Shown: positions 1 through 64,000, counted from the first letter of the stretch. The stretch is DNA of 64,000 nucleotides from Alphaproteobacteria bacterium (GCA_018650465.1 JABIFY010000107.1:48209-112208); one strand, 5' to 3'. Notes: generated by a model from the letters alone, not told the origin. Numbers and translations are program-made.

Positions 1-452
1 GCGCAGGCCTGATAGTGTTCGTGATCCTTGAACTGGTCGCGGGCATTTTGGTCCTGGCCCATGTGGTGGAAGTAATAATAGCCCTGAAAAACGCCATGGT
101 GGCGGATGATCCAGTGGTTTTTGTCGCTGACATAGGGCTTGAGCACAGCAGCGGCGAGCTGGCTGTGGTTGTCCGGGGCGATGCTGTCGCCGATGTCGTG
201 CAACAAGGCACAGACCACCAGTTCATCGTCTGCCCCGTCCCGTAAAGCCCGGGTGGCGGATTGCAGGGAATGTTCGTAGCGGTCGACCTTGTAGCCAAGC
301 TTTGGGCCTTGCAACTTCATCAGCATGGCAAGGACTTCGTCCGCCAGCGTTTGGCGCTGGTGTTCCTGAAACAAGGGCGTGAGGAATTCATATTCTTCTT
401 TTGAGCCGTGCTTCATTTCAGTGAAACTGACTTCTCTCAAATCATTATCCAT
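1..452 (-). CDS. HD-domain metal-dependent hydrolase/oxygenase (PhnZ-like family), truncated by the window edge
   Basis: Not in the ORF track. Manual minus-strand translation from ATG 452: MDNDLREVSF...DRYEHSLQSATRALRDGADDELVVCALLHDIGD...WIIRHHG, giving the H...HD...HH pattern. Open to position 1. Confidence 0.8.
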   Translation of the reverse strand, partial: MDNDLREVSFTEMKHGSKEEYEFLTPLFQEHQRQTLADEVLAMLMKLQGPKLGYKVDRYEHSLQSATRALRDGADDELVVCALLHDIGDSIAPDNHSQLAAAVLKPYVSDKNHWIIRHHGVFQGYYYFHHMGQDQNARDQFKDHEHYQAC

Positions 453-453
453 A

Positions 454-3400
454 TCAGTTATCCTGTCCGTCGACGGGTTTATCATCTGTTGTGGTAGATG
501 GCTTGAAACTGCCAAACAAAAGTTTTCTGAGCGGTCCTGGAGCGAGCGCTGACAAGGGGTTAACCGTGACCTTGGGACGGGAAATAGGGCCGGAGACTTC
601 GTAGGTCAGGCCAAATATTCCCTCGCCCTTGCCGCCAACCAGCAACCTTCCCAGGATCGGGATATTACCCAGCACAGAATTAATCGTATAGGCAGGCACC
701 AGGGTGCCCTGCAGGGCGACACGAGACAAGTTTCGATCAACCGCCCCTTCGATGGTGACACCAAGTGAAGGACCATAAGCCCGGGCGTCGCGAGTGCGGA
801 TGATGCCGTTGCGCATTTCAAAAGGCGCCTCGAACTGGACAAAGGGAATGCCGTTATTGGTCAGAATATTGGCCACGCCGGACAGTGAGCCCACGGTCAA
901 AATGTTGGCCAAAGTCGGCGCATCCACGACCTTGAATTTTTTCAGAACGACCTTGCCACGCATAGGCTGGTCTTTTTCCTGCTCGAAGATCGTCGCATCC
1001 AGGGCCAGCGCACCGCCAAAGGCATTTTCAAAAATGCCCAGCTTGCGCATAACGCCCCCGCCATCTGCAGAGCGGACCTTGATCTCACTTTTTTCAGCCG
1101 AAGAACTGAAAGCCAAATCAATGGGCACGCCGCCGACCAGGTCACCACGGGACAGGTCGCCCTTGGCACTCAGGTTACGCCAGTATGATCCATCAAAGTT
1201 GGCGCTGCCTGCCATGTTATCCAGCATCTGGGTGTCGTCGAGTATCAACCGCCCCAGCTGCATTGAAATACTCAAAGGCGGCAAATCCTGTCCGGCCTTG
1301 GCGGCGTCATTTCCCAGGAACCGTGACATGTAGGGACGCACATCAAATTGCGCGCCATTCAGTGCGATAATATACCCGGCAGGCTGAAGTGGCCTGACCG
1401 CCGCAGAAACTTCTGACAGTCCAAACTTCAAGAGATTAAGTTCGAGGTTTTTCAGTGTAGCCCCTGCCCCAATTTCCACCTTGCCATTTGTTTCCAGTCC
1501 ACCGCCGACATAACTGAAGTCACCACCAAAGCCAAAACTGGCAGGAGTGGGCTGATTTCCAGTGGAAACAGCTGGCTGATTTCCAGTGGAAACAGCTTGC
1601 TGACTTTCGTTGGAAGTCGCTGGCAAGACAAACTGAAAATCAATCTGGGCCGGGATACCGGCGGCTTTTTGCCATAATAATTCGGGCAAAGCCAAAGCGG
1701 CGGCGGTCAGGTCGACATTCATATCGCCGCCTTTTACCTGCCAGTTTTCCGCCACCATGTTGGCCGTAATTGCCACCGGCCCTGCCAGCCAACTGATGTC
1801 GGGCATGTTCAAACCCTTGCGGGCAGCCTCATCCAGCACGGTCGACATCTGAAGCTGCGATGACTTGGCAGCCTCACCATAAAACTCTTGATGCCAGGTG
1901 ACATTGGCGGCAACGCCCGCGACATGTACGTCACCGGTGATATCAATGGCGTTGGCGTCGATGCTGACGGCCAGGCCCCCCTTGCTCAGAGGCAAGCCAC
2001 CGATGCCTTTTGGCATGGAAAAATCCCGCACGTTCGCAGCAGCGGCGAACAAAACATCTTTGGGGTCCAGTTCCTCGGTTAAAGGCAATTTGATCCGGGC
2101 ACGAGCCGCCATTTCACCACCCAGCTCAGCCGGAACAACGCCCAATGTCGTGGCAAAACCGAAAGGTTCCATATCCAGAATGGCCATGCCCTCATTCACT
2201 GGTCCACTGACCACAAAGGAAATATCTACATCCGGGTTTTCACCATTTAACTCGCTCAGCAGAACTTTGCCTTCTGACATGACGAGCGAATTCACCTGGC
2301 CTTCTTCAACAGAAATATCGAGGCTATTGACGGTCATTCTTGCTGTGCCGGTGGCGCCAACAAGCAACGGCAATTTTGGCAAATAACGGGTTGTCAGATC
2401 TTCGAAACGTAGCGCGAGATCCAGCGCATCATCTGGCAGCGTATCCTTTGTGAAGTCTTCTGGCCGAATTCGCAAAACGAAATTGCCTTCGGACACCTGG
2501 CCTTGGCGAATATTCGTCAAGACCCAGTCCCGCGCCAAAGGGGCGAGGTTTGGCGGCCAGTATTCGCCAAGGTCTGCCATAGGCACATTCCGCAGGGTGC
2601 CTTCCAGAACACCGCCAGCCGACCAGACGTCTCCATCTTGTTGGAGTTTGATGTTGCCCTTGGCGACGCCCGACGGCCCGCCCGTATCAACAATGATTTG
2701 TGCAAGTTCGACAGAGCGATAATCCTGCTTGATCACCCCTCGCGCCGCTAACTGTGAAAATACCAGCGAGCCCGCAAAAAAGTCAGGCAGTGTCACAACG
2801 CCCGGACCGCCCGCAAGATCAAAATCAACTGGCGCTGTGCGACCATCAAGGTAAAGGGTTGTTGATATCTTGCCGCTCACCGGTGCTGCGAAGGCTGACA
2901 AGGGCTTTAAGGTTGGTACATGGGCAGCCAGTTCGGCAGGCAGAAAGTCCGCCAGATCAAGACTGATGTCCAGTTTTTGCTCAATATTATGGTAATTGGC
3001 AACCGCCGATATGCGTGTTGCCCCGCCGCCGATCTCCACATCAGCAATGATATTGCCGTCGATGCCGTCGGTTGACCGCAGCAGGGAGATATCTGCCCAG
3101 GGTGCCCGCCAGGTTGTTCGCGTCGCATGGTCAACCAATAATATATCTGCGTTCAGAACACTGATCCGCGATAAAAACCCGTCTCTGCGGTCTTTGACTG
3201 ATGGGTTCAACAGTGCTTCGAAAAATGTCGCCGCTGCATTTCCCGTGGCAGAGCCAATTTTCGACCCCAAACCCAGGTCGAAGCGCCCGTCTTTCGTCCG
3301 CAACAAACGGACTTGTGGCCGTAGCAGGTCCAGGGTCGTGGGCACGATGCGGCCATCCAGAATTGCCGCACCGCTCAGGCCCAATGAAATTTCGGGTATC

Positions 3401-3678
3401 CGGGCAATGGATTCACCCTTTTCATTTAACAAACGAACGCCAATGGCGCGCACATCCAGCGTGCGATCCCAGCCAGCCCAGGTCAGGATCGTATCATCCA
3501 TCTCAACCTGAACACCTGCCCTGCCCAGAGTCAGGGCTTCTTTGAGGTAAGGTGTCAAAAAGCCGAGGGAAACCGGACCGGAAGACAGCAACCAGGCAAA
3601 GACGGCGAATGCCATGGCAAGGCTTGCCGCCATGGCGCCGAATATCTGAAGTACAAATTTGCCTGCCGGCAGGATCAT
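454..3678 (-). CDS. YhdP/AsmA-like (DUF3971 + AsmA_2) intermembrane lipid-bridge protein
   Basis: 1074 aa. N-terminal TM anchor, YWP...ARDWV motif, C-terminal GTLVPAY..N..LG.IP..G..L.G..GEG.FG..Y...G....P.V.VNPLSALAPG.LR. Divergent from glnE as in other alphaproteobacteria. Confidence 0.85.
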   Translation of the reverse strand: MILPAGKFVLQIFGAMAASLAMAFAVFAWLLSSGPVSLGFLTPYLKEALTLGRAGVQVEMDDTILTWAGWDRTLDVRAIGVRLLNEKGESIARIPEISLGLSGAAILDGRIVPTTLDLLRPQVRLLRTKDGRFDLGLGSKIGSATGNAAATFFEALLNPSVKDRRDGFLSRISVLNADILLVDHATRTTWRAPWADISLLRSTDGIDGNIIADVEIGGGATRISAVANYHNIEQKLDISLDLADFLPAELAAHVPTLKPLSAFAAPVSGKISTTLYLDGRTAPVDFDLAGGPGVVTLPDFFAGSLVFSQLAARGVIKQDYRSVELAQIIVDTGGPSGVAKGNIKLQQDGDVWSAGGVLEGTLRNVPMADLGEYWPPNLAPLARDWVLTNIRQGQVSEGNFVLRIRPEDFTKDTLPDDALDLALRFEDLTTRYLPKLPLLVGATGTARMTVNSLDISVEEGQVNSLVMSEGKVLLSELNGENPDVDISFVVSGPVNEGMAILDMEPFGFATTLGVVPAELGGEMAARARIKLPLTEELDPKDVLFAAAANVRDFSMPKGIGGLPLSKGGLAVSIDANAIDITGDVHVAGVAANVTWHQEFYGEAAKSSQLQMSTVLDEAARKGLNMPDISWLAGPVAITANMVAENWQVKGGDMNVDLTAAALALPELLWQKAAGIPAQIDFQFVLPATSNESQQAVSTGNQPAVSTGNQPTPASFGFGGDFSYVGGGLETNGKVEIGAGATLKNLELNLLKFGLSEVSAAVRPLQPAGYIIALNGAQFDVRPYMSRFLGNDAAKAGQDLPPLSISMQLGRLILDDTQMLDNMAGSANFDGSYWRNLSAKGDLSRGDLVGGVPIDLAFSSSAEKSEIKVRSADGGGVMRKLGIFENAFGGALALDATIFEQEKDQPMRGKVVLKKFKVVDAPTLANILTVGSLSGVANILTNNGIPFVQFEAPFEMRNGIIRTRDARAYGPSLGVTIEGAVDRNLSRVALQGTLVPAYTINSVLGNIPILGRLLVGGKGEGIFGLTYEVSGPISRPKVTVNPLSALAPGPLRKLLFGSFKPSTTTDDKPVDGQDN
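1550..1597. repeat. Perfect 2 x 24-bp in-frame tandem repeat
   Basis: GGCTGATTTCCAGTGGAAACAGCT twice; encodes AVSTGNQP twice in the YhdP-like protein. Confidence 0.95.
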
Positions 3679-3798
3679 CGCGTTTTGTCCAGGTTTAATA
3701 AAAGTACCGGATCGTCTTTACGGTTTAATGCAGTTTGAAATCTTGACCGAAACAGCCCCTTCAAGCAGTCTCAAACAAATACTGCCAGGGGAATTATA

Positions 3799-6759
3799 GT
3801 GTTTGACTTTTTTTCAGGTTCCGGTGATTTACCGCAACCATACGATGCCAATCGCCTTGATAATGGCTTTGTGGATTGGAAAAACCTGACCTCCACCACA
3901 AGATACCAAACGCTTGGCAACTTTATAACCCGTATAGCTGATGATGCTACCGGTCAACGCTATCTCTCGGCAATCTTTGGCAACAGTCCGTTCCTTGCGC
4001 GCTGTGTCTTGCGAGATCCCGAATTTGTTGCCGAACTGGCCAATGCGTCCCCGGAAGATATTCGCGATACTCTTTTTCTGCGTGTTCGCGAAGAATGCCG
4101 GGCTGCCAAAAATGAAGCCGACATCATGAAAATCCTGCGCCAGAGCAAATCCCGCCTGGCGTTGTTGACGGCAACAGCAGACCTGACAGGAACATGGGCA
4201 TTGGAGACTATTACTGCAAGCCTCAGTGATTTTGCCAGTCTGGCGCTGAATTTATCACTCGAGTTTCTGTTGCGTGCCGAAGCGGCACTCGGGTCTATCG
4301 AACTTGATGATCTGGATGATCCCTGCCGTAGTTCAGGCCTTGTGGTTATTGGTATGGGGAAACTGGGTGCTGGCGAGCTTAATTATTCCAGCGATATCGA
4401 CCTGATCGTTTTATGGGATCAGGAAGTCGTTCGTTATACGGGGCGACGGGGACCTGAAGAAGGTTTTGTTCGCCTGACGCGAAATCTGGTGCGCATCATG
4501 CAAGAGCGGACAGCCGACGGGTATGTTTTTCGCACGGATTTACGGTTGCGACCTGATGCAGGTGCCACACCGGTTGCCCTGTCGATGTTGGCAGCCGAAG
4601 GCTATTATGAAAGTGTCGGGCAAAACTGGGAAAGAGCCGCCATGATAAAAGCGTCACCGGTTGCCGGTGACATTCAGGCAGGCAAGGAATTCCTGAAGCG
4701 TATTTCGCCATTTGTCTGGCGCAAATTTCTCGATTTTGCCGCTATCGACGATATTCATTCCATCAAACGACAGATAAACCGGCATAAGGGGCATTCAACC
4801 GTCACCGTGCCTGGTCACAACATCAAGGTCGGGCGCGGCGGCATTCGTGAAATCGAATTCTTTGCCCAGACCCAGCAGCTGATCGCCGGCGGCCGTGATT
4901 CAACCTTGCGGGTCTCACCAACTTGTCTTGCCTTGCGTGCATTGGCGACAAGCAACCGCATCGGAAATGACGTGGCTGATCAAATGATCGCCTCTTATAC
5001 CTATTTGCGACAACTGGAACATCGTCTGCAGATGATCGCAGACGAACAGACCCAAACTCTCCCTTCCGAGCCCGATAGCTTGTTGCACCTGGCTGTATTT
5101 TTTGGTTATGCAGAATTGGCTGATTTTGAAACAGATTTGTTGTCGCATTTGACCCGGGTTGAAGGACATTATGCAAATCTGTTTGAAGAGTCTCCTGACC
5201 TGACAATGGATAGCGATGTCGCTGGTAATCTTGTTTTCACCGGCACTGACGAAGACCCCGAAACATCGACGACCCTGGTTAACATGGGTTATTCTGACCC
5301 GGCAACGGTATCGGCGGCGATCCGGCGCTGGCACCATGGACGGTATCGTGCGACCCGAAGTGTGCGTTCACGTGAGTTGTTGACTGAATTGATGCCTGTT
5401 CTTTTGACGGCCCTGGCTGATACCGCCAATCCAGATGCTGCCTTGTTGAAGTTTGATGAATTCCTCGGCAAGTTACCTGCCGGCGTACAGCTCTTTTCAC
5501 TTTTCCATGCCAACCCTGATTTGCTTGATCTGGTCGCAGAAATTATGGGCGGAGCACCACGACTGGCAGAGTACCTTAGTCGCAATGCGACATTGTTGGA
5601 CGGTGTCATATCTTCAGATTTTTATGATCATTTGCCAAACCAGGAAACGTTGCGAGACGAACTGGAGACTATTCTCGCCGGGGCTCGCGATACCCAGGAC
5701 GTGCTCGACTTCGTGCGCCGTTGGTCCCACGGGCGCCGTTTTCAGGTTGGAGTGCAAATCCTGCGCAGCCTCGCCGATATCACACAATCAGGTCTTTGCC
5801 TGTCGGATATGGCTGATGTCGCCATCGGTGCCATGCTGCCCCGACTATTGTCCGAACTGTCAGAACGCCACGGACTTATCCCGGGCGGACAATTTGTTGT
5901 TATTGCTATGGGTAAATTGGGGGCTCAGGAAATGACAGCCGGGTCCGATCTGGATTTGACTTTTGTCTATGATCATCCCGATGATGTTTCCTTTTCAGAT
6001 GGTGAGAAACCGCTGTCAGCGAGTGAATATTATGCCCGCCTCAGCAAGCGTTTGATTAACGCCCTGACAGCCATGACGGCGGAAGGACATCTGTATGATG
6101 TTGATATGAGATTGCGTCCATCTGGTGCAGCCGGGCCAATTGCAGTTCGACTAAACGGCTTTCGAAAATATCAACAGGAAGAGGCCTGGACCTGGGAGCA
6201 TATGGCCATGATCAGAGCCCGTATTGTCGCGGGTCCTGACGAACTTGCGAGCAAGGTCATGGCTGTCGTGCAGGAAGCTCTTTGCATTTCAAGGGATGAC
6301 GAAGAACTTCGAAATGCTATCGCCGACATGCGAGACCGGATTGACCAGGAACGACACACAAAGAACCCCTGGTCCACAAAATATGTCCGTGGAGGTGTTG
6401 TCGACATTGAATTTATTTCACAATATCTCATACTCAAAAATGCGACGAAGACACCGGAAATAATTGATGGCAAAACAGCAAGGGCATTTCGTAAATTGAG
6501 TAATGCTGGTTATCTGGATCAAGACCTTGCCAACGATTTGATTGAAGGCACAATGTTAATGCGAACCTTGCAAGGAATATTACGACAGACGACGGTAGAT
6601 GTGTTTGAAGAAAGCGATGCGCCGGAAGGATTAAAAAGTGCTTTGGCGAAAGCCAACAACGAACCAACATTCGAAAGTTTAAAGATCAAGGTTGAAGAAA
6701 CAGAAGCACATTTGTTTGTACAATTTGACAAGATAATAGGCGTTCCGACGAAAAGATGA
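3799..6759 (+). CDS. glnE: Bifunctional glutamine synthetase adenylyltransferase/adenylyl-removing enzyme
   Basis: 986 aa with two nucleotidyltransferase domains: GMGKLGAGELNYSSDIDLI and AMGKLGAQEMTAGSDLDL; RTDLRLRP and DMRLRPSG. Confidence 0.97.
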   Translation: MFDFFSGSGDLPQPYDANRLDNGFVDWKNLTSTTRYQTLGNFITRIADDATGQRYLSAIFGNSPFLARCVLRDPEFVAELANASPEDIRDTLFLRVREECRAAKNEADIMKILRQSKSRLALLTATADLTGTWALETITASLSDFASLALNLSLEFLLRAEAALGSIELDDLDDPCRSSGLVVIGMGKLGAGELNYSSDIDLIVLWDQEVVRYTGRRGPEEGFVRLTRNLVRIMQERTADGYVFRTDLRLRPDAGATPVALSMLAAEGYYESVGQNWERAAMIKASPVAGDIQAGKEFLKRISPFVWRKFLDFAAIDDIHSIKRQINRHKGHSTVTVPGHNIKVGRGGIREIEFFAQTQQLIAGGRDSTLRVSPTCLALRALATSNRIGNDVADQMIASYTYLRQLEHRLQMIADEQTQTLPSEPDSLLHLAVFFGYAELADFETDLLSHLTRVEGHYANLFEESPDLTMDSDVAGNLVFTGTDEDPETSTTLVNMGYSDPATVSAAIRRWHHGRYRATRSVRSRELLTELMPVLLTALADTANPDAALLKFDEFLGKLPAGVQLFSLFHANPDLLDLVAEIMGGAPRLAEYLSRNATLLDGVISSDFYDHLPNQETLRDELETILAGARDTQDVLDFVRRWSHGRRFQVGVQILRSLADITQSGLCLSDMADVAIGAMLPRLLSELSERHGLIPGGQFVVIAMGKLGAQEMTAGSDLDLTFVYDHPDDVSFSDGEKPLSASEYYARLSKRLINALTAMTAEGHLYDVDMRLRPSGAAGPIAVRLNGFRKYQQEEAWTWEHMAMIRARIVAGPDELASKVMAVVQEALCISRDDEELRNAIADMRDRIDQERHTKNPWSTKYVRGGVVDIEFISQYLILKNATKTPEIIDGKTARAFRKLSNAGYLDQDLANDLIEGTMLMRTLQGILRQTTVDVFEESDAPEGLKSALAKANNEPTFESLKIKVEETEAHLFVQFDKIIGVPTKR

Positions 6760-6886
6760 TGGAACAAAAATAAAAACAAAATGAAGATAAACCTTGATCG
6801 TTGTTCCGGAAAAGTGTTGGTATCATTTTGTTAATCATGTTTGCTTATTGGATTAGATGATTTTAACGCCCAGAGGGAGGCCACTA

Positions 6887-7330
6887 ATGGCGAAAGCGAC
6901 CACGAAGAAAAAACCTGCTGCAAAGAAAAAAGCTCCTGCCAAGAAAGCTGCTGCGAAGAAAAAAGTAGCGGCCAAAAAGGCACCGGCTAAAAAAGCGGCT
7001 GCAAAGAAAAAAGCTCCGGCTAAAAAAGCCGCTGCCAAAAAAGCTCCAGCTAAAAAAGCTGCAAAGAAAAAAGCGCCGGCTAAAAAAGCCGCTGCCAAAA
7101 AAGCTCCAGCGAAAAAAGCTGCAAAGAAAAAAGCGCCGGCTAAAAAAGCCGCTGCTAAAAAAGCTCCAGCGAAAAAAGCTGCGAAGAAAAAGGCACCGGC
7201 TAAAAAGGCCGCTGCCAAAAAAGCTCCAGCGAAAAAAGCTGCAAAGAAAAAAGCTCCGGCTAAAAAAGCAGCTGCCAAGAAAGCTCCAGCGAAAAAAGCC
7301 AAGGCCAAAAAATCCAAGGGCAAAAAATAG
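6887..7330 (+). CDS. Histone H1-like Lys/Ala/Pro-rich nucleoid protein
   Basis: GGGAGG RBS before ATG 6887; 147 aa made almost entirely of KKAPAKKAA(A/K) repeats. Confidence 0.85.
   Translation: MAKATTKKKPAAKKKAPAKKAAAKKKVAAKKAPAKKAAAKKKAPAKKAAAKKAPAKKAAKKKAPAKKAAAKKAPAKKAAKKKAPAKKAAAKKAPAKKAAKKKAPAKKAAAKKAPAKKAAKKKAPAKKAAAKKAPAKKAKAKKSKGKK
6980..7298. repeat. About 5 copies of a 60-bp coding repeat
   Basis: The 60-nt lines starting at 7021, 7081, 7141, 7201 and 7261 are near-identical (20-aa unit KKAAAKKAPAKKAAKKKAPA). Confidence 0.9.
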
Positions 7331-7331
7331 T

Positions 7332-7838
7332 TTGAGCAAATCTGAATCGGTAAAAGCCGGCAGCACAAAAAAAATATCGGCTCCTCAAGAGGGCGCACGT
7401 GCTCCGGCATTTACTTTACCATCTGATGGTGACGGCAAGGTCGCCTTAAAAGATCTTGTCGACAGCCACGTCGTTCTTTATTTCTACCCGAAAGACGACA
7501 CCTCTGGATGTACCAAAGAAGCGATCGCATTTACGGAAAACCTGGCGAAATTCAAACGCGCCGGTGCGATCGTCTTTGGTGTCTCCAGGGATACTGTGGC
7601 CAAGCACGACAAATTCAAATCCAAACACCAGTTAGGAATCACATTGCTGTCTGATGAAGACGGCAAGATTTGTGAGAAATATGGTGTCTGGGTCGAAAAA
7701 AACATGTACGGCCGGAAGTACATGGGAATTGAACGGGCAACATTTCTGATTTCTGGTGGGAAAATCGCCAAGCTGTGGCGAAAGGTCAAGGTTGCCGGTC
7801 ACGTTGAAGAAGTTCTGGAGGCCGTAAAGTCTCTTTGA
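7332..7838 (+). CDS. bcp: Peroxiredoxin Bcp (PrxQ)
   Basis: YFYPKDDTSGCTKEA peroxidatic-Cys motif; YGVWVEKNMYGRKYMGIERATFLI. TTG start 1 nt after the upstream stop. Confidence 0.95.
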   Translation: MSKSESVKAGSTKKISAPQEGARAPAFTLPSDGDGKVALKDLVDSHVVLYFYPKDDTSGCTKEAIAFTENLAKFKRAGAIVFGVSRDTVAKHDKFKSKHQLGITLLSDEDGKICEKYGVWVEKNMYGRKYMGIERATFLISGGKIAKLWRKVKVAGHVEEVLEAVKSL

Positions 7839-8222
7839 GATAAATTTCGCCCGAGAGCAGGACTTTCGCCTGAAATTTTCAGCAATTTCTCAGGAAATTG
7901 CCAATCTATTCGATCATGACAATCGTTTAGTGGGCCGCCTGGTACAATTTGAACAGCCCAAATCGCCGTAAAAGGCCTCTAAATTGCTATTATGACTTAC
8001 ATTTTTTATGGCCACCTGGCTATAATGGGGTGTTTCCGGCTTTGATGGGCAAGCAGCCAGGCGTAATTCAACAGGCGATTTCTCATAAGCAGGTGATGGG
8101 TATAGAGTGAAAAGGCACATGCTATTTCGGTTGAGCCGGAATTGCCTTTGCGTCTTTTGGGGTTTTATTGCGCGATCAGTCTGGTTTGGAAATTTGATTG
8201 CCATTGTTTGAAGGGGTTGCCC

Positions 8223-9557
8223 GTGGGGGAGCCGGAAAACTATAGTTTGCGTGAAAAACTGACGATTTTCTGGGAGCGCTGCTTTCCGGAACGCCAGTTT
8301 TATTATCGCAGCCGGGGTAATGTTCGCTATATATCAGTGAAAGGCCTCACCCAGTCGCTGGTATTAACCAGTGCGACGGGATTTGTTGGCTGGGTTATTT
8401 TTGCCTCCGTTTTTCTGGTGTTTAAAAACGACATTATCGCCAGCAAAAATGAGCAAATTTCAGATATTCAGGCCAACTACGACGATTTAGCCTCCCGGTT
8501 AATCAATGCAGAAGATCGCTTTTCTGCGCTGACAAGCGAAATCGAAGCCAAGCATAAACAGCTGGTGATGATCGTTACGCAAAATGCCGAGCTGGAAAAA
8601 CGGCTTGGGCTTCTTAATCGTGAATTGAAAAAAGTGTCTTCCGCCCGGGACGATGCCCTGTCGACCAAGGCTAAGCTGGCACGCCAGGTTGCCCGACTTG
8701 ATGCCGATATCAGATCGACCAGTCAAAATAACAATTCCCTTGAAAAAGCTATGCAAGGGGCTCTGGGCAAAATTGGCGCACTGACGAAGGAGCGCAACAA
8801 TGCCCTGCAGACCAGTGACGCGCTGGGCCTGCATGTCGATCGCCTCGAAGTGCGCCTGTCAGATATCAAGTCTTCACAGCAGAACCTGATTACCCGACTG
8901 CATGAACGAACAGCTTTGAATGTCGCTGAAATGGAAGAAATGATCCTGATCACCGGTATTGATCTGGCTGGGCTTGTGAAAAAAGCCAACCCCAGAGCTG
9001 TGGCTCAAGGTGGTCCCCTGGTCAAACTGAAGGCTGACGAAGAATTCTCCTTTGTTGGCATGAATACAGGTTTTGAAAACAGCGTGACGGCCCTGGAGGC
9101 CCATTTGGGTCGCTGGGAGGGCTTGCAGAACATCGTGCAGAGCATTCCGCTAGCGGCACCGGCGGACAGCTACTACCTCTCCAGTGGCTATGGCCGTCGC
9201 AAAGACCCCTTCACAAAGCGCTGGGCCAGTCATCACGGTCTGGATTTTGCCGGTCATTTTAAAACAAGAATCAGGGCGACTGCCGCTGGCAAAGTAACTT
9301 TTGCAGGAAATAATGGCCCTTACGGAAAAATGATCGAAATAGATCATGGCCTGGGCATAAAAACCCGCTATGGCCATTTGCACCGAATTCTTGTAAAAAA
9401 GGGCCAGAGTGTTGATTTTCGGGATAAAATTGGCCTGATGGGCAGCACAGGTCGAAGCACCGGTCACCACGTCCATTACGAAGTAATTTATAACGGCAAG
9501 ACGTTGGATCCGGCAAAATTTCTGAAGGCGGGCAGATATGTTTTCAAAAACGGATAA
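8223..9557 (+). CDS. Membrane-anchored coiled-coil M23 endopeptidase (DUF5930/LmdC-like)
   Basis: FPERQ N-terminus, TM helix, long coiled coil, HHGLD (HxxxD) and HVH Zn motifs. GTG 8223 follows AAGGGG. Confidence 0.9.
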   Translation: MGEPENYSLREKLTIFWERCFPERQFYYRSRGNVRYISVKGLTQSLVLTSATGFVGWVIFASVFLVFKNDIIASKNEQISDIQANYDDLASRLINAEDRFSALTSEIEAKHKQLVMIVTQNAELEKRLGLLNRELKKVSSARDDALSTKAKLARQVARLDADIRSTSQNNNSLEKAMQGALGKIGALTKERNNALQTSDALGLHVDRLEVRLSDIKSSQQNLITRLHERTALNVAEMEEMILITGIDLAGLVKKANPRAVAQGGPLVKLKADEEFSFVGMNTGFENSVTALEAHLGRWEGLQNIVQSIPLAAPADSYYLSSGYGRRKDPFTKRWASHHGLDFAGHFKTRIRATAAGKVTFAGNNGPYGKMIEIDHGLGIKTRYGHLHRILVKKGQSVDFRDKIGLMGSTGRSTGHHVHYEVIYNGKTLDPAKFLKAGRYVFKNG

Positions 9558-10059
9558 GAACCGCAAAGGTGGGGATCAGATGAGCCAGAGCACAAATATT
9601 GCACCCTCCATCATCAGTGCAAATTTACATATCGTCGGGAATCTGGAAACAGAAGGCGAAGTTCAGGTTGATGGCACGATTGATGGTGATGTCACTGCAA
9701 ACGCCTTGACGATTGGCGAAAATGCCAAAGTCAGCGGCCATATTGTTGCGGATGAAGTTGAAATCCGTGGCAGTATTGAGGGTCGCGTCATGGCTCGTTC
9801 AGTCAAGCTATCCAAATCTGCTCATGTCGTCGGCGATATTGTACATGAAGTCCTGTCGATAGAATCCGGTGCCTATATTGAAGGTCAGTTGCAACGCGCT
9901 GAAAACGTCAAGAAAATTGAGCGAAGCAAACCTGCCTTTGGCAACAAGGCCCAAAAGGAAGCTGATATTCCAGACGCGCCCGCAACTGCGGCCGCTCCGG
10001 CACCTGCTGAGGGTGATGTAAATAACGGTAAAGGTCGCCTCAAGGCTGCCTCTGGCTGA
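9538..10059 (+). CDS. Bactofilin (polymer-forming cytoskeletal protein)
   Basis: Beta-helix repeats SIISANLHIVGNL...VDGTIDGDV...IESGAYIEG; N-terminal MFSK; overlaps the M23 gene by 20 nt. Confidence 0.93.
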   Translation: MFSKTDKNRKGGDQMSQSTNIAPSIISANLHIVGNLETEGEVQVDGTIDGDVTANALTIGENAKVSGHIVADEVEIRGSIEGRVMARSVKLSKSAHVVGDIVHEVLSIESGAYIEGQLQRAENVKKIERSKPAFGNKAQKEADIPDAPATAAAPAPAEGDVNNGKGRLKAASG

Positions 10060-10086
10060 CGCCTGTATTTCTGGCAATCAAATTTC

Positions 10087-10114
10087 AGGCCCGGATTTAT
10101 TCCGGGCCTTTTTT
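10087..10114 (+). terminator. Rho-independent terminator
   Basis: AGGCCCGGA-TTTAT-TCCGGGCCT followed by a T run, between convergent genes. Confidence 0.8.
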
Positions 10115-10121
10115 GTGCAGA

Positions 10122-11048
10122 TTATTCGGCGGCGGCTGGTAGCTTTCGGACTGCCCTGGAAATATCAAGCGCCGCTTCAACGGAGTTTTCATCATCGTGC
10201 GCCATAGCCCGCTCAAGAGCCAGGGCGAGTTGGGGTAATAATTCAAGATCAGATTCACCGATGTTCCCGGTTTCGGCGATCTTGTTGGCGACATCCAGCA
10301 AACTTTCAGACAAAGCCTTTTGATGGGCATATCGCGTATCGCCAATTCGATCGTGTAAATCATTTGCAGTGAATTGCAGTTCGGAAATCAGACGCCCAAT
10401 ATCAACTGAATTCCTGACTTTCGCAGTGGAGACCAGTGCTCCAACCGTGTGGGTTATCCGTGCTGCACTCCGCTCTACCCGCTGTTCCCGGATTGTCTTC
10501 ATGACTTCTATTCCGTTCACGCCACCATCATCACCGGTCACCTGGTAGCGCAAGGGGTTTGGCACCATGATTTGGGGCACCTCCTCCGCATCCGGTCTTG
10601 CTTCCTTGCGTCTGTCAGGACCGATGTAGGTTGATGTAACAACGAAAGGCTTGCGTCGCTCAATCAATACCTCAACAGCGTTTTGCAATTTGCCGACAGA
10701 CATTGGCAAGGTCAAAATCAAATCTGTTCCGGCATTGACGATGCTGTGGATGACTTCAATTGTCGGCTGCCAGGTCAATGTCACAATTGGTAAAAAGGGG
10801 TCTCCATTTTGCTGCATGTCACGCAATTCGCGGATCAAATGAGCAGATTCTCTTTCCGCCAGATAGGCATCACATATCAGCAAGTCGGCTTTGTTGTTTT
10901 GAAGGTGATCACGTGTTTCCGTAATATCTTCACAAAAAGAAATTTTGCGAATGCCGATATCACTCAGGCAATTTTTGATGATATCACGCGATGCCGGCAT
11001 TGAATCGGCGACCACAACATTCACTTCTTCAAATCGATGATATTTCAT
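10122..11048 (-). CDS. Atypical response regulator (REC + YIGPDRR motif + helical C-terminus)
   Basis: REC fold (LLICD); RRKPFVVTSTYIGPDRR; conserved KP replaced by LP. Paralog at 53135-54046. Confidence 0.8.
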   Translation of the reverse strand: MKYHRFEEVNVVVADSMPASRDIIKNCLSDIGIRKISFCEDITETRDHLQNNKADLLICDAYLAERESAHLIRELRDMQQNGDPFLPIVTLTWQPTIEVIHSIVNAGTDLILTLPMSVGKLQNAVEVLIERRKPFVVTSTYIGPDRRKEARPDAEEVPQIMVPNPLRYQVTGDDGGVNGIEVMKTIREQRVERSAARITHTVGALVSTAKVRNSVDIGRLISELQFTANDLHDRIGDTRYAHQKALSESLLDVANKIAETGNIGESDLELLPQLALALERAMAHDDENSVEAALDISRAVRKLPAAAE

Positions 11049-11211
11049 AACTGGAGCAGTTCCTTTCCAAGAATCTCCTGTGCGGCCTCAGCCGCACCGT
11101 CCCCCAAATCAGCCGTGAAACAAAATATGACTGATTTAATAGTGACTCGCAAATAAAATAATTTATGAAAAATTTGTTCTAAATCAAGGAGATATTGATC
11201 TCAGGTGGAGG

Positions 11212-12337
11212 TTATTCTTGCTCTGAGGCACTGCCTGAACCGTCGACACGCTGGGCAAGGGCAGCAGCCATAAACTGGTCAAGATCGCCATCGAGAACGG
11301 CACTTGTATTGCCGGTTTCGACCCCGGTGCGCAGATCCTTGACCATTTGATAGGGCTGCAAGACATAAGACCTGATCTGATGGCCCCAGCCGATATCTGT
11401 CTTGGCATCCATCTCGGCCTGGCGTTTTTCTTCACGCTCCTGAAGCTCAGCTTCATACAGACGCGCCTTCATCATGTTCATGGCGGCCGCCCTGTTTTTA
11501 TGTTGGGAGCGGTCACTTTGGCATTGCACGACGATGTTGGTCGGGATGTGGGTAATGCGGACAGCAGAGTCCGTTTTGTTGATGTGCTGGCCACCTGCGC
11601 CTGATGCCCGGTAGGTATCAATTCGTAAATCGCTGTCGACAATTTCAATTTCGATTTCGTCGTCGATCACGGGATAAATTCCAACACTGGCAAAACTGGT
11701 GTGGCGACGAGCGGAAGAATCATAAGGCGATATGCGCACCAGGCGATGTACGCCGGTTTCGGTTTTCATCCAGCCATAGGCATTTTCACCACTGACCCTG
11801 ATCGTTGCTGATTTCAGGCCTGCCTCTTCGCCTGGACTTTCTTCCAGCCACTCCACCTTGTAACCACGTTTGTCTGCCCAGCGGGTATACATGCGGACCA
11901 ACATCTCGGTCCAGTCCTGGGATTCAGTCCCACCTGCCCCGGCATGAACCTCAAAAAAGGCGTCATTGGCATCAGCTTCGCCGGACAAAAGACTTTCAAT
12001 GCGTTTGGTCTTGGCGATTTCGACCAGTGCTGCCATGGCACTTTCGGCTTCGGCAATGATTTCGTCATCGCCTTCTGCTTCACCCATCTCGATCAGTTCA
12101 AGATTGTCTGCCACACCATCCTGAAGCTCAAGAACAGCCTTGCTCTGGCTTTCAAGGCGGGTGCGTTCCCGCATGACTTTCTGGGCTTTGGCCGGATCAT
12201 CCCACAGGGTTGGATCCTCTACCCGTGCATTCAGTTCTGCCAGACGATCCTGCGCAACATCCCAGTCAAAGATGCCTCCTCAGCAGGTCGAGCGACTGCT
12301 TGATTTCTTCGGCCATGGCCAGGGTTTCGGCTTTCAC
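11212..12337 (-). CDS. prfB: Peptide chain release factor 2, with programmed +1 frameshift
   Basis: GTG 12337 gives [23 protein letters not shown], then CTT-TGA-C. The downstream frame has ISPY (SPF-like) and GGQ motifs. Confidence 0.97.
12265..12280 (-). promoter_or_regulatory. prfB autoregulatory +1 frameshift site
   Basis: Minus strand AGGAGG-CAT-CTT-TGA-C: internal Shine-Dalgarno 3 nt before CTT TGA. Confidence 0.95.
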
Positions 12338-12470
12338 AACTAATTCTCCAAAAGTGAAATAACGCTGTAGATCGACAATTCGGGCTGAAACTACGCGGCC
12401 AACCCATGAGCGTCAATGGTTGCCGCAATGGCTGCGTCAATGCCCGCAACCAAGCGATCAAAATTATCGG

Positions 12471-14873
12471 TTAATAAAGCCCGCCGGTACCGGAACGTGC
12501 CCTTGTGCCCGGCGCTATGGCCATGGTGCCATCCAGCACTGGTCCTGCCGAAGTTGGCTCTGTACCAGGCCTGAAGGCTTCCAGGATCGTATTTCTGTCC
12601 GATGCCCGCGCCAAAACACCCGTGGAAGCATTCACCCGCACAAGACGGATGCCAGGCGGAATACGGAACGGAATGGCTGTTTGGCCCTCCAGGGCTTCCA
12701 GCATGAAATCACGGAAGATCGGGGCCGCGACCGAGGCCCCCTGCTCCCGCCGACCCAGGGTGCGTGGTTTGTCAAAACCGCCGTAAACGCCGACCGCCAG
12801 ATCAGGGGCAAAGCCCATGAACCAGGTATCAACAGAATCGTTGGATGTGCCGGTTTTGCCCGCCAGGGGTTTCTTCACGGCTTTGACGCGTCTGCCGGTA
12901 CCCCGTTCAACGGCCCCTTCCAGCATGGACACAACCTGATAGGCAGTCTGGGGATCGACGACCTTGAGGCGGTCATCCTTGATGGTCGGTGCCGGCTGGC
13001 CATTCCAGCGCACGTCCTGACAGAAGGTGCAGGTTCGGCCATCATGTACAAAGACTGTCTTGCCGCGTTTGTCCTGTATGCGATCAATCAACGTCGGAAT
13101 AACTTTCTTGCCACCATTAACCAGCATCGCATAGGCAGTGGTCAGACGCGTCAACGTCGTTTCACCCGCCCCCAGCGCCATGGATAGCATCTCAGGCATA
13201 TCGTCACTGATGCCAAAACGATTGGCATAATCCCTGACGACTTCCATGCCAATAAACTGGGCCAGACGCACGGTCATCAAGTTTCGGGATTTCTCGATAC
13301 CCAGTCGCAGGGTGCTGGGGCCATAGAACTTTTTGGTATAGTTGGCTGGCTTCCATTTGGGTCTCCCCTCGCCCTGATCAATGACAAAGGGCGCATCCAG
13401 CACCAGACTGGCAGGCGTAAAACCATTTTCCAAAGCGGCGGCATAGATAAAGGGCTTGAAGGCAGAACCTGGTTGCCGCCGGGCTTGCGTTGCACGATTG
13501 AATTCACTGCCACTAAAGTCATAGCCGCCAACCATGGCAAGGACACGTCCCGTATGAGGATCCATCGCCACCAGCCCACCCTGGATTTGTGGGATTTGCC
13601 GCAAGCCATAGAACCCGCGATGTTCGCCGGGCAGTTCCTCGATGGGCACAATATCGCCAACTTTGACGACATCCCGCGGCCACTTGGGTTTGGGGCCAAC
13701 ACGCTGACCTTTGGCCCAGGCTCTGGCCCAGGTAAGTTCAGTCATGGGGATAATGCCGATGGCACCGCTGGCCAGACCAACTTCAACGCCCTCTTCCATC
13801 AAAGTCAGAATGACGCCCATCTTCCAATCGCCAAGACTGCCGGGTTTGGACACAGCGCCAAGTTTTTCTGCCCAGTCGTAACCAATTTCCATTGTGCCCA
13901 GAGGCCCGCGCCAGCCATGACGGCGGTCATAGCTGATCAAACCATTCCGCAAGACCCGCTGAGCGATCTTCTGCAGTCGGGGGTCAAGCGTTGTGCGGAC
14001 CGACAGCCCACCTTCATAAAGACCGGCTTCACCATAGCGTTCGATCAACTGGCGACGGACTTCTTCGGTAAAGTGTTCGGCGGAAACAAACTCGGTCTCC
14101 CGGCCCCGTCGAATGCCAAGCGGCAAAGCCCGCGCCCATTCGGCCTCCCGTTCGGTGACAACGCCGTCTTTAAGCATACGCCCGATCACCCAGTTACGCC
14201 GGGCTGTGGCGGCCTCGGGGCGGCGGATCGGGTGGTAGTTGTTGGGGGCCTTGGGCAAAGCCGCCAGAAAGGCCGTTTCCTCGAGGGTTAATTGATCAAG
14301 CGGCTTGTCAAAATAGGCCAGGCCCGCCGCTGCAACACCATAAGCGCCAAAACCCAGATAAATTTCGTTCAGGTAAAGCTCGAGAATACGGTCCTTGCTG
14401 ATGGCGCGCTCGATGCGAAAGGCAAGTATGGCTTCCTTGGCTTTGCGCTCAATCGATACTTCGTTGGTCAACAGGAAGTTCTTGGCCACTTGCTGGGTGA
14501 TTGTCGAGGCGCCGACAGGACGGCGGTTGCGGGCAAAGTTGGCGATATTTGTCAGAGTGGCACGGGCAATGCTGAAAAAATCAACGCCGGAATGAGAGTA
14601 GAAATTTGAGTCTTCTGCCGACATAAAGGCCCGGATCACACGCTTGGGGATCGCTTCGATGGGCACAAACACCCGTTTCTCGCGGGCATATTCGGCTAAC
14701 AAACCACCATCACCTGCGTGTATTCGGGTCACCGTCGGTGGCTCATATGTTGCCAGCTGCTGGTAGTCCGGCAGTCCACGGCCATAATGATAGAGACCCC
14801 AGACAACGACACCAACGCCTGACAGGGTTACCAGGACAATCATTCCAAACATGGCGGCAAAGAACTTGATCAT
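12471..14873 (-). CDS. mrcA: Penicillin-binding protein 1A
   Basis: Glycosyltransferase motifs (EDSNF, GASTITQQVAKN, RKAKE) and transpeptidase motifs SAFK, SRN, KTG. Confidence 0.96.
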   Translation of the reverse strand: MIKFFAAMFGMIVLVTLSGVGVVVWGLYHYGRGLPDYQQLATYEPPTVTRIHAGDGGLLAEYAREKRVFVPIEAIPKRVIRAFMSAEDSNFYSHSGVDFFSIARATLTNIANFARNRRPVGASTITQQVAKNFLLTNEVSIERKAKEAILAFRIERAISKDRILELYLNEIYLGFGAYGVAAAGLAYFDKPLDQLTLEETAFLAALPKAPNNYHPIRRPEAATARRNWVIGRMLKDGVVTEREAEWARALPLGIRRGRETEFVSAEHFTEEVRRQLIERYGEAGLYEGGLSVRTTLDPRLQKIAQRVLRNGLISYDRRHGWRGPLGTMEIGYDWAEKLGAVSKPGSLGDWKMGVILTLMEEGVEVGLASGAIGIIPMTELTWARAWAKGQRVGPKPKWPRDVVKVGDIVPIEELPGEHRGFYGLRQIPQIQGGLVAMDPHTGRVLAMVGGYDFSGSEFNRATQARRQPGSAFKPFIYAAALENGFTPASLVLDAPFVIDQGEGRPKWKPANYTKKFYGPSTLRLGIEKSRNLMTVRLAQFIGMEVVRDYANRFGISDDMPEMLSMALGAGETTLTRLTTAYAMLVNGGKKVIPTLIDRIQDKRGKTVFVHDGRTCTFCQDVRWNGQPAPTIKDDRLKVVDPQTAYQVVSMLEGAVERGTGRRVKAVKKPLAGKTGTSNDSVDTWFMGFAPDLAVGVYGGFDKPRTLGRREQGASVAAPIFRDFMLEALEGQTAIPFRIPPGIRLVRVNASTGVLARASDRNTILEAFRPGTEPTSAGPVLDGTMAIAPGTRARSGTGGLY

Positions 14874-15059
14874 ATTTCTGTTGTTGTCTGGTTCATTTTG
14901 AGAGCGAGGAAGCTTCTGCGATTACGGCGATTCCGACTTTATCGGAATCGCGTCTGCATTGATATTTGGCGCGTACATTGAGTTTAAAGCAACGCTGCGT
15001 TTCCGTGAAACCCGGAAACGCTCTATCGTTTGAATATGGCATGGATAAGGCAATAGACA

Positions 15060-16310
15060 TCATCGTTTGACAAAATAGCTGTTAATGGCGCGGGTCAGCG
15101 CCGTGACCAGGGCCGCGCGACGGCGGGAGGATCGCAGGATGCGTTCGTCTTCCCGATTTGAAAGGTAGCCCATTTCCACCAGCACTGACGGCACGTCAGG
15201 TGCCTTGAGAACAGCAAATCCGGCAAAGCGATGGCTGCGGCGTAAAACTTTGACGCTTTTGGCCAGTTCATCAATAACCTGGCTGGCAAATGTCGCAGAA
15301 AGGTTCATGGTTTCACGCTGGGCCAGATCAATCAGGATATTGGCCACATCCTTGCTTTGATGACCAAAATCCATGCCGGCAATGATATCAGCCTTGTTTT
15401 CCTTCGCGGCCAGGGCGGCGGCTTCCTTGTCCGAGGATTTTTCGGACAGGGTATAAACACTGGCACCCCGGACACTACGTTTTCGAATACTGTCTGCATG
15501 AAGGGACATGAATAAATCCCCCTTCGCCGCCCTGCCCCGTGCCACACGGTTTCGAAGACGCACAAAAACATCCCGGTCCCGTGTCATCACAACCTTGTAG
15601 CGACCTGTAGCCAGGAGTTTTTTGCGAAGCTCCAGTGCGACTGCCAGGGTGACTTCTTTTTCGTGACTGCCGCTGGCCCCGATAGTACCCGGATCAACGC
15701 CGCCATGCCCGGCATCGATCACGATCACCGGCTTGGGGTTGGCCTTGCGGGCCCTGCTGGTTTGCAACGGTGTCGTTTTTTTGGAGGGCTTTGCAGCAGG
15801 CTTTGACTTTGGTGTTGCGATCAAACGCCTGAAGTCACCGGACTGAACGGCGACCAGATCAACAACAAAGCGATATTTCGACGACCCCTTGGGCGGCAGA
15901 ATGAAGGCCCTGTGCACTTTGACCGGATTTGTTACGTCAATAACAATGCGCGATGTGCCTGCTTCGAACAGACCAAACCGCATACCCTTGATCAAACCTT
16001 TGTGATATTGCGCGTCCGGTCGGGTCTGCCAGGCCACCTCAGGTAAATCGATGACCACGCGATAAGGTTTGTCGAGAACAAAGACCTGAAAATCAACTCC
16101 TTGGGTCATATCCAGGACCAGTCGGGTCTTGTCTGTATGCACACCGGTTCGCACACTGGTGACGACGGCCTGTTCCGCCAAGGCAGAAGAAACCTGGAAA
16201 AGGCCCGCCAACACAGGCAAACACACCATGATAGTGCGCAAAAGATTTGATCCTGGCACGTTTTCCGGGCAAAAAAGTCCTTGACGGATCTTGCGGAGTA
16301 TCAGCAACAT
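15060..16310 (-). CDS. amiC: N-acetylmuramoyl-L-alanine amidase (AMIN + Amidase_3); start uncertain (16310 or 16229)
   Basis: IDAGHGGVDPG, EKEVTL, SLHADS, VLVEMGYLSN; two AMIN RxVxD repeats. Confidence 0.92.
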   Translation of the reverse strand: MLLILRKIRQGLFCPENVPGSNLLRTIMVCLPVLAGLFQVSSALAEQAVVTSVRTGVHTDKTRLVLDMTQGVDFQVFVLDKPYRVVIDLPEVAWQTRPDAQYHKGLIKGMRFGLFEAGTSRIVIDVTNPVKVHRAFILPPKGSSKYRFVVDLVAVQSGDFRRLIATPKSKPAAKPSKKTTPLQTSRARKANPKPVIVIDAGHGGVDPGTIGASGSHEKEVTLAVALELRKKLLATGRYKVVMTRDRDVFVRLRNRVARGRAAKGDLFMSLHADSIRKRSVRGASVYTLSEKSSDKEAAALAAKENKADIIAGMDFGHQSKDVANILIDLAQRETMNLSATFASQVIDELAKSVKVLRRSHRFAGFAVLKAPDVPSVLVEMGYLSNREDERILRSSRRRAALVTALTRAINSYFVKR

Positions 16311-16859
16311 GTAGCGTGGCCTTTGGTCATTACCACCACATATAATGCAAAATGACCAGATTTGGCAATCATTATACAATTTTATCAGGTCGTAAGGAGA
16401 CAACAACAGGCGGCGAGAAGTAAATCAGTTTTGATATGGCTATTCTGGCAAACTGTGTCTATGATGCCGCTGCGAATCTCTGCGGTCAGCTTGAGCCTGA
16501 GTATATGGGAACAAGCGGCGCGGAAACCGATGAAGGAGCAAGAAGGCAGGAAAACGGGGGTTTGTGAACGTGACGAACCAGGGATTATTTCCCTGATAGT
16601 GGTTCACATGACGTTTGAAAAAGCGTTTTTCCGTTAGCCTGACACCGAACTTCCAACCGGTTACCGGCGCTCAAGACGATGCAGGGTTAATTTGAACTGC
16701 GATACTGGCCCCTGACAAACCGCGGTGCGGTTGTCAGTGTTTGCTACTCCCCGATGAATTCGGGTCAGCAGGCTTGGTGCACCAGTGTTGCCACTTACAT
16801 AGCGGCTTCCCGCCGGTTGTTGTTCGCGCGAACAGCGGGATGTCCAAAGGTGTTAGCTT

Positions 16860-19481
16860 ATGGCTACGCGTATGTTAATTGACGCGGCCCACCCTGAAGA
16901 AACCAGGGTTGTCGTTGTCCGGGGCACTCGCCTCGAAGAATTTGATTTTGAGTCTGCGACCAAGCAACAGCTCAAAGGCAATATTTATCTGGCAAAAGTC
17001 ACACGGGTTGAACCGTCGCTGCAAGCGGCGTTCGTCGACTATGGTGGAAACCGCCACGGCTTTTTGCCCTTCAATGAAATCCATCCGGACTATTACCAGA
17101 TCCCCATTGCTGACCGTCAGGCCTTGCTTGAGCAGGAAGCCTGGGAAGGTGCAGCGGAAGTTGCCGAAGACGAAGCCGCTGCCGGGCGTTCAGCTGATTC
17201 AAACGGCGACAGTGACAATGCGGATGCAAATTCTGAAGTCACAGAGATTGAAATCAGTGACGGTGCCACGGAAATCCAGGGTGAAGCTGAAGACGGTGAT
17301 GACAGTGAAACTGTCGCGGCTGCCGATAGCGGCGAAACAGCAACTGATGCAGATTCTGGAATTGAAGTTTCCCAAGATGCTGAAAATGACGACGGCGCTT
17401 CTGATGCCGACGTTGAGGCCCAGACAGCCGATGACGACAGTGCCGATGCTGCTGGTGAAAAAGTGCGCAAATCTGTTGAGGCTTTGGGCGGGGACGAACT
17501 GGATGAAGTCATTCAGCCACGCCGTCGTGCCCAGCGCCGCTACAAAATCCAGGAAGTCATCAAGCGTCGCCAAATCATTCTGGTACAGGTCGTCAAGGAA
17601 GAGCGCGGCAACAAGGGCGCTGCACTGACCACCTATCTGTCACTGGCTGGCCGCTATTGTGTATTGATGCCCAACACAGCACGTGGTGGCGGTGTCAGTC
17701 GCAAGATTACGTCGCAGTCGGATCGCAAAAAACTGAAGTCCATCATCGATGGACTGTCGGTGCCGGAAGGCATGGGCCTGATTGTCCGCACGGCCGGACA
17801 GGCACGCAGCAAAGCCGAAATCAAACGCGATTACGAATATCTGTTGCGCCTGTGGGACAGTGTGCGGGCGCTGACGCTGGAGAGCACGGCCCCTGCCCTG
17901 ACGTACGAGGAAGCCAATCTGATCAAACGATCGATCCGTGATCTTTATACCAAAGAGATCGACGAGGTTCTGGTCGAAGGTGAAGAAGGTTACAAGGCCG
18001 CCAAAAACTTCATGAAAATGTTGATGCCGTCCCACGCAAAACGGGTTCAGCCTTATATAGATCGCATTCCCCTGTTCCATCGCTACAAGGTCGAACAGCA
18101 ATTTGATTCCATGCACAGCCCGACGGTTCAATTAAAGTCCGGCGGCTATATTGTGATCAGTCCAACAGAAGCCCTTGTGGCTATCGATGTGAACTCCGGT
18201 CGTTCGACCAAGGAACGCAACATCGAAGAAACAGCCTATCGCACGAACCTGGAAGCAGCTGAAGAAGTTGCCCGCCAGTTACGTCTGCGCGATCTGGCCG
18301 GACTTGTTGTGATCGATTTCATCGATATGGACGAATCACGCAATGCCCGCAATGTTGAACGCCGCATCAAGGATAAACTGAAGTCAGACCGCGCCCGCAT
18401 TCAGGTCGGTCGCATCAGTCCTTTTGGTCTGCTGGAAATGTCGCGTCAGCGTCTGCGGCCAAGTTTGCAAGAAGCCAGCACAGAGGTTTGTAATCACTGC
18501 GAAGGCACGGGCGTTGTCCGTTCCATCGAAAGCTCTGCCCTTCACCTGCTGCGCGCCATCGAAGAAGAAGGCATTCGCGGTCGGGCTGCGGAAATCAATG
18601 TGCACGCCGCCACGGCAGTTGCGATTTACCTTCTTAATCAGAAACGCTCGTCCGTGCTGACACTTGAAGAACGCTTCAACATGGATATTTCGGTTGCAGC
18701 AGACGAAAGTCTTGTGCCACCGGATTTCCGCATGGAACGTTTGCACAGTCGCAGCGACGACGAAATGGAAGCCATTGCGTCTGACGTTGTCAGCATGGTC
18801 GCCTACGATGATCCTGAAGACGACGTTGAAGAAGAAGTCACGGAAACCCGCGACGAAGAAAGCGACGAAGGTGCTGCGAAAAAGCGTCGGCGTCGTGGCA
18901 AGCGCGGGGGCCGTCGCAGACGTGGCGCCAACGAAGAAGAAACGTCAACGGAAGAAAACAGTAACGGTGATGCCGCCGAAGCCAAACCTTCTGAATCAAA
19001 GGCTTCTGAAGAAGCCTCTTCGACAGAAAATACGCCGGAGAATACTGAAGAAGGCGAAAAAGAAGACAAGCCTCGTCGCCGTCGCCGTCGTCCACGTCGT
19101 CGCAGAGGTGCCGCCAACAACAATGCGGAACCAGGTGCTGAGGCAACTGCTGAAGCAAGTACAGAGACTGCCGAGGGAAGTACGGCAGTGGCGACGGAAA
19201 ATGCTGAACCGGTTGTGGCTGAAGTTGCTTCTGAGAAAGCCCCGGAAGTTGAAACGGCTGAACCAGTTGCTGCTGAGCCTGTTGCAGTTGAACCTTTTGT
19301 TGAAGAAACAGTAGCGCCGATTGCTGCTGTTGAAACGACACCGGTTGAAGTATCTGAGCCAGAACCCGCAGCCGCGGTTGTTGAACCTGTTAACACGGAT
19401 CCGGTAACTGTCTCAGCAGGTGGCGCAGAAGAAAAAGAAGAAGCCAAACCCCGTAAAAGGGGTTGGTGGCGTCGCGACTGA
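16860..19481 (+). CDS. rne: Ribonuclease E
   Basis: RMLIDA..EETRV, GNIYLAKVTRVEPSLQAAF, IDVNSG, IDFIDM, CxxC Zn link, disordered charge-patterned C-terminus ending GWW. Confidence 0.97.
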   Translation: MATRMLIDAAHPEETRVVVVRGTRLEEFDFESATKQQLKGNIYLAKVTRVEPSLQAAFVDYGGNRHGFLPFNEIHPDYYQIPIADRQALLEQEAWEGAAEVAEDEAAAGRSADSNGDSDNADANSEVTEIEISDGATEIQGEAEDGDDSETVAAADSGETATDADSGIEVSQDAENDDGASDADVEAQTADDDSADAAGEKVRKSVEALGGDELDEVIQPRRRAQRRYKIQEVIKRRQIILVQVVKEERGNKGAALTTYLSLAGRYCVLMPNTARGGGVSRKITSQSDRKKLKSIIDGLSVPEGMGLIVRTAGQARSKAEIKRDYEYLLRLWDSVRALTLESTAPALTYEEANLIKRSIRDLYTKEIDEVLVEGEEGYKAAKNFMKMLMPSHAKRVQPYIDRIPLFHRYKVEQQFDSMHSPTVQLKSGGYIVISPTEALVAIDVNSGRSTKERNIEETAYRTNLEAAEEVARQLRLRDLAGLVVIDFIDMDESRNARNVERRIKDKLKSDRARIQVGRISPFGLLEMSRQRLRPSLQEASTEVCNHCEGTGVVRSIESSALHLLRAIEEEGIRGRAAEINVHAATAVAIYLLNQKRSSVLTLEERFNMDISVAADESLVPPDFRMERLHSRSDDEMEAIASDVVSMVAYDDPEDDVEEEVTETRDEESDEGAAKKRRRRGKRGGRRRRGANEEETSTEENSNGDAAEAKPSESKASEEASSTENTPENTEEGEKEDKPRRRRRRPRRRRGAANNNAEPGAEATAEASTETAEGSTAVATENAEPVVAEVASEKAPEVETAEPVAAEPVAVEPFVEETVAPIAAVETTPVEVSEPEPAAAVVEPVNTDPVTVSAGGAEEKEEAKPRKRGWWRRD

Positions 19482-19532
19482 TTGTTTTTGGTCGCACGAT
19501 ATTAGTTGCACGTGCCATTCGCACGACAAATC

Positions 19533-19564
19533 AAAGGGGACAGTCCAGGCTGTCCCCTTTTTTT
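19533..19564. terminator. Probably bidirectional Rho-independent terminator
   Basis: AAAGGGGACAG-TCCAGG-CTGTCCCCTTT plus T run, between convergent rne and maiA. Confidence 0.85.
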
Positions 19565-19572
19565 ATGACCGT

Positions 19573-20211
19573 CTATTCATTATCCGGCTGGTTATCTGGA
19601 TGCGCCTGCTGGAAGGCTTCCAGTTCCTGGCAGGCATCATGGATTCGCATGACGGTCGGATAGGCCGACACATCGCAATCAAATCGCTGGGCGTTGTAAA
19701 TTTGCGGTATCAGAAAAACATCGGCGAGGCTTAATTCATCACCATGGCAATAGGTGCCTGTAAGTGGACTGTCGGATACCATAGCTTCAAAGCCGCCCAG
19801 ACCGGCGGCGATCCAGTGCTGGTACCAGCGCATCTTTTGGACATCACTCAAACCCATATCGTTGACCAGATAGTTCAGCACACTGATGTTATTCAGGGGG
19901 TGGATATCGCAGGCGACGATTTGGCACAGAGACCGTACCCTGGAACGTCCGGCTGCACCTGCAGGCAGCAGTTTCACGCCCGGCCCGGTTTCTTCCAAAT
20001 ATTCGGCGATGGCCATGGATTGCGTGATAACGGTTTCCCCGTCCAGCAATGCCGGGACACGCCCTTGCGGATTAAGTTCCAGATATCCTGGTTGCAGATG
20101 TTCACCCTTGCGCAGGGAAACAAACTGCTGGTCGCAATCAATGCCTTTCAGATTCAGGGCGATGCGAATGCGGTAAGCAGCGGAAGAACGGAAGAAGCCA
20201 TAGAGTTTCAT
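19573..20211 (-). CDS. maiA: Maleylacetoacetate isomerase (zeta-class GST)
   Basis: MKLYGFFRSSAAYRIRIALNLKG, NPQGRVP, ACDIHPLNN, HPDNQPD. Confidence 0.93.
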   Translation of the reverse strand: MKLYGFFRSSAAYRIRIALNLKGIDCDQQFVSLRKGEHLQPGYLELNPQGRVPALLDGETVITQSMAIAEYLEETGPGVKLLPAGAAGRSRVRSLCQIVACDIHPLNNISVLNYLVNDMGLSDVQKMRWYQHWIAAGLGGFEAMVSDSPLTGTYCHGDELSLADVFLIPQIYNAQRFDCDVSAYPTVMRIHDACQELEAFQQAHPDNQPDNE

Positions 20212-20283
20212 AATCAAATCCTGTTTTGATCTATTCCGGCTGATTGTTGCCCCATTGTCAACGCTATGGGCCAACGTCATGGG

Positions 20284-21078
20284 TCAACGCCAACCGATAC
20301 GACCTATGCCTGGCAACTTGATGGCAAGTGGACTGGGATCAAGACCAAAGGCTGCCCCCAGAACATTGACTTCAATGCCCTCCTCTCGACCTGCCAGGAT
20401 GCCGAACAGCCCGCCCAGGGAAAACTGGAAGCCCCGCCCACCTGGTGGTACGGAGAATACGTCGCTATCACCAAGGTAATCCTTGCCCACAGCAGTGACC
20501 GGTAATCGCAAGCCGAGGTCTGGAACCTGACGCCCGATCCAGGCCGTAAAACTGTTTGAATTGGGCCCAGGCCAGGTGCGGTATTGATCTGCCCAGGGAT
20601 AGCGCGCCACTGCACTCTGGATCTTGCTGATCAACTCGGCAGCCTTGGGGCCACGGATGTCCGTCAATAATTCCGGTTTGACGGAAAACCAGCGGCCGTC
20701 AGGCGTCGCATGACTGATCTTTATGAGGGGTCGGCCATAATATTGCCGCCAGCCAATGACTTCAAACCGCGTATATTGATCAGCGCCGGCTTTTTTCACC
20801 ACAATCCAGCTGTGAACGGCAAAAACACCACGCCAGCCCCAGGTTCGGGCGGCATAGGCCTGAATGACGGCTTCATGGGTTGTCACCGGATTTGGTGCCT
20901 GGCCGGTTGCAGCACGGCTGGCCGTGCTCCAGTGAACGGTGCCACGAGCAGCAACCAGGGCTGCGCTGCCCATCAAGGGAGCGACCAACAAAGCCATCAA
21001 CCACCAGGCAATGCGTCGTCGCCAGCGAATATGGCGTGGTTCAATCTTCAAAGGGGCAGTGCTGTTTGCTTCTGTCAT
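20284..21078 (-). CDS. DUF3750 family protein
   Basis: YAARTWGWRGVFAVHSW, Y.RFEV.GW, Y..WPGPNSNSF, LPVTAVGKDY. Confidence 0.8.
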   Translation of the reverse strand: MTEANSTAPLKIEPRHIRWRRRIAWWLMALLVAPLMGSAALVAARGTVHWSTASRAATGQAPNPVTTHEAVIQAYAARTWGWRGVFAVHSWIVVKKAGADQYTRFEVIGWRQYYGRPLIKISHATPDGRWFSVKPELLTDIRGPKAAELISKIQSAVARYPWADQYRTWPGPNSNSFTAWIGRQVPDLGLRLPVTAVGKDYLGDSDVFSVPPGGRGFQFSLGGLFGILAGREEGIEVNVLGAAFGLDPSPLAIKLPGIGRIGWR

Positions 21079-21352
21079 GCAGATTGCCTTTCACAACCCG
21101 GATTATGAAGTGGTCCTGTGTATCGTTCAACGTTTGGGCCATTGGCTGATGTTCAAATTTCTGTATGTCAGAAGTGATTACAAAAAATTTAGAAAAATTT
21201 TATGACAATAATAAGTAAATACATATCTATATTTATTAAATACATAAACGATAGTTTTCAAATACTTAAATATCCATATTGATTAATTGAAAGTATGTAT
21301 TATTATTTACTTGGATCAATACCAGGTAATGCTTTCAACCGGAGGAATTTCA

Positions 21353-21517
21353 ATGTTTTTAGGCAAAACCAGCAATCCAGAGGCCCCGACGCCAAAGCAT
21401 AAGATAAAAAAACAGGCGGCAGAAATCCTGCAAAAAATTGAAGAAGCCGTTGCTACGAAAAATGACCCGCTTGTCATTCGCCAGTTGATCAAATACCGGA
21501 ACCTCACCAGCACCTGA
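21353..21517 (+). CDS. Small basic hypothetical protein (54 aa)
   Basis: GGAGG RBS 7 nt before ATG 21353; follows an AT-rich block. Confidence 0.55.
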   Translation: MFLGKTSNPEAPTPKHKIKKQAAEILQKIEEAVATKNDPLVIRQLIKYRNLTST

Positions 21518-21593
21518 CAGACGTTCATGACACGTGCATCGCGTCCTGGTTAGCCGACGCAAACGTCAAATTGCAGATCAGCTTAGGTTCGTC

Positions 21594-21621
21594 TTGCACC
21601 AGATATTGTGCATGATATAAC
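21594..21621 (+). promoter_or_regulatory. Putative sigma70 promoter of aroQ-accB-accC
   Basis: TTGCAC-16 nt-TATAAC with an extended -10 TG. Confidence 0.55.
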
Positions 21622-21688
21622 GGATGACAATAAATATTCGCTTTTCAATTGATCTTCCAACCAGGTGATTCCCACGATGTCCCCCACG

Positions 21689-22135
21689 ATGACCAAGACT
21701 GTTATGGTCCTGAATGGCCCCAATCTGAACATGCTGGGCATCCGTGAGCCGGAGATTTACGGCAAGCAAACACTGGATGACGTGGGCATCCTGGTTGCTG
21801 CCCGCGCCAAAACCCATGATCTGACCGCTGACTTTCGCCAGAGTAACCACGAAGGTGAACTTGTCACATGGATCCAGCAAGGTTTGGGCACAGTTGACGG
21901 CTTTGTCATTAATGCCGGTGCCCTGACCCATACCTCTGTGGCCCTGCTTGATGCCTTCAAATCCGTAAACCTGCCGATGATCGAAGTTCATCTGTCCAAC
22001 GTTTATCAACGCGAGGATTTTCGCCACAAATCCTATTTGAGCCTGATTGCAAATGGTGTCATCTGCGGCTTTGGGATCAACAGCTATTTACTGGCTGTTG
22101 ATGCCATGGCAAAAATATTGAGCCCAGAAATCTGA
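21689..22135 (+). CDS. aroQ: Type II 3-dehydroquinate dehydratase (start 21677 or 21689)
   Basis: LNGPNLNMLG.REPEIYG, QSNHEG, NAGALTHTS, EVHLSNV..RE.FRH.S. Confidence 0.96.
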   Translation: MTKTVMVLNGPNLNMLGIREPEIYGKQTLDDVGILVAARAKTHDLTADFRQSNHEGELVTWIQQGLGTVDGFVINAGALTHTSVALLDAFKSVNLPMIEVHLSNVYQREDFRHKSYLSLIANGVICGFGINSYLLAVDAMAKILSPEI

Positions 22136-22181
22136 TAACGTACCTGATCCTTTTCCGCCTTTTCATGAGAGACCACACCGC

Positions 22182-22640
22182 ATGGCCAACAAACCCACCG
22201 TCGATAAAGAACTGATCCGAGACCTCGCCACTTTGATGGATGAAACCGGTTTAACGGAGATAGAACTTGGCGATGGGCCAACACGCCTCAGGGTCGCCCG
22301 CGGTGGTGTGAGCATGATGGCAGCGCCGCCACCCATGGCAGCCGCACAGGCGATACCGGTTATGGGAACCAATGAACCCACCGCTGGCAGCGATTTATCC
22401 GGTCTTCCAGGGGCCGTCAATTCACCCATGGTCGGCACAGTTTATGTAGCGCCAGAACCGGGTTTGCCGGCCTTCGTCAAGGTTGGTGATGTGGTCACTG
22501 CAGGCCAGACCCTGTTGATTATTGAAGCCATGAAAACCATGAACACAATTCCGGCCCCCATTAATGGCAAGGTCTCACAAATCCTGATTGGCGACGGCAC
22601 ACCGGTGGAATTCGGTGAAACCCTGATCGTTATTGAATAG
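22182..22640 (+). CDS. accB: Biotin carboxyl carrier protein
   Basis: SPMVGT and IIEAMKTMN biotinylation motif. Confidence 0.97.
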   Translation: MANKPTVDKELIRDLATLMDETGLTEIELGDGPTRLRVARGGVSMMAAPPPMAAAQAIPVMGTNEPTAGSDLSGLPGAVNSPMVGTVYVAPEPGLPAFVKVGDVVTAGQTLLIIEAMKTMNTIPAPINGKVSQILIGDGTPVEFGETLIVIE

Positions 22641-22654
22641 GACCGGATCAATAA

Positions 22655-23998
22655 ATGTTTGAAAAGGTCCTGATCGCCAGCCGTGGTGAAATAGCGCTGC
22701 GCATTCATCGTGCTTGTCGCGAAATGGGTATTAATACTGTCGCCGTGCATTCCACCGCCGACGCCCACGCCATGCATGTGCGCCTGGCCGACGAAGCCGT
22801 CTGCATCGGCCCGCCTGCCGCCGCTGACAGTTATTTGAATATTCCGGCAATTATTTCTGCCGCTGAAATTACCGGCGCGGATGCCATTCATCCCGGTTAC
22901 GGGTTTTTGTCCGAGAACGCCAATTTTGCCAAAATCGTTGATGCCCACGGGATCACTTTTGTCGGTCCCACGTCAGAACATATCGCCCTCATGGGTGACA
23001 AAATCGCAGCCAAGGACGCGGTCAAGCGTCTCGGCATACCAGTTGTTCCAGGCAGTGAAGGTGGTGTGACGACGGAAGAAGAAGCCCGCAAGGTTTCCGA
23101 AGAGATCGGCTACCCGGTGATCATCAAGGCCGCTGCCGGTGGCGGTGGTCGCGGCATGAAAGTCGCACAGACAGCCGAAGATGTGGGTGCGGCCCTCAGT
23201 GCGGCCCGCACGGAATCAAAAGCCGCTTTTGGCGATGATGCAGTTTATATCGAAAAGTATCTCGGCAAACCGCGCCATATTGAAGTCCAGATTCTGGCCG
23301 ACAGCCACGGCAATGTTGTGCATCTGGGAGAACGCGATTGTTCCCTGCAACGTCGCCATCAGAAGGTCCTGGAAGAAGCCCCCTCACCTGCCCTGAACGC
23401 CAGCCAGCGCGCCGAGATTGGCGAAACCGTTTCAAAGGCGATTTCCGGTCTGGGTTACCTCGGCGCCGGCACCGTCGAGTTTCTCTATGAAGATGGTGGA
23501 TTTTATTTCATTGAGATGAACACCAGGCTTCAGGTTGAGCATCCTATAACCGAAGCTATTACCGGCATTGATATCGTACGCGAGCAATTGCGTATTGCCG
23601 ATGGCGCACCCCTCAGCTTCAGCCAAGACGACATCACCTTCACCGGCCATGCCATTGAATGCCGGATCAATGCCGAGGACCCGAATACCTTTATACCGAT
23701 GCCTGGCCAGATCACGGATTATCATGCCCCGGGCGGCCTGGATGTGCGCGTCGATTCGGCCATCTATTCCGGCTACAAGGTGCCGCCCTATTACGACAGT
23801 CTGATCGCCAAGCTGGTCGTGCGCGGTGGCAATCGCAATGAATGTATTATGCGCCTGCGCCGGGCGCTCGAAGAATATGTCATTGGCGGCGTGCCGACGA
23901 CGCTGGACGTGCATCGAAGTCTGATTGGCAATGCCGATTTCCAGAACGGCGATTATGACATCCACTGGCTGGAAAACTTCATCGCCAACCGGGAATAA
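22655..23998 (+). CDS. accC: Biotin carboxylase
   Basis: RGEIALR, HPGYGFLSEN, GGGGRGM, ERDCSLQRRHQK, EMNTRLQVEHP. Confidence 0.98.
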   Translation: MFEKVLIASRGEIALRIHRACREMGINTVAVHSTADAHAMHVRLADEAVCIGPPAAADSYLNIPAIISAAEITGADAIHPGYGFLSENANFAKIVDAHGITFVGPTSEHIALMGDKIAAKDAVKRLGIPVVPGSEGGVTTEEEARKVSEEIGYPVIIKAAAGGGGRGMKVAQTAEDVGAALSAARTESKAAFGDDAVYIEKYLGKPRHIEVQILADSHGNVVHLGERDCSLQRRHQKVLEEAPSPALNASQRAEIGETVSKAISGLGYLGAGTVEFLYEDGGFYFIEMNTRLQVEHPITEAITGIDIVREQLRIADGAPLSFSQDDITFTGHAIECRINAEDPNTFIPMPGQITDYHAPGGLDVRVDSAIYSGYKVPPYYDSLIAKLVVRGGNRNECIMRLRRALEEYVIGGVPTTLDVHRSLIGNADFQNGDYDIHWLENFIANRE

Positions 23999-24040
23999 TG
24001 CTGTTGGGAAGTAGAAGAGGCCCCTACCACCAGACTCTTC

Positions 24041-24155
24041 GTCATGCCGGACTTGATCCGGCATCCATGCCTAAATCAAATTTTCTGCGTTTGAACTGGA
24101 CGCGTAGACCCCGGATGTCATGCGATAGCGTGCACAGCACGGCGTCCGGGGTGAC
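24041..24155. repeat. REP-like inverted doublet (GTCA-stem-CTTGA-stem family)
   Basis: GTCATGCCGGACTTGATCCGGCATCCA (24041-24067) and TAGACCCCGGA[29 nt]TCCGGGGTGAC (24105-24155). Confidence 0.75.
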
Positions 24156-24185
24156 GGAGTACTTTGCTGGCAAGTACGTGCGACC

Positions 24186-24857
24186 ATGACCGCCGAAATT
24201 ATTCTCACCCCTGACCTGGTTTTGCAGGCTTATGCCATCGGGGTTTTTCCCATGGCCGATGGTCGCGAAGATGACCACATCTTTTGGGTCGATCCGGACA
24301 AGCGCGGTATCTTGCCCCTGGACAAATTTCACGTCTCCAAACGTTTGCGAAAAACCGTGCGTAATGATCATTTTGTGGTCACAGTCGACACTGACTTTAA
24401 AGGCGTGATGGAAGCCTGTGCCGAAGATACACCGCGCCGTTCTTCAACCTGGATCAACGATGAGATCATCGATCTTTATGTCGCCTTGTTTAAGCGGGGT
24501 TATGCCCACAGCGTCGAATGTTATTTGCTTGAGGATGGCAAAAGGACACTGGTTGGCGGGCTGTATGGGGTCAGTATGGGGGGGGCCTTTTTTGGTGAAA
24601 GCATGTTCACCCGTGTGCGCGACGCCAGCAAAGTGGCACTTGTTCATCTTGTCGGACGCCTGAATGCTGGCGGCTATCAGTTGCTGGATACCCAATTTGT
24701 GACCGACCATCTGGCCGGTTTCGGGGCCATTGAAATTCCCCGTGATGTCTACCAGGTCCGGCTGCAGAAAGCCCTGGAAAAAGCTGCGAATTTCTACTCC
24801 ACGCCAGCCGAAGTGGATGGATCATCAATATTGCAATCGATTACCCAAACGTCATAA
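24186..24857 (+). CDS. aat: Leucyl/phenylalanyl-tRNA--protein transferase
   Basis: [45 protein letters not shown]. Confidence 0.96.
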
Positions 24858-25225
24858 ACAGGATGCTCCATGGCCGACAGGGCCGGACTGGAGGCAAACA
24901 TAAATCCGCTGAACAGTTTTTCTGGCGCTTCGCCCGGCTTGTCGTCAATAATTTCGATAAAGGCAGTTACTTCCGGTGGCTCTTCCGGTGGCCGTTTATC
25001 GCAGGACCGCACGGTGATCAACAAACTGCCAAAACGAATACCACGCCCGACACCCACATTCAGTTTGGTAATCCGGGCTGTCACCTTGTCCAACCCCTGA
25101 AGGATCGCCGTCTTGGTGACCTGGCCACTATCTTGGGCCTGGGCTTGATGGGCTGGTGCTGACAAAAAAGCTGTAAACAAAACCAGACAACTGATACGGC
25201 AAAATGTCGTTATCGCTGACATCAT
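24794..25225 (-). CDS. DUF2155 family exported protein
   Basis: Signal peptide; [41 protein letters not shown]. Confidence 0.9.
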
Positions 25226-25227
25226 TT

Positions 25228-25989
25228 TCAGCCTTTGAAACTCGCACTAAACCGCAGGCGCACATAATCAGCCGTCCAGTTTCCGTCAGCATCCTGCAAG
25301 TCGTCGGCCAGATCGGCTTCAATTCCTTGCAGGAAGGCATCTTGTTCAGTCTCGGGCACAGGGGCGACAAAATCCTGGGCCAGGGTTTTGATCCAGTCAG
25401 CCATACGGCCCGGCAAGGGGGTCGGCCTGGGGATCAACACCGCACTGGTCACGTCAAAACCGTGGGCAGATAACAAGGCCGAATAGTCTTCCGGGGTGGG
25501 AAAGTACCAGGGGTTAGCAGCTTCCCCATCCAGGCCACGGGCATTCAGGGCCGCGATCGATGCTTCCCTGATTTTGCTGACATTGCCATAACCACCAAAT
25601 TCACCGACAAAGCGGCCGCCGGGTTTCAGGGCCGTTGCGACACCAGCAACAACTGCTTCCGGCGGCTTGATCCAATGCAAAGCGGCGTTACTGAAAACGC
25701 CTTCGAATTCATCCGCGTAAATCAGATGTGTCGCATCCATGACGTGCGCATCCAGGCCCAGCTTGCGGGCGGCGGCGACTTGCGAGGGGCTGTGATCTAT
25801 GGCCACCACATCGGAACCAGCGGCAACGATCTTTTGCGTCAGGGCTCCGTCCCCACAGCCGATATCCAGAATTCGTTCGCCAGGCTTCGGGGCGAGTAAA
25901 TCCAGCACAGGCGCACCCAGGTCGGAAACAAATCGCGCATTATTTGCGTAATTGTCGGAATTCCAGGTTTGTTTGGAAGAATTTATCAT
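25228..25989 (-). CDS. Class I SAM-dependent methyltransferase (Tam-like)
   Basis: ILDIGCGDG, FSNAALHW, LKPGGRFV, DYVRLRF. Confidence 0.9.
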   Translation of the reverse strand: MINSSKQTWNSDNYANNARFVSDLGAPVLDLLAPKPGERILDIGCGDGALTQKIVAAGSDVVAIDHSPSQVAAARKLGLDAHVMDATHLIYADEFEGVFSNAALHWIKPPEAVVAGVATALKPGGRFVGEFGGYGNVSKIREASIAALNARGLDGEAANPWYFPTPEDYSALLSAHGFDVTSAVLIPRPTPLPGRMADWIKTLAQDFVAPVPETEQDAFLQGIEADLADDLQDADGNWTADYVRLRFSASFKG

Positions 25990-26037
25990 TTGGCCCTCAT
26001 CACTGATGGTCAGACGGTTGAAAGAGCTAACCTGCAG

Positions 26038-26502
26038 TTATTTCTTTTCGCCCTTGTCGGCGTCATCCGAGCTGAACATGAACTTGCCAATCAATGCTTC
26101 GAGGCTAACCGAGGACTGGGTGAATTTGATTTCGCCGCCGGGCTCTATCATGTCGTCGGCACCGCCGGGCACGAGAGACATATATTTGCTGCCCAACAAA
26201 CCGTCAGAGACAACTTCGGCAGAAGAATCTTCCGGTAACAGGACTGCCGGATCAATACTCATGCGCACGACCGCCAGATAGTCTTCTGTATCGAGGCTTT
26301 GATCGGTGATGGTGCCGACCTTGATGCCGCTCATGCGGACATCGGATCCGGCACTGAGCCCGTCGATGCGTTCAAACCGGGCGACTACTTCATAACCGGT
26401 GACGGCGCCCACATCGGCGCGGCCATAGGCGAAGGTCAAAAATGCCACAGCAACGGCCAGAACGACCGCCCCGATCAGTGTTTCGACAACATTGCCGCCC
26501 AT
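26038..26502 (-). CDS. mlaD: MCE-domain lipid asymmetry protein
   Basis: N-terminal TM; GL..GSDVRMSGIKVG; SDGLLGSKY..L.PG. Confidence 0.9.
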   Translation of the reverse strand: MGGNVVETLIGAVVLAVAVAFLTFAYGRADVGAVTGYEVVARFERIDGLSAGSDVRMSGIKVGTITDQSLDTEDYLAVVRMSIDPAVLLPEDSSAEVVSDGLLGSKYMSLVPGGADDMIEPGGEIKFTQSSVSLEALIGKFMFSSDDADKGEKK

Positions 26503-26558
26503 ATGTCTTTTCCCCCGGATCAGACTATTCGATTATTATTTTCTTTTGACGCCCTGAT

Positions 26559-26963
26559 CTAGGAGGGCTGCCAAGGCTCATAATCTGCACTGGCAGCTGC
26601 CCGCTTACCGCCCAGTGACGGATGCCCCGGCGGATAATAAGCCTGATCCGTGCCGGTAACGTTGGCATTATGCGGTTGAACCCATGATTTGCTGTCATCC
26701 CGGCCTTGATCGACCGGCACCACATCAACGGTTTTATGCAGCCAGGCATGCCATTGTGGCGGCACCTTGGAGGCTTCGATATCACCGTTGTACATGACCC
26801 AGCGACGGGCACTGCGGCCCTCGCGGCCCTTTTCCAGGTAATAGCGATTGCCAAAGCCATCAACACCGACTTCTTCGCCCCGATACCAGGTCTGCAATTT
26901 TGTGCCCCAGGTGGCTTCCCGCCACCACGTAAACAAGCCTAAAACGCCCATGATCTGCGCCAA
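26559..26963 (-). CDS. NADH:ubiquinone oxidoreductase NDUFA12 (17.2 kDa) subunit homolog
   Basis: VG.D.FGNRYY, RRWVMY, EASKVPPQWHAWLH, N.TGT..AY.P, Y.PW.P. Confidence 0.92.
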   Translation of the reverse strand: MAQIMGVLGLFTWWREATWGTKLQTWYRGEEVGVDGFGNRYYLEKGREGRSARRWVMYNGDIEASKVPPQWHAWLHKTVDVVPVDQGRDDSKSWVQPHNANVTGTDQAYYPPGHPSLGGKRAAASADYEPWQPS

Positions 26964-27127
26964 TCCTCAAGCAAAATTCGTTGCCCGGACTATAGGCGGG
27001 ATGCCCCTCACGCGTCCAGAGCTTTGACACATTCTCTGGCGTGACCGGATGACGCATTATCTGGCGAAAAAGACCGGGTTTCAACTTTGTTCCGGAACCA
27101 GTGCGGTTGCTGCCGGCCCCCTTGTCA

Positions 27128-27865
27128 TCAATCGTCTGAGGCAGAAACTTCTCCAAGAACAAAATCTTTCCTGATTCTGCCTAGTTCACCACTTTTTTTC
27201 ATGTTCAGAATAACTTCTGCAATCCGGGGAACAAGCTCGGCCTTGCTTTCATGCAGGTAGTGGAAAACGGGTAATACAATCAGATCATCACGAATAACCC
27301 TGATCGGTGTGTCCTTGTATTCCCGGTTTATTGTCATCATGCCAGACAGGTCAATGGCAATTATCAGGTCGACCCTGTCTCGAACAAGCATCTTGAACAG
27401 TTGTGAAATCGTTTTTGCGTAGTGGCGATTATACCCATCAGTCAACCGGTCTGAATACAATACGCCCCTCAGAACACCGATGCGATATTTTGATAGATCG
27501 TCCAGCGTCCCGAGTTCCACTTCATCCTTGATCGCAAATGCCGCCCCCCGAACAACGAACAGTTCAGTGGCAATGCGAACCAGTGTCGGGCTCTTTTTCC
27601 CGTACGCCTTGACCCGGGCGACTTCGCCTGATGACACCCCGTTGATCGCATTTGAACGGGCCCGTTTTCCCGGCAGAAAAACCACATCAGCTTCATAACC
27701 GATCTTGTGATATGCCCGTACGAGAATTTCCCTGGCCAGTTTGACCGTGTCACTGCCAGCGATGGCAGTAAGGGATATTTTTCTTTCCCCGGCCCCATAG
27801 GCAGGAACGGCCTGAACTGAAAACACCAGAACTGCTAACAACAGCGTTTGCCAGATCTGCCTCAT
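27128..27865 (-). CDS. Orphan periplasmic substrate-binding protein (family 3-like)
   Basis: Signal peptide; PGKRA, DL..YRIGVLRG, FKML...RVD, M..SGEL..I. No adjacent permease. Confidence 0.75.
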   Translation of the reverse strand: MRQIWQTLLLAVLVFSVQAVPAYGAGERKISLTAIAGSDTVKLAREILVRAYHKIGYEADVVFLPGKRARSNAINGVSSGEVARVKAYGKKSPTLVRIATELFVVRGAAFAIKDEVELGTLDDLSKYRIGVLRGVLYSDRLTDGYNRHYAKTISQLFKMLVRDRVDLIIAIDLSGMMTINREYKDTPIRVIRDDLIVLPVFHYLHESKAELVPRIAEVILNMKKSGELGRIRKDFVLGEVSASDD

Positions 27866-27993
27866 GATACCCAAGCCAAATAGTTGAATTAAATTTCGAA
27901 TCATCCAGTAGTAACAAATCCGTCCGGCTACTTCCACCAATTCATTTCAATTTTGGCCAGAGTCTGCCGGAATATGGGTGTCAAGCTTTAAAT

Positions 27994-28082
27994 ATACCAG
28001 ATATTGTGTATTTTCTGTTGCACGCCCCCATACATTGCCATATCTTGTGCTGGCTGTGTCACGGGGACCCAACATATTGGTG
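27994..28082. promoter_or_regulatory. Three NrdR boxes upstream of nrdJ
   Basis: ATACCAGATATTGTGT (27994), TTGCCATATCTTGTGC (28035) and ACCCAACATATTGGTG (28067) resemble acaCwAtATaTwGtgt. Start-to-start spacings are 41 and 32 bp, i.e. whole helical turns. Confidence 0.8.
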
Positions 28083-28199
28083 GGTCGAAATCGGGGATGT
28101 CGTCGGAACAAGGGCCGAATAGACGGAAAAGAGGCTGAAAAAGGCCAAATCCGCGGGCTGAAGTTTCTGACGGGGGATGCCAAAGAATTAAAACTGTTT

Positions 28200-28304
28200 G
28201 AATCGAGATGACTTGAATTGAGATGACCTGGGTCGAAATGGCCTGCATCGAGACCAATCAAGTCGAGACCAGCTGGGTCGAGATGGTTCAAAACAAGATG
28301 ATTT
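28200..28304. repeat. 6-7 degenerate 15-bp tandem repeats in the nrdJ leader
   Basis: GAATCGAGATGACTT/GAATTGAGATGACCT/GGGTCGAAATGGCCT/GCATCGAGACCAATC/AAGTCGAGACCAGCT/GGGTCGAGATGGTTC/AAAACAAGATGATTT. Confidence 0.8.
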
Positions 28305-28360
28305 TTTGGCGGTTAAACAAATAAAAATGAATTCAACCACTTAGGTCCAGAGGGTCACAC

Positions 28361-31300
28361 ATGCGCGTTCGGCGTCTATTCACAAAAACTGGCGAATCCC
28401 CTTACGAGGGTATTCCTTTCCGCGAAGCCACCAGTGAAATCCGGAACCCGGACGGATCGGTCGTCTTTAATCTTGAGAACTTCAAGGTTCCGGCAGGCTG
28501 GTCGCAGGTTGCTTGTGACGTTATTGCCCAGAAATATTTCCGTAAAGCGGGTATTCCGGGTGCCATCAAGACCGTCGAAGAAAATGATGTGCCGTCCTGG
28601 CTGTGGCGTAAAGCCCCTGATGACGCAGCCCTGGACAAGATGTCCGAAGCTGAACGCGACAGTTGCGAAACCGATGCCCGCCAGGTTTTTGACCGTTTGG
28701 CTGGCACCTGGACCTATTGGGGCTGGAAAGGTGGATATTTCGATGCTGAAGAAGATGCGCGAACATTTTTTGACGAAATGTGCTACATGCTGGCCAGCCA
28801 GATGGGGGCACCAAACTCACCCCAGTGGTTCAACACAGGTCTGCACTGGGCATATGGCATTGATGGTCCCGCCCAGGGCCATAGTTATGTGGATTTCCGG
28901 ACCGGTGAACTGGCAACTTCGCAGTCCGCATACGAGCATCCACAACCCCACGCCTGCTTCATTCAGGGCGTTGACGATGACCTCGTAAACGAAGGCGGCA
29001 TCATGGACCTGTGGGTTCGTGAAGCGCGTTTGTTTAAATTTGGCTCGGGCACCGGCACCAACTTCTCCACCCTGCGCGGCTCCGGTGAAAACCTCTCTGG
29101 TGGCGGCAAATCATCTGGCCTGATGAGCTTCCTGAAAGTGGGCGACCGGGCTGCTGGTGCTATCAAGTCGGGCGGCACCACACGCCGGGCAGCCAAGATG
29201 GTGATCGTTGACGTTGATCACCCGGATATCGAAGAATTCATCAGCTGGAAAACGATTGAAGAACAAAAGGTCGCGGCCCTGGTAACGGGCTCACGCACGA
29301 ATGAAAAATATCTCGCGGCTGTGATGAATGCCTGCCACGCCCTGGAAGGTGATGGCCGTTTTAATGCTTCGGATAATCCCGAACTGAAAAAGACCATGCG
29401 CGAAGCCCACAAGGCGATGGTTCCAGCCAATTACATTCAGCGGGTGATCCAGTTTGCAAAACAGGGTTATACCGAGTTGGAGTTCGAGACCTATGACACG
29501 GACTGGGATGGCGAAGGCTATCGCTCGGTTTCAGGTCAAAACGCCAACAATTCGGTGCGGGTGACGGACGATTTCCTCAATGCTGTGCAGCGGGATGAAG
29601 ACTGGAACCTGTTGGGCCGCAAAAACGGCGCTGTCCACAAGACCCTGAAAGCCAGGGACCTGTGGGACCAGGTCGGTGAATCAGCCTGGGCCTCTGCAGA
29701 TCCGGGCATCCAGTACCATACGACCATCAATGACTGGCACACGTGCCCTGAGGGCGGCGAAATCCGTGGCTCGAACCCCTGCTCCGAATATATGTTCCTC
29801 GACGACACGGCCTGCAATCTGGCCTCTTTGAACCTGATGACCTTCCAGCGCGAAGATCGCAGCTTCGATACAGATTCATTTTCCCACGCTGTGCGGCTGT
29901 GGACCATGGTGCTGGAAATCTCGGTTACCATGGCGCAATTCCCGTCCAAACAAATCGCCCAGTTGTCCTACAACTACCGCACCCTGGGGCTGGGTTTTGC
30001 CAACCTTGGTGGCATGCTGATGGCGTCCGGACTGTCTTATGACAGTGAAGAAGGTCGTAGCCTGTGTGCCGCGATCTCTGCCCTGATGACGGGTACGGCC
30101 TATGCGACGTCGGCTGAAATGGCTGGCGAAATGGGGGCCTTCCCCGAATATGAAGCCAATGCCGAGCACATGAAACGTGTCATGCGCAACCACGCCCGCG
30201 CCGCCCACGCTCATGTCGGTGACTTCGAAGATCTGAACACCATCCCGCTCAAGCTGGATAGCGACGTCTGCCCTGATCAAGAACTGGCCAATGCGGCTGT
30301 TGTTGCCTGGGAAAAGGCCGTAACCCTGGGTGAAGCCCACGGTTATCGCAACGCGCAGGCCACCGTTGTGGCCCCGACCGGCACCATTGGACTGGTGATG
30401 GATTGTGATACCACAGGCATCGAGCCGGATTACGCCCTGGTCAAGTTCAAGAAACTGGCGGGTGGTGGCTATTTCCGCATCATCAACCGCTGTGTACCAG
30501 CTGCCCTGGAAAGCCTTGGCTACAATGAAGACGCATCGAAACTGATCATGGAATATGCGGTTGGTCATGGCACCCTGAAGGGCTCGCCCACGATCAACCA
30601 CGAAACCCTGGCGGCCAAGGGCTTTACGGCTGACAAACTGGCAACCCTGGAAGAAGCCCTGAAATCAGCTTTTGACGTAAAGTTTGCCTTTAACAAATAT
30701 ACCTTCGGGCAGGAATTCTGCACCGATGTGCTGGGCCTGGAAGCAGCCCTGCTTGATGATCTCGGCTTTGACATGCTGGCAGCCCTGGGCTTTAGCCAGA
30801 CCGATGTTGATGCCGCCAACACCTACTGCTGCGGCGCCATGACACTTGAAGGCGCACCGGGACTGAAAGACGAACATCTCAGTGTGTTTGACTGTGCCAG
30901 CCCCTGTGGACGCAAAGGCACCCGGTACCTCTCCTGGGAAAGCCACATCCGCATGATGGCAGCGTCGCAGCCGTTCATTTCCGGCGCAATTTCCAAGACC
31001 ATCAATATGCCAAACACGGCGACGGTCGAGGAATGCAAGGAAGCTTACGAAATGTCCTGGCGTTTGGCCCTGAAGGCCAATGCACTTTACCGCGATGGCT
31101 CCAAACTGTCCCAGCCTCTGTCTCATGTGGCTGACGTCAACCTGGACGATCTGGCTGATGACGTGCAGGACAATCCAGGGGACGCGCCCCAGGTTGTGGC
31201 TCAGCGTGTGGTTCAACAGATTTGGGAAAAATCCAAGCGTCGCCGCCTGCCCGGCCGTCGCAAGGGCTATACCCAAAAAGCTACTGTTGGTGGTCACAAG

Positions 31301-32035
31301 GTTTATTTGCGGACCGGTGAATATGACGATGGCGAGATCGGTGAAATCTTCATCGACATGCACAAGGAAGGCGCCGCTTTCCGCAGTTTGATGAATAACT
31401 TCGCCATCGCCATCTCCATTGGCCTGCAATATGGCGTGCCACTGGAAGAGTTCGTCGATGCCTTCACCTTCACCCGGTTTGAGCCTTCGGGCATGGTTTC
31501 CGGCAACGATGCCATCAAGATGTCCACATCACTACTGGATTATGTCTTCCGTGAATTGGCGATTTCCTATCTTGGCCGCAATGACCTGAGCCATGTGGAG
31601 CCCGACGATTTGCGCCACGACAGTTTGGGCTCAGATGATGCCATCATGGACAATGCTGAAATGATGACGGAACCGGTTCAGGCCGCTATGGATCTGGCCA
31701 GCAACGGCTACGTCCGCAGCAACCTGTATGTTCTGGCCGGTGGCGGTGGTGCAAGTATGGCGAGCACGGGTTCCGGTGCCAGTTCCAGTGCATCAATGGC
31801 TTCCTCAGGTGCCACACAACAGGCATCTACCGGTACAGGGGCAAGTTCGGCAGCGCCCGTCGCAGTCTCGACCGCTGTGCAGGACAAAGTCGACACCAAA
31901 CTGAACCAAATTCGCGAAGCACGCATCAAGGGCTACGAAGGCGATGCCTGCGGTGAATGCGGTAACTTTACCCTGGTCCGCAACGGGACATGCATGAAGT
32001 GCGAAACCTGTGGCGGAACAAGTGGTTGCTCATAG
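28361..32035 (+). CDS. nrdJ: Vitamin B12-dependent (class II) ribonucleotide reductase
   Basis: [36 protein letters not shown]-like domain and C-terminal CxxC...CxxC...GCS. Confidence 0.97.
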
Positions 32036-32099
32036 TTGTTAATGCTTTTCATGAAGCTTGTGAAAGGCCAGGGAGTTTTGATTATTGGCTGTGCCGAGT

Positions 32100-32278
32100 A
32101 ATTGGGGCTCCAGGCGATTTCGGTAGTTCGAAATCGCTCACGGTTATAGGTACGAGCGTGGTTCGGGGTTTGGGGAGGTCGCAACAGCGATACTCCCGGC
32201 TCCGATTTTAGTCCTCCCTGTAACTGGGCGCATGGGTTTGGCTGTTTCAAACAGTTTTGACCATGCGCCTTTTTTTTT
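32100..32278 (+). ncRNA. Candidate structured sRNA or long 3' UTR downstream of nrdJ; 5' end approximate
   Basis: Hairpins GCGATTTCG-GTAGTT-CGAAATCGC and GGGAGGTCGC-AACA-GCGATACTCCC, then CCTCCC, then a terminator about 240 nt after the nrdJ stop. Confidence 0.4.
32227..32278 (+). terminator. Rho-independent terminator
   Basis: GGCGCATGG...CCATGCGCC followed by nine T. Confidence 0.85.
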
Positions 32279-32625
32279 ATGACAAAACCAAATTTCAAAC
32301 TATATCGATTCCACACCAGATTTTGCTTACATTAACACTAAATTTCCTATAGCTTATGCGTGATATTTACACCTGATCTCTTACTTCAGAGCGTAGAATC
32401 CAAAAACAAGAAAGCAACCAGGGCACGAGCAAACTGGATTGAGGGCGGCGCCTTCTTCTACGTTTTGCGATTGGGAACGCCTGTGTTGTTCTGGTACGAC
32501 GGCCTTTTGTAACGCTTATTCTTTGGTACAGCTTATTCTATCTATGGGGATCAGCGCACGTGTTCCATTCGGAATACATGCAAGCAGCTTGCTTACAAAA
32601 GTTGCGGGAATGTCAGGTTACAGTC

Positions 32626-33669
32626 ATGACAATGACACCAAAACAGTTTGTCGACACCCTGAAGCGTCATGAACGCTTCCTGAAGGGCCTGATGGGCGGC
32701 GTCCGCGCCAACCTGCAGGGCGTGAACCTTAGTGGACTGAAACTGCCCAGAATTAATCTTCAGCATGCCTTGCTTGGCGGTGCCAATTTCAGTGAATGCG
32801 TTTTGGCCGGTGCCAATTTCAGTTTTGCCGATCTTGCCGGTGCCAATTTTGACCGGGCCAAGTCGCCAGGTGCGGATTTCACCCGCGCTGAGTTGCGGCA
32901 AGCAAAAATGCGCCATGCTGATATGAATACGACCTCCTTCCGGGAGGCAACCATGAACGGGTCTGACCTGCATGGTGGTGAATTTGTGCGGACCGATTTT
33001 GAAGGCGCACATCTCAGCAAAGCCAATATCACCGCCGCCAATCTGCAAGGTGCCAACGTCAACAATGCGAGACTTGATGGCGCCAACCTGCGCGGTTCCC
33101 TGCTGGCCGATGTTGACCTCAGCCGCGCCGATCTGCGCGATGCCGTGATCAGTCGTGGGTCAGCCAGTCTACCCATGGAAATACAGGTTATCCTGCGCAA
33201 GCACGCCTTGTGGATTGATTCAAACGGCAAAGAAGGCGAACGTGCCGTCCTTGGCGGCGTTGAACTGGGTGATACCGACATGAGCAATATCTATCTGTCC
33301 GGTGCGGATCTCAGAAATTGTAACTGGCCCGATGCCAAATTGTCCGAAGGCACGTTTGTGTTGTCGGATTTCCGGGGTGCAAACCTTCAAAACGCCGATT
33401 TCACACGCTCGGATTTATCCGGTGCTGATCTGGGGAATGCCAACCTGGCCGGGGCCCGCTTCCATCGCGCCACCCTGGCCCCCTTGCGCCTGCGCCGCTC
33501 CAACGGCGACGCCACGGCCACATCGCGGGCCGTTAATCTGCGCGGTGCCGATTTGCGCAACGCCAGTTTCAACGGTGCCGTCATGACAGACGCCACCACA
33601 GATGACACCTTAACCGACGGCGTCGACCTGACCGGCGCCAACATCAAGGGCACCAGTTTACAGCCTTAG
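32626..33669 (+). CDS. Pentapeptide-repeat protein
   Basis: Long A(D/N)LxG/ADF repeats in two blocks, each preceded by L.+H.....G..G.RA.L. Confidence 0.92.
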   Translation: MTMTPKQFVDTLKRHERFLKGLMGGVRANLQGVNLSGLKLPRINLQHALLGGANFSECVLAGANFSFADLAGANFDRAKSPGADFTRAELRQAKMRHADMNTTSFREATMNGSDLHGGEFVRTDFEGAHLSKANITAANLQGANVNNARLDGANLRGSLLADVDLSRADLRDAVISRGSASLPMEIQVILRKHALWIDSNGKEGERAVLGGVELGDTDMSNIYLSGADLRNCNWPDAKLSEGTFVLSDFRGANLQNADFTRSDLSGADLGNANLAGARFHRATLAPLRLRRSNGDATATSRAVNLRGADLRNASFNGAVMTDATTDDTLTDGVDLTGANIKGTSLQP

Positions 33670-33710
33670 GCGCTTGATAAGGCCCAATATCTCAAGATAA
33701 CTACGCTTTA

Positions 33711-33801
33711 GAGACTCCGGGTCAAGCCCGGAGTGACTGAGTGTATTTGGTGAAGGCGTCAATTTCCATTCAACGTCACTCCGGGCTTGACCCGGAGTCT
33801 C
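33711..33801. repeat. REP-like perfect 27-bp inverted doublet
   Basis: GAGACTCCGGGTCAAGCCCGGAGTGAC (33711-33737) and its exact reverse complement (33775-33801), between convergent genes. Confidence 0.9.
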
Positions 33802-33834
33802 TGGTGAACAGGCCTGCTGCGAAGTTTGAGAGGT

Positions 33835-35649
33835 TTATTCTCCCGCCTCACCTTCCGGCTTGGCTTCTTCGACTTTTGGCTTGGGCAGGTTCACCCGTAA
33901 ATGCAGCTCACGCAGGTGTTTCATGCCGGCTTCGGCGGGGGCGCCCATGAGCAGGTCTTCGGCTTGTTGGTTCATGGGGAAGGCCACCACTTCGCGGATG
34001 TTGGGCTCGTCGGCCAGCAGCATGACGATACGGTCAAGGCCAGGGGCGATGCCGCCGTGGGGTGGTGCGCCCAGGTGCAGGGCACGGAACATACCGCCGA
34101 ACTTTTCTTCAACTTCTTCGCGACCGTAACCAGCAATATCAAAGGCCTTGAGCATAATTTCCGGGTCGTGGTTCCGGATGGCACCTGAACTCAGTTCGAT
34201 ACCATTGCAGACGATGTCGTACTGAAAGCCCAGGATGTCCAGCGGGTCTTTGTTTTCAAGTGCATCAAGGCCACCTTGTGGCATGGAAAACGGGTTGTGG
34301 CTGAATTCCAGTTTCTTTTCGACTTCGTCAAATTCATACATGGGATAGTCGACGATCCAGCAAAAGCGGAAAGCGTTTTCTTCGATCAATTCCAGCTGTT
34401 CACCCACACGGGTCCGGGCCAGACCGGCCAGATGGGCGGCACCTTCGGCCTTGTCACAGGCGAAAAATACGGCATCGCCGTCACCCATGCCGGTGATTTC
34501 CTTGATTTTGGCAATGCGTTCGTCATCCAGGTTCTTGGCGATGGGGCCTTTGCCGCCGCCATTCTCCAGAATGATGTAACCCAGACCAGCAGCCCCTTCG
34601 CTGCGGGCCCAGTCGTTTGTCTTGTCGAAGAAGCTGCGTGGTCGGGCACCAGCACCAGGGGCCGGAATGGCGCGCACAACAGAACCTTTTTTGATGGCCC
34701 CTGCAAAGATGCCAAAGCCCGAGCCATCAAAGGCTTCGGTGACGTCAGTGATTTCGAGCGGGTTGCGTAAATCAGGCTTGTCGTTGCCGTATTTCATCAT
34801 GGATTGTGCAAAAGGAATGCGCGGGAAGCCACCGGAAGTGACGGTGCGGCCTTCAGCGAATTCTTCGAACAGGCCATGGATCACAGGTTCTATTGCCTCG
34901 AAGACATCTTCCTGGGTGACAAAGGACATCTCCATGTCCAGCTGGTAAAACTCGCCGGGGCTGCGATCAGCGCGGGCGTCTTCGTCACGGAAACAGGGGG
35001 CGATCTGGAAATAACGATCAAAGCCCGCAATCATATAAAGTTGTTTGAACTGCTGTGGGGCCTGGGGCAAGGCATAGAACTTGCCTGGATGGGTCCGGCT
35101 AGGGACCAAAAAGTCCCGCGCCCCTTCGGGTGAAGAGGCGGTCAGAATAGGTGTTTGATATTCAGTGAAGCCCTGCCCGACCATGCGTTGACGAATGCTG
35201 GCAATGACGGCACTGCGCAGAACGATGTTGGCGTGAATACGCTCGCGTCGCAAATCCAGAAAGCGGTTCGCCAGGCGGATATCTTCCGGGTATTCCTGAT
35301 CGCCAAAAACCGGCAGTGGCAGATCATCAGCCTTGCCCTGAACGGTCAGTTCTTCGATACCTATTTCGACCCGGCCCGTGGGCAGGGCATCATTTACGGT
35401 CTCGGCGTTGCGGGCGATGACCGGACCGGTAACGGTAACTACCGACTCGGCGCGCAGGCTTTCTGCCAGTTCAAAATTAGGCTCGCCCAATGATGTCACA
35501 CACTGAGTGATGCCATAATGATCCCGGATATCGATGAACAATAGATTGCCGTGATCGCGCTTGCGGTGGACCCAGCCCGAAATACGGACGGTCTCGCCAA
35601 CGTGGGCTTCACGGAGTTCTTCGCAGGTATGGGATCTATAGGCGTGCAT
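33835..35649 (-). CDS. aspS: Aspartate--tRNA ligase (probably non-discriminating)
   Basis: [60 protein letters not shown]. Confidence 0.97.
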
Positions 35650-35873
35650 GATAATTTTCCGGGTCAAAATACAGGTGTGCAGGTTTTTGTAGGATATGAT
35701 GCTCGCAATAACCGACAAAATACACAATTGGCCGCAAAAGGGCAGGAACTGGCGCTATTGTCAACCTGGAATAGGCCGAATTGCCCCTATTTGTTGGGGA
35801 AAACCAGGTATTTGCATGATCCAGCCAGTGCAGGTGGCGACGTCAGTCAAAAACTGGTGTATAGCATTTTGGC

Positions 35874-37022
35874 ATGACAGTAATTACCACAAACGACGAC
35901 CTCATCGCCGCCTGCAATCGCTTCGCAGAATTTGATTTCATCACCGTCGATACCGAGTTCATTCGAGAGAGCACGTTCTGGCCACAGCTGTGTCTGTTCC
36001 AGATCGGCAGTACTGATGAAGCCCTGGCCGTTGACCCGCTGGCCGATGGCATTGATTTGCAGCCCCTGTTCGATCTGATGGCCAACGAGAGCGTGCTGAA
36101 GGTCTTTCACGCCGGTCGCCAGGACATTGAAATTCTTTACAACCTGGCCGGTGCCGTACCGCATCCGATTTTTGACACCCAGCTGGCGGCCATGGTTTGT
36201 GGCTTTGGCGATTCTGTGGGCTACGAGACGCTGGTCAGCAAATTGCTGCGTCAAAACCTCGACAAAGCCTCGCGTTTTACCGACTGGGCTCGCCGCCCCT
36301 TAACCGATCGCCAGCTGTCATACGCCCTCGATGATGTGATCTATTTGCAGGATATTTATCTCAAGCTGCAGGAGCAGATGGAGAAATCCGGACGTGCCCA
36401 TTGGCTGGACGAGGAAATGGAAACCCTGGCCTCACCGGCGACCTATGATATGCCGCCGGAAAACGCCTGGAAACGCCTGAAGGTCCGCAATAACAACCCG
36501 AGATTCCTGGGTATTTTACAGGAAGTTGCGGCCTGGCGCGAAAATGAAGCCCGCACTCGCGACATGCCGCGTAATCGTATTTTGCGCGATGAAGCCTTGC
36601 TGGAAATCGCCGCCCATCCGCCGAAAAAACCGGATGATTTGAGCCGGATGCGCTCGATCAGCCAGGGGTTTTCCAGCAGCCGGGCCGGTAAACTTTTATT
36701 CGAAGCCGTCGCCCGTGGTCTTGCGTTGCCTGAAAATGTTTTACCCCAGGTCGATAAGCCCAAATCCCTGCCCCGCGGTATCGCGCCCCTGGTTGATTTG
36801 TTGAAAGTGCTTCTGAAAATGAAGTGCGAGGAACATGACGTGGCCCAGAAGCTGATTGGCAACGTAGCCGACCTGGAAAAGGTCGCAGCTTTTGACGATG
36901 CCGATGTGCCGATCATGCGGGGCTGGCGCAAAGAGGTGTTTGGCAACGATGCCATGCGGCTGAAAAACGGCGAAATCGCCATTGCGGCAAATGGAAACAA
37001 GATCAAGCTGGTCGAACTTTAA
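35874..37022 (+). CDS. rnd: Ribonuclease D
   Basis: VDTEFIRE.TFW, FHAGRQD, FDTQ.AA, TDW.RRPL...Q..YA..DV; HRDC domain; GWR. Confidence 0.96.
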   Translation: MTVITTNDDLIAACNRFAEFDFITVDTEFIRESTFWPQLCLFQIGSTDEALAVDPLADGIDLQPLFDLMANESVLKVFHAGRQDIEILYNLAGAVPHPIFDTQLAAMVCGFGDSVGYETLVSKLLRQNLDKASRFTDWARRPLTDRQLSYALDDVIYLQDIYLKLQEQMEKSGRAHWLDEEMETLASPATYDMPPENAWKRLKVRNNNPRFLGILQEVAAWRENEARTRDMPRNRILRDEALLEIAAHPPKKPDDLSRMRSISQGFSSSRAGKLLFEAVARGLALPENVLPQVDKPKSLPRGIAPLVDLLKVLLKMKCEEHDVAQKLIGNVADLEKVAAFDDADVPIMRGWRKEVFGNDAMRLKNGEIAIAANGNKIKLVEL

Positions 37023-37048
37023 GCCCCCCGGCGAAATGGAGATCAGAG

Positions 37049-37951
37049 ATGTCCAACAGGATAACTGATAACGTCATCTCGGGTCCCCAGGTCGACACCT
37101 ATCGGGAAAAAGGCTTTGTCGTCGTCGAAGATATATTTTCAGCCGACGACATCGAACAAATGCGGGCCGCCCTGGATGAATTGACGGCATGCGCAAAAGG
37201 GCTGACGGACCACACCAACTTAATTGACCTTGAGCCCGGGCACACACCTGAAGTTCCCCGCGTCAGACGGATCAAGGATCCTTGCAACAACCATCCTGTC
37301 TTTCAGGAAATGGCGCGGCGTCCCCGCCTGATCAATGCGCTGACCGCTTTGTTGGGACCGGACCTGCGTCTGCATGGGTCCAAGATCAATCTGAAATCAG
37401 CGGATCACGGCTCTGCCGTTGAATGGCATCAGGACTGGGCCTTTTATCCCCACACCAATGACGATGTCCTGGCAGTTGGCGTCATGCTGGATGATATGAC
37501 ACCTGAGAACGGCCCGCTGCTGTGTCTTGCCGACAGTCATCGCGGTCCAACTTACGATCATCACCAGGACGGCCATTTTGTGGGAGCCATGGATCCGACT
37601 AATTGTGCCCTGGAATTCAGCCAGGCTGAAATGATTACCGGATCGGCGGGCTCGTGCAGCTTTCACCATGTTCGTGCTGTGCACGGATCGGCAAGCAATA
37701 CCTCTACCCGTGACCGCCGTTTGCTTTTGCTCCAGGTCGCCGCAGCGGACGCCTGGGACCTGCGCGGGATGGAGGCCTACGCCTCGTGGGAAAACCATGA
37801 AAAAATGATGCTTGCAGGCTCTGCGGGCAACCAACCCCGCATCGTCGAAACACCTGTGCGCCTGCCCTATCCAGGTCCTCTGAAAACCGGCTCGATCTAC
37901 GAAAGCCAGACACTGGCCCGCAATAAATATTTTGCCGACAAGACGGACTAA
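37049..37951 (+). CDS. Phytanoyl-CoA dioxygenase (PhyH)-family Fe(II)/2OG dioxygenase
   Basis: Y.EKGF, WHQDW (HxD), ENGPL...SH, VHGS..N.S...RR. Confidence 0.9.
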   Translation: MSNRITDNVISGPQVDTYREKGFVVVEDIFSADDIEQMRAALDELTACAKGLTDHTNLIDLEPGHTPEVPRVRRIKDPCNNHPVFQEMARRPRLINALTALLGPDLRLHGSKINLKSADHGSAVEWHQDWAFYPHTNDDVLAVGVMLDDMTPENGPLLCLADSHRGPTYDHHQDGHFVGAMDPTNCALEFSQAEMITGSAGSCSFHHVRAVHGSASNTSTRDRRLLLLQVAAADAWDLRGMEAYASWENHEKMMLAGSAGNQPRIVETPVRLPYPGPLKTGSIYESQTLARNKYFADKTD

Positions 37952-37981
37952 TCCACTGACTTCATTCGGCGCCCCGTACCT

Positions 37982-38959
37982 TCAACCTGTAATGTCAGGT
38001 GCCGGATAGGCCGCTTCCAGGGTTTGCTTCCAGGCGACGTCTGTGAAGATATCACCGGGTTTTGCGAACTTGATGCCTCTGTCTGTCAGATCAGTACAGA
38101 AAATGTCTGTCACCATTGCAGGCGTAAGATCGTGGCTTTTGTCATCGTAGTCGGCGGCTTCGGCTTCTGTTTTGAAACAATAGGCTTTCCACAAGACGGA
38201 CAGGCGAACATCCGGATAATCATAGGTGATCAGTGCGTTGTCATTTTCCTGAACCTGCCAATGTTCGTCATCCAACAAGGCAAGTCTGGCATTATAGGGG
38301 ATGGCATCTTCAACGACGAAGTCTTGTGACCGGCCAATTGATCCAACGCGGTGGTACATATATTCGTTGTCGGCGAGAACGGCGGTGTTGAAAAAGGGCG
38401 GGCGTTCCGTCCTGGACGGTTTGTCGAAACCATCCGGCCAATATTCAAACTCGCCCCCTGCCCCGTCATAAAACCACGAGATTGCAGAGGCCACCGGCAC
38501 GGCCCAGTCGTGAAACAATCCAGCATAACCCATGGGGGCCAACATCCAGGCTGGCACTTCCCGGTTCATGGTGCCGCGAAAAAAGGGCAGATCCAGATGG
38601 GGCGGTAACCCGGTCATGGGCAAATTCAGATTGGTCATCATAGCTACCGGCCGGATAACCTCAGCCTGGAAACTTTTCTTTGCAGCCTCAATAAAGTTTG
38701 GATTATGAAAAAAAGGTTCCGCGCCGTCAAACACGACTTTGCCGCCCAGGGCCCAGAAGTTTCGGAACCAGCCACCGGTATGTGTCACACCGGGATGCTT
38801 GTGCACGGCTTCTTCTGTTTTATAAGGCGCGCCCTTTTTGATTAAGGCAACCACTCCCGCCGGGTCGTCAAAGGCACGCTCCAGTTTGACAGGCGGTGAC
38901 AACAGCGCCGCCGAGCGCACACGTTTTGACACAGACACATCCAGACGATTACTTGCCAT
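37982..38959 (-). CDS. Hypothetical protein, possible Fe(II)/2OG oxygenase fold
   Basis: PPHLDLP (HxD), GGEFEYW, YMYHRV. Start overlaps the ppx stop by 11 nt. Confidence 0.65.
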   Translation of the reverse strand: MASNRLDVSVSKRVRSAALLSPPVKLERAFDDPAGVVALIKKGAPYKTEEAVHKHPGVTHTGGWFRNFWALGGKVVFDGAEPFFHNPNFIEAAKKSFQAEVIRPVAMMTNLNLPMTGLPPHLDLPFFRGTMNREVPAWMLAPMGYAGLFHDWAVPVASAISWFYDGAGGEFEYWPDGFDKPSRTERPPFFNTAVLADNEYMYHRVGSIGRSQDFVVEDAIPYNARLALLDDEHWQVQENDNALITYDYPDVRLSVLWKAYCFKTEAEAADYDDKSHDLTPAMVTDIFCTDLTDRGIKFAKPGDIFTDVAWKQTLEAAYPAPDITG

Positions 38960-40460
38960 CAATCTCGACCTTCCATTCCCGCTCCAGCATATTGCCCAGG
39001 GCCTTCAGGCGTTTGTCAGTGGATGGGCCGAGGAAATTTGCATCGTCCTGAGAAAGGGTCAACACAACAGGTCCATTTTCATAATCGATCTTGCTGCGGG
39101 ACAAAACGCCGGGTGTGCCCCCGGACAGAGTATGTCCAAGGCGCAAAGCAAGGCCCAGTTTGAGGACCCAGGCATATTCATCATCTGTGATCAGCTTGCG
39201 GGCGATGTTGATGAAATCGCCATCGATAGTCCCGGCATAGCGCACACAAACAGCAATGGAAATCATCGCCCGTTCCTTGTGACTGACGCCAGACAAGGGG
39301 GCGTAAAGTACACGCTTGAACGCGGCCTCGGCTCGATAATCCGGGTGGGTCCGCCAGGCCGTATCACTGAGTAAGGCTGCTGCTGTGCGAATCCGGACTT
39401 CGGCTTTGGTTTCACCTCGAAACAAGCCACGCATCCATTTTTCAAGTTCAAATCCCATGCCATCATAACGGGCTTCGCGTCCGCCCAGGCGGATCGACAT
39501 TTCAATCAGGGGATCGCGACGGCGCTCGGTTTCACTTAAATGATCATTCAGCACCCCTTCGCGCAAGCCACCCCCACTGAACACAACATGCGAAGGCTTG
39601 CCAAGCTTCAGCAATCGGGACAAAACGAGTGACGATGTTGGCAAAGAGCTGCGACGACGCGAGGTCACTCCTTTCAGGCGTTCCAGAGAATCTACACTGA
39701 GGCGGGCGATAATCTTCGAAACCTCACGGGCGTCCGCGGTTGAAATGGCATAGTGATGTACGATGCGCAATGGATACTTGTTTTGCGCCTGATGTAATTT
39801 CGCCAGAGCCCGCCAGTTGCCACCGACGGCATAAAATGTTCGCCCCTGCATTCGATCCAGCCAGTCAATTTTGGCAAGTTCCTGATCAATGAATTTTTTG
39901 GCTGCCGGCAAGGCACCTGAAAAGAGGTTATTCAGAAACAAGGCCCCCAAAGGCAAGGTCGCCCCTTGGCCGTTCTGACCACTTTTGATATCCACAAGTT
40001 CCAGGCTGCCGCCACCTAAATCGGCCATGAAGCCATCTGCATCCGGGATGGATGCCATCACGCCCAGACTGGACAAACGAGCTTCTTCCCGACCTGAAAT
40101 AACATCCACAGTGACGCCTGTGCGGGCCTTGACCTGATCGGTCAGGATGTGCCCGTTGGCGGCATTGCGCACGGCCGCCGTTGCAACAATACGAGGAATA
40201 CTTGCGCCCATTTCTGCCGACAAATGCACAAATCGCTCAATGGATCGCAGGGCGTTATCCATGGTCTCCTGGCGCATGCAATTGTCGTCACCAATATCGC
40301 GACCCAAGCCACAAAGATTTCGCTCATTGAAAATTGGCAGCGCGTTGCTGACCAACCCTTCGAACACCACCAGTCGAACGGAGTTCGAACCGACATCGAT
40401 AACAGCAAAGGGTGTCAATGACGAAGCCTTTTGTTTCGGGTCCTGCGGTGACTGATCCAT
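38949..40460 (-). CDS. ppx: Ppx/GppA exopolyphosphatase
   Basis: IDVGSNSVRLV, ATAAVR.A.NG, EEAR, DLGGGSLE, GGNWR, GLREG, HPDYR. Confidence 0.95.
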   Translation of the reverse strand: MDQSPQDPKQKASSLTPFAVIDVGSNSVRLVVFEGLVSNALPIFNERNLCGLGRDIGDDNCMRQETMDNALRSIERFVHLSAEMGASIPRIVATAAVRNAANGHILTDQVKARTGVTVDVISGREEARLSSLGVMASIPDADGFMADLGGGSLELVDIKSGQNGQGATLPLGALFLNNLFSGALPAAKKFIDQELAKIDWLDRMQGRTFYAVGGNWRALAKLHQAQNKYPLRIVHHYAISTADAREVSKIIARLSVDSLERLKGVTSRRRSSLPTSSLVLSRLLKLGKPSHVVFSGGGLREGVLNDHLSETERRRDPLIEMSIRLGGREARYDGMGFELEKWMRGLFRGETKAEVRIRTAAALLSDTAWRTHPDYRAEAAFKRVLYAPLSGVSHKERAMISIAVCVRYAGTIDGDFINIARKLITDDEYAWVLKLGLALRLGHTLSGGTPGVLSRSKIDYENGPVVLTLSQDDANFLGPSTDKRLKALGNMLEREWKVEIDGK

Positions 40461-40517
40461 GTGAATTAAATTTGAAGTCAAAAACTGTTCTCCAGTCCTG
40501 GGGGACAAGCAGTGTTC

Positions 40518-42686
40518 TCAGGTCACAGGATTTTCGCGCACCAGTCTGGGACTGGGGGCGGACTGTTGCAAGGCATCACCCCGACCAGACAGGCTGGGGT
40601 TGGTCATGAAATAGGTGTGGGAATTAAAGGCACCCTCTTCCCGGTTCAGGTGGTTGTAATTTCCCTCCACATCCAATTCCCAGCTTTGCGCTTCGTCCCG
40701 GAAATTGGCGGCCATAACCTGGTCGATAACCTGTTCATGCACGGTTGGATTTTCGATAGGGGCCAAAATTTCAACCCGGCCCTCCAGGTTTCGTGGCATC
40801 CAGTCGGCGGAAGAAATAAAGACCTTGGCATCCGGTGACGGCAAGCCATGCCCGGCACCAAAACAAACGATGCGGGAATGTTCCAGAAAACGCCCGACAA
40901 TGCTTTTGACCCTGATATTATCAGACATGCCTGGCAGCCCTGGCTTCAGGCAACAAATACCGCGCACGACCAGATCAATTTTAACCCCGGCCTGGCTGGC
41001 GGCATACAAAAGATCAATGATGCGACCATCCACCAGGGCATTCATCTTGGCCCAGATCGCAGCCGGGCGCCCTGCCCTGGCATGATCGATTTCATCTTCG
41101 ATCAACGAGACCAGGGCTTCGCGTAATCCAATCGGCGAGATCACCAGTTTTTCCAGGCAATCCGGCGGCGCGCTGCCGGTCATGTAATTGAAAATGGCAT
41201 TGGCATCGCGCGTGATGGCCGGGTTCACTGTGAAATAGGAAAGGTCTGTATAAACCCGGGCCGTAATCGGATGGTAGTTCCCGGTGCCTAAATGCACATA
41301 GGACCGTAAGCCTTCCTTTTCCTTGCGGACCACGAGGGAAATTTTGGCATGTGTTTTCAGATTAACAAAGCCATAGACAACCTGCACCCCGGCGCGTTCC
41401 AGATCGCGGGCCCATTTGATGTTGGCCTCTTCATCAAACCGTGCTTTCAGTTCCACAGAGGCCGTTACCGACTTGCCGGATTCTGCCGCTTCAATCAGCG
41501 CCTTGACGATCGGAGAATTATCACTGGTGCGATAAAGTGTTTGTTTAATCGCCACGACCTTGGGATCTGCTGCGGCCTGCTCCAGGAATCGCACGACAAC
41601 GTCGAAGCTTTCGTATGGGTGGTGAACAATCAGGTCCTTGGTTCGAATAGCCGAAAAACAGTGTCCTGAACTTTCATAGATGCGCTCAGGATAGCGTGGG
41701 CTGAAGGGCGGGAAGACCAGGTCGGGGCGGTTGCGCACAATCAGCTGAACCGTATCAGCCAGCCCCAGAATACCATCAACTACGGTATAGGCATCTTCCT
41801 GCACCCCCAGTTCGTTGACCACAAACCGGCGCAAATGTTCCGGCATACCGGCATTCATTTTCAGGCGAATAACCTCACCCCGGCGACGACGTTTGACCGC
41901 CGTTTCATAATAACGCACCAGGTCTTCGGCTTCGTCTTCAATCTGGATATCTGAATCCCTCAAGATTCGGATCTGGCCCTCGCCCGAAACGTCGTAGCCA
42001 GGAAACAGACGCTCGGTGAATAATGCGACAAGGTTTTCCAGAGACAGATAGCGAAGCTCGCTGCCGGGTAAGCGGATAAAACGTTCAATCTGTCGGGTCA
42101 GCGGCACCAGGGCGTTGAAAGTATTGCCGTCCATTCGGCGCTTCAGTTCCAACACCAGTGCAAAGCCGAGATTGGGAATGAAGGGGAACGGATGCGCCGG
42201 GTCCACGGCAATGGGTGTCAGCAGTGGAAAGACGTGCTGTAAAAAGAAGTCTTCCAGAAAATCCTTTTCGTCTTCAGTCAGCTCATCCCCATCCAGCACG
42301 GCAATGCCGGCACCGCGTAACTGGTGGCGCAAGCTGTCCCAGGATTTTTGCTGGTTGGCCATCAATTCGCCGGCGCGGGTATTGATCCGTTCAAGCTGCT
42401 CGTCGGGCCTCAGGCCATCCTGACTGGCTTGCTCAACCCCGGCGGCGATCTGGCCACGAATACCGGCGACGCGGACGGTATAAAATTCATCCAGGTTGAT
42501 GGCGGAAATTGACAGAAAGCGCAAACGTTCCAACAAGGGGTGGCCCTGATTGTCAGCCTCCTCCAGCACCCGTTCGTTAAAGGCAAGCCACGAAAGCTCG
42601 CGATTATTGAACCGCTTGGTACTGCCCGCCATCTCACCGGTCAGTTTATAGCCAGGTGCTTCCTGTGATGTTTCAGCTGTCGACAT
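40518..42686 (-). CDS. ppk1: Polyphosphate kinase 1
   Basis: [50 protein letters not shown]. Start set at MSTAET; the listed upstream extension overlaps sixA. Confidence 0.96.
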
Positions 42687-42824
42687 AACGGTTTCTTCAG
42701 CACCCTTTATCAAAATGGTCTGCAATACCAATATCGCAATATTTCCACGCAATTGATATAACACGATTATAACCGCAATATGACAGCACCATAGGGTGTT
42801 TTCAATTTTGATTGAAACACCTGG

Positions 42825-42880
42825 TGCCCGTAACCAGTTGCCCGTAACCAGTTGCCCATAACCAGTTGCCCATAACCAGT
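42825..42880. repeat. 4 x 14-bp tandem repeat in the ppk1/sixA divergent spacer
   Basis: TGCCCGTAACCAGT x2 then TGCCCATAACCAGT x2. Confidence 0.95.
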
Positions 42881-42965
42881 TACCAAGTATGGAAGATATG
42901 AGACGTGGCGATTTCGATAAGATCGGTATCGCTTCAGTAACCAAACAGTAAATTCCGGAGAGTCT

Positions 42966-43481
42966 ATGAAGTCCCTGTACCTCTTGCGCCACGCCAAAAC
43001 CGAAGCCGGCGGTTTTTTCACCCAGGACAAGGATCGCAAACTTGTCGACCGGGGCCGCAGTGATACGACGCTGATGGCAAGGCATATGATCGACAAGGGA
43101 TTGCTGCCAGATCAGATTATTTGCTCAACCGCCACCCGTGCCGTCACAACGTGCGAATTACTCCAGGAAACGCTTGGGCGGCAAATCGATGTGGAATATG
43201 AAGACGAGCTCTATTTGGCCGAGGCTGCAAAATTGATGGCTTTTGCCAAAGGCGCACCGGAAACCGGAAACAACATGTTGGTGATTGCCCACAATCCTGG
43301 AATGGCGTCCTTGGCCTTTGCCATGGCCGCTCAAAATGGCGGCATGCCCGCGAAGTTAAGTGATTTTCCAACGGCAGCTCTGGCCTGTTTTATATTCGAT
43401 TGTAAATATTGGACAGATCTTGATCCGACGACCGCGAAACTGACGCATTTCTCGACGCCAAAGGAACTTAAAGACACATAG
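42966..43481 (+). CDS. sixA: SixA-type phosphohistidine phosphatase
   Basis: LLRHAK, D.DR.L..RG, STA.RA..T, LY.A, AHNPG, FPTA. Confidence 0.9.
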
Positions 43482-43485
43482 TTAT

Positions 43486-43540
43486 CCGCTAAATGTCTTA
43501 TGAATGTCCGCTAAATGTCCGGTGAATGTCCGGCAAATGC
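43486..43540. repeat. 5 x 11-bp degenerate tandem repeat filling the sixA/MFS convergent spacer
   Basis: CCGCTAAATGT/CTTATGAATGT/CCGCTAAATGT/CCGGTGAATGT/CCGGCAAATGC. Confidence 0.88.
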
Positions 43541-43541
43541 C

Positions 43542-44759
43542 CTATTTTGCCGCCCATTTCATGGCCCAGATTGAGAGCATGCTGTAGAAGGCAAAACCGG
43601 CCACCAGGGGTATGATGGTTCCATTAAATTGCTGGCCGACGATGACCCCCAGAGGCGAGGAAATGATCGATGTTCCTGCGCCCACAATCGAGGCCCCAAT
43701 TCCCGCGATGTGACCCAGTGGTTCCATTGCCAAGGCATTGAGATTACCGAATAAAATGCCGAAAAAGAAAAATGTGACCATCATATAAGCCATAAACATC
43801 ACAAATTGCGGGATGGCCCCAAGGCTCTGGCTTATGGGCAGCAAAAGAATAATCAAAAACGCCGTAGATACGACTGCCGAAATGTAAAGCGCGTTCCTTG
43901 AAAGCTGCTGCATGCCAAATCGCATGACAAGTTTCGCATTGGTCAGCGACGCCGCGCCCAGCGCCAGCGACATCAAGGCAAACCAGAAGGGGAATTCGAT
44001 TTTACGATCAAATGTAACGTCAAATATTTGCTGGACCGAACTCAAAAACCCAATGAATGCGCCAAAAATCAAGCCAGCTGCAACGATGTAACCAAAAGAC
44101 TGGCGATTGCGAATGATCTCCACAGTTGCCCGCCAATTGCGTCGCAATGACAAGGAATGACGCCGCTCCGGTGGATGGGTTTCATCCAGGCGGATCGCAA
44201 ACCAGATCAACACAACAAGGCTGTGTGCCAGCAGCGCTACAAAAATTGCGCGCCACCCGGCAAACAACAAAATCCCCTGCCCGACCATGGGAGCAATAGC
44301 AGGCACCAGAATGAAGACCGTCATTACAAACGACATCACCCGCGCCATGGCCCGACCTTCAAACAAGTCGCGCACAACTGCTACAGTGACGATCCGGGCA
44401 CCGGCGACACCCAGGCCCTGGATAAATCGCCCGGTCAGCAAACCCGGCATGGTGTCAGCGAACAGACAGATAATGCTGCCTACCAAGAATACTGCGAAAC
44501 CCACATAAATCGGTCTCCGCCGTCCGTAACTATCTGATAAAGGGCCATAAAATAGCTGTCCGATACCAAGGCCAAACAGCATCATGGCGACCACAAGCTG
44601 AGCCTGGTTGGTACCAGCCACATTCATGCTGATCGCGATTTCGGCCAAGGCCGGCAACATGGCATCAATCGACAGCGCCACCAACGAGAACATCGCTGCG
44701 ACCAAAGCCACAAATTCCGGAAAACTGATGTCGGGTCGTGTCGCATCTTCACGAAGCAT
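43542..44759 (-). CDS. Bcr/CflA-family MFS efflux transporter
   Basis: SIDAMLPAL, GPLSDSYGRR, RFIQG, VRDLF.G..MAR. Confidence 0.92.
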   Translation of the reverse strand: MLREDATRPDISFPEFVALVAAMFSLVALSIDAMLPALAEIAISMNVAGTNQAQLVVAMMLFGLGIGQLFYGPLSDSYGRRRPIYVGFAVFLVGSIICLFADTMPGLLTGRFIQGLGVAGARIVTVAVVRDLFEGRAMARVMSFVMTVFILVPAIAPMVGQGILLFAGWRAIFVALLAHSLVVLIWFAIRLDETHPPERRHSLSLRRNWRATVEIIRNRQSFGYIVAAGLIFGAFIGFLSSVQQIFDVTFDRKIEFPFWFALMSLALGAASLTNAKLVMRFGMQQLSRNALYISAVVSTAFLIILLLPISQSLGAIPQFVMFMAYMMVTFFFFGILFGNLNALAMEPLGHIAGIGASIVGAGTSIISSPLGVIVGQQFNGTIIPLVAGFAFYSMLSIWAMKWAAK

Positions 44760-44887
44760 GGAATCTCTCTTTCGCGTTCTTCTTACGCCTCAAGCACCTA
44801 CAATGATACCAGTCCAGGGTAAAAAGTGTTTTTCCTTATCAGGAATTGTGAATTGACCTTAAAGCCTTGCAATGCTTTTCTAAAACC

Positions 44888-45382
44888 ATGAAAAAAGTGC
44901 TGATATATCTGTGTGTTACCTTCATTTTTTGGCTGCCAGTCAGAGTTGCCCAAAGCAGTGATTTTATCGCTGCCCGTACCGCCTATATTGAACTGGACTT
45001 CAAACTTGCCGCACAGCTGTTTCTGGAATTGGCGCGGGAGGGTGATCATCGCGGCCAAAGCTTTATGGGTCGCATGCATGAAAAAGGCTGGGGCGTTCAA
45101 CAGGACTTGCCCGAATCTATTCGCTGGCACCAGTTGGCAGCCAAACAGGGAAACGGCTATTCGGCCCAGAAAATCGCCATGGCCTACCAAACCGGCCAGG
45201 GTGCACAACAGGATCCGGTGAAGGCGGAGATGTGGTTCACAATCGCCATCCAGCGTGGTTTTGGCTGGGCAGATCGGGTGCTGTTGGAAAAAAGACTGTC
45301 CCGACAACAGGTCCAGCAAGGCCGTAAAATGGCGGGTGATTATATGAAAAAGCACGATCTGCTTTATAAGACAAAAAAGTAG
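44888..45382 (+). CDS. Exported Sel1-repeat protein (paralog 1)
   Basis: Signal peptide; G.M...G.GV.QD...W...AA.QG repeats. Confidence 0.88.
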   Translation: MKKVLIYLCVTFIFWLPVRVAQSSDFIAARTAYIELDFKLAAQLFLELAREGDHRGQSFMGRMHEKGWGVQQDLPESIRWHQLAAKQGNGYSAQKIAMAYQTGQGAQQDPVKAEMWFTIAIQRGFGWADRVLLEKRLSRQQVQQGRKMAGDYMKKHDLLYKTKK

Positions 45383-45424
45383 TATTGAATTGACCAAAAA
45401 CCCCTGCTCTGCTTTGCTGAGGCC

Positions 45425-45928
45425 ATGAAAATACACATGAAAAAACATTTGATTTGCCTGTCTCTCGTTTCGTTCCTTTGGCTGCCGGTTAATGCTGCCT
45501 GGAGCGGCGATTTTATCGCTGCACGCGCGGCCTACATCGATCGTGATTATGAAGAAGCCGCCCAGCTTTTTCATGAGTTGGCCCAGGAAGGCGATCATCG
45601 CGGCATGAGTTTTCTTGGCCGGATGTATAACAAGGGCATGGGTGTTCGAAAAAACCCCGCGGAATCAATCCGTTGGCATCAGGCAGCGGCGAAAAAGGGT
45701 AACGGTTTCTCGGCCAATCAAGTCGCCTTGGCGCACCTGCGCGGACAAGGCGTCAAGCAAGATCCGGTTCGGGCTGAAATGTGGTTTACCATTGCCATCC
45801 AGCGCGGCTTTGGCTGGGCCAACCGGAAGGCACTGGAGAAAAAGCTCACCCGCGAACAAGCCATGCGGGGCCGCAAAATGGCAGCCGATTTCATGAAAAA
45901 CAACAACATGGAATATAAACGGAAATAA
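45425..45928 (+). CDS. Exported Sel1-repeat protein (paralog 2)
   Basis: Colinear with paralog 1; shares DFIAAR, EGDHRG, ESIRWHQ and AEMWFTIAIQRGFGWA. Confidence 0.88.
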   Translation: MKIHMKKHLICLSLVSFLWLPVNAAWSGDFIAARAAYIDRDYEEAAQLFHELAQEGDHRGMSFLGRMYNKGMGVRKNPAESIRWHQAAAKKGNGFSANQVALAHLRGQGVKQDPVRAEMWFTIAIQRGFGWANRKALEKKLTREQAMRGRKMAADFMKNNNMEYKRK

Positions 45929-45952
45929 ACCTAAAACGTTGATACTCAGGAA

Positions 45953-46777
45953 TTATTCTATCTTTCCGCTGACCAAATCTGCCAAAAACCTAAGCACTTG
46001 CGCATCGCTGCCATGATTGGGCAGATCATTGTGTCCGCCATGATCAAAGAACACACCGCGCCTCGGCTCATTCGCCGCAGACAATAATTTTCGACCATGG
46101 GCGACCGGGATGGTGCGGTCGTGTTCGCCGTGCAAGACAAGCACAGGTGCCGAAATCTTGCTTATTTTGCCAAGCGAATCAAAGCGGTCCTTCATCATCG
46201 AACGCACCGGCAAGAACCAGTAGGCCTCAGCTGCTACATCGACAGTTGACGTGTAGGGTGCTTCCAGAACCAGAGCGCTTGTTTCATATTCGGTTGCCAG
46301 TTGAACGGCCACCCCACTGCCCAGCGATTCGCCAAACAGCACGGTGTCTGCCGCTGCCACACCTCGCTGTTCGAGAAAAGCCATTGCGGCGCGGCCATCA
46401 TCATAGAGGCCTTGTTCTGTTGGTTTGCCAGGATTACCGCCATAACCGCGATATTCAACCAGCAAAACGCCATAGCCCGCGTCAAGATACTGACGAATGC
46501 GGAAGGTCCGCCCGGCAATATTACCAGCATTGCCGTGGAAATAGACGATTGTAGAAAGATCAGCGGCTGGTTTTGCCGCCACATACCAAGCGACCAGCTG
46601 CAGTCCGTCTGCGGTTCGCAATGTGACGGTTTCTGCGCCTTTCAGCCCTGCATCTTGCGGCGTCGGCAAATAGGTTGCCGGGAAATACATCATGCGGCGC
46701 TGGGCCAGATACACAGCCGCCGTAAACAAGGCATAAGCGGCGATGACGTACAGGGCCGCGCGTAATCCAAATCCCAT
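45953..46777 (-). CDS. Membrane-anchored alpha/beta hydrolase (ABHD/BEM46-like)
   Basis: YFHGNAG, YRGYG, GESLG nucleophile, HG..D, GHN. Confidence 0.92.
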   Translation of the reverse strand: MGFGLRAALYVIAAYALFTAAVYLAQRRMMYFPATYLPTPQDAGLKGAETVTLRTADGLQLVAWYVAAKPAADLSTIVYFHGNAGNIAGRTFRIRQYLDAGYGVLLVEYRGYGGNPGKPTEQGLYDDGRAAMAFLEQRGVAAADTVLFGESLGSGVAVQLATEYETSALVLEAPYTSTVDVAAEAYWFLPVRSMMKDRFDSLGKISKISAPVLVLHGEHDRTIPVAHGRKLLSAANEPRRGVFFDHGGHNDLPNHGSDAQVLRFLADLVSGKIE

Positions 46778-46853
46778 CGGTGTAAGCCTGATTAGTGATA
46801 AACCAAGGCCTGAAGAGTGCGCCCTGCGGAACCAGGACGCAAGTCAGATGGGG

Positions 46854-47024
46854 TTAGTGGATGGTCTCGGCGCTGTTGTGCTTGATACGGGATGAAGCGA
46901 ACTGGATCTGGTGCAAAACACCTTCCCAGTGATTGGCCAATGCTATATCCAAAGCGTTGTCGACGCCGACGGCCTTGATCAAGCACTCAGCCAGTTCACG
47001 TTGGTAATTGCGATTCTCTTGCAT
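46854..47024 (-). CDS. Small hypothetical protein (56 aa), not in the ORF track
   Basis: AGGAG RBS then MQENRNYQRELAECLIKAVGVDNALDIALANHWEGVLHQIQFASSRIKHNSAETIH*. Confidence 0.7.
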   Translation of the reverse strand: MQENRNYQRELAECLIKAVGVDNALDIALANHWEGVLHQIQFASSRIKHNSAETIH

Positions 47025-47086
47025 GGTCTTGCTCCTGTGATCAGAGGTTTCTACCTCTGTATATGCGGGGACTATGAAGATTAATT

Positions 47087-47102
47087 TGCAATCAACATGC
47101 CA
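47087..47102 (-). promoter_or_regulatory. Sigma54 (-24/-12) promoter
   Basis: Minus strand TGGCAT-GTTGA-TTGCA (GG-N10-GC), about 60 nt upstream of the 56-aa ORF. Confidence 0.7.
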
Positions 47103-47259
47103 ATTGCGATCACAAGACTGTGAAAAACTGAAACGCTTTCCACACCATTTTAAAAACCATTAATTGTTTTGTATCAATAGTATATATAGAAATTCTAATC
47201 TATATTCACAGCAATATATCAAGCCCCTGCAACTTGTCCGAGGCTGCATTTATTGCCGC

Positions 47260-48237
47260 TTAGTCAGATTGCTTCACAATAAGCCGATTTGCCAACCAGA
47301 TGCTGAGACCCGCGACCGCCAAACCGACGGGCAGGTCGATCAGGTAGTGCCACTTTGTTGCCACAGCCTCGATCACGATCCAGGCGAAGGCCAGAACGTA
47401 AAGTCCTTTCAGTTTGGTGCCGTGGGCAAAGGCATACCAGACAAAAACCCAGGACGCCCCGGCATGCAGTGACGGCATAGCGGCGAGGCCTGCATTGAAA
47501 TAAGACGGCCCAATGGCTTCCAGCCACGGCAGACCGCCCTTCTGAAAGGCGTTGTAGGCTTCCCACATACCTGTCTGGGACTGTGTGGCGTGCAGGCTGG
47601 CCCCCTTGTCATAGAGAAACGGACCAATGGCCGGCATCACCAGATAAGACAAGGCCCCGAGGGACTGATTGATCAGGGTGGCGAGGTAAACCCGGCGAAA
47701 ACCACTTTGGTCGGCAATCAGGTGATAGGCGAAAGAGACGAAGAAAAGTCCCATGAAAACAATCATGTACCACCAATCAAGGCCGGGGACCCAGGCACTG
47801 TCTGGCCAAACAGATGCGACCCAGGCCCTGATCGAAATCAAACCATTAACAAGCGGCGACAACGCCAGATCAATGTCCTGATAAAGCTGGTCGTAACGTC
47901 GGGGATTGATCAGGGGAATCCACATTTTGATGTGAAAATGCAGCCACATCACAAGTGTGAAGATTGCAACAAATCCAGCACTCCAGCTCAGTTGCCGGGT
48001 CATGGAAGGAACGTCCTGCCCCTGCCCGCGCCGAACCAGCAAGGGAATGGCAAAACAGATCGCGGCCAGAGCAACAGGCACAGCGTAACGCACACCAAGG
48101 TAAATACGGATGCGTTCATCGGGAATGACAAATCCCGTACCCAACCACAAAGCCAAAAGCCCGGTGGTCAGGGCCATGATCAAAAGAACGCCCAGCTCGG
48201 GTGCTTGTTTTAACAGATGCCAACTGCGGGTGATCAT
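47260..48237 (-). CDS. Aur1/IPC-synthase-like PAP2 membrane phosphotransferase or phosphatase
   Basis: Multi-TM; Y...PA.GP, AAMPSLH and WHY.ID motifs. ATGA overlap with the upstream gene. Confidence 0.78.
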   Translation of the reverse strand: MITRSWHLLKQAPELGVLLIMALTTGLLALWLGTGFVIPDERIRIYLGVRYAVPVALAAICFAIPLLVRRGQGQDVPSMTRQLSWSAGFVAIFTLVMWLHFHIKMWIPLINPRRYDQLYQDIDLALSPLVNGLISIRAWVASVWPDSAWVPGLDWWYMIVFMGLFFVSFAYHLIADQSGFRRVYLATLINQSLGALSYLVMPAIGPFLYDKGASLHATQSQTGMWEAYNAFQKGGLPWLEAIGPSYFNAGLAAMPSLHAGASWVFVWYAFAHGTKLKGLYVLAFAWIVIEAVATKWHYLIDLPVGLAVAGLSIWLANRLIVKQSD

Positions 48238-50081
48238 GATCCGGAGCCCGCAACGACGTCATAGAGCCTGAAATTGCCAAGCGTATCGGGTAGTGGTAGA
48301 GGCTTTAGCCATTTCGGGGGCTTGCCCTTCGTTAATCGCTCAAACACTGTGTCAGGGCCGGTATCCGTTGACTTGTACCAGCTCTGCTCTTTGGCCTTCA
48401 GGCAGAGCATAACTGTATCAATACCGCGTGTGTGGGCGATTTTCCGGGCACTCGCCAGATCGGTTGCGGCAAAGAAATTTATGGTATCCAGAATGCCTTT
48501 TGTGTTGCGCTGATAAGGCGTGCCAACGGCACTGTGTTGGCTGCGATAAATGATCTCCGGGCCATAAAACACCAATGTCATGATCCGGCGTGATTTGTCG
48601 TTCAGGCTGGGCTCGGTCGCCAGATACTTGCTCATGACCGACATCTTGCAGTTCGCCGATTTTTTGTCACCATGGTCTTCGAATTTGTAGACCACGACCG
48701 TCAGCAACAAAAATACGGTTGCCATGCCGGCGACGATGGCCCCACGGGCCGCAGCTCTGGCAACGCGTGTGCCCTGGTCGACAGCGTCTGCCCCTTGGTC
48801 CAAGCGATCCAACAACGCCAACAACAAAGCAGTGTAAGGCAGGATCAGCATCAATTCGGCGTAGGTTGCCCAGCGGGCCTGATAAAGCGACAGGGGCACA
48901 AAGACGATCAGACACAAGCCGACCAGGATCCACATGCGATGGCGGTCGTGATCATGCCGTACGAGATACACAAGCCATGGGCCTGCCAGTAAGAAGGGTC
49001 CCAGCAAAAACAGGAATTCCCGCAGGCTTTTCAGTGGGTTATCACTGTTGATCAATGATCGGACCTCAGCCGTATTCTTGAACCAGAGCTCTACGACACG
49101 GGCATCAACTGCGGCATAAGGCCCGGCAAAAAAGGCCGGATACAAGGCGTATATGGCGGTCAGAACAAATAGAGTGCCAAAAAGGCCAAAGGATAGTCGG
49201 TGTTCCGGCTTTTCCGTTAACACCCAGCCATCCATGTTTTGTACCACCCGCCAGAAAGCCAGAATAGCGCCAAATACAGCCAGATGCACGATGGATATGC
49301 GGTCGTATCCGACGTCAAACCAGTTCGCCGGTGGCCGTTCAACCACCAAGGCCAGCAAGACAACCAGCACGATGCCTATCGTGAACAAACTGCCTGCCCG
49401 GGCATAGTGGCCACGCAGTTTCAGCCAGCCAAGACCAAGCGCTGTCTGTAGTAATGCCAAGGGCAACAGGAATTCAACGCTGACCCAAAGCCCCAAGCCG
49501 CCGATCATACCGCCCAGTAGAGCTGGTTTAACGTCAGAGGGTTTCAGGTCCTGGGCGAGGCGCAGGCCGTAGCCCAGCATAAGGACGAACAACAAGGCAA
49601 TCAGACTGTGATGATCCGGTCGGGCCGCCGAAAAATAGGACAGCAAGGCAGGCTGGGTCAGAGAGACCACACCGAGGTAAACCAGCCCTGCCCGCCGGAA
49701 CAGGGGTCGCGCCGCCCAGAACAGGGCGAACAAGGTTAGCCAGTGCAGAACCGGGCTGACGACCACGCCCCACCAATACAAAGCCTCCTTCAGCCCAAGT
49801 ATCGGGATCAGGGGAGCCGCCCCGGCCAGCAATACCAGGTCCATGGGCCGGGTCCAGTGCAAGGTGTCACCATAAGGCGTATTGGCCCGGTCAATGGTGC
49901 CATTGAACCAGTCCCCGGTTGTTGCAAGCGCCTCGACGCGTACCAGGCGCATGTAGCCGTCCGTGCCCCACAAGGCGTGATTCGGAATAGGAGAATCGGT
50001 CCGCATCATGAACAAAACCTGCACCACGATCAGCAACCCAAAGGGAAACCAGAGCGGCGATATGGTTCGGGATAATTTCAA
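48234..50081 (-). CDS. GT-C-fold membrane glycosyltransferase, STT3/AglB-like
   Basis: Many TM helices; DGYMRL in the first loop, LHWTRP.D, RPDHH, RW; soluble C-terminal domain with CxM, FYGPEI and PYQRN. Confidence 0.65.
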   Translation of the reverse strand: MKLSRTISPLWFPFGLLIVVQVLFMMRTDSPIPNHALWGTDGYMRLVRVEALATTGDWFNGTIDRANTPYGDTLHWTRPMDLVLLAGAAPLIPILGLKEALYWWGVVVSPVLHWLTLFALFWAARPLFRRAGLVYLGVVSLTQPALLSYFSAARPDHHSLIALLFVLMLGYGLRLAQDLKPSDVKPALLGGMIGGLGLWVSVEFLLPLALLQTALGLGWLKLRGHYARAGSLFTIGIVLVVLLALVVERPPANWFDVGYDRISIVHLAVFGAILAFWRVVQNMDGWVLTEKPEHRLSFGLFGTLFVLTAIYALYPAFFAGPYAAVDARVVELWFKNTAEVRSLINSDNPLKSLREFLFLLGPFLLAGPWLVYLVRHDHDRHRMWILVGLCLIVFVPLSLYQARWATYAELMLILPYTALLLALLDRLDQGADAVDQGTRVARAAARGAIVAGMATVFLLLTVVVYKFEDHGDKKSANCKMSVMSKYLATEPSLNDKSRRIMTLVFYGPEIIYRSQHSAVGTPYQRNTKGILDTINFFAATDLASARKIAHTRGIDTVMLCLKAKEQSWYKSTDTGPDTVFERLTKGKPPKWLKPLPLPDTLGNFRLYDVVAGSGS

Positions 50082-50091
50082 GACGCGTCCG

Positions 50092-51666
50092 TCACTGCTT
50101 TTCTTCGTGATATTCGGCTTCCGTATTCACAGACCAGGACGCATCCCGGTCCAGTTTACCGTCAATAATCTGATCAACCGCCATCATTGCGGTAAGCATG
50201 GAGTGATCCTGATTATTGTATCTGTGCATGCCGTTGCGCCCCAGGGGAAAGAAGTTATCCCATTGATCCAGATACCGCCGAACAACGTCAAACCGCGGCC
50301 AGGTACCAAAATAAGCCGGGTAGGTCTTTGGCATACGGATGACCACGGCAGATTTTACGGCCGCTGGTCTCGCCACATTGATCTTGTCCAGTTCCTGAAC
50401 GGCAAAGGCTTTCAGGTCATCGTCCGCCATGGCCCACAAATCATCGCCTTCAGCACAAAAATATTCCATACCCATCCAGACCGTTGATGGGTCCGCAACC
50501 ATATAAGGGCTCCAGTTATTGAAAATTTGCAAACGTCCGACCTGAACATCGGGTTCCTGCACATAAATCCAGTTGTCCGGCACCCTTTCCGCCAGCTCAA
50601 TGCCACTGGCGCCGCCGCCAAGTTCGGTTCGGTTCAAAAGCACGCCAACTGTAATGAAATCACGATACATCAAGCCTTCAGCCACTTCCAAAACCTCCGG
50701 TGGGGCTGGTGGGGAAATGCCCTTCACCAGATCCTTGATGGCCATGGTCGAAAACACGTAATTACCGGTCAGTGTTTCCTTGCCTGACGGTCCATCAATG
50801 TCGATGGTCGTCACGGTGTCACCGTCATGTTGAAAGCCGGTTACACGGCAGCCAAAACGAACCTCACCGCCCTTTTTCTCGATCTCACGCACCACCTGCT
50901 GCCACATATGGCCGGGACCATATTTCGGATAGAGGAAATGCTCGATCAGGCTGGTTTCAGTGTCCTTTTGATCGACGGATGATTTGCGCCAGAGCGAACC
51001 AATGGCGTGTTTGACGATACCGGTCAGCGACAAGCCCTTGATGCGCTGGGCCCCCCATTCAGCCGAGATTTCATGACACGGCACACCCCATACTTTTTCG
51101 GTGTAATCACGAAAGAATGTTGCATAAAGCTCTCGCCCGAAGCGGTTGATGATGAAATCTTCCAGCGTATTTTCGGGGCGAATGGGCAGGATTTGCGCCT
51201 TCAGGAAGCCAAAGCCGATACGGATAGTTGCCATCAAACCAAGCTTTTGCAGGGTGCCGAGGCTCAGACTAAGCGGATAGTCAAAAAATTCACCCCTGAA
51301 CAAAATGCGCGACACCCGTTTGCGCACCAGCATAACGTTGTCCTGGGCATCTGGATCGGGGCCGTCTTTTGGCAGCTCGACCCAGTGCTTTTTATTCTGG
51401 TAACTAATCTCGATGCCACCTTCGGCAGCTCCCTGCATGGGCAGGATGTCACGCCACCAGTCCATTACCCTGTCGGATTTGGAAAAAAACCGATGCCCGC
51501 CGATATCGATGCGGTTACCTTCGAATTCAACGGTTTTTGAAATACCGCCAATATCCTGGCTGGCTTCCAGAACAATCGGTTTGATATCCGTTCGTCGCAA
51601 TAATTCCAGGGCAGCTGTCAGGCCTGCAGGACCGGCACCAATAATGAGGGCTGTTTTATCGCTCAT
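50092..51666 (-). CDS. FAD-dependent oxidoreductase, UDP-galactopyranose mutase/HemY-like
   Basis: [40 protein letters not shown]. Confidence 0.8.
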
Positions 51667-51673
51667 GAAATCG

Positions 51674-52141
51674 TCAGGATGCCGATGCTGTTGGATTATT
51701 GTTTTCTCTGAACAGCAACCACTTTCGCACTATGAAGTTAAAAACAAAACTGCTGCCAGCAGCAAATAGCTTGGAAATTTGATACGGTACGCTGTTGGCA
51801 GAGGCAAAAACCCACAAAACGGCTTCGTTCACCAGCAAGCCGCCAAGCCCAATGGCAAAAAACAAAATAAATTCCCTGTGTGGCCGGTCTATCCGTCTGT
51901 GCTTAAACACCCAGAATATGGATCCGGCGTAGGCGACAGTAGCGCCTGAACTGAAAGAAATTGCGTTCGCCAGCAACAATTCCAGACCAAAAACTTCATG
52001 AAACAAGATCAAAAGACCGTAATCCACCGCCAAGGCCAGCAAACTGACGCCAAAATAGCGAAACACCTCACCCGAAAGCCTGTTTTGGCTCAATTTTTTG
52101 ATTTTGTTAGCCTGTTTTGACAAAAAAGGTCCTGCAAACAC
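51674..52141 (-). CDS. GtrA-family lipid-linked sugar flippase; start uncertain
   Basis: FRYF.V...A..VD, AN..SF, WVF, SK......FNF..RK..LF; four TM segments. Confidence 0.88.
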
Positions 52142-52394
52142 TCAAAATAGATTGTGTTTCATTTTATCTGATTCCGATCCACTAATTTTCGCTGATCTCA
52201 TCCACCAGCGCAACCAATCGGGCACTAAACCATTTAAATCATACTATTTTTTCACCCTCACGGATCAGTGAACGAAAATATTTGTTTTGCTCTTGCGCCC
52301 GCTGACATCAGCACCATATCTGCCTCACAACAGCAGCAGTTCAGGTATCAAGCTCATGGGGAGCCTGCCGAACCGCAACTCAAAGGACAGAAAA

Positions 52395-52679
52395 ATGTCA
52401 CCGCAAGGGACCCAGGACAAGACCAATCGGACTAACTGCACAGCGAAGGAAGTCGTGACGTCGCGGAAGGTCATCGGGGCCTGGGTGATGGGCGGTGGAA
52501 TCTGGTTGCTGGGGATGCTTGCCTTGCTTGTGGTGCCCATGATTTCCACGAACGTCAACGCTGGTGTGACACCCACATCGGCCTATTACTCGCACAGTGG
52601 CAGCTGGAAAACAGTTACCGACCCCAGTGGCAAATATACAGCCGTCGTTCGTAACTTGGTTCAGGCACCAAAATTCTGA
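52395..52679 (+). CDS. Small hypothetical single-TM protein
   Basis: AAGGA RBS before ATG 52395; one hydrophobic segment (WVMGGGIWLLGMLALLVVPMI). Confidence 0.55.
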   Translation: MSPQGTQDKTNRTNCTAKEVVTSRKVIGAWVMGGGIWLLGMLALLVVPMISTNVNAGVTPTSAYYSHSGSWKTVTDPSGKYTAVVRNLVQAPKF

Positions 52680-52826
52680 TCTAATAACTGGTCAGTCGCC
52701 TGAAGCCTGTCTCTCGGCACTTGTCGAAATCATGGTTCCAACATAGTCTGCCTTGATCGGGCAAAGGGGAAGCCATGCCCTGTTGGCGCTCGCCTACAGG
52801 GTACTGGCAATTATTGAGGGATTTCA

Positions 52827-53132
52827 ATGCGATACGTGGCGAGGGATACAGAGGGCAAGATTGTTGCGATCTTTGACCGCCCGCACCCTGCTGCACCGGA
52901 ATATCTCGATGAAAACGACCCGGAACTGATCGCCTTTGTGACCGGTGGTCGATCAGAAGAAGCCATGCGGGAATACTTGCAAAGTTCGGATTCTGACTTG
53001 CTGCGCATTATTGAAGACTTGATCTCTGTGTTGATCGACAACAATGTTATTCTGCTGACAGACTTTCCGGATCACGCCCAGCAAAAGTTGATGCGTCGGC
53101 AAAACATTCGGGAAAAGCTGCAAAGCACTTGA
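52827..53132 (+). CDS. Conserved small protein (family often labelled tryptophan synthase beta-like)
   Basis: YV.RD..G.I, E...F, SD..L.R..EDLI.VLI...VI..TD.P..AQ.KL..R...R; GAGG RBS. Confidence 0.75.
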   Translation: MRYVARDTEGKIVAIFDRPHPAAPEYLDENDPELIAFVTGGRSEEAMREYLQSSDSDLLRIIEDLISVLIDNNVILLTDFPDHAQQKLMRRQNIREKLQST

Positions 53133-53134
53133 AT

Positions 53135-54046
53135 TCAGCTGCTGCCCGCACGGCTCTTCATCATCTCGGTAATGCTATTGGCTGCATCGATGGAGGCTTG
53201 GTCTTTTGCCTTCATGACCAGTTGCAAAGCATTGCCAAGTTGGCGCACAAGCTCCATATCCGATGCCTTTGCCGCATTTCCTGACATCATTCGACGGCCA
53301 ACGGCAACAAGTGTTTTACAAAGCTTAGCCTGATGGTTGAAACGCGTATTGGCGATCCGCTTGTCCAGAAGTTCTGCGGCCTCGGCAAGTTCCTTCAGAA
53401 GCCTGGGTAATTTGTTCTTGTGTTCTTCAGGCATCGAAGTGATCATGCCTGCGGTGACCAGGATTTTGTTGACGTAACGTTCAACCCTTTGCTCCTGCAC
53501 CAATTCCTGAATAGTTTCGTGATCTACACCGTCATCTTCCCCTGTCGCGGTGTGGCGTAACCGGTTCGGCACCTTGATTTGCGGGATGGGATTATCATCA
53601 TCCCTGAGACTTGAACGCCTGTCCGGGCCGATGTAATCCGACGTCACCACAAAAGGTTTGCGTTTGTTGATCAGGGTTTCGATAGCCGTCTTCATTTTTC
53701 CGATGGTCATGGGCAGCGTCAGCAGCAGATCCGCTCCACTGGAAATAATTTCTGTGACCAGTTCCCGGTTTGGGTCCCAGGTCGTGGCGATAATCGGCAA
53801 AAAAGCGTCACTGCCAATGTCCCCCTGGCGGATATCATGAAACATTTTTGGTGCCACACCACCACCCGTTTCCGCGTCACAAATCAAGACGTCGCAACCA
53901 ACACCGGCAAGTCTGTTTTGAACATCTGCCAGATTTGTCATTTCATGGAATCGCCGAAAACCCACGTCATGCAAGGCATCACGGGCGGCCTTCATGGACC
54001 CTGGTTTTTCATCCACAAGAATGGCACTTGCTTTGTGAAGTTCCAT
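53135..54046 (-). CDS. Atypical response regulator, paralog of 10122-11048
   Basis: VLICD, FLPII.TTW.P, LLLTLP, KRKPFVVTSDYIGPDRR, P.I.VPN.LR. Confidence 0.8.
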   Translation of the reverse strand: MELHKASAILVDEKPGSMKAARDALHDVGFRRFHEMTNLADVQNRLAGVGCDVLICDAETGGGVAPKMFHDIRQGDIGSDAFLPIIATTWDPNRELVTEIISSGADLLLTLPMTIGKMKTAIETLINKRKPFVVTSDYIGPDRRSSLRDDDNPIPQIKVPNRLRHTATGEDDGVDHETIQELVQEQRVERYVNKILVTAGMITSMPEEHKNKLPRLLKELAEAAELLDKRIANTRFNHQAKLCKTLVAVGRRMMSGNAAKASDMELVRQLGNALQLVMKAKDQASIDAANSITEMMKSRAGSS

Positions 54047-54172
54047 AAAATAATTACTCGAACAAAATAAATATCAAAAAATATTTGCGATAAAATGATG
54101 GAAAGAAATCAGGACTAAAAGCATTATTGTATGTGTTTTATCTAAAAGCGAAGTAAATTATCTGGCGTCAGT

Positions 54173-54832
54173 TCAGATCACTTCATCATCTCGGGAAGTG
54201 GTTTCGCCATATCGACCGAGCGCTGGTTTTTTCAAGCCGTCATATAGCTTGTCCAGCCCTTCATTCACAGTTTGGCCGGCGTTATGGAACAAACTGTTTC
54301 CCTGCAAATCACTTTCGAGCAAAAACGGGCCGAAGTTGTCCACTTCCAGCACCCACATGGCTTGTGCAATGCCCAGTTCTTCGAGCCAGTGCACGTCAAC
54401 AACCCGCTTGACCCCGCGCCCCAGTAACGCCCCGGTGCCATAACCAACTGTCGTCAAATAGACAGCATTATTTGGCACAAAATGTTGCAAATAATCCTCC
54501 CGTGACATGCCGCCCTTACCGATGATCATCTGGCATTTGGAAAGTTCGAACCACTTGCTCATCCATTTTGAAAATCTGAAACTGGCGGTTCCTGTGACCG
54601 CACCAACATCGAACCCGCCTGCGTCATTCGACGCTGCTGCGGGCGAGCAATGAAAATTCACGTTGGTCGTTGCGACAAGGTCAAGTGGTGGCGGGATGCC
54701 TTCGTCGATCAAGCGTTTGTACAAGCCTTCCCGGCCGGTATACAGCAGCCCTTCCAGATAGATGATGGTACCTATTTCCAGCCCCTGCAAATCAGCTGTG
54801 GTGACGGGCATTTTCAGATGGACTGTTTTCAT
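54173..54832 (-). CDS. Fe-S hydro-lyase beta subunit (fumarate hydratase/TtdB-like)
   Basis: L..G..IYL.G.LYTGRE, IIGKGG, WLEELGIAQA.W...V..FGP....D..GNSLF. Confidence 0.88.
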   Translation of the reverse strand: MKTVHLKMPVTTADLQGLEIGTIIYLEGLLYTGREGLYKRLIDEGIPPPLDLVATTNVNFHCSPAAASNDAGGFDVGAVTGTASFRFSKWMSKWFELSKCQMIIGKGGMSREDYLQHFVPNNAVYLTTVGYGTGALLGRGVKRVVDVHWLEELGIAQAMWVLEVDNFGPFLLESDLQGNSLFHNAGQTVNEGLDKLYDGLKKPALGRYGETTSRDDEVI

Positions 54833-55758
54833 TCGATGCCCTCCCGCCGCATATAATCCGTAAACCAGGCCGGATCGGTTCGATACTCGATTTCACCACT
54901 GGCATGCAGGCGTGCGACAGCCCGTCGTGATGACAAACAGAAACTGTGTACGCTGACTGGCATGCCCCCGGTATGGGTGCAGCCGACTTCGATGTTGCAG
55001 TCAACGACCATGGAACTGCCGACAAATCCCATGGGCCCCATGCCGATATTGTTGCCAAGGTCTTTTAATTCCCGTTCAAGCGCCGCGATTTGCGGGTCTG
55101 GATTTTGATTACCAACAATACGCAGACAGGCCGCCTGTTTTCCCAGTGTCATGCAAACGTCTTTACTGCCACCAATGCCGACCCCGACAATAGCGGGCTG
55201 GCAGGCCAGACCCCGTCGGCCAAACTGGATCATCACATCAAGGAAAAAACGCTTGATCCCATCGATGCCATCACCTGGAAAAAGCATGCGGAAATCGGAT
55301 CCGAACAGCCCGCCCTTATGGACGGTGACGATATCGATCCAGTCGGCGTTTGGTTCAAATGAATAATCAATTTCCGGCGCACCGATGCCAACATTGTTGT
55401 TGTTATCTGCACGGGTCAGCGGGTGAACCCGGTTGGGTCGCAAGGGCACCTCATGAGTTGCTGTGGCTGTGGCCCGGCGCAAGGCGCGCTCCAACGCGAT
55501 GAAGCCACCCTCGACGCTGGCTTCGTTGCCGACCTTCACGAAATAGCGCGGCAGGCCTGTATCGGCACACATGGGTCTGCGGTCATCCTCGGCTGCCTCC
55601 CAGTTTTCGACCATGGATTTCAATACAAACTGGCTTAGCTCATTTGTTTCCTGGGGCATCATGGCTTTGACACCGTCACGAAAATCTTCGGGGATATCGA
55701 TTGCGGCTCGACGCATGATCTCGAGACCGGCTTGTTCAATAGAGACTTCCTTGATCAT
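54829..55758 (-). CDS. Fe-S hydro-lyase alpha subunit (fumarate hydratase/TtdA-like)
   Basis: PMCADTG, LRPN.VHP, ACQP..VGVGIGG, GPMGF.G, H...MP, FC.SSRR; three cluster Cys. Confidence 0.88.
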   Translation of the reverse strand: MIKEVSIEQAGLEIMRRAAIDIPEDFRDGVKAMMPQETNELSQFVLKSMVENWEAAEDDRRPMCADTGLPRYFVKVGNEASVEGGFIALERALRRATATATHEVPLRPNRVHPLTRADNNNNVGIGAPEIDYSFEPNADWIDIVTVHKGGLFGSDFRMLFPGDGIDGIKRFFLDVMIQFGRRGLACQPAIVGVGIGGSKDVCMTLGKQAACLRIVGNQNPDPQIAALERELKDLGNNIGMGPMGFVGSSMVVDCNIEVGCTHTGGMPVSVHSFCLSSRRAVARLHASGEIEYRTDPAWFTDYMRREGIE

Positions 55759-57476
55759 GGCTTGTCTTCCGATCCTTCGTCCACGTTTGGTTTGATGCGA
55801 TTGAAGTCTACGGACTGGCGACTGACCTGAAGGGACCCATTGATTTGACGCAATTCGGTATACCAGGCTTGCCTGGGTGCCAGCGTGTCGCTGAAGTCAG
55901 ACCGAAAATGCGCACCGGCACTGTCGTCTCGCGCCTGGGCAGCGGCGATAATCATTTTGCTCACCGTCATCTGGCTATCCAGATTGAGCCAGTCTTGCCA
56001 GGCAATATCATAGTGGCGCTGACCCGATCCAATGCCTGTATTCATCAAATCATCATGCAAAGCATTTACGGCTTTCGAAACACGCTCAAGCCCTTGCGCG
56101 TCACGGATAATCCCGGCGTCATCCCACATCACATTACTTAACCTTTCGCGCAAATCATTCAGGTCGCCCGGTGCGCGGTTCAGGGGATGGCTTGTGCGCT
56201 CAACCGCTGCGGCCAGTTCCCCTTCGTCCGCTTCTGCAAAGCCCGATTGTTCTGCCACCCAGCCCGCCATTGTATCACCGGCAATGCCACCAAACACGGT
56301 TGAATTCCCGACACCGTTGCCGCCCAAACGATTGGCGCCATGCACACCGCCGGTATCTTCGCCTGCCGCAAACAAACCTGTTAATTCGGTTCGGCAGTCT
56401 GTTTGGAACACGACACCACCCATCATGTAATGGGCTGTGGGCACAACTTCGACCAAACCGCTAACCAGGTCAAAACCACAATCTGCACAGCGTTCCACCA
56501 TGCCCTTGAATTGTTTTTTAACCATCTTGGCATCCAGGTGCTTCATGGTGATGTAGACACCACCATTTTTGGCCGTCCGCCCTGCCCGCATCTGGTCATA
56601 CATGGCGCGACTGACAATATCCCTGGTGGCCCGTTCGGCACGGGGGTCGTAATCCGCCATAAAGCGTTCTTCGTCGCCGTTCAATAGATAGCCACCAGCA
56701 CCCCGCAGCCCTTCTTCGATGATCGTGCCGGTAATGCGCGTGTCCTCACCTGCCACCAGGCCGGTGGGGTGGAACTGCACCATTTCCATATCCCGTAAAG
56801 GCAAGCCAGCTGCGAGGGCCATGGCCATGCCATCACAACTTTTATCACCCGACGGGGTGTGATAGCGGTACATTGTCGGGCCACCGCCGGTTGCCAACAG
56901 AACGGCTTTTGCTTCGACAAACAGGAATTTCCCGCTGCGGATATCCAGCAACAAAACCCCGGCCAGACGATCACCAGTTTTGTTTTTGATCAGGGCCACG
57001 GCCCGGTGTTCTTCAAGGCGATTGATGTTGCGGGCCCAGACCTGTTCTGCCAATCGGCTGATGATTTCGATACCCGTCAGGTCACCCTTGTGCACGGTTC
57101 GGTCAAAGGTCTGACCGGCAAAGGCCTTCTGATGAATGCTGCCATCAGGATTGCGATCAAAGAAACAGCCAATTTCGTTTTCAAGCTCGTGAATACGCTC
57201 AACCGCACCGTTCACCAGAGTCCAGGCCAGGTCCTGGTTGTTGATCCATTTGCCACCTTCGACGGTGTCGCGAAAATGTCGCTCGACGGAATCGCCCAAG
57301 GCCAGAGCGACGTTATAACCGCCCTGCACCATGCGCGTGCAACCGGATTTGCCCAGCAAGCCTTTCACGGCGACGGTAATATCCAGGTCAGAATTTTTAC
57401 GATGGGCATGGATCGCCGCGAACAACCCTGCCCCGCCACTGCCGAGAATCAGAATATCTGTACGCCGTCGTTCCAT
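55755..57476 (-). CDS. Succinate dehydrogenase/fumarate reductase-family flavoprotein (divergent)
   Basis: GSGGAG, LATGG, QFHPT, ERATRDIVSRA, AHYMMGG, HGANRLGGN, SAGAHFRSDF. Confidence 0.9.
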   Translation of the reverse strand: MERRRTDILILGSGGAGLFAAIHAHRKNSDLDITVAVKGLLGKSGCTRMVQGGYNVALALGDSVERHFRDTVEGGKWINNQDLAWTLVNGAVERIHELENEIGCFFDRNPDGSIHQKAFAGQTFDRTVHKGDLTGIEIISRLAEQVWARNINRLEEHRAVALIKNKTGDRLAGVLLLDIRSGKFLFVEAKAVLLATGGGPTMYRYHTPSGDKSCDGMAMALAAGLPLRDMEMVQFHPTGLVAGEDTRITGTIIEEGLRGAGGYLLNGDEERFMADYDPRAERATRDIVSRAMYDQMRAGRTAKNGGVYITMKHLDAKMVKKQFKGMVERCADCGFDLVSGLVEVVPTAHYMMGGVVFQTDCRTELTGLFAAGEDTGGVHGANRLGGNGVGNSTVFGGIAGDTMAGWVAEQSGFAEADEGELAAAVERTSHPLNRAPGDLNDLRERLSNVMWDDAGIIRDAQGLERVSKAVNALHDDLMNTGIGSGQRHYDIAWQDWLNLDSQMTVSKMIIAAAQARDDSAGAHFRSDFSDTLAPRQAWYTELRQINGSLQVSRQSVDFNRIKPNVDEGSEDKP

Positions 57477-57844
57477 CAGTCGACGCCCCCAAATGCTGAC
57501 AGCAGAAAGACAATCCCCACTGCCAGAGCAAAACCTGACGCCAGGGCGATAAATGTTTTTTGACTGTTTTGCCAGGGCAGGAATTCAAGCGCCAGCAAGC
57601 GAAGCCCGCCGGCGAAATGAGCCGCGAATAAAACGACCAGAATGGTTTCGGCTATCTTCACCAATGGCGTGTCAGCCCAGGTTAAAAAACGGTCCAGTTG
57701 GCGAGGGTCATCAAGGGCCTGGCTCAGCACCAACAAATGAACCGGCAGGAATATCACCAACGTCAATCCTGAAATGCGGTGCAAGGCAAAAGCCCACCAG
57801 GCCGGGTGATGACGGGCGGCCCAGGGTTTTTGCAGCATGGTCAT
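57476..57844 (-). CDS. SdhC-like cytochrome b membrane anchor
   Basis: LHRISG, three TM helices, H..GGLR heme ligand; ATGA overlap. Confidence 0.85.
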   Translation of the reverse strand: MTMLQKPWAARHHPAWWAFALHRISGLTLVIFLPVHLLVLSQALDDPRQLDRFLTWADTPLVKIAETILVVLFAAHFAGGLRLLALEFLPWQNSQKTFIALASGFALAVGIVFLLSAFGGVD

Positions 57845-58188
57845 GCGATAGCTCTGATTGTCTGGAGGCCGAAGATCAAGACCAGGGCCAGCAGGCCCAA
57901 GGCGAACGTATTGATTGAGCGCCCGGGCAAAGTCGTCATTTCCTGCAGGATGTTGCGAAACCCCAGTGCCCCGTGAACCCCGGCGGCAACAAAAAACAAT
58001 CCGTACATGACCGGCCACATAAAGGAGGACTGTGTTCGGCCCAGCATTTCAGACGTACTCAAGCCGCCTTGTACAGCGTAGATCATGACACCAAGGTGAA
58101 CGATGACCAGCGGGGCCAGGACCAGGGCGCTGAGGCGTTGCAGGACAAAGGCCCAGGTCTCCCGATAGGTTTCTTTATGCTGCGTCAT
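57841..58188 (-). CDS. SdhD-like membrane anchor
   Basis: QRLSA, three TM helices, H...G.R.I..E; ATGA overlap. Confidence 0.85.
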   Translation of the reverse strand: MTQHKETYRETWAFVLQRLSALVLAPLVIVHLGVMIYAVQGGLSTSEMLGRTQSSFMWPVMYGLFFVAAGVHGALGFRNILQEMTTLPGRSINTFALGLLALVLIFGLQTIRAIA

Positions 58189-58946
58189 GAGCGACCTGCC
58201 AATGCCAGCAAAAATGACTTTCGTTTTAGTCCGGCGATCGAAGCGGTTGGATTGAGATGCTTTGGGCATAATTCAGCACAAGACTGATGGCTATGGCAAG
58301 ACAGGCAGCCGCTTTCACCGGCCACTGCTTTCAGATGCTCCTTTGGGCTGGCTTCGCGTTCGTCGTTGACCAGGGTCCAGACCCGGTTCAGGGCCGCCGG
58401 GCCAAGATAATCGGCGCGCCAGGCAACTGTGTCGCAAGCGGCGTAACAAACGGCGCAGCCAATACATTCAATTGCCACATCCGCAGTCCGACGAGCCCGG
58501 CTGTCGGGCTTTACAGGGGCCATCGTCTGTTGATCCACATTCCGGTCTGGCACGAACTGCGCCCCGGCCTCGGCCCATTTGTCAAAGAACGGTGCCATAT
58601 CGGTGGCCAGATCCTTGATGATCGGCAGGTTTCGCAAAGGAGCGATAGTCAGTTCATTGCCATCAACAACCGTTCCAATGCGGGTCCGACAGGTCCAGCG
58701 AGGTTTGCCCTGAACTGTCATGGCGCACGTACCGCACATACCCACCCGGCAGGCATAGCGATAGGACAAATCTGGATCGCGATGACGTTGTATCCAGGTC
58801 ACAACGTCCAGCACGGTCTGGCTGTTACGGACGGGTACTTCCCAAGTTTGCCACGCGCCATCAGGCTGCAAATCATCATCGGAAGCACTGGCTTCGCTCC
58901 GCCAGATATGGACGGTTAGTTCGCGTTGATCTGAATTATTGTCCAC
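58185..58946 (-). CDS. SdhB/FrdB-like iron-sulfur subunit
   Basis: CRVGMCGTC..C (2Fe-2S), CIGCAVCYAAC (4Fe-4S), CHSHQSCAELCP (3Fe-4S). GTG 58946 follows a G-rich RBS. Confidence 0.92.
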   Translation of the reverse strand: MDNNSDQRELTVHIWRSEASASDDDLQPDGAWQTWEVPVRNSQTVLDVVTWIQRHRDPDLSYRYACRVGMCGTCAMTVQGKPRWTCRTRIGTVVDGNELTIAPLRNLPIIKDLATDMAPFFDKWAEAGAQFVPDRNVDQQTMAPVKPDSRARRTADVAIECIGCAVCYAACDTVAWRADYLGPAALNRVWTLVNDEREASPKEHLKAVAGESGCLSCHSHQSCAELCPKHLNPTASIAGLKRKSFLLALAGRS

Positions 58947-59013
58947 CCTGCCCCCTTCCGCTTTCGGCAATCAGAATAGGGACAACGATCCTCCTTTGGA
59001 ACACCTGGCCCTC

Positions 59014-59040
59014 GCTTTGTCAGCAACTGCCTGATAAAGC
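59014..59040. promoter_or_regulatory. Inverted repeat, candidate operator
   Basis: GCTTTGTCAG-N7-CTGATAAAGC (9/10 dyad match) in the divergent spacer upstream of the sdh-like operon. Confidence 0.45.
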
Positions 59041-59074
59041 ATACTGCATCATATCCATGTGAAAGCTGCCTCCC

Positions 59075-59881
59075 TTGGACCTTTTCGATTTCTTCTCAGG
59101 CTTTGCCATCAAGCCCCTGTTTACCGGGGCGATCCTGCTTGCAGCCTCTTTGGCGGCGGAACGTTCGGGGGTTTTGATCGCGGCCATTATTGTTACCCTG
59201 CCATTGAATGCAGGGCCTGGATTCTTGTTCGTGGCCCTTGATACCTCACCGGAATTTCTGTCAAAGGGTGGTCTGGCGAGCTTTTCAGCAACATTGGCCG
59301 TGCATACCTTCACAACAGCTTACGCATGGACCTCCGGTCGCCTGAAGAGTTTTTGGCCGATCTGGTTAGTTGCCTTGCTGGCCTGGTTACTGATCAGCGT
59401 GCCACTTGTGCAACTACACCTCAGCCTGGCCACAGCTGCCATTCTGGTCGCCTGCAGTTTTGGCCTTAGCCACTTGTTACGGGATCGTCGGTTCGACCAA
59501 GGCAGTGCGCCAACACGTGCCGTCCGCCAGGTCACGATCAAATTTCTGATCGTGCGCGCCCTGGTCGGCGGGGCTGTTGTGGCGCTAACCGCATCCGCAG
59601 CAAAATTTCTGGGACCAGAACTGACAGGTCTGGGGTTTGCTTTTCCGGTTACCCTGACGGCTTCGGCCTGGATGCTCTATTCAGCCTATGGCCCAAACTT
59701 CTCAGCCGCGACCATATCGAACACGCGAAAAGGTTTGGTTTCCTATGTGGCCTTCTGCTTTTCCCTGGCTGTGTTGCCACCGCATATTGGAAACCTGCCC
59801 GCCTGGTTTGCGGCGGTCGGGATATCGGTGATCATTACTTTGATGCTGGTGTTTGTGCCGCGCGTCATAAGGAAGGCCTGA
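59075..59881 (+). CDS. Uncharacterised multi-pass membrane protein
   Basis: Highly hydrophobic; two similar halves (ER.G....AI..TLP..AGP and KFLGP..TG....FPV). Confidence 0.75.
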   Translation: MDLFDFFSGFAIKPLFTGAILLAASLAAERSGVLIAAIIVTLPLNAGPGFLFVALDTSPEFLSKGGLASFSATLAVHTFTTAYAWTSGRLKSFWPIWLVALLAWLLISVPLVQLHLSLATAAILVACSFGLSHLLRDRRFDQGSAPTRAVRQVTIKFLIVRALVGGAVVALTASAAKFLGPELTGLGFAFPVTLTASAWMLYSAYGPNFSAATISNTRKGLVSYVAFCFSLAVLPPHIGNLPAWFAAVGISVIITLMLVFVPRVIRKA

Positions 59882-59886
59882 CGGCC

Positions 59887-61821
59887 CTATTTTTTGTCCA
59901 TGGCAAACACGCCGTCCCATTTTTTCGGCGCGCTCATGCCGTACATCATACAGCGTTTGAGAAAGATATCGCTGACAGGGTCTTTCCAGGGCGCTTTGGC
60001 CAGTTCCTCAAATCCCGTTTCCGCTTCCATAAAGCGCCCTGCCCTGTAATCAACCAAGGCTTCAGCGAATTTATCGGCCAGGTCTTTTTGTTTGGTGGTT
60101 TGATCATCCGCCAAGGCCTGCACTTCAAAAATGCGGATCGGATCGTCACTGCCTAAAACCTTGATGATGTCCAGCTCGCGCACGGCAATGCTTTTGCCCA
60201 CCAGATCGCGCGTTCCGGCATCGATAATTATCGAGGTGCTATAATATTTGTTCACCCCTTCCAGTCGGGAGGCCAGATTGACCGTCTCCCCAATGCAAGT
60301 GTAATCACGGGTTTGCTCGGACCCGATGTTGCCAACAATAACTTCGCCCGTTGCCAGACCGATGCGGGCGCGAATGGGCGGCAAGCCCTGTTCTATCCAG
60401 ACGTCGCGAAGTTGCGCCAGGCGTTGGTCCATTTTCAGGGCCGCTCGACAAGCCGCCAGGGCATGATTGCCGGGCGTAAACGGCGGTCCAAAAAAGGCCA
60501 TAATGCCATCACCCAGATATTTATCCAGGATACCATCTGCCTTGGTAATCTCAGCTGTCATCTCGCCAAGATATTCGTTCAGCAGCGCAACGGTTTGTTC
60601 CGCATCCAGCTGGCCACTGATACCGACAAATCCAGCCACATCACTGAACAACAAGGTTTGCAGTTGGTGGCGCCCCTCCAGTGCCAGATCATCAGGATTG
60701 TCGATCAGGCCACTGACAATGGATGGATGCACATACTTTCCAAACAGGTTTCGAATTTGTTCTTTTTCCTGCAGGCCTTCGACCATGTTCTGGAACGCAT
60801 GAGACAGCTCGCCAACTTCATCGGACGAGGGATTTTCAACCCGATAGGAATAATCCCCGTCGATCACATGATGGGTGGCATTCACCAGGCGCTTGATCGG
60901 TTGCACAATGCGTCCGGCGACAGCCAGGGTGATAAGCAAACCGATAGCCAGAATACCCAAGCCAATCATCAGAATATCGCGACTGAGTTTGGCAATGGGC
61001 TTCAAAGCGCGGTCGAGATTGCCTGCAACAACATAACCGGCATCTGTACCCGCACCTTCAAATTCAGTTTTCAACGCAATATGACGTTCGGTTTGCAGGA
61101 CCACGCTGTTGGATTGGCCAGATACTGATTCAATAATAAGTTGCTGCCGATTTTGTGCAGAAGCATCTGACGCAACCGCCTTGTCACCGGCATAAAAGGC
61201 CACAGTCAATTCATCGACTTCATTTCCCAGCAGGTCCCGAACCCAGCTGTCATTAATGGTTTGCGCAGCCAACACCACGCCGAGGGCGTAATCATCCTTG
61301 ACGGATTCCTGCAAAGGCACAAACACGGCATTGACCAACTTACCTTGCAAGGTCACAACACGCGTAACACCCTTGCCGGTATCGAGGACTTCAGAAAAAA
61401 TTTCTTCAATGTGCGGGGCAGTAACGGCACTGGCTGATTGTTCTGTATGGGCAGTCATATCTGCCCGGCTGTCCCCCGGCCTGGAAACACCGCTAATCTC
61501 CAGTTCTTCATCGACCACAACAACCAGATCGGACCCGGTATCGCGGGCGATCTCTTCTGCAAAACTGAAAAAATTGTCTTTCATCTGGCCCAAAAAGGCC
61601 CGGTACTTTTGATCTGATGTAATTGTCCGCACCATGGTAAAGGCATGGCGGCGCTGATCATCCAGACGGTTCTGAAAGCGGGCCTGGGCAAACCCCAACT
61701 GGCGGGTAATGCGTTCGACTTCGAACGCCTCGGTTTGGGAGGTGGTGACGTAGAGAACCAGGCCCAACAACCCAAACACAATCAGAGAGAATGCGGTAAA
61801 TATTTTTGCTTTAAGGCCCAT
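59887..61821 (-). CDS. Class III adenylate cyclase (TM-periplasmic sensor-TM-HAMP-cyclase-TPR-like tail)
   Basis: HAMP DEVGELSHAF; FSDVAGF, DKYLGDGIM (ATP-specifying Lys), DYTCIGETVNLASRLEG, WDG tail. Confidence 0.92.
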   Translation of the reverse strand: MGLKAKIFTAFSLIVFGLLGLVLYVTTSQTEAFEVERITRQLGFAQARFQNRLDDQRRHAFTMVRTITSDQKYRAFLGQMKDNFFSFAEEIARDTGSDLVVVVDEELEISGVSRPGDSRADMTAHTEQSASAVTAPHIEEIFSEVLDTGKGVTRVVTLQGKLVNAVFVPLQESVKDDYALGVVLAAQTINDSWVRDLLGNEVDELTVAFYAGDKAVASDASAQNRQQLIIESVSGQSNSVVLQTERHIALKTEFEGAGTDAGYVVAGNLDRALKPIAKLSRDILMIGLGILAIGLLITLAVAGRIVQPIKRLVNATHHVIDGDYSYRVENPSSDEVGELSHAFQNMVEGLQEKEQIRNLFGKYVHPSIVSGLIDNPDDLALEGRHQLQTLLFSDVAGFVGISGQLDAEQTVALLNEYLGEMTAEITKADGILDKYLGDGIMAFFGPPFTPGNHALAACRAALKMDQRLAQLRDVWIEQGLPPIRARIGLATGEVIVGNIGSEQTRDYTCIGETVNLASRLEGVNKYYSTSIIIDAGTRDLVGKSIAVRELDIIKVLGSDDPIRIFEVQALADDQTTKQKDLADKFAEALVDYRAGRFMEAETGFEELAKAPWKDPVSDIFLKRCMMYGMSAPKKWDGVFAMDKK

Positions 61822-61860
61822 AAAACGACGTCAGAAAATTTGGTTAATCGATGATGCGAT

Positions 61861-61908
61861 CATCTGGCTATTTGATAATTCTATCATCTGGTTATTTGAT
61901 AATTCTAT
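61861..61908. repeat. 2 x 24-bp duplication of a gene 3' end
   Basis: CATCTGGCTATTTGATAATTCTAT / CATCTGGTTATTTGATAATTCTAT; the single mismatch changes stop TAA to TAG. Confidence 0.92.
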
Positions 61909-62659
61909 CAACGGACAAAACTTCATTGATTTCGATATTCTGTCCGGCCTTCAAGGCCACAGCATGATCCAGACTGCCCAGGCGCCAATACCAGAATGTC
62001 AGTCCATAATTCCCGGCCTCAAGGCCTTCGAACTCATATCGTTCACCACTGGAAACTCTCTGGCCCTTCCAGCCCTTGCCCGAGGCTATCGTAACAAGCT
62101 CTTCTTCATCTTCATCCAGCCCCAGCTCCAGGTCACCGGTGAGCTCGATAACCAGATCATTGACCGATCCAGGCTCTATTGTTGGAAAATCCTGAATGTC
62201 GTCTTCCCCGGCGCCAGCCAGATAGGGCGTATAGGGATTGCCTGTCTTGTTGTGAAGTCGAATGATGTCCCCTTTGGCCAGGGCGAGAACACCAACGCTC
62301 AGTCCATAGGGTGAAAGCTCAACCTCGTGCACGGCCCCGCCTTGCCAGGTCGGGTGCGCCAACACAACAAATATGTCCGCGAGTTCTTCGTAGTTGATCG
62401 CGGCTCCATCACTGGACCCAGCGTCCCCTTCAGAGTTATTCCCGCTGCCGCTACCACTGCCGCCGTAACCGCTCGCCGCTGCATAATCTATTTTCTTTGG
62501 GGCACTCGATTTGCTTGCCGCATTCCACTTCGCCAGCACTTCGGCATGCGCTCTGGTTTCGACAGTGCCATATATGCGGGCGTTGTTTTCAGCCGCAGCA
62601 GAAAAACTGACACTGATCATCAAAGACAGAACAATAGGAAAACTTTGTGAAATACGCAC
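61892..62659 (-). CDS. Exported acidic protein, degenerate cupredoxin plus beta-sandwich
   Basis: Signal peptide; G.V, GD..R..N and G.Y....L..G.Y.L..W patterns parallel the upstream protein; contains no Cys. Confidence 0.65.
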   Translation of the reverse strand: MRISQSFPIVLSLMISVSFSAAAENNARIYGTVETRAHAEVLAKWNAASKSSAPKKIDYAAASGYGGSGSGSGNNSEGDAGSSDGAAINYEELADIFVVLAHPTWQGGAVHEVELSPYGLSVGVLALAKGDIIRLHNKTGNPYTPYLAGAGEDDIQDFPTIEPGSVNDLVIELTGDLELGLDEDEEELVTIASGKGWKGQRVSSGERYEFEGLEAGNYGLTFWYWRLGSLDHAVALKAGQNIEINEVLSVDRIIK

Positions 62660-62663
62660 AGCG

Positions 62664-63305
62664 CTATTTCCTGCTCTTTTTTTTCAGCTTGACCACAACA
62701 TCTTCTGTGTCCCCGGCAATGGTCACCCGAACCGGTGAAGCCTTGTAGCGCCGATGAGAGATCGAAACATTGACGACCCAGTCGCCATCGGGCACATCCA
62801 GTATTTCAAAATCTCCAGGTTTTTTCAGAATGGCAAAATGAGGACTGGGCACAACAAAGACGGTGCCTTCCATATTCTTGTGCACGGAGCAGAAATATTT
62901 GACGATCCCCGGCTTGGTAAAAAAGACCTGATCTCCAGCCCCCCGGGCTGCCAGACCGATATCGAATTTGTTGCCCTTGCTCAGGGAATAAACATTATGG
63001 TCGATGTCTTGTTCTTCATCATTGACGAATTCCACGGCACCGCCTTGCACAACAACAATTCGGGAAGGTGAAAACTTTCGATCCCGTTGATGGATTTGCA
63101 CAGGTTTCGGTTTGGCTGCCGCGGTGCCATCATCCGGTCGGGTCAGATAGACCACAAGATTGCGTGGCGGGCGTTTGCTTTTAACTGTGATTTCACCGCT
63201 CAAGGTTGCCGCCTGGCTCTTCGATGCCGGCAAGATAACGCCACTGCTTGTCACGACGAAACAAAAAACAATGCCGAACAGCCTCCACAAAGACCGACCG
63301 TCCAT
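62664..63305 (-). CDS. Exported cupredoxin-domain protein with carboxypeptidase-regulatory-like flanks
   Basis: Signal peptide; Q....F.P, V.F.N, HNVYS, F.KPG....FCSVHKNM (His, Cys, His, Met). Confidence 0.82.
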   Translation of the reverse strand: MDGRSLWRLFGIVFCFVVTSSGVILPASKSQAATLSGEITVKSKRPPRNLVVYLTRPDDGTAAAKPKPVQIHQRDRKFSPSRIVVVQGGAVEFVNDEEQDIDHNVYSLSKGNKFDIGLAARGAGDQVFFTKPGIVKYFCSVHKNMEGTVFVVPSPHFAILKKPGDFEILDVPDGDWVVNVSISHRRYKASPVRVTIAGDTEDVVVKLKKKSRK

Positions 63306-63699
63306 GTTCCCATCCCCCAATATGCCACCAAGGCCGCTGATTTGCCGAGTATGATCCTGATTAACCGGCGGGGGAAGTAGTTTTTAGGTATTTGATGACA
63401 TTGAATAGTATTTGCTTTCCGACACCTGGTACGCACAACGACACAGGAGAGTGCGGAACCAACACATCCATTTTCCTGCAGAGACTGATCGAGAATACCT
63501 GCCTCAACCAATGACCTAAGGGCACTTTTTCCAGATGCGATCAGAGGCAGTTTATTTAAGCGTTCGCGAATTTAGGGGAAACACTACGATGCATCGACCG
63601 ATATATCTCTTTCGCATTGACCCACTAAACGAACGCAATTTCTCAATATTCAATACAGTAGGTTTTGACCCGTAACAGACGAACACCATTCCTGCCAAT

Positions 63700-64000
63700 T
63701 CAATGTTCTATCAGGCTGTCGATCGTTTGGATCAAATTAGGTATGATGAGAGGCTTGGTCAGGTATGCATCGAACCCCGCAGCCAATCCACTTCGAATAT
63801 CGTGCTCCATTGCTGCGGCACTGACCGCGACGACTGGGATGTGCCGCGTCTCTTCGTTATTTTTAAGCAACTCCAACGCAGTAAACCCGTCCATTCCAGG
63901 CAGGTTGATATCCAACAGGACAAGGTTGGGAACATGTTGCTGCGCGAGTTCCAGCCCAATCTCAGCACTGGGCGCTGATATCATAGTAAGACCATCCATC
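63700..64000 (-). CDS. C-terminal receiver domain, probably of a hybrid sensor kinase; truncated
   Basis: LVLLDINLPGMDG, VAVSA.A, GFDAYLTKP; open to the window edge. Confidence 0.85.
   Translation of the reverse strand, partial: MDGLTMISAPSAEIGLELAQQHVPNLVLLDINLPGMDGFTALELLKNNEETRHIPVVAVSAAAMEHDIRSGLAAGFDAYLTKPLIIPNLIQTIDSLIEH

Follow-up and report, generated by a model that had tools for sequence, protein, structure and literature searches.

A four-gene alphaproteobacterial operon that likely decorates a cell-surface protein, probably a Tad pilus subunit

What is produced, and on which acceptor, by an operon that joins a GtrA-family protein, a flavoenzyme, a GT-C glycosyltransferase and an Aur1-like membrane enzyme? 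This question is raised by a locus in the 64,000-nt window (the whole stretch of DNA that was analysed) from the genome of a marine alphaproteobacterium. We propose that the four genes are likely a kit that decorates a cell-surface protein, probably a subunit of the Tad pilus. In its specific form, to which we give roughly even odds (about 0.48), the operon would decorate protein in the periplasm, its probable target being the Flp pilin, and would add a polyprenyl-linked furanose without a sequon and a phospho-headgroup through the PAP2_3 enzyme.

Folds, conserved residues and gene neighbourhoods were computed, and from these we infer five steps. The membrane-associated flavoenzyme would convert a UDP-pyranose into a UDP-furanose, the furanose would be attached to undecaprenyl phosphate, a step most likely performed by a polyprenol-type GT2 from another locus, and GtrA would carry this donor across the inner membrane. 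The AglB-fold GT-C would then place the sugar on an Asn or Ser/Thr of a membrane-held pilin, with no need of an N-X-S/T sequon. Finally, the Aur1-like enzyme would move a glycerophospholipid headgroup, which need not be inositol, to the pilin or the new sugar, releasing diacylglycerol.

The operon and its recurrence

The four ORFs lie on the minus strand, with gaps of 7 and 10 nt and an ATGA overlap between the last two genes (Table 1). ORF calls and protein sequences bore out the layout, spacing and motifs, HYLID included, given in the initial annotation. The GtrA and GT-C starts (GTG and TTG) have no clear ribosome-binding site, and the 10-nt gap depends on the chosen start because the GT-C is called at 600 aa in the database, against 615 aa here. 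The operon has a GC content of 0.50-0.57 (genome, 0.53), and two seawater DNA runs that carried no flag as a possible source gave contigs covering all 30 of the window's bins. The RNA runs gave short fragments only, which do not demonstrate transcription of the operon.

Table 1 Features of the operon, in window coordinates
Feature	Position	Strand	Details
GtrA-family small membrane protein	51674..52141	-	155 aa; PF04138 above cut-off, E 1e-22; start codon uncertain
PRK07208-family flavoenzyme	50092..51666	-	524 aa; NF005546; eukaryote-type UDP-galactopyranose-mutase fold
GGH flavin loop of the flavoenzyme (H58, aligned to AfUGM H63)	51493..51501	-	71/71 homologues
AglB/STT3-fold GT-C, unnamed family	48234..50081	-	615 aa; start codon uncertain
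D156-H157-H158 metal-binding motif of the GT-C	49608..49616	-	103/103 homologues
PAP2_3 (Aur1-like) membrane enzyme	47260..48237	-	325 aa; PF14378, E 2e-19
MPSLH motif of PAP2_3 (H258, aligned to Aur1 H255)	47464..47478	-	19/19
HYLID motif of PAP2_3 (H297 and D301, aligned to Aur1 H294 and D298)	47335..47349	-	19/19

The genes also co-occur elsewhere. The GT-C is present in 6 of 12 family relatives; the identical four-gene order recurs in G001, G002, G005 and one copy in G004, and partial operons of three and two genes occur in G010 and G007, respectively. All four genes are together, in a different order, in a Syntrophomonas locus (Bacillota; L043). In 13 of 20 loci with the flavoenzyme, the GtrA gene is its neighbour; the GtrA protein is predicted to serve a polyprenyl-phosphate sugar as a flippase or as a partner that presents the carrier.

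A GtrA flippase and a GT-C transferase are two of the three GtrABC components; the third, a GT2 polyprenol-P-sugar synthase encoded with them, is absent from the operon. GtrA/GtrB/Gtr* O-antigen glucosylation and the GT136 pentofuranose three-component system share with our operon a lipid-linked monosaccharide, a small flippase, a GT-C and an auxiliary sugar-editing enzyme (PMC11127046). Unlike these systems, the operon has no GtrB or polyprenyl-phosphoribose synthase, its editing enzyme is a UGM-fold flavoprotein rather than an SDR or DprE1, and it has an AglB-fold transferase, an extra PAP2_3 and a predicted protein acceptor.

The transferase and its probable acceptor

The AF2 model of the GT-C (pLDDT 94.8) contains about 12-13 TM helices and an AglB-like C-terminal core, the arrangement of STT3, AglB and PglB (a 13-TM GT-C fold plus a C-terminal globular core). 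AglB was matched by Foldseek (E 3e-13, TMq 0.68), the AglB core 3vgp by profile (E 3e-6), and AglB 3waj by structural alignment (VIA; Z 29.1, rmsd 3.4, 530 aligned). Other protein-modifying enzymes followed (Z of 27.2 for STT3, 22.0 for PglB and 20.9 for DPY19), and the lipid- and glycan-modifying ArnT (17.3) and AftD (14.4) scored lower. Comparison with AglB, PglB and ArnT thus supports the earlier assignment of the 615-aa protein to GT-C, with AglB closest.

D41, D156-H-H158, E339 and R403 are invariant in 103/103 homologues, and the first three supply the two DXD-type motifs and the TIXE/SVSE-type Glu. The letters of D156-H157-H158 are the same as those of A. fulgidus AglB Asp161-His-His163 (PMC8342417); the motif matches compare letters and their order rather than superposed residues. 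The likeness to A. fulgidus AglB (3waj/7e9s) and eukaryotic STT3 therefore comprises the whole-length fold with its C-terminal core, G-x-D, D-H-H and the EL5 Glu. In contrast to AglB, with which it shares about 14% identity, our GT-C is bacterial, likely uses a monosaccharide furanose donor and lacks the WWDYG pocket that binds the sequon +2 Ser/Thr. WWDxG occurs in 0/103 homologues and in none of 57 wider sequences; at this position the query reads LVFYG and the family consensus is xxDxG.

The loss of this peptide pocket also fits a non-protein acceptor. Such an acceptor is assumed in a Gtr/ArnT-type route that adds a furanose to LPS (its lipid A, core or O-antigen) or to a different surface glycan, and in which the PAP2 protein would edit lipid A phosphates or recycle the carrier. 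Pairing GtrA with a GT-C is the usual arrangement in extracytoplasmic glycan decoration (PMC11127046), and PRK07208 genes are found elsewhere beside unrelated multi-TM proteins as well as in polysaccharide clusters. We nevertheless consider this alternative unlikely: the AglB C-terminal core is part of the fold, protein-modifying enzymes rank first, the PAP2 protein has Asn and Ser/Ala at the C1 and C3 arginine positions, and the recurrent neighbours in 79 GT-C loci include Tad genes but no LPS-cluster genes. Of the secondary idea in the initial annotation, protein or LPS glycosylation, the protein half is the best supported, with neighbourhoods pointing to Flp pilins.

Among these 79 loci, all from GTDB, flp or cpaA lies within 2 kb of the GT-C gene in 17 (15 of them from Pelagibius/Kiloniellaceae kin) and anywhere in the fetched window in 28. 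In a class sample of 301 evenly drawn genomes, 39 carry the GT-C family; flp lies within 440 nt in 7 of the 35 loci fetched, from four families, and the other 28 have no flp nearby. RcpC was matched in 31 of the 39 genomes with GT-C (8 had no match) versus 116 of 262 without it, although Fisher values for this and the PAP2_3 comparison overstate the association because kin genomes are not independent. PAP2_3 occurs in 16/301 of these genomes, and RcpC in 16/16 of those. In 6 of the 14 PAP2_3 genomes outside the source's family, about 1.5 kb or less separates PAP2_3 from flp or cpaA, and 0/6 of these has this GT-C; the flp-adjacent proteins of the class sample form a more distant clade than the operon's. 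Each of the two families therefore adjoins Flp pilin genes separately, in unrelated lineages. We favour the Flp pilin because of this separate linkage and because the closest structures to the GT-C are protein-modifying enzymes.

Pseudomonadota, Planctomycetota and Bacillota all include Tad-linked GT-C members, and on a tree of 57 rows the Tad-linked label switches 12 times or more. The same data bear on a broader role for the GT-C with unchanged chemistry: it could glycosylate periplasmic or membrane proteins in general, in this clade at least, with pilin as one target or none. Such a role would fit the operon, itself unlinked to Tad, and its own clade, in which 0/11 tree rows are Tad-linked, the class-sample GT-C genomes without an RcpC match, and the many family members that are orphan genes or tandem paralogues. 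The flp adjacency in four families, the separate flp linkage of PAP2_3, and the Tad-linked members in the sister clades L061/L062 and in the planctomycete group speak against this alternative, which we regard as improbable. The source genome encodes a full Tad locus (C137), to which the operon is not adjacent, and a second flp (C53). In the source's family, RcpC is present in 4 of 7 genomes with GT-C versus 0 of 6 without, and the three GT-C genomes without RcpC keep a lone flp.

In one locus (L077) the gene order is flp-cpaA-GT-C-true UGM-polyprenol-type GT2, the UGM matching that of T. cruzi (E 7e-146); the adjacent pilin has five Asn, lacks Ser and carries its only Thr at mature position 2. 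In Pseudomonas aeruginosa Pa5196, the GT-C TfpW transfers D-arabinofuranose from a polyprenyl-phosphate donor to a type IV pilin; that pilin is of type IVa, the donor derives from PRPP via DprE1/E2-like enzymes, and we liken TfpW to the operon by description only. Pilins of archaea carry glycans (PMC4471445), and it was from an archaeal pilus that Tad arose (PMC6668835). A counter-example to pilin decoration may be Caulobacter, which has a PRK07208 gene above cut-off and a Tad pilus whose map has no extra density (PMC10710030).

The Aur1-like enzyme and the lipid question

The PAP2_3 protein is predicted to be a phospholipid-headgroup phosphotransferase. Its profile matches yeast Aur1 (E 1e-5), and the H-H-D catalytic triad (PMC13133130) is present as H258, H297 and D301 in 19/19 sequences, as the initial annotation had recognized. 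Like fungal Aur1 and the Bacteroides PI-dihydroceramide synthase (NF052609), it has this triad and the C-terminal helices; unlike them, its family travels with flp, no ceramide pathway was found, and there is no co-occurrence with inositol synthesis.

PAP2 phosphatases of the PgpB type carry C1 KX6RP and C3 SRX5HX3D motifs. Here the sequence is K104-X6-N111-P112 (N in 18/19), with S/A at 291, so both arginines of a PgpB-like undecaprenyl-pyrophosphate phosphatase are missing. Carrier recycling, which had been suggested for this protein, is therefore weak, because these two arginines bind phosphate.

The triad, an inositol-phosphate synthase gene beside a PIP-synthase-like gene in this genome, and a 497-bit match to the Spt model in one Pelagibius genome would suit the original lipid model, an inositol-phospho-ceramide-like lipid made by the Aur1-like enzyme and then given a furanose by the GT-C. 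This bacterial analogue of glycosyl-inositol-phosphoceramide synthesis nevertheless appears very improbable. No serine palmitoyltransferase was found in the genome (98.9% complete), where the sole alpha-oxoamine-synthase match is HemA, and Spt-model scores in four operon-bearing relatives reach only 202-220 bits, the HemA level. Inositol-phosphate synthase occurs in 0 of 6 relatives with GT-C versus 5 of 6 without, and in 6 of 49 further GT-C genomes; the GT-C loci of these 6 lack PAP2_3. NF052609, the Bacteroides PI-DHC synthase model, gives 27 bits against a cut-off of 480.

The flavoenzyme and the donor step

The flavoenzyme, a predicted pyranose-to-furanose mutase, belongs to NF005546 (PRK07208; 794 bits versus a cut-off of 418), a family titled 'hypothetical protein'. 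Its best PDB sequence match is A. fumigatus UGM (E 7e-20), and Foldseek finds it UGM-like along its whole length (E 5e-29, TMq 0.70). Compared against Table 3 of PMC3624792, the five diphosphate contacts (R208, Y368, R378, Y449 and Y483) and H58 are kept in 71/71 homologues, as are the two aromatics that stack on uracil; the T/W ribose contacts do not vary either. The fold, GGH loop and diphosphate-binding Arg/Tyr set of a UGM, together with N457, are thus shared with the eukaryote-type enzymes (A. fumigatus 3ute/3ukh, T. cruzi 4dsg), upholding the initial view of a eukaryote-type UGM relative. A furanose is supported because L077 pairs flp and GT-C with a true UGM and because the flavoenzyme keeps all five contacts.

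The differences from eukaryote-type UGM are about 21% identity, F106/Q107 replaced by L/S and N207 by I, basic amphipathic helices, an insertion of about 35 aa, and ties to GtrA and GT-C genes. Across the family, Q107 (uracil H-bond) and N207 (Gal-binding) become S/K and I (70/71), the N207 alignment being less certain; the true UGM of L077 keeps both. Because Ile replaces this Gal-binding Asn, the sugar may not be galactose. The helices that replace the FQ uracil contact carry a net charge of +1 to +5 in 27 sequences, versus -1 in the true UGM of L077. The score against TIGR00031 is 23 bits (cut-off 304).

The missing GT2 noticed at the outset is a real pattern: an AglJ-like GT2 occurs in 24 of 79 GT-C loci but in 0 of 19 PRK07208 loci, and any polyprenol-type GT2 in 1 of those 19. 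In relatives, this alternative donor gene has the AglJ model as its nearest match, although below cut-off (E 1.5e-58); the Haloferax AglJ-type Dol-P-hexose synthase is its known counterpart. The flavoenzyme is present in 22 of 55 GT-C genomes and the AglJ-like GT2 in 27; 1 genome has both, and the tree shows at least five switches. The source genome has eight GT2 matches, two of polyprenol-phosphate type (C88 and C112) that lie in separate operons, both of which also contain a GT-C-like gene; no GT2 is common to all flavoenzyme genomes, the C88 type occurring in 7/24.

Whichever the acceptor, these distributions and the helices could mean that the flavoenzyme itself loads the carrier in place of GtrB, the flavin-sugar adduct from a UDP-pyranose being resolved by undecaprenyl phosphate rather than UDP. 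We know of no direct carrier-loading reaction for a UGM. Some polyprenol-type GT2 is found in 10/10 flavoenzyme genomes checked, one locus (L122) holds both flavoenzyme and GT2, the AglJ-like GT2 is also present in 6/7 genomes of a distant clade with a shorter flavoenzyme, and the amphipathic helices also occur in members adjoining ordinary GT2s. We thus find self-loading doubtful, and quite unlikely the still more specific Tad-pilin pathway in which the flavoenzyme, as a flavin-dependent glycosyltransferase, passes a ring-contracted sugar from UDP directly to Und-P, the GT-C N-glycosylates Flp without a sequon and the Aur1-fold enzyme puts a phospholipid headgroup on pilin or sugar as a cap; if true, the pathway would be complete and undescribed, and two of its chemistries would be new.

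DprE1 carries a VAO-type FAD-binding domain, PF01565; the flavoenzyme has no such Pfam match among 13 families. Its membrane-type helices and altered uracil contact, and a WecA-like gene at C39, might indicate, again for any acceptor, a DprE1-like mutase acting on a lipid-linked sugar (Und-P- or Und-PP-sugar). Lipid-level editing by ORF13 and DprE1/E2 is a precedent in three-component systems (PMC11127046). We judge such a mutase to be unlikely as well, and the DprE1 analogy drawn initially to be weak: no WbaP/WcaJ-type transferase, as would serve Und-PP-hexose, was found in G000, G001, G005 and G010, the fold is UGM-like along the entire chain, and the diphosphate, uracil-stacking and ribose contacts are invariant.

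A conserved four-gene operon

The four minus-strand reading frames, their spacing (gaps of 7 nt and 10 nt and an ATGA overlap) and the motifs quoted in the initial annotation are all as it described them; the start codons of GtrA and of the GT-C protein are uncertain. The host genome (4.8 Mb, 98.9% complete) is represented by DNA in seawater metagenomes, and the closest named homologues are alphaproteobacterial. The genes also occur together elsewhere, as had been anticipated. GT-C is present in 6 of 12 relatives from the family. G001, G002, G005 and one of the G004 copies retain the order of the four genes, and a Syntrophomonas locus (L043) carries all four together, near the Tad gene cpaA. 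A scan for promoters and terminators stayed at chance level. In the RNA runs, 13 and 8 of the 30 bins received fragments, which is no proof of transcription.

We conclude that the operon represents a real and conserved form of three-component extracytoplasmic glycosylation that is so far undescribed. Its differences from known three-component systems are that the position of GtrB is taken by a flavoenzyme with the fold of UDP-galactopyranose mutase (UGM), and that an Aur1-fold phosphotransferase (PAP2_3) is additionally present. In the full-text literature searched, with most subscription papers and supplements outside its scope, we found no account of PRK07208, of this GT-C family or of PAP2_3 on pilin.

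Among the viral contigs searched, no phage-borne self-sufficient cassette was found: a single flavoenzyme query gave no matches, and a flavoenzyme profile gave two full-length ones, both lacking GtrA and this GT-C over the portion examined. The plasmids searched for GT-C held no match; six flavoenzyme matches were obtained on plasmids, and three of them were examined.

Several loci show apparently rearranged or duplicated genes. The flavoenzyme and GT-C of one G004 copy form a single 1,207-aa ORF. One base, in the stop codon of the flavoenzyme, sets it apart from the other copy in that assembly (L085); the fusion may be real or an error. A search of 7,992 candidates gave no other elongated form of GT-C, in itself weak evidence. 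The G008 genome, with no RcpC match and a retained flp, has most of the flavoenzyme (to about residue 472) in frame with most of PAP2_3 and lacks GT-C, through either a deletion or an assembly collapse. At L023, L051, L056, L067, L068, L011, L062 and L129, GT-C occurs as two or three tandem paralogues, often directly downstream of gtrA and the flavoenzyme, which suggests stepwise or multi-site decoration. Around the operon, G001 has only one Sel1-repeat gene where the window has two, apparently a recent duplication, and both the response-regulator-like gene and the fumarate-hydratase/succinate-dehydrogenase-like cluster are absent at the corresponding G001 position.

Locations of the operon genes and of other features in the host genome (G000) and in other genomes
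Feature	Sequence	Positions	Strand	Remark
gtrA	window	51674-52141	-	
Flavoenzyme	window	50092-51666	-	
GT-C	window	48234-50081	-	615 aa
PAP2_3	window	47260-48237	-	
Two tandem Sel1-repeat genes	window	44867-45928	+	171 and 167 aa
Response-regulator-like gene and fumarate-hydratase/succinate-dehydrogenase-like cluster	window	53135-58970		labels read from sequence
Inositol-phosphate synthase and PIP-synthase-like gene	G000:C60 (L099)	48559-51334		adjoining
Lone second PAP2_3 gene	G000:C56	17933-19069		same clade; also in G001
GT2, DedA-like and ArnT-like genes	G000:C88	6640-9785		further lipid-linked glycosylation operon; labels read from sequence
GT2 (likely GtrA-fused), methyltransferase, GT-C-like and sugar-enzyme genes (also a further lipid-linked glycosylation operon)	G000:C112	85760-90922		labels read from sequence
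flp-cpaA-GT-C-true eukaryote-type UGM-polyprenol-type GT2	L077	7122-11841		uncultured Hyphomicrobiales genome
Flavoenzyme/GT-C single ORF	G004:C224 (L094)	8010-11633	-	
Flavoenzyme/PAP2_3 joined ORF	G008:C40 (L134)	7408-9702	-	

An AglB-fold transferase and an Aur1-like partner

The GT-C protein gave no match in a single-sequence search of the PDB and only weak hints in Pfam and NCBIfam (AglB core, E 0.004; archaeal STT3, 30 bits against a cut-off of 450). Its AlphaFold2 model, built with 103 homologues as input (pLDDT 94.8), matches AglB and STT3 along the whole length, so the Foldseek comparison bore out the proposed STT3 likeness (AglB, E 3e-13, TMq 0.68; STT3, 0.71; PglB, 0.58; ArnT, 0.42). 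VIA Z values were 29.1 for AglB, 27.2 for STT3, 22.0 for PglB, 20.9 for DPY19 and 17.3 for ArnT. The invariant residues are D41, D156-H157-H158, E339 and R403, the last an arginine with a presumed role in phosphate binding. By letters and order, the others correspond to motifs of Archaeoglobus fulgidus AglB, namely Gly-Asn-Asp47, Asp161-His-His163 and the TIXE Glu360, as given in PMC8342417. None of the 103 homologues has the WWDYG pocket by which the sequon is read. Because fold and motifs match but this pocket is missing, GT-C is predicted to work like an oligosaccharyltransferase (OST), yet by the sequon criterion it is no member of that class. With matches of E 1e-30 or better counted, the family has 3,062 cluster representatives, and an AglB-fold transferase lacking the sequon pocket would be useful for studies of OST evolution and for glycoengineering.

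PAP2_3 lacks the two arginines that we take to be typical of PAP2 phosphatases. This points to a phosphodiester transferase rather than to a phosphatase acting on the carrier, and thus argues against the suggestion that the protein recycles the carrier. The Aur1 catalytic triad claimed for it is present, judged by the residues given in PMC13133130.

The model built on that likeness, in which a furanose is flipped and added to an inositol-phosphoceramide-type lipid, found no support, with no Spt identified and inositol-phosphate synthase not tracking GT-C. The single alpha-oxoamine synthase found in the host is HemA, and four operon-bearing relatives score at HemA level with the Spt model, whose cut-off is uninformative since Caulobacter also falls below it; one Pelagibius genome reaches 497 bits. 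Inositol-phosphate synthase occurs in none of six relatives with GT-C and in five of six without it. It is also found in 6 of 49 further GT-C genomes, none of which has PAP2_3 in the GT-C locus. The synthase pair on host contig C60, not found in the closest relative G001, suggests that this bacterium makes phosphatidylinositol.

The flavoenzyme and the loading of the carrier

The flavoenzyme belongs to PRK07208 (794 bits against a cut-off of 418), and the structures closest to it are UGMs of fungi and trypanosomes. Of the contacts listed in Table 3 of PMC3624792, all five to the diphosphate and both aromatics that stack on uracil are kept without exception across 71 homologues; the contact positions F106/Q107 and N207 are replaced. 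The true UGM of L077 (E 7e-146) keeps these residues and provides a natural control. A basic segment at 130-165, with a net charge of +1 to +5 in all 27 PRK07208-type sequences compared as against -1 in the L077 UGM, suggests membrane association and is also seen in PRK07208 members adjoining ordinary GT2s. On the simplest reading the flavoenzyme would be a UDP-sugar mutase, with a substrate that is perhaps not galactose. These results make the function of this large, uncharacterised family testable by a simple assay.

The missing GT2 that had been pointed out is a real pattern. The comparison covered 79 GTDB loci of GT-C, from the 80 best among 185 matches to a single peptide pattern: 24 carry an AglJ-like GT2, 19 carry PRK07208 and none carries both. 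We also compared 55 GT-C genomes: the host, six relatives and the genomes of 49 of the 79 loci, picked mainly for longer contigs, less one duplicate. The flavoenzyme (above cut-off) is present in 22 and the AglJ-like GT2 in 27, with one genome holding both and seven neither; two of the GT2 genomes carry PRK07208-like genes below the cut-off. The state switched at least five times on a 57-row tree, as counted from 39 labelled rows with a few labels taken from the genome rather than the locus.

Such near-exclusivity speaks for a flavoenzyme that loads the carrier directly, an unlikely reading given that simple GT2 replacement is contradicted at several points. An AglJ-like GT2 is also present in six of seven genomes with the shorter flavoenzyme clade, some polyprenol-type GT2 in 10 of 10 flavoenzyme genomes inspected (none was GT2-free), and L122 has flavoenzyme and GT2 side by side. 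No single GT2 is common to all: the type encoded on host contig C88 occurs in 7 of 24 flavoenzyme genomes. With neither a simple replacement nor a shared GT2, the loading step is left among three options, of which a GT2 acting in trans is slightly better than an even bet. The third, a mutase acting on the lipid-linked sugar as in the comparison drawn with DprE1, we likewise consider improbable; the Foldseek matches listed for the flavoenzyme do not include DprE1, an absence that by itself rules nothing out. Were the flavoenzyme to load or edit a lipid-linked sugar, this would be new flavin chemistry.

Association with Tad/Flp pilins

The operon most likely decorates the Flp pilin, a reading to which we give a probability of a little under one half. 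An AglB-fold GT-C without sequon pocket, a flavoenzyme in GtrB's place and an Aur1-fold phosphotransferase would together carry out this decoration. Gene neighbourhoods point to it: in the 79 loci (best 80 of 185), Tad genes are recurrent neighbours of GT-C, with flp or cpaA within 2 kb in 17 (15 of them from Pelagibius/Kiloniellaceae kin) and anywhere in the retrieved sequence in 28. Of 301 genomes sampled evenly across the class, 39 carry the GT-C family, and the Tad marker RcpC is found in 31 of these versus 116 of the 262 others (G279, flagged unpublished, included), with kinship among genomes inflating this and every other count contrast. At 7 of 35 class-sample loci (one per genome, from 35 of the 39 genomes) flp lies within 440 nt of GT-C, in four families, and planctomycete and Syntrophomonas members are Tad-linked too. 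On its gene content, L077 is a complete conventional Galf route beside a pilin; elsewhere in that genome an isolated PRK07208 gene occurs (L135). The host itself carries a full Tad locus (contig C137) and, on C53, another flp gene.

PAP2_3 homologues show a similar association. They occur in 16 of the 301 genomes, all 16 with RcpC, and lie about 1.5 kb or less from flp or cpaA in 6 of 14 genomes outside the host family, none with this GT-C; the flp-adjoining homologues form a more distant clade. Type IV pilins are known to bear phosphocholine, phosphoethanolamine and phosphoglycerol, according to PMC4471445.

Other observations weigh against decoration of the pilin. The operon does not adjoin the Tad locus of the host, and 0 of 11 rows of its GT-C clade are Tad-linked. 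Eight of the 39 class-sample GT-C genomes lack RcpC, as do three of seven from the host family, which keep a lone flp. Caulobacter carries a PRK07208 gene, yet the map of its Tad pilus has no modification density according to PMC10710030.

An N-X-S/T sequon occurs in 8 of 37 distinct Flp pilins and none is conserved. The pilin of L077 contains five Asn and a single Thr, which is residue 2, and lacks Ser. Given the few sequons and this composition, sequon-free N-glycosylation of Flp is possible.

These genes would be named candidate enzymes for Tad/Flp pilin modification, which could alter adhesion and phage recognition. The GT2 version, with loci reading PAP2_3-GT-C-GT2-flp or GT2-GT-C-GT2-flp, has cultured hosts, Pelagibius litoralis DSM 21314 and P. 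marinus.
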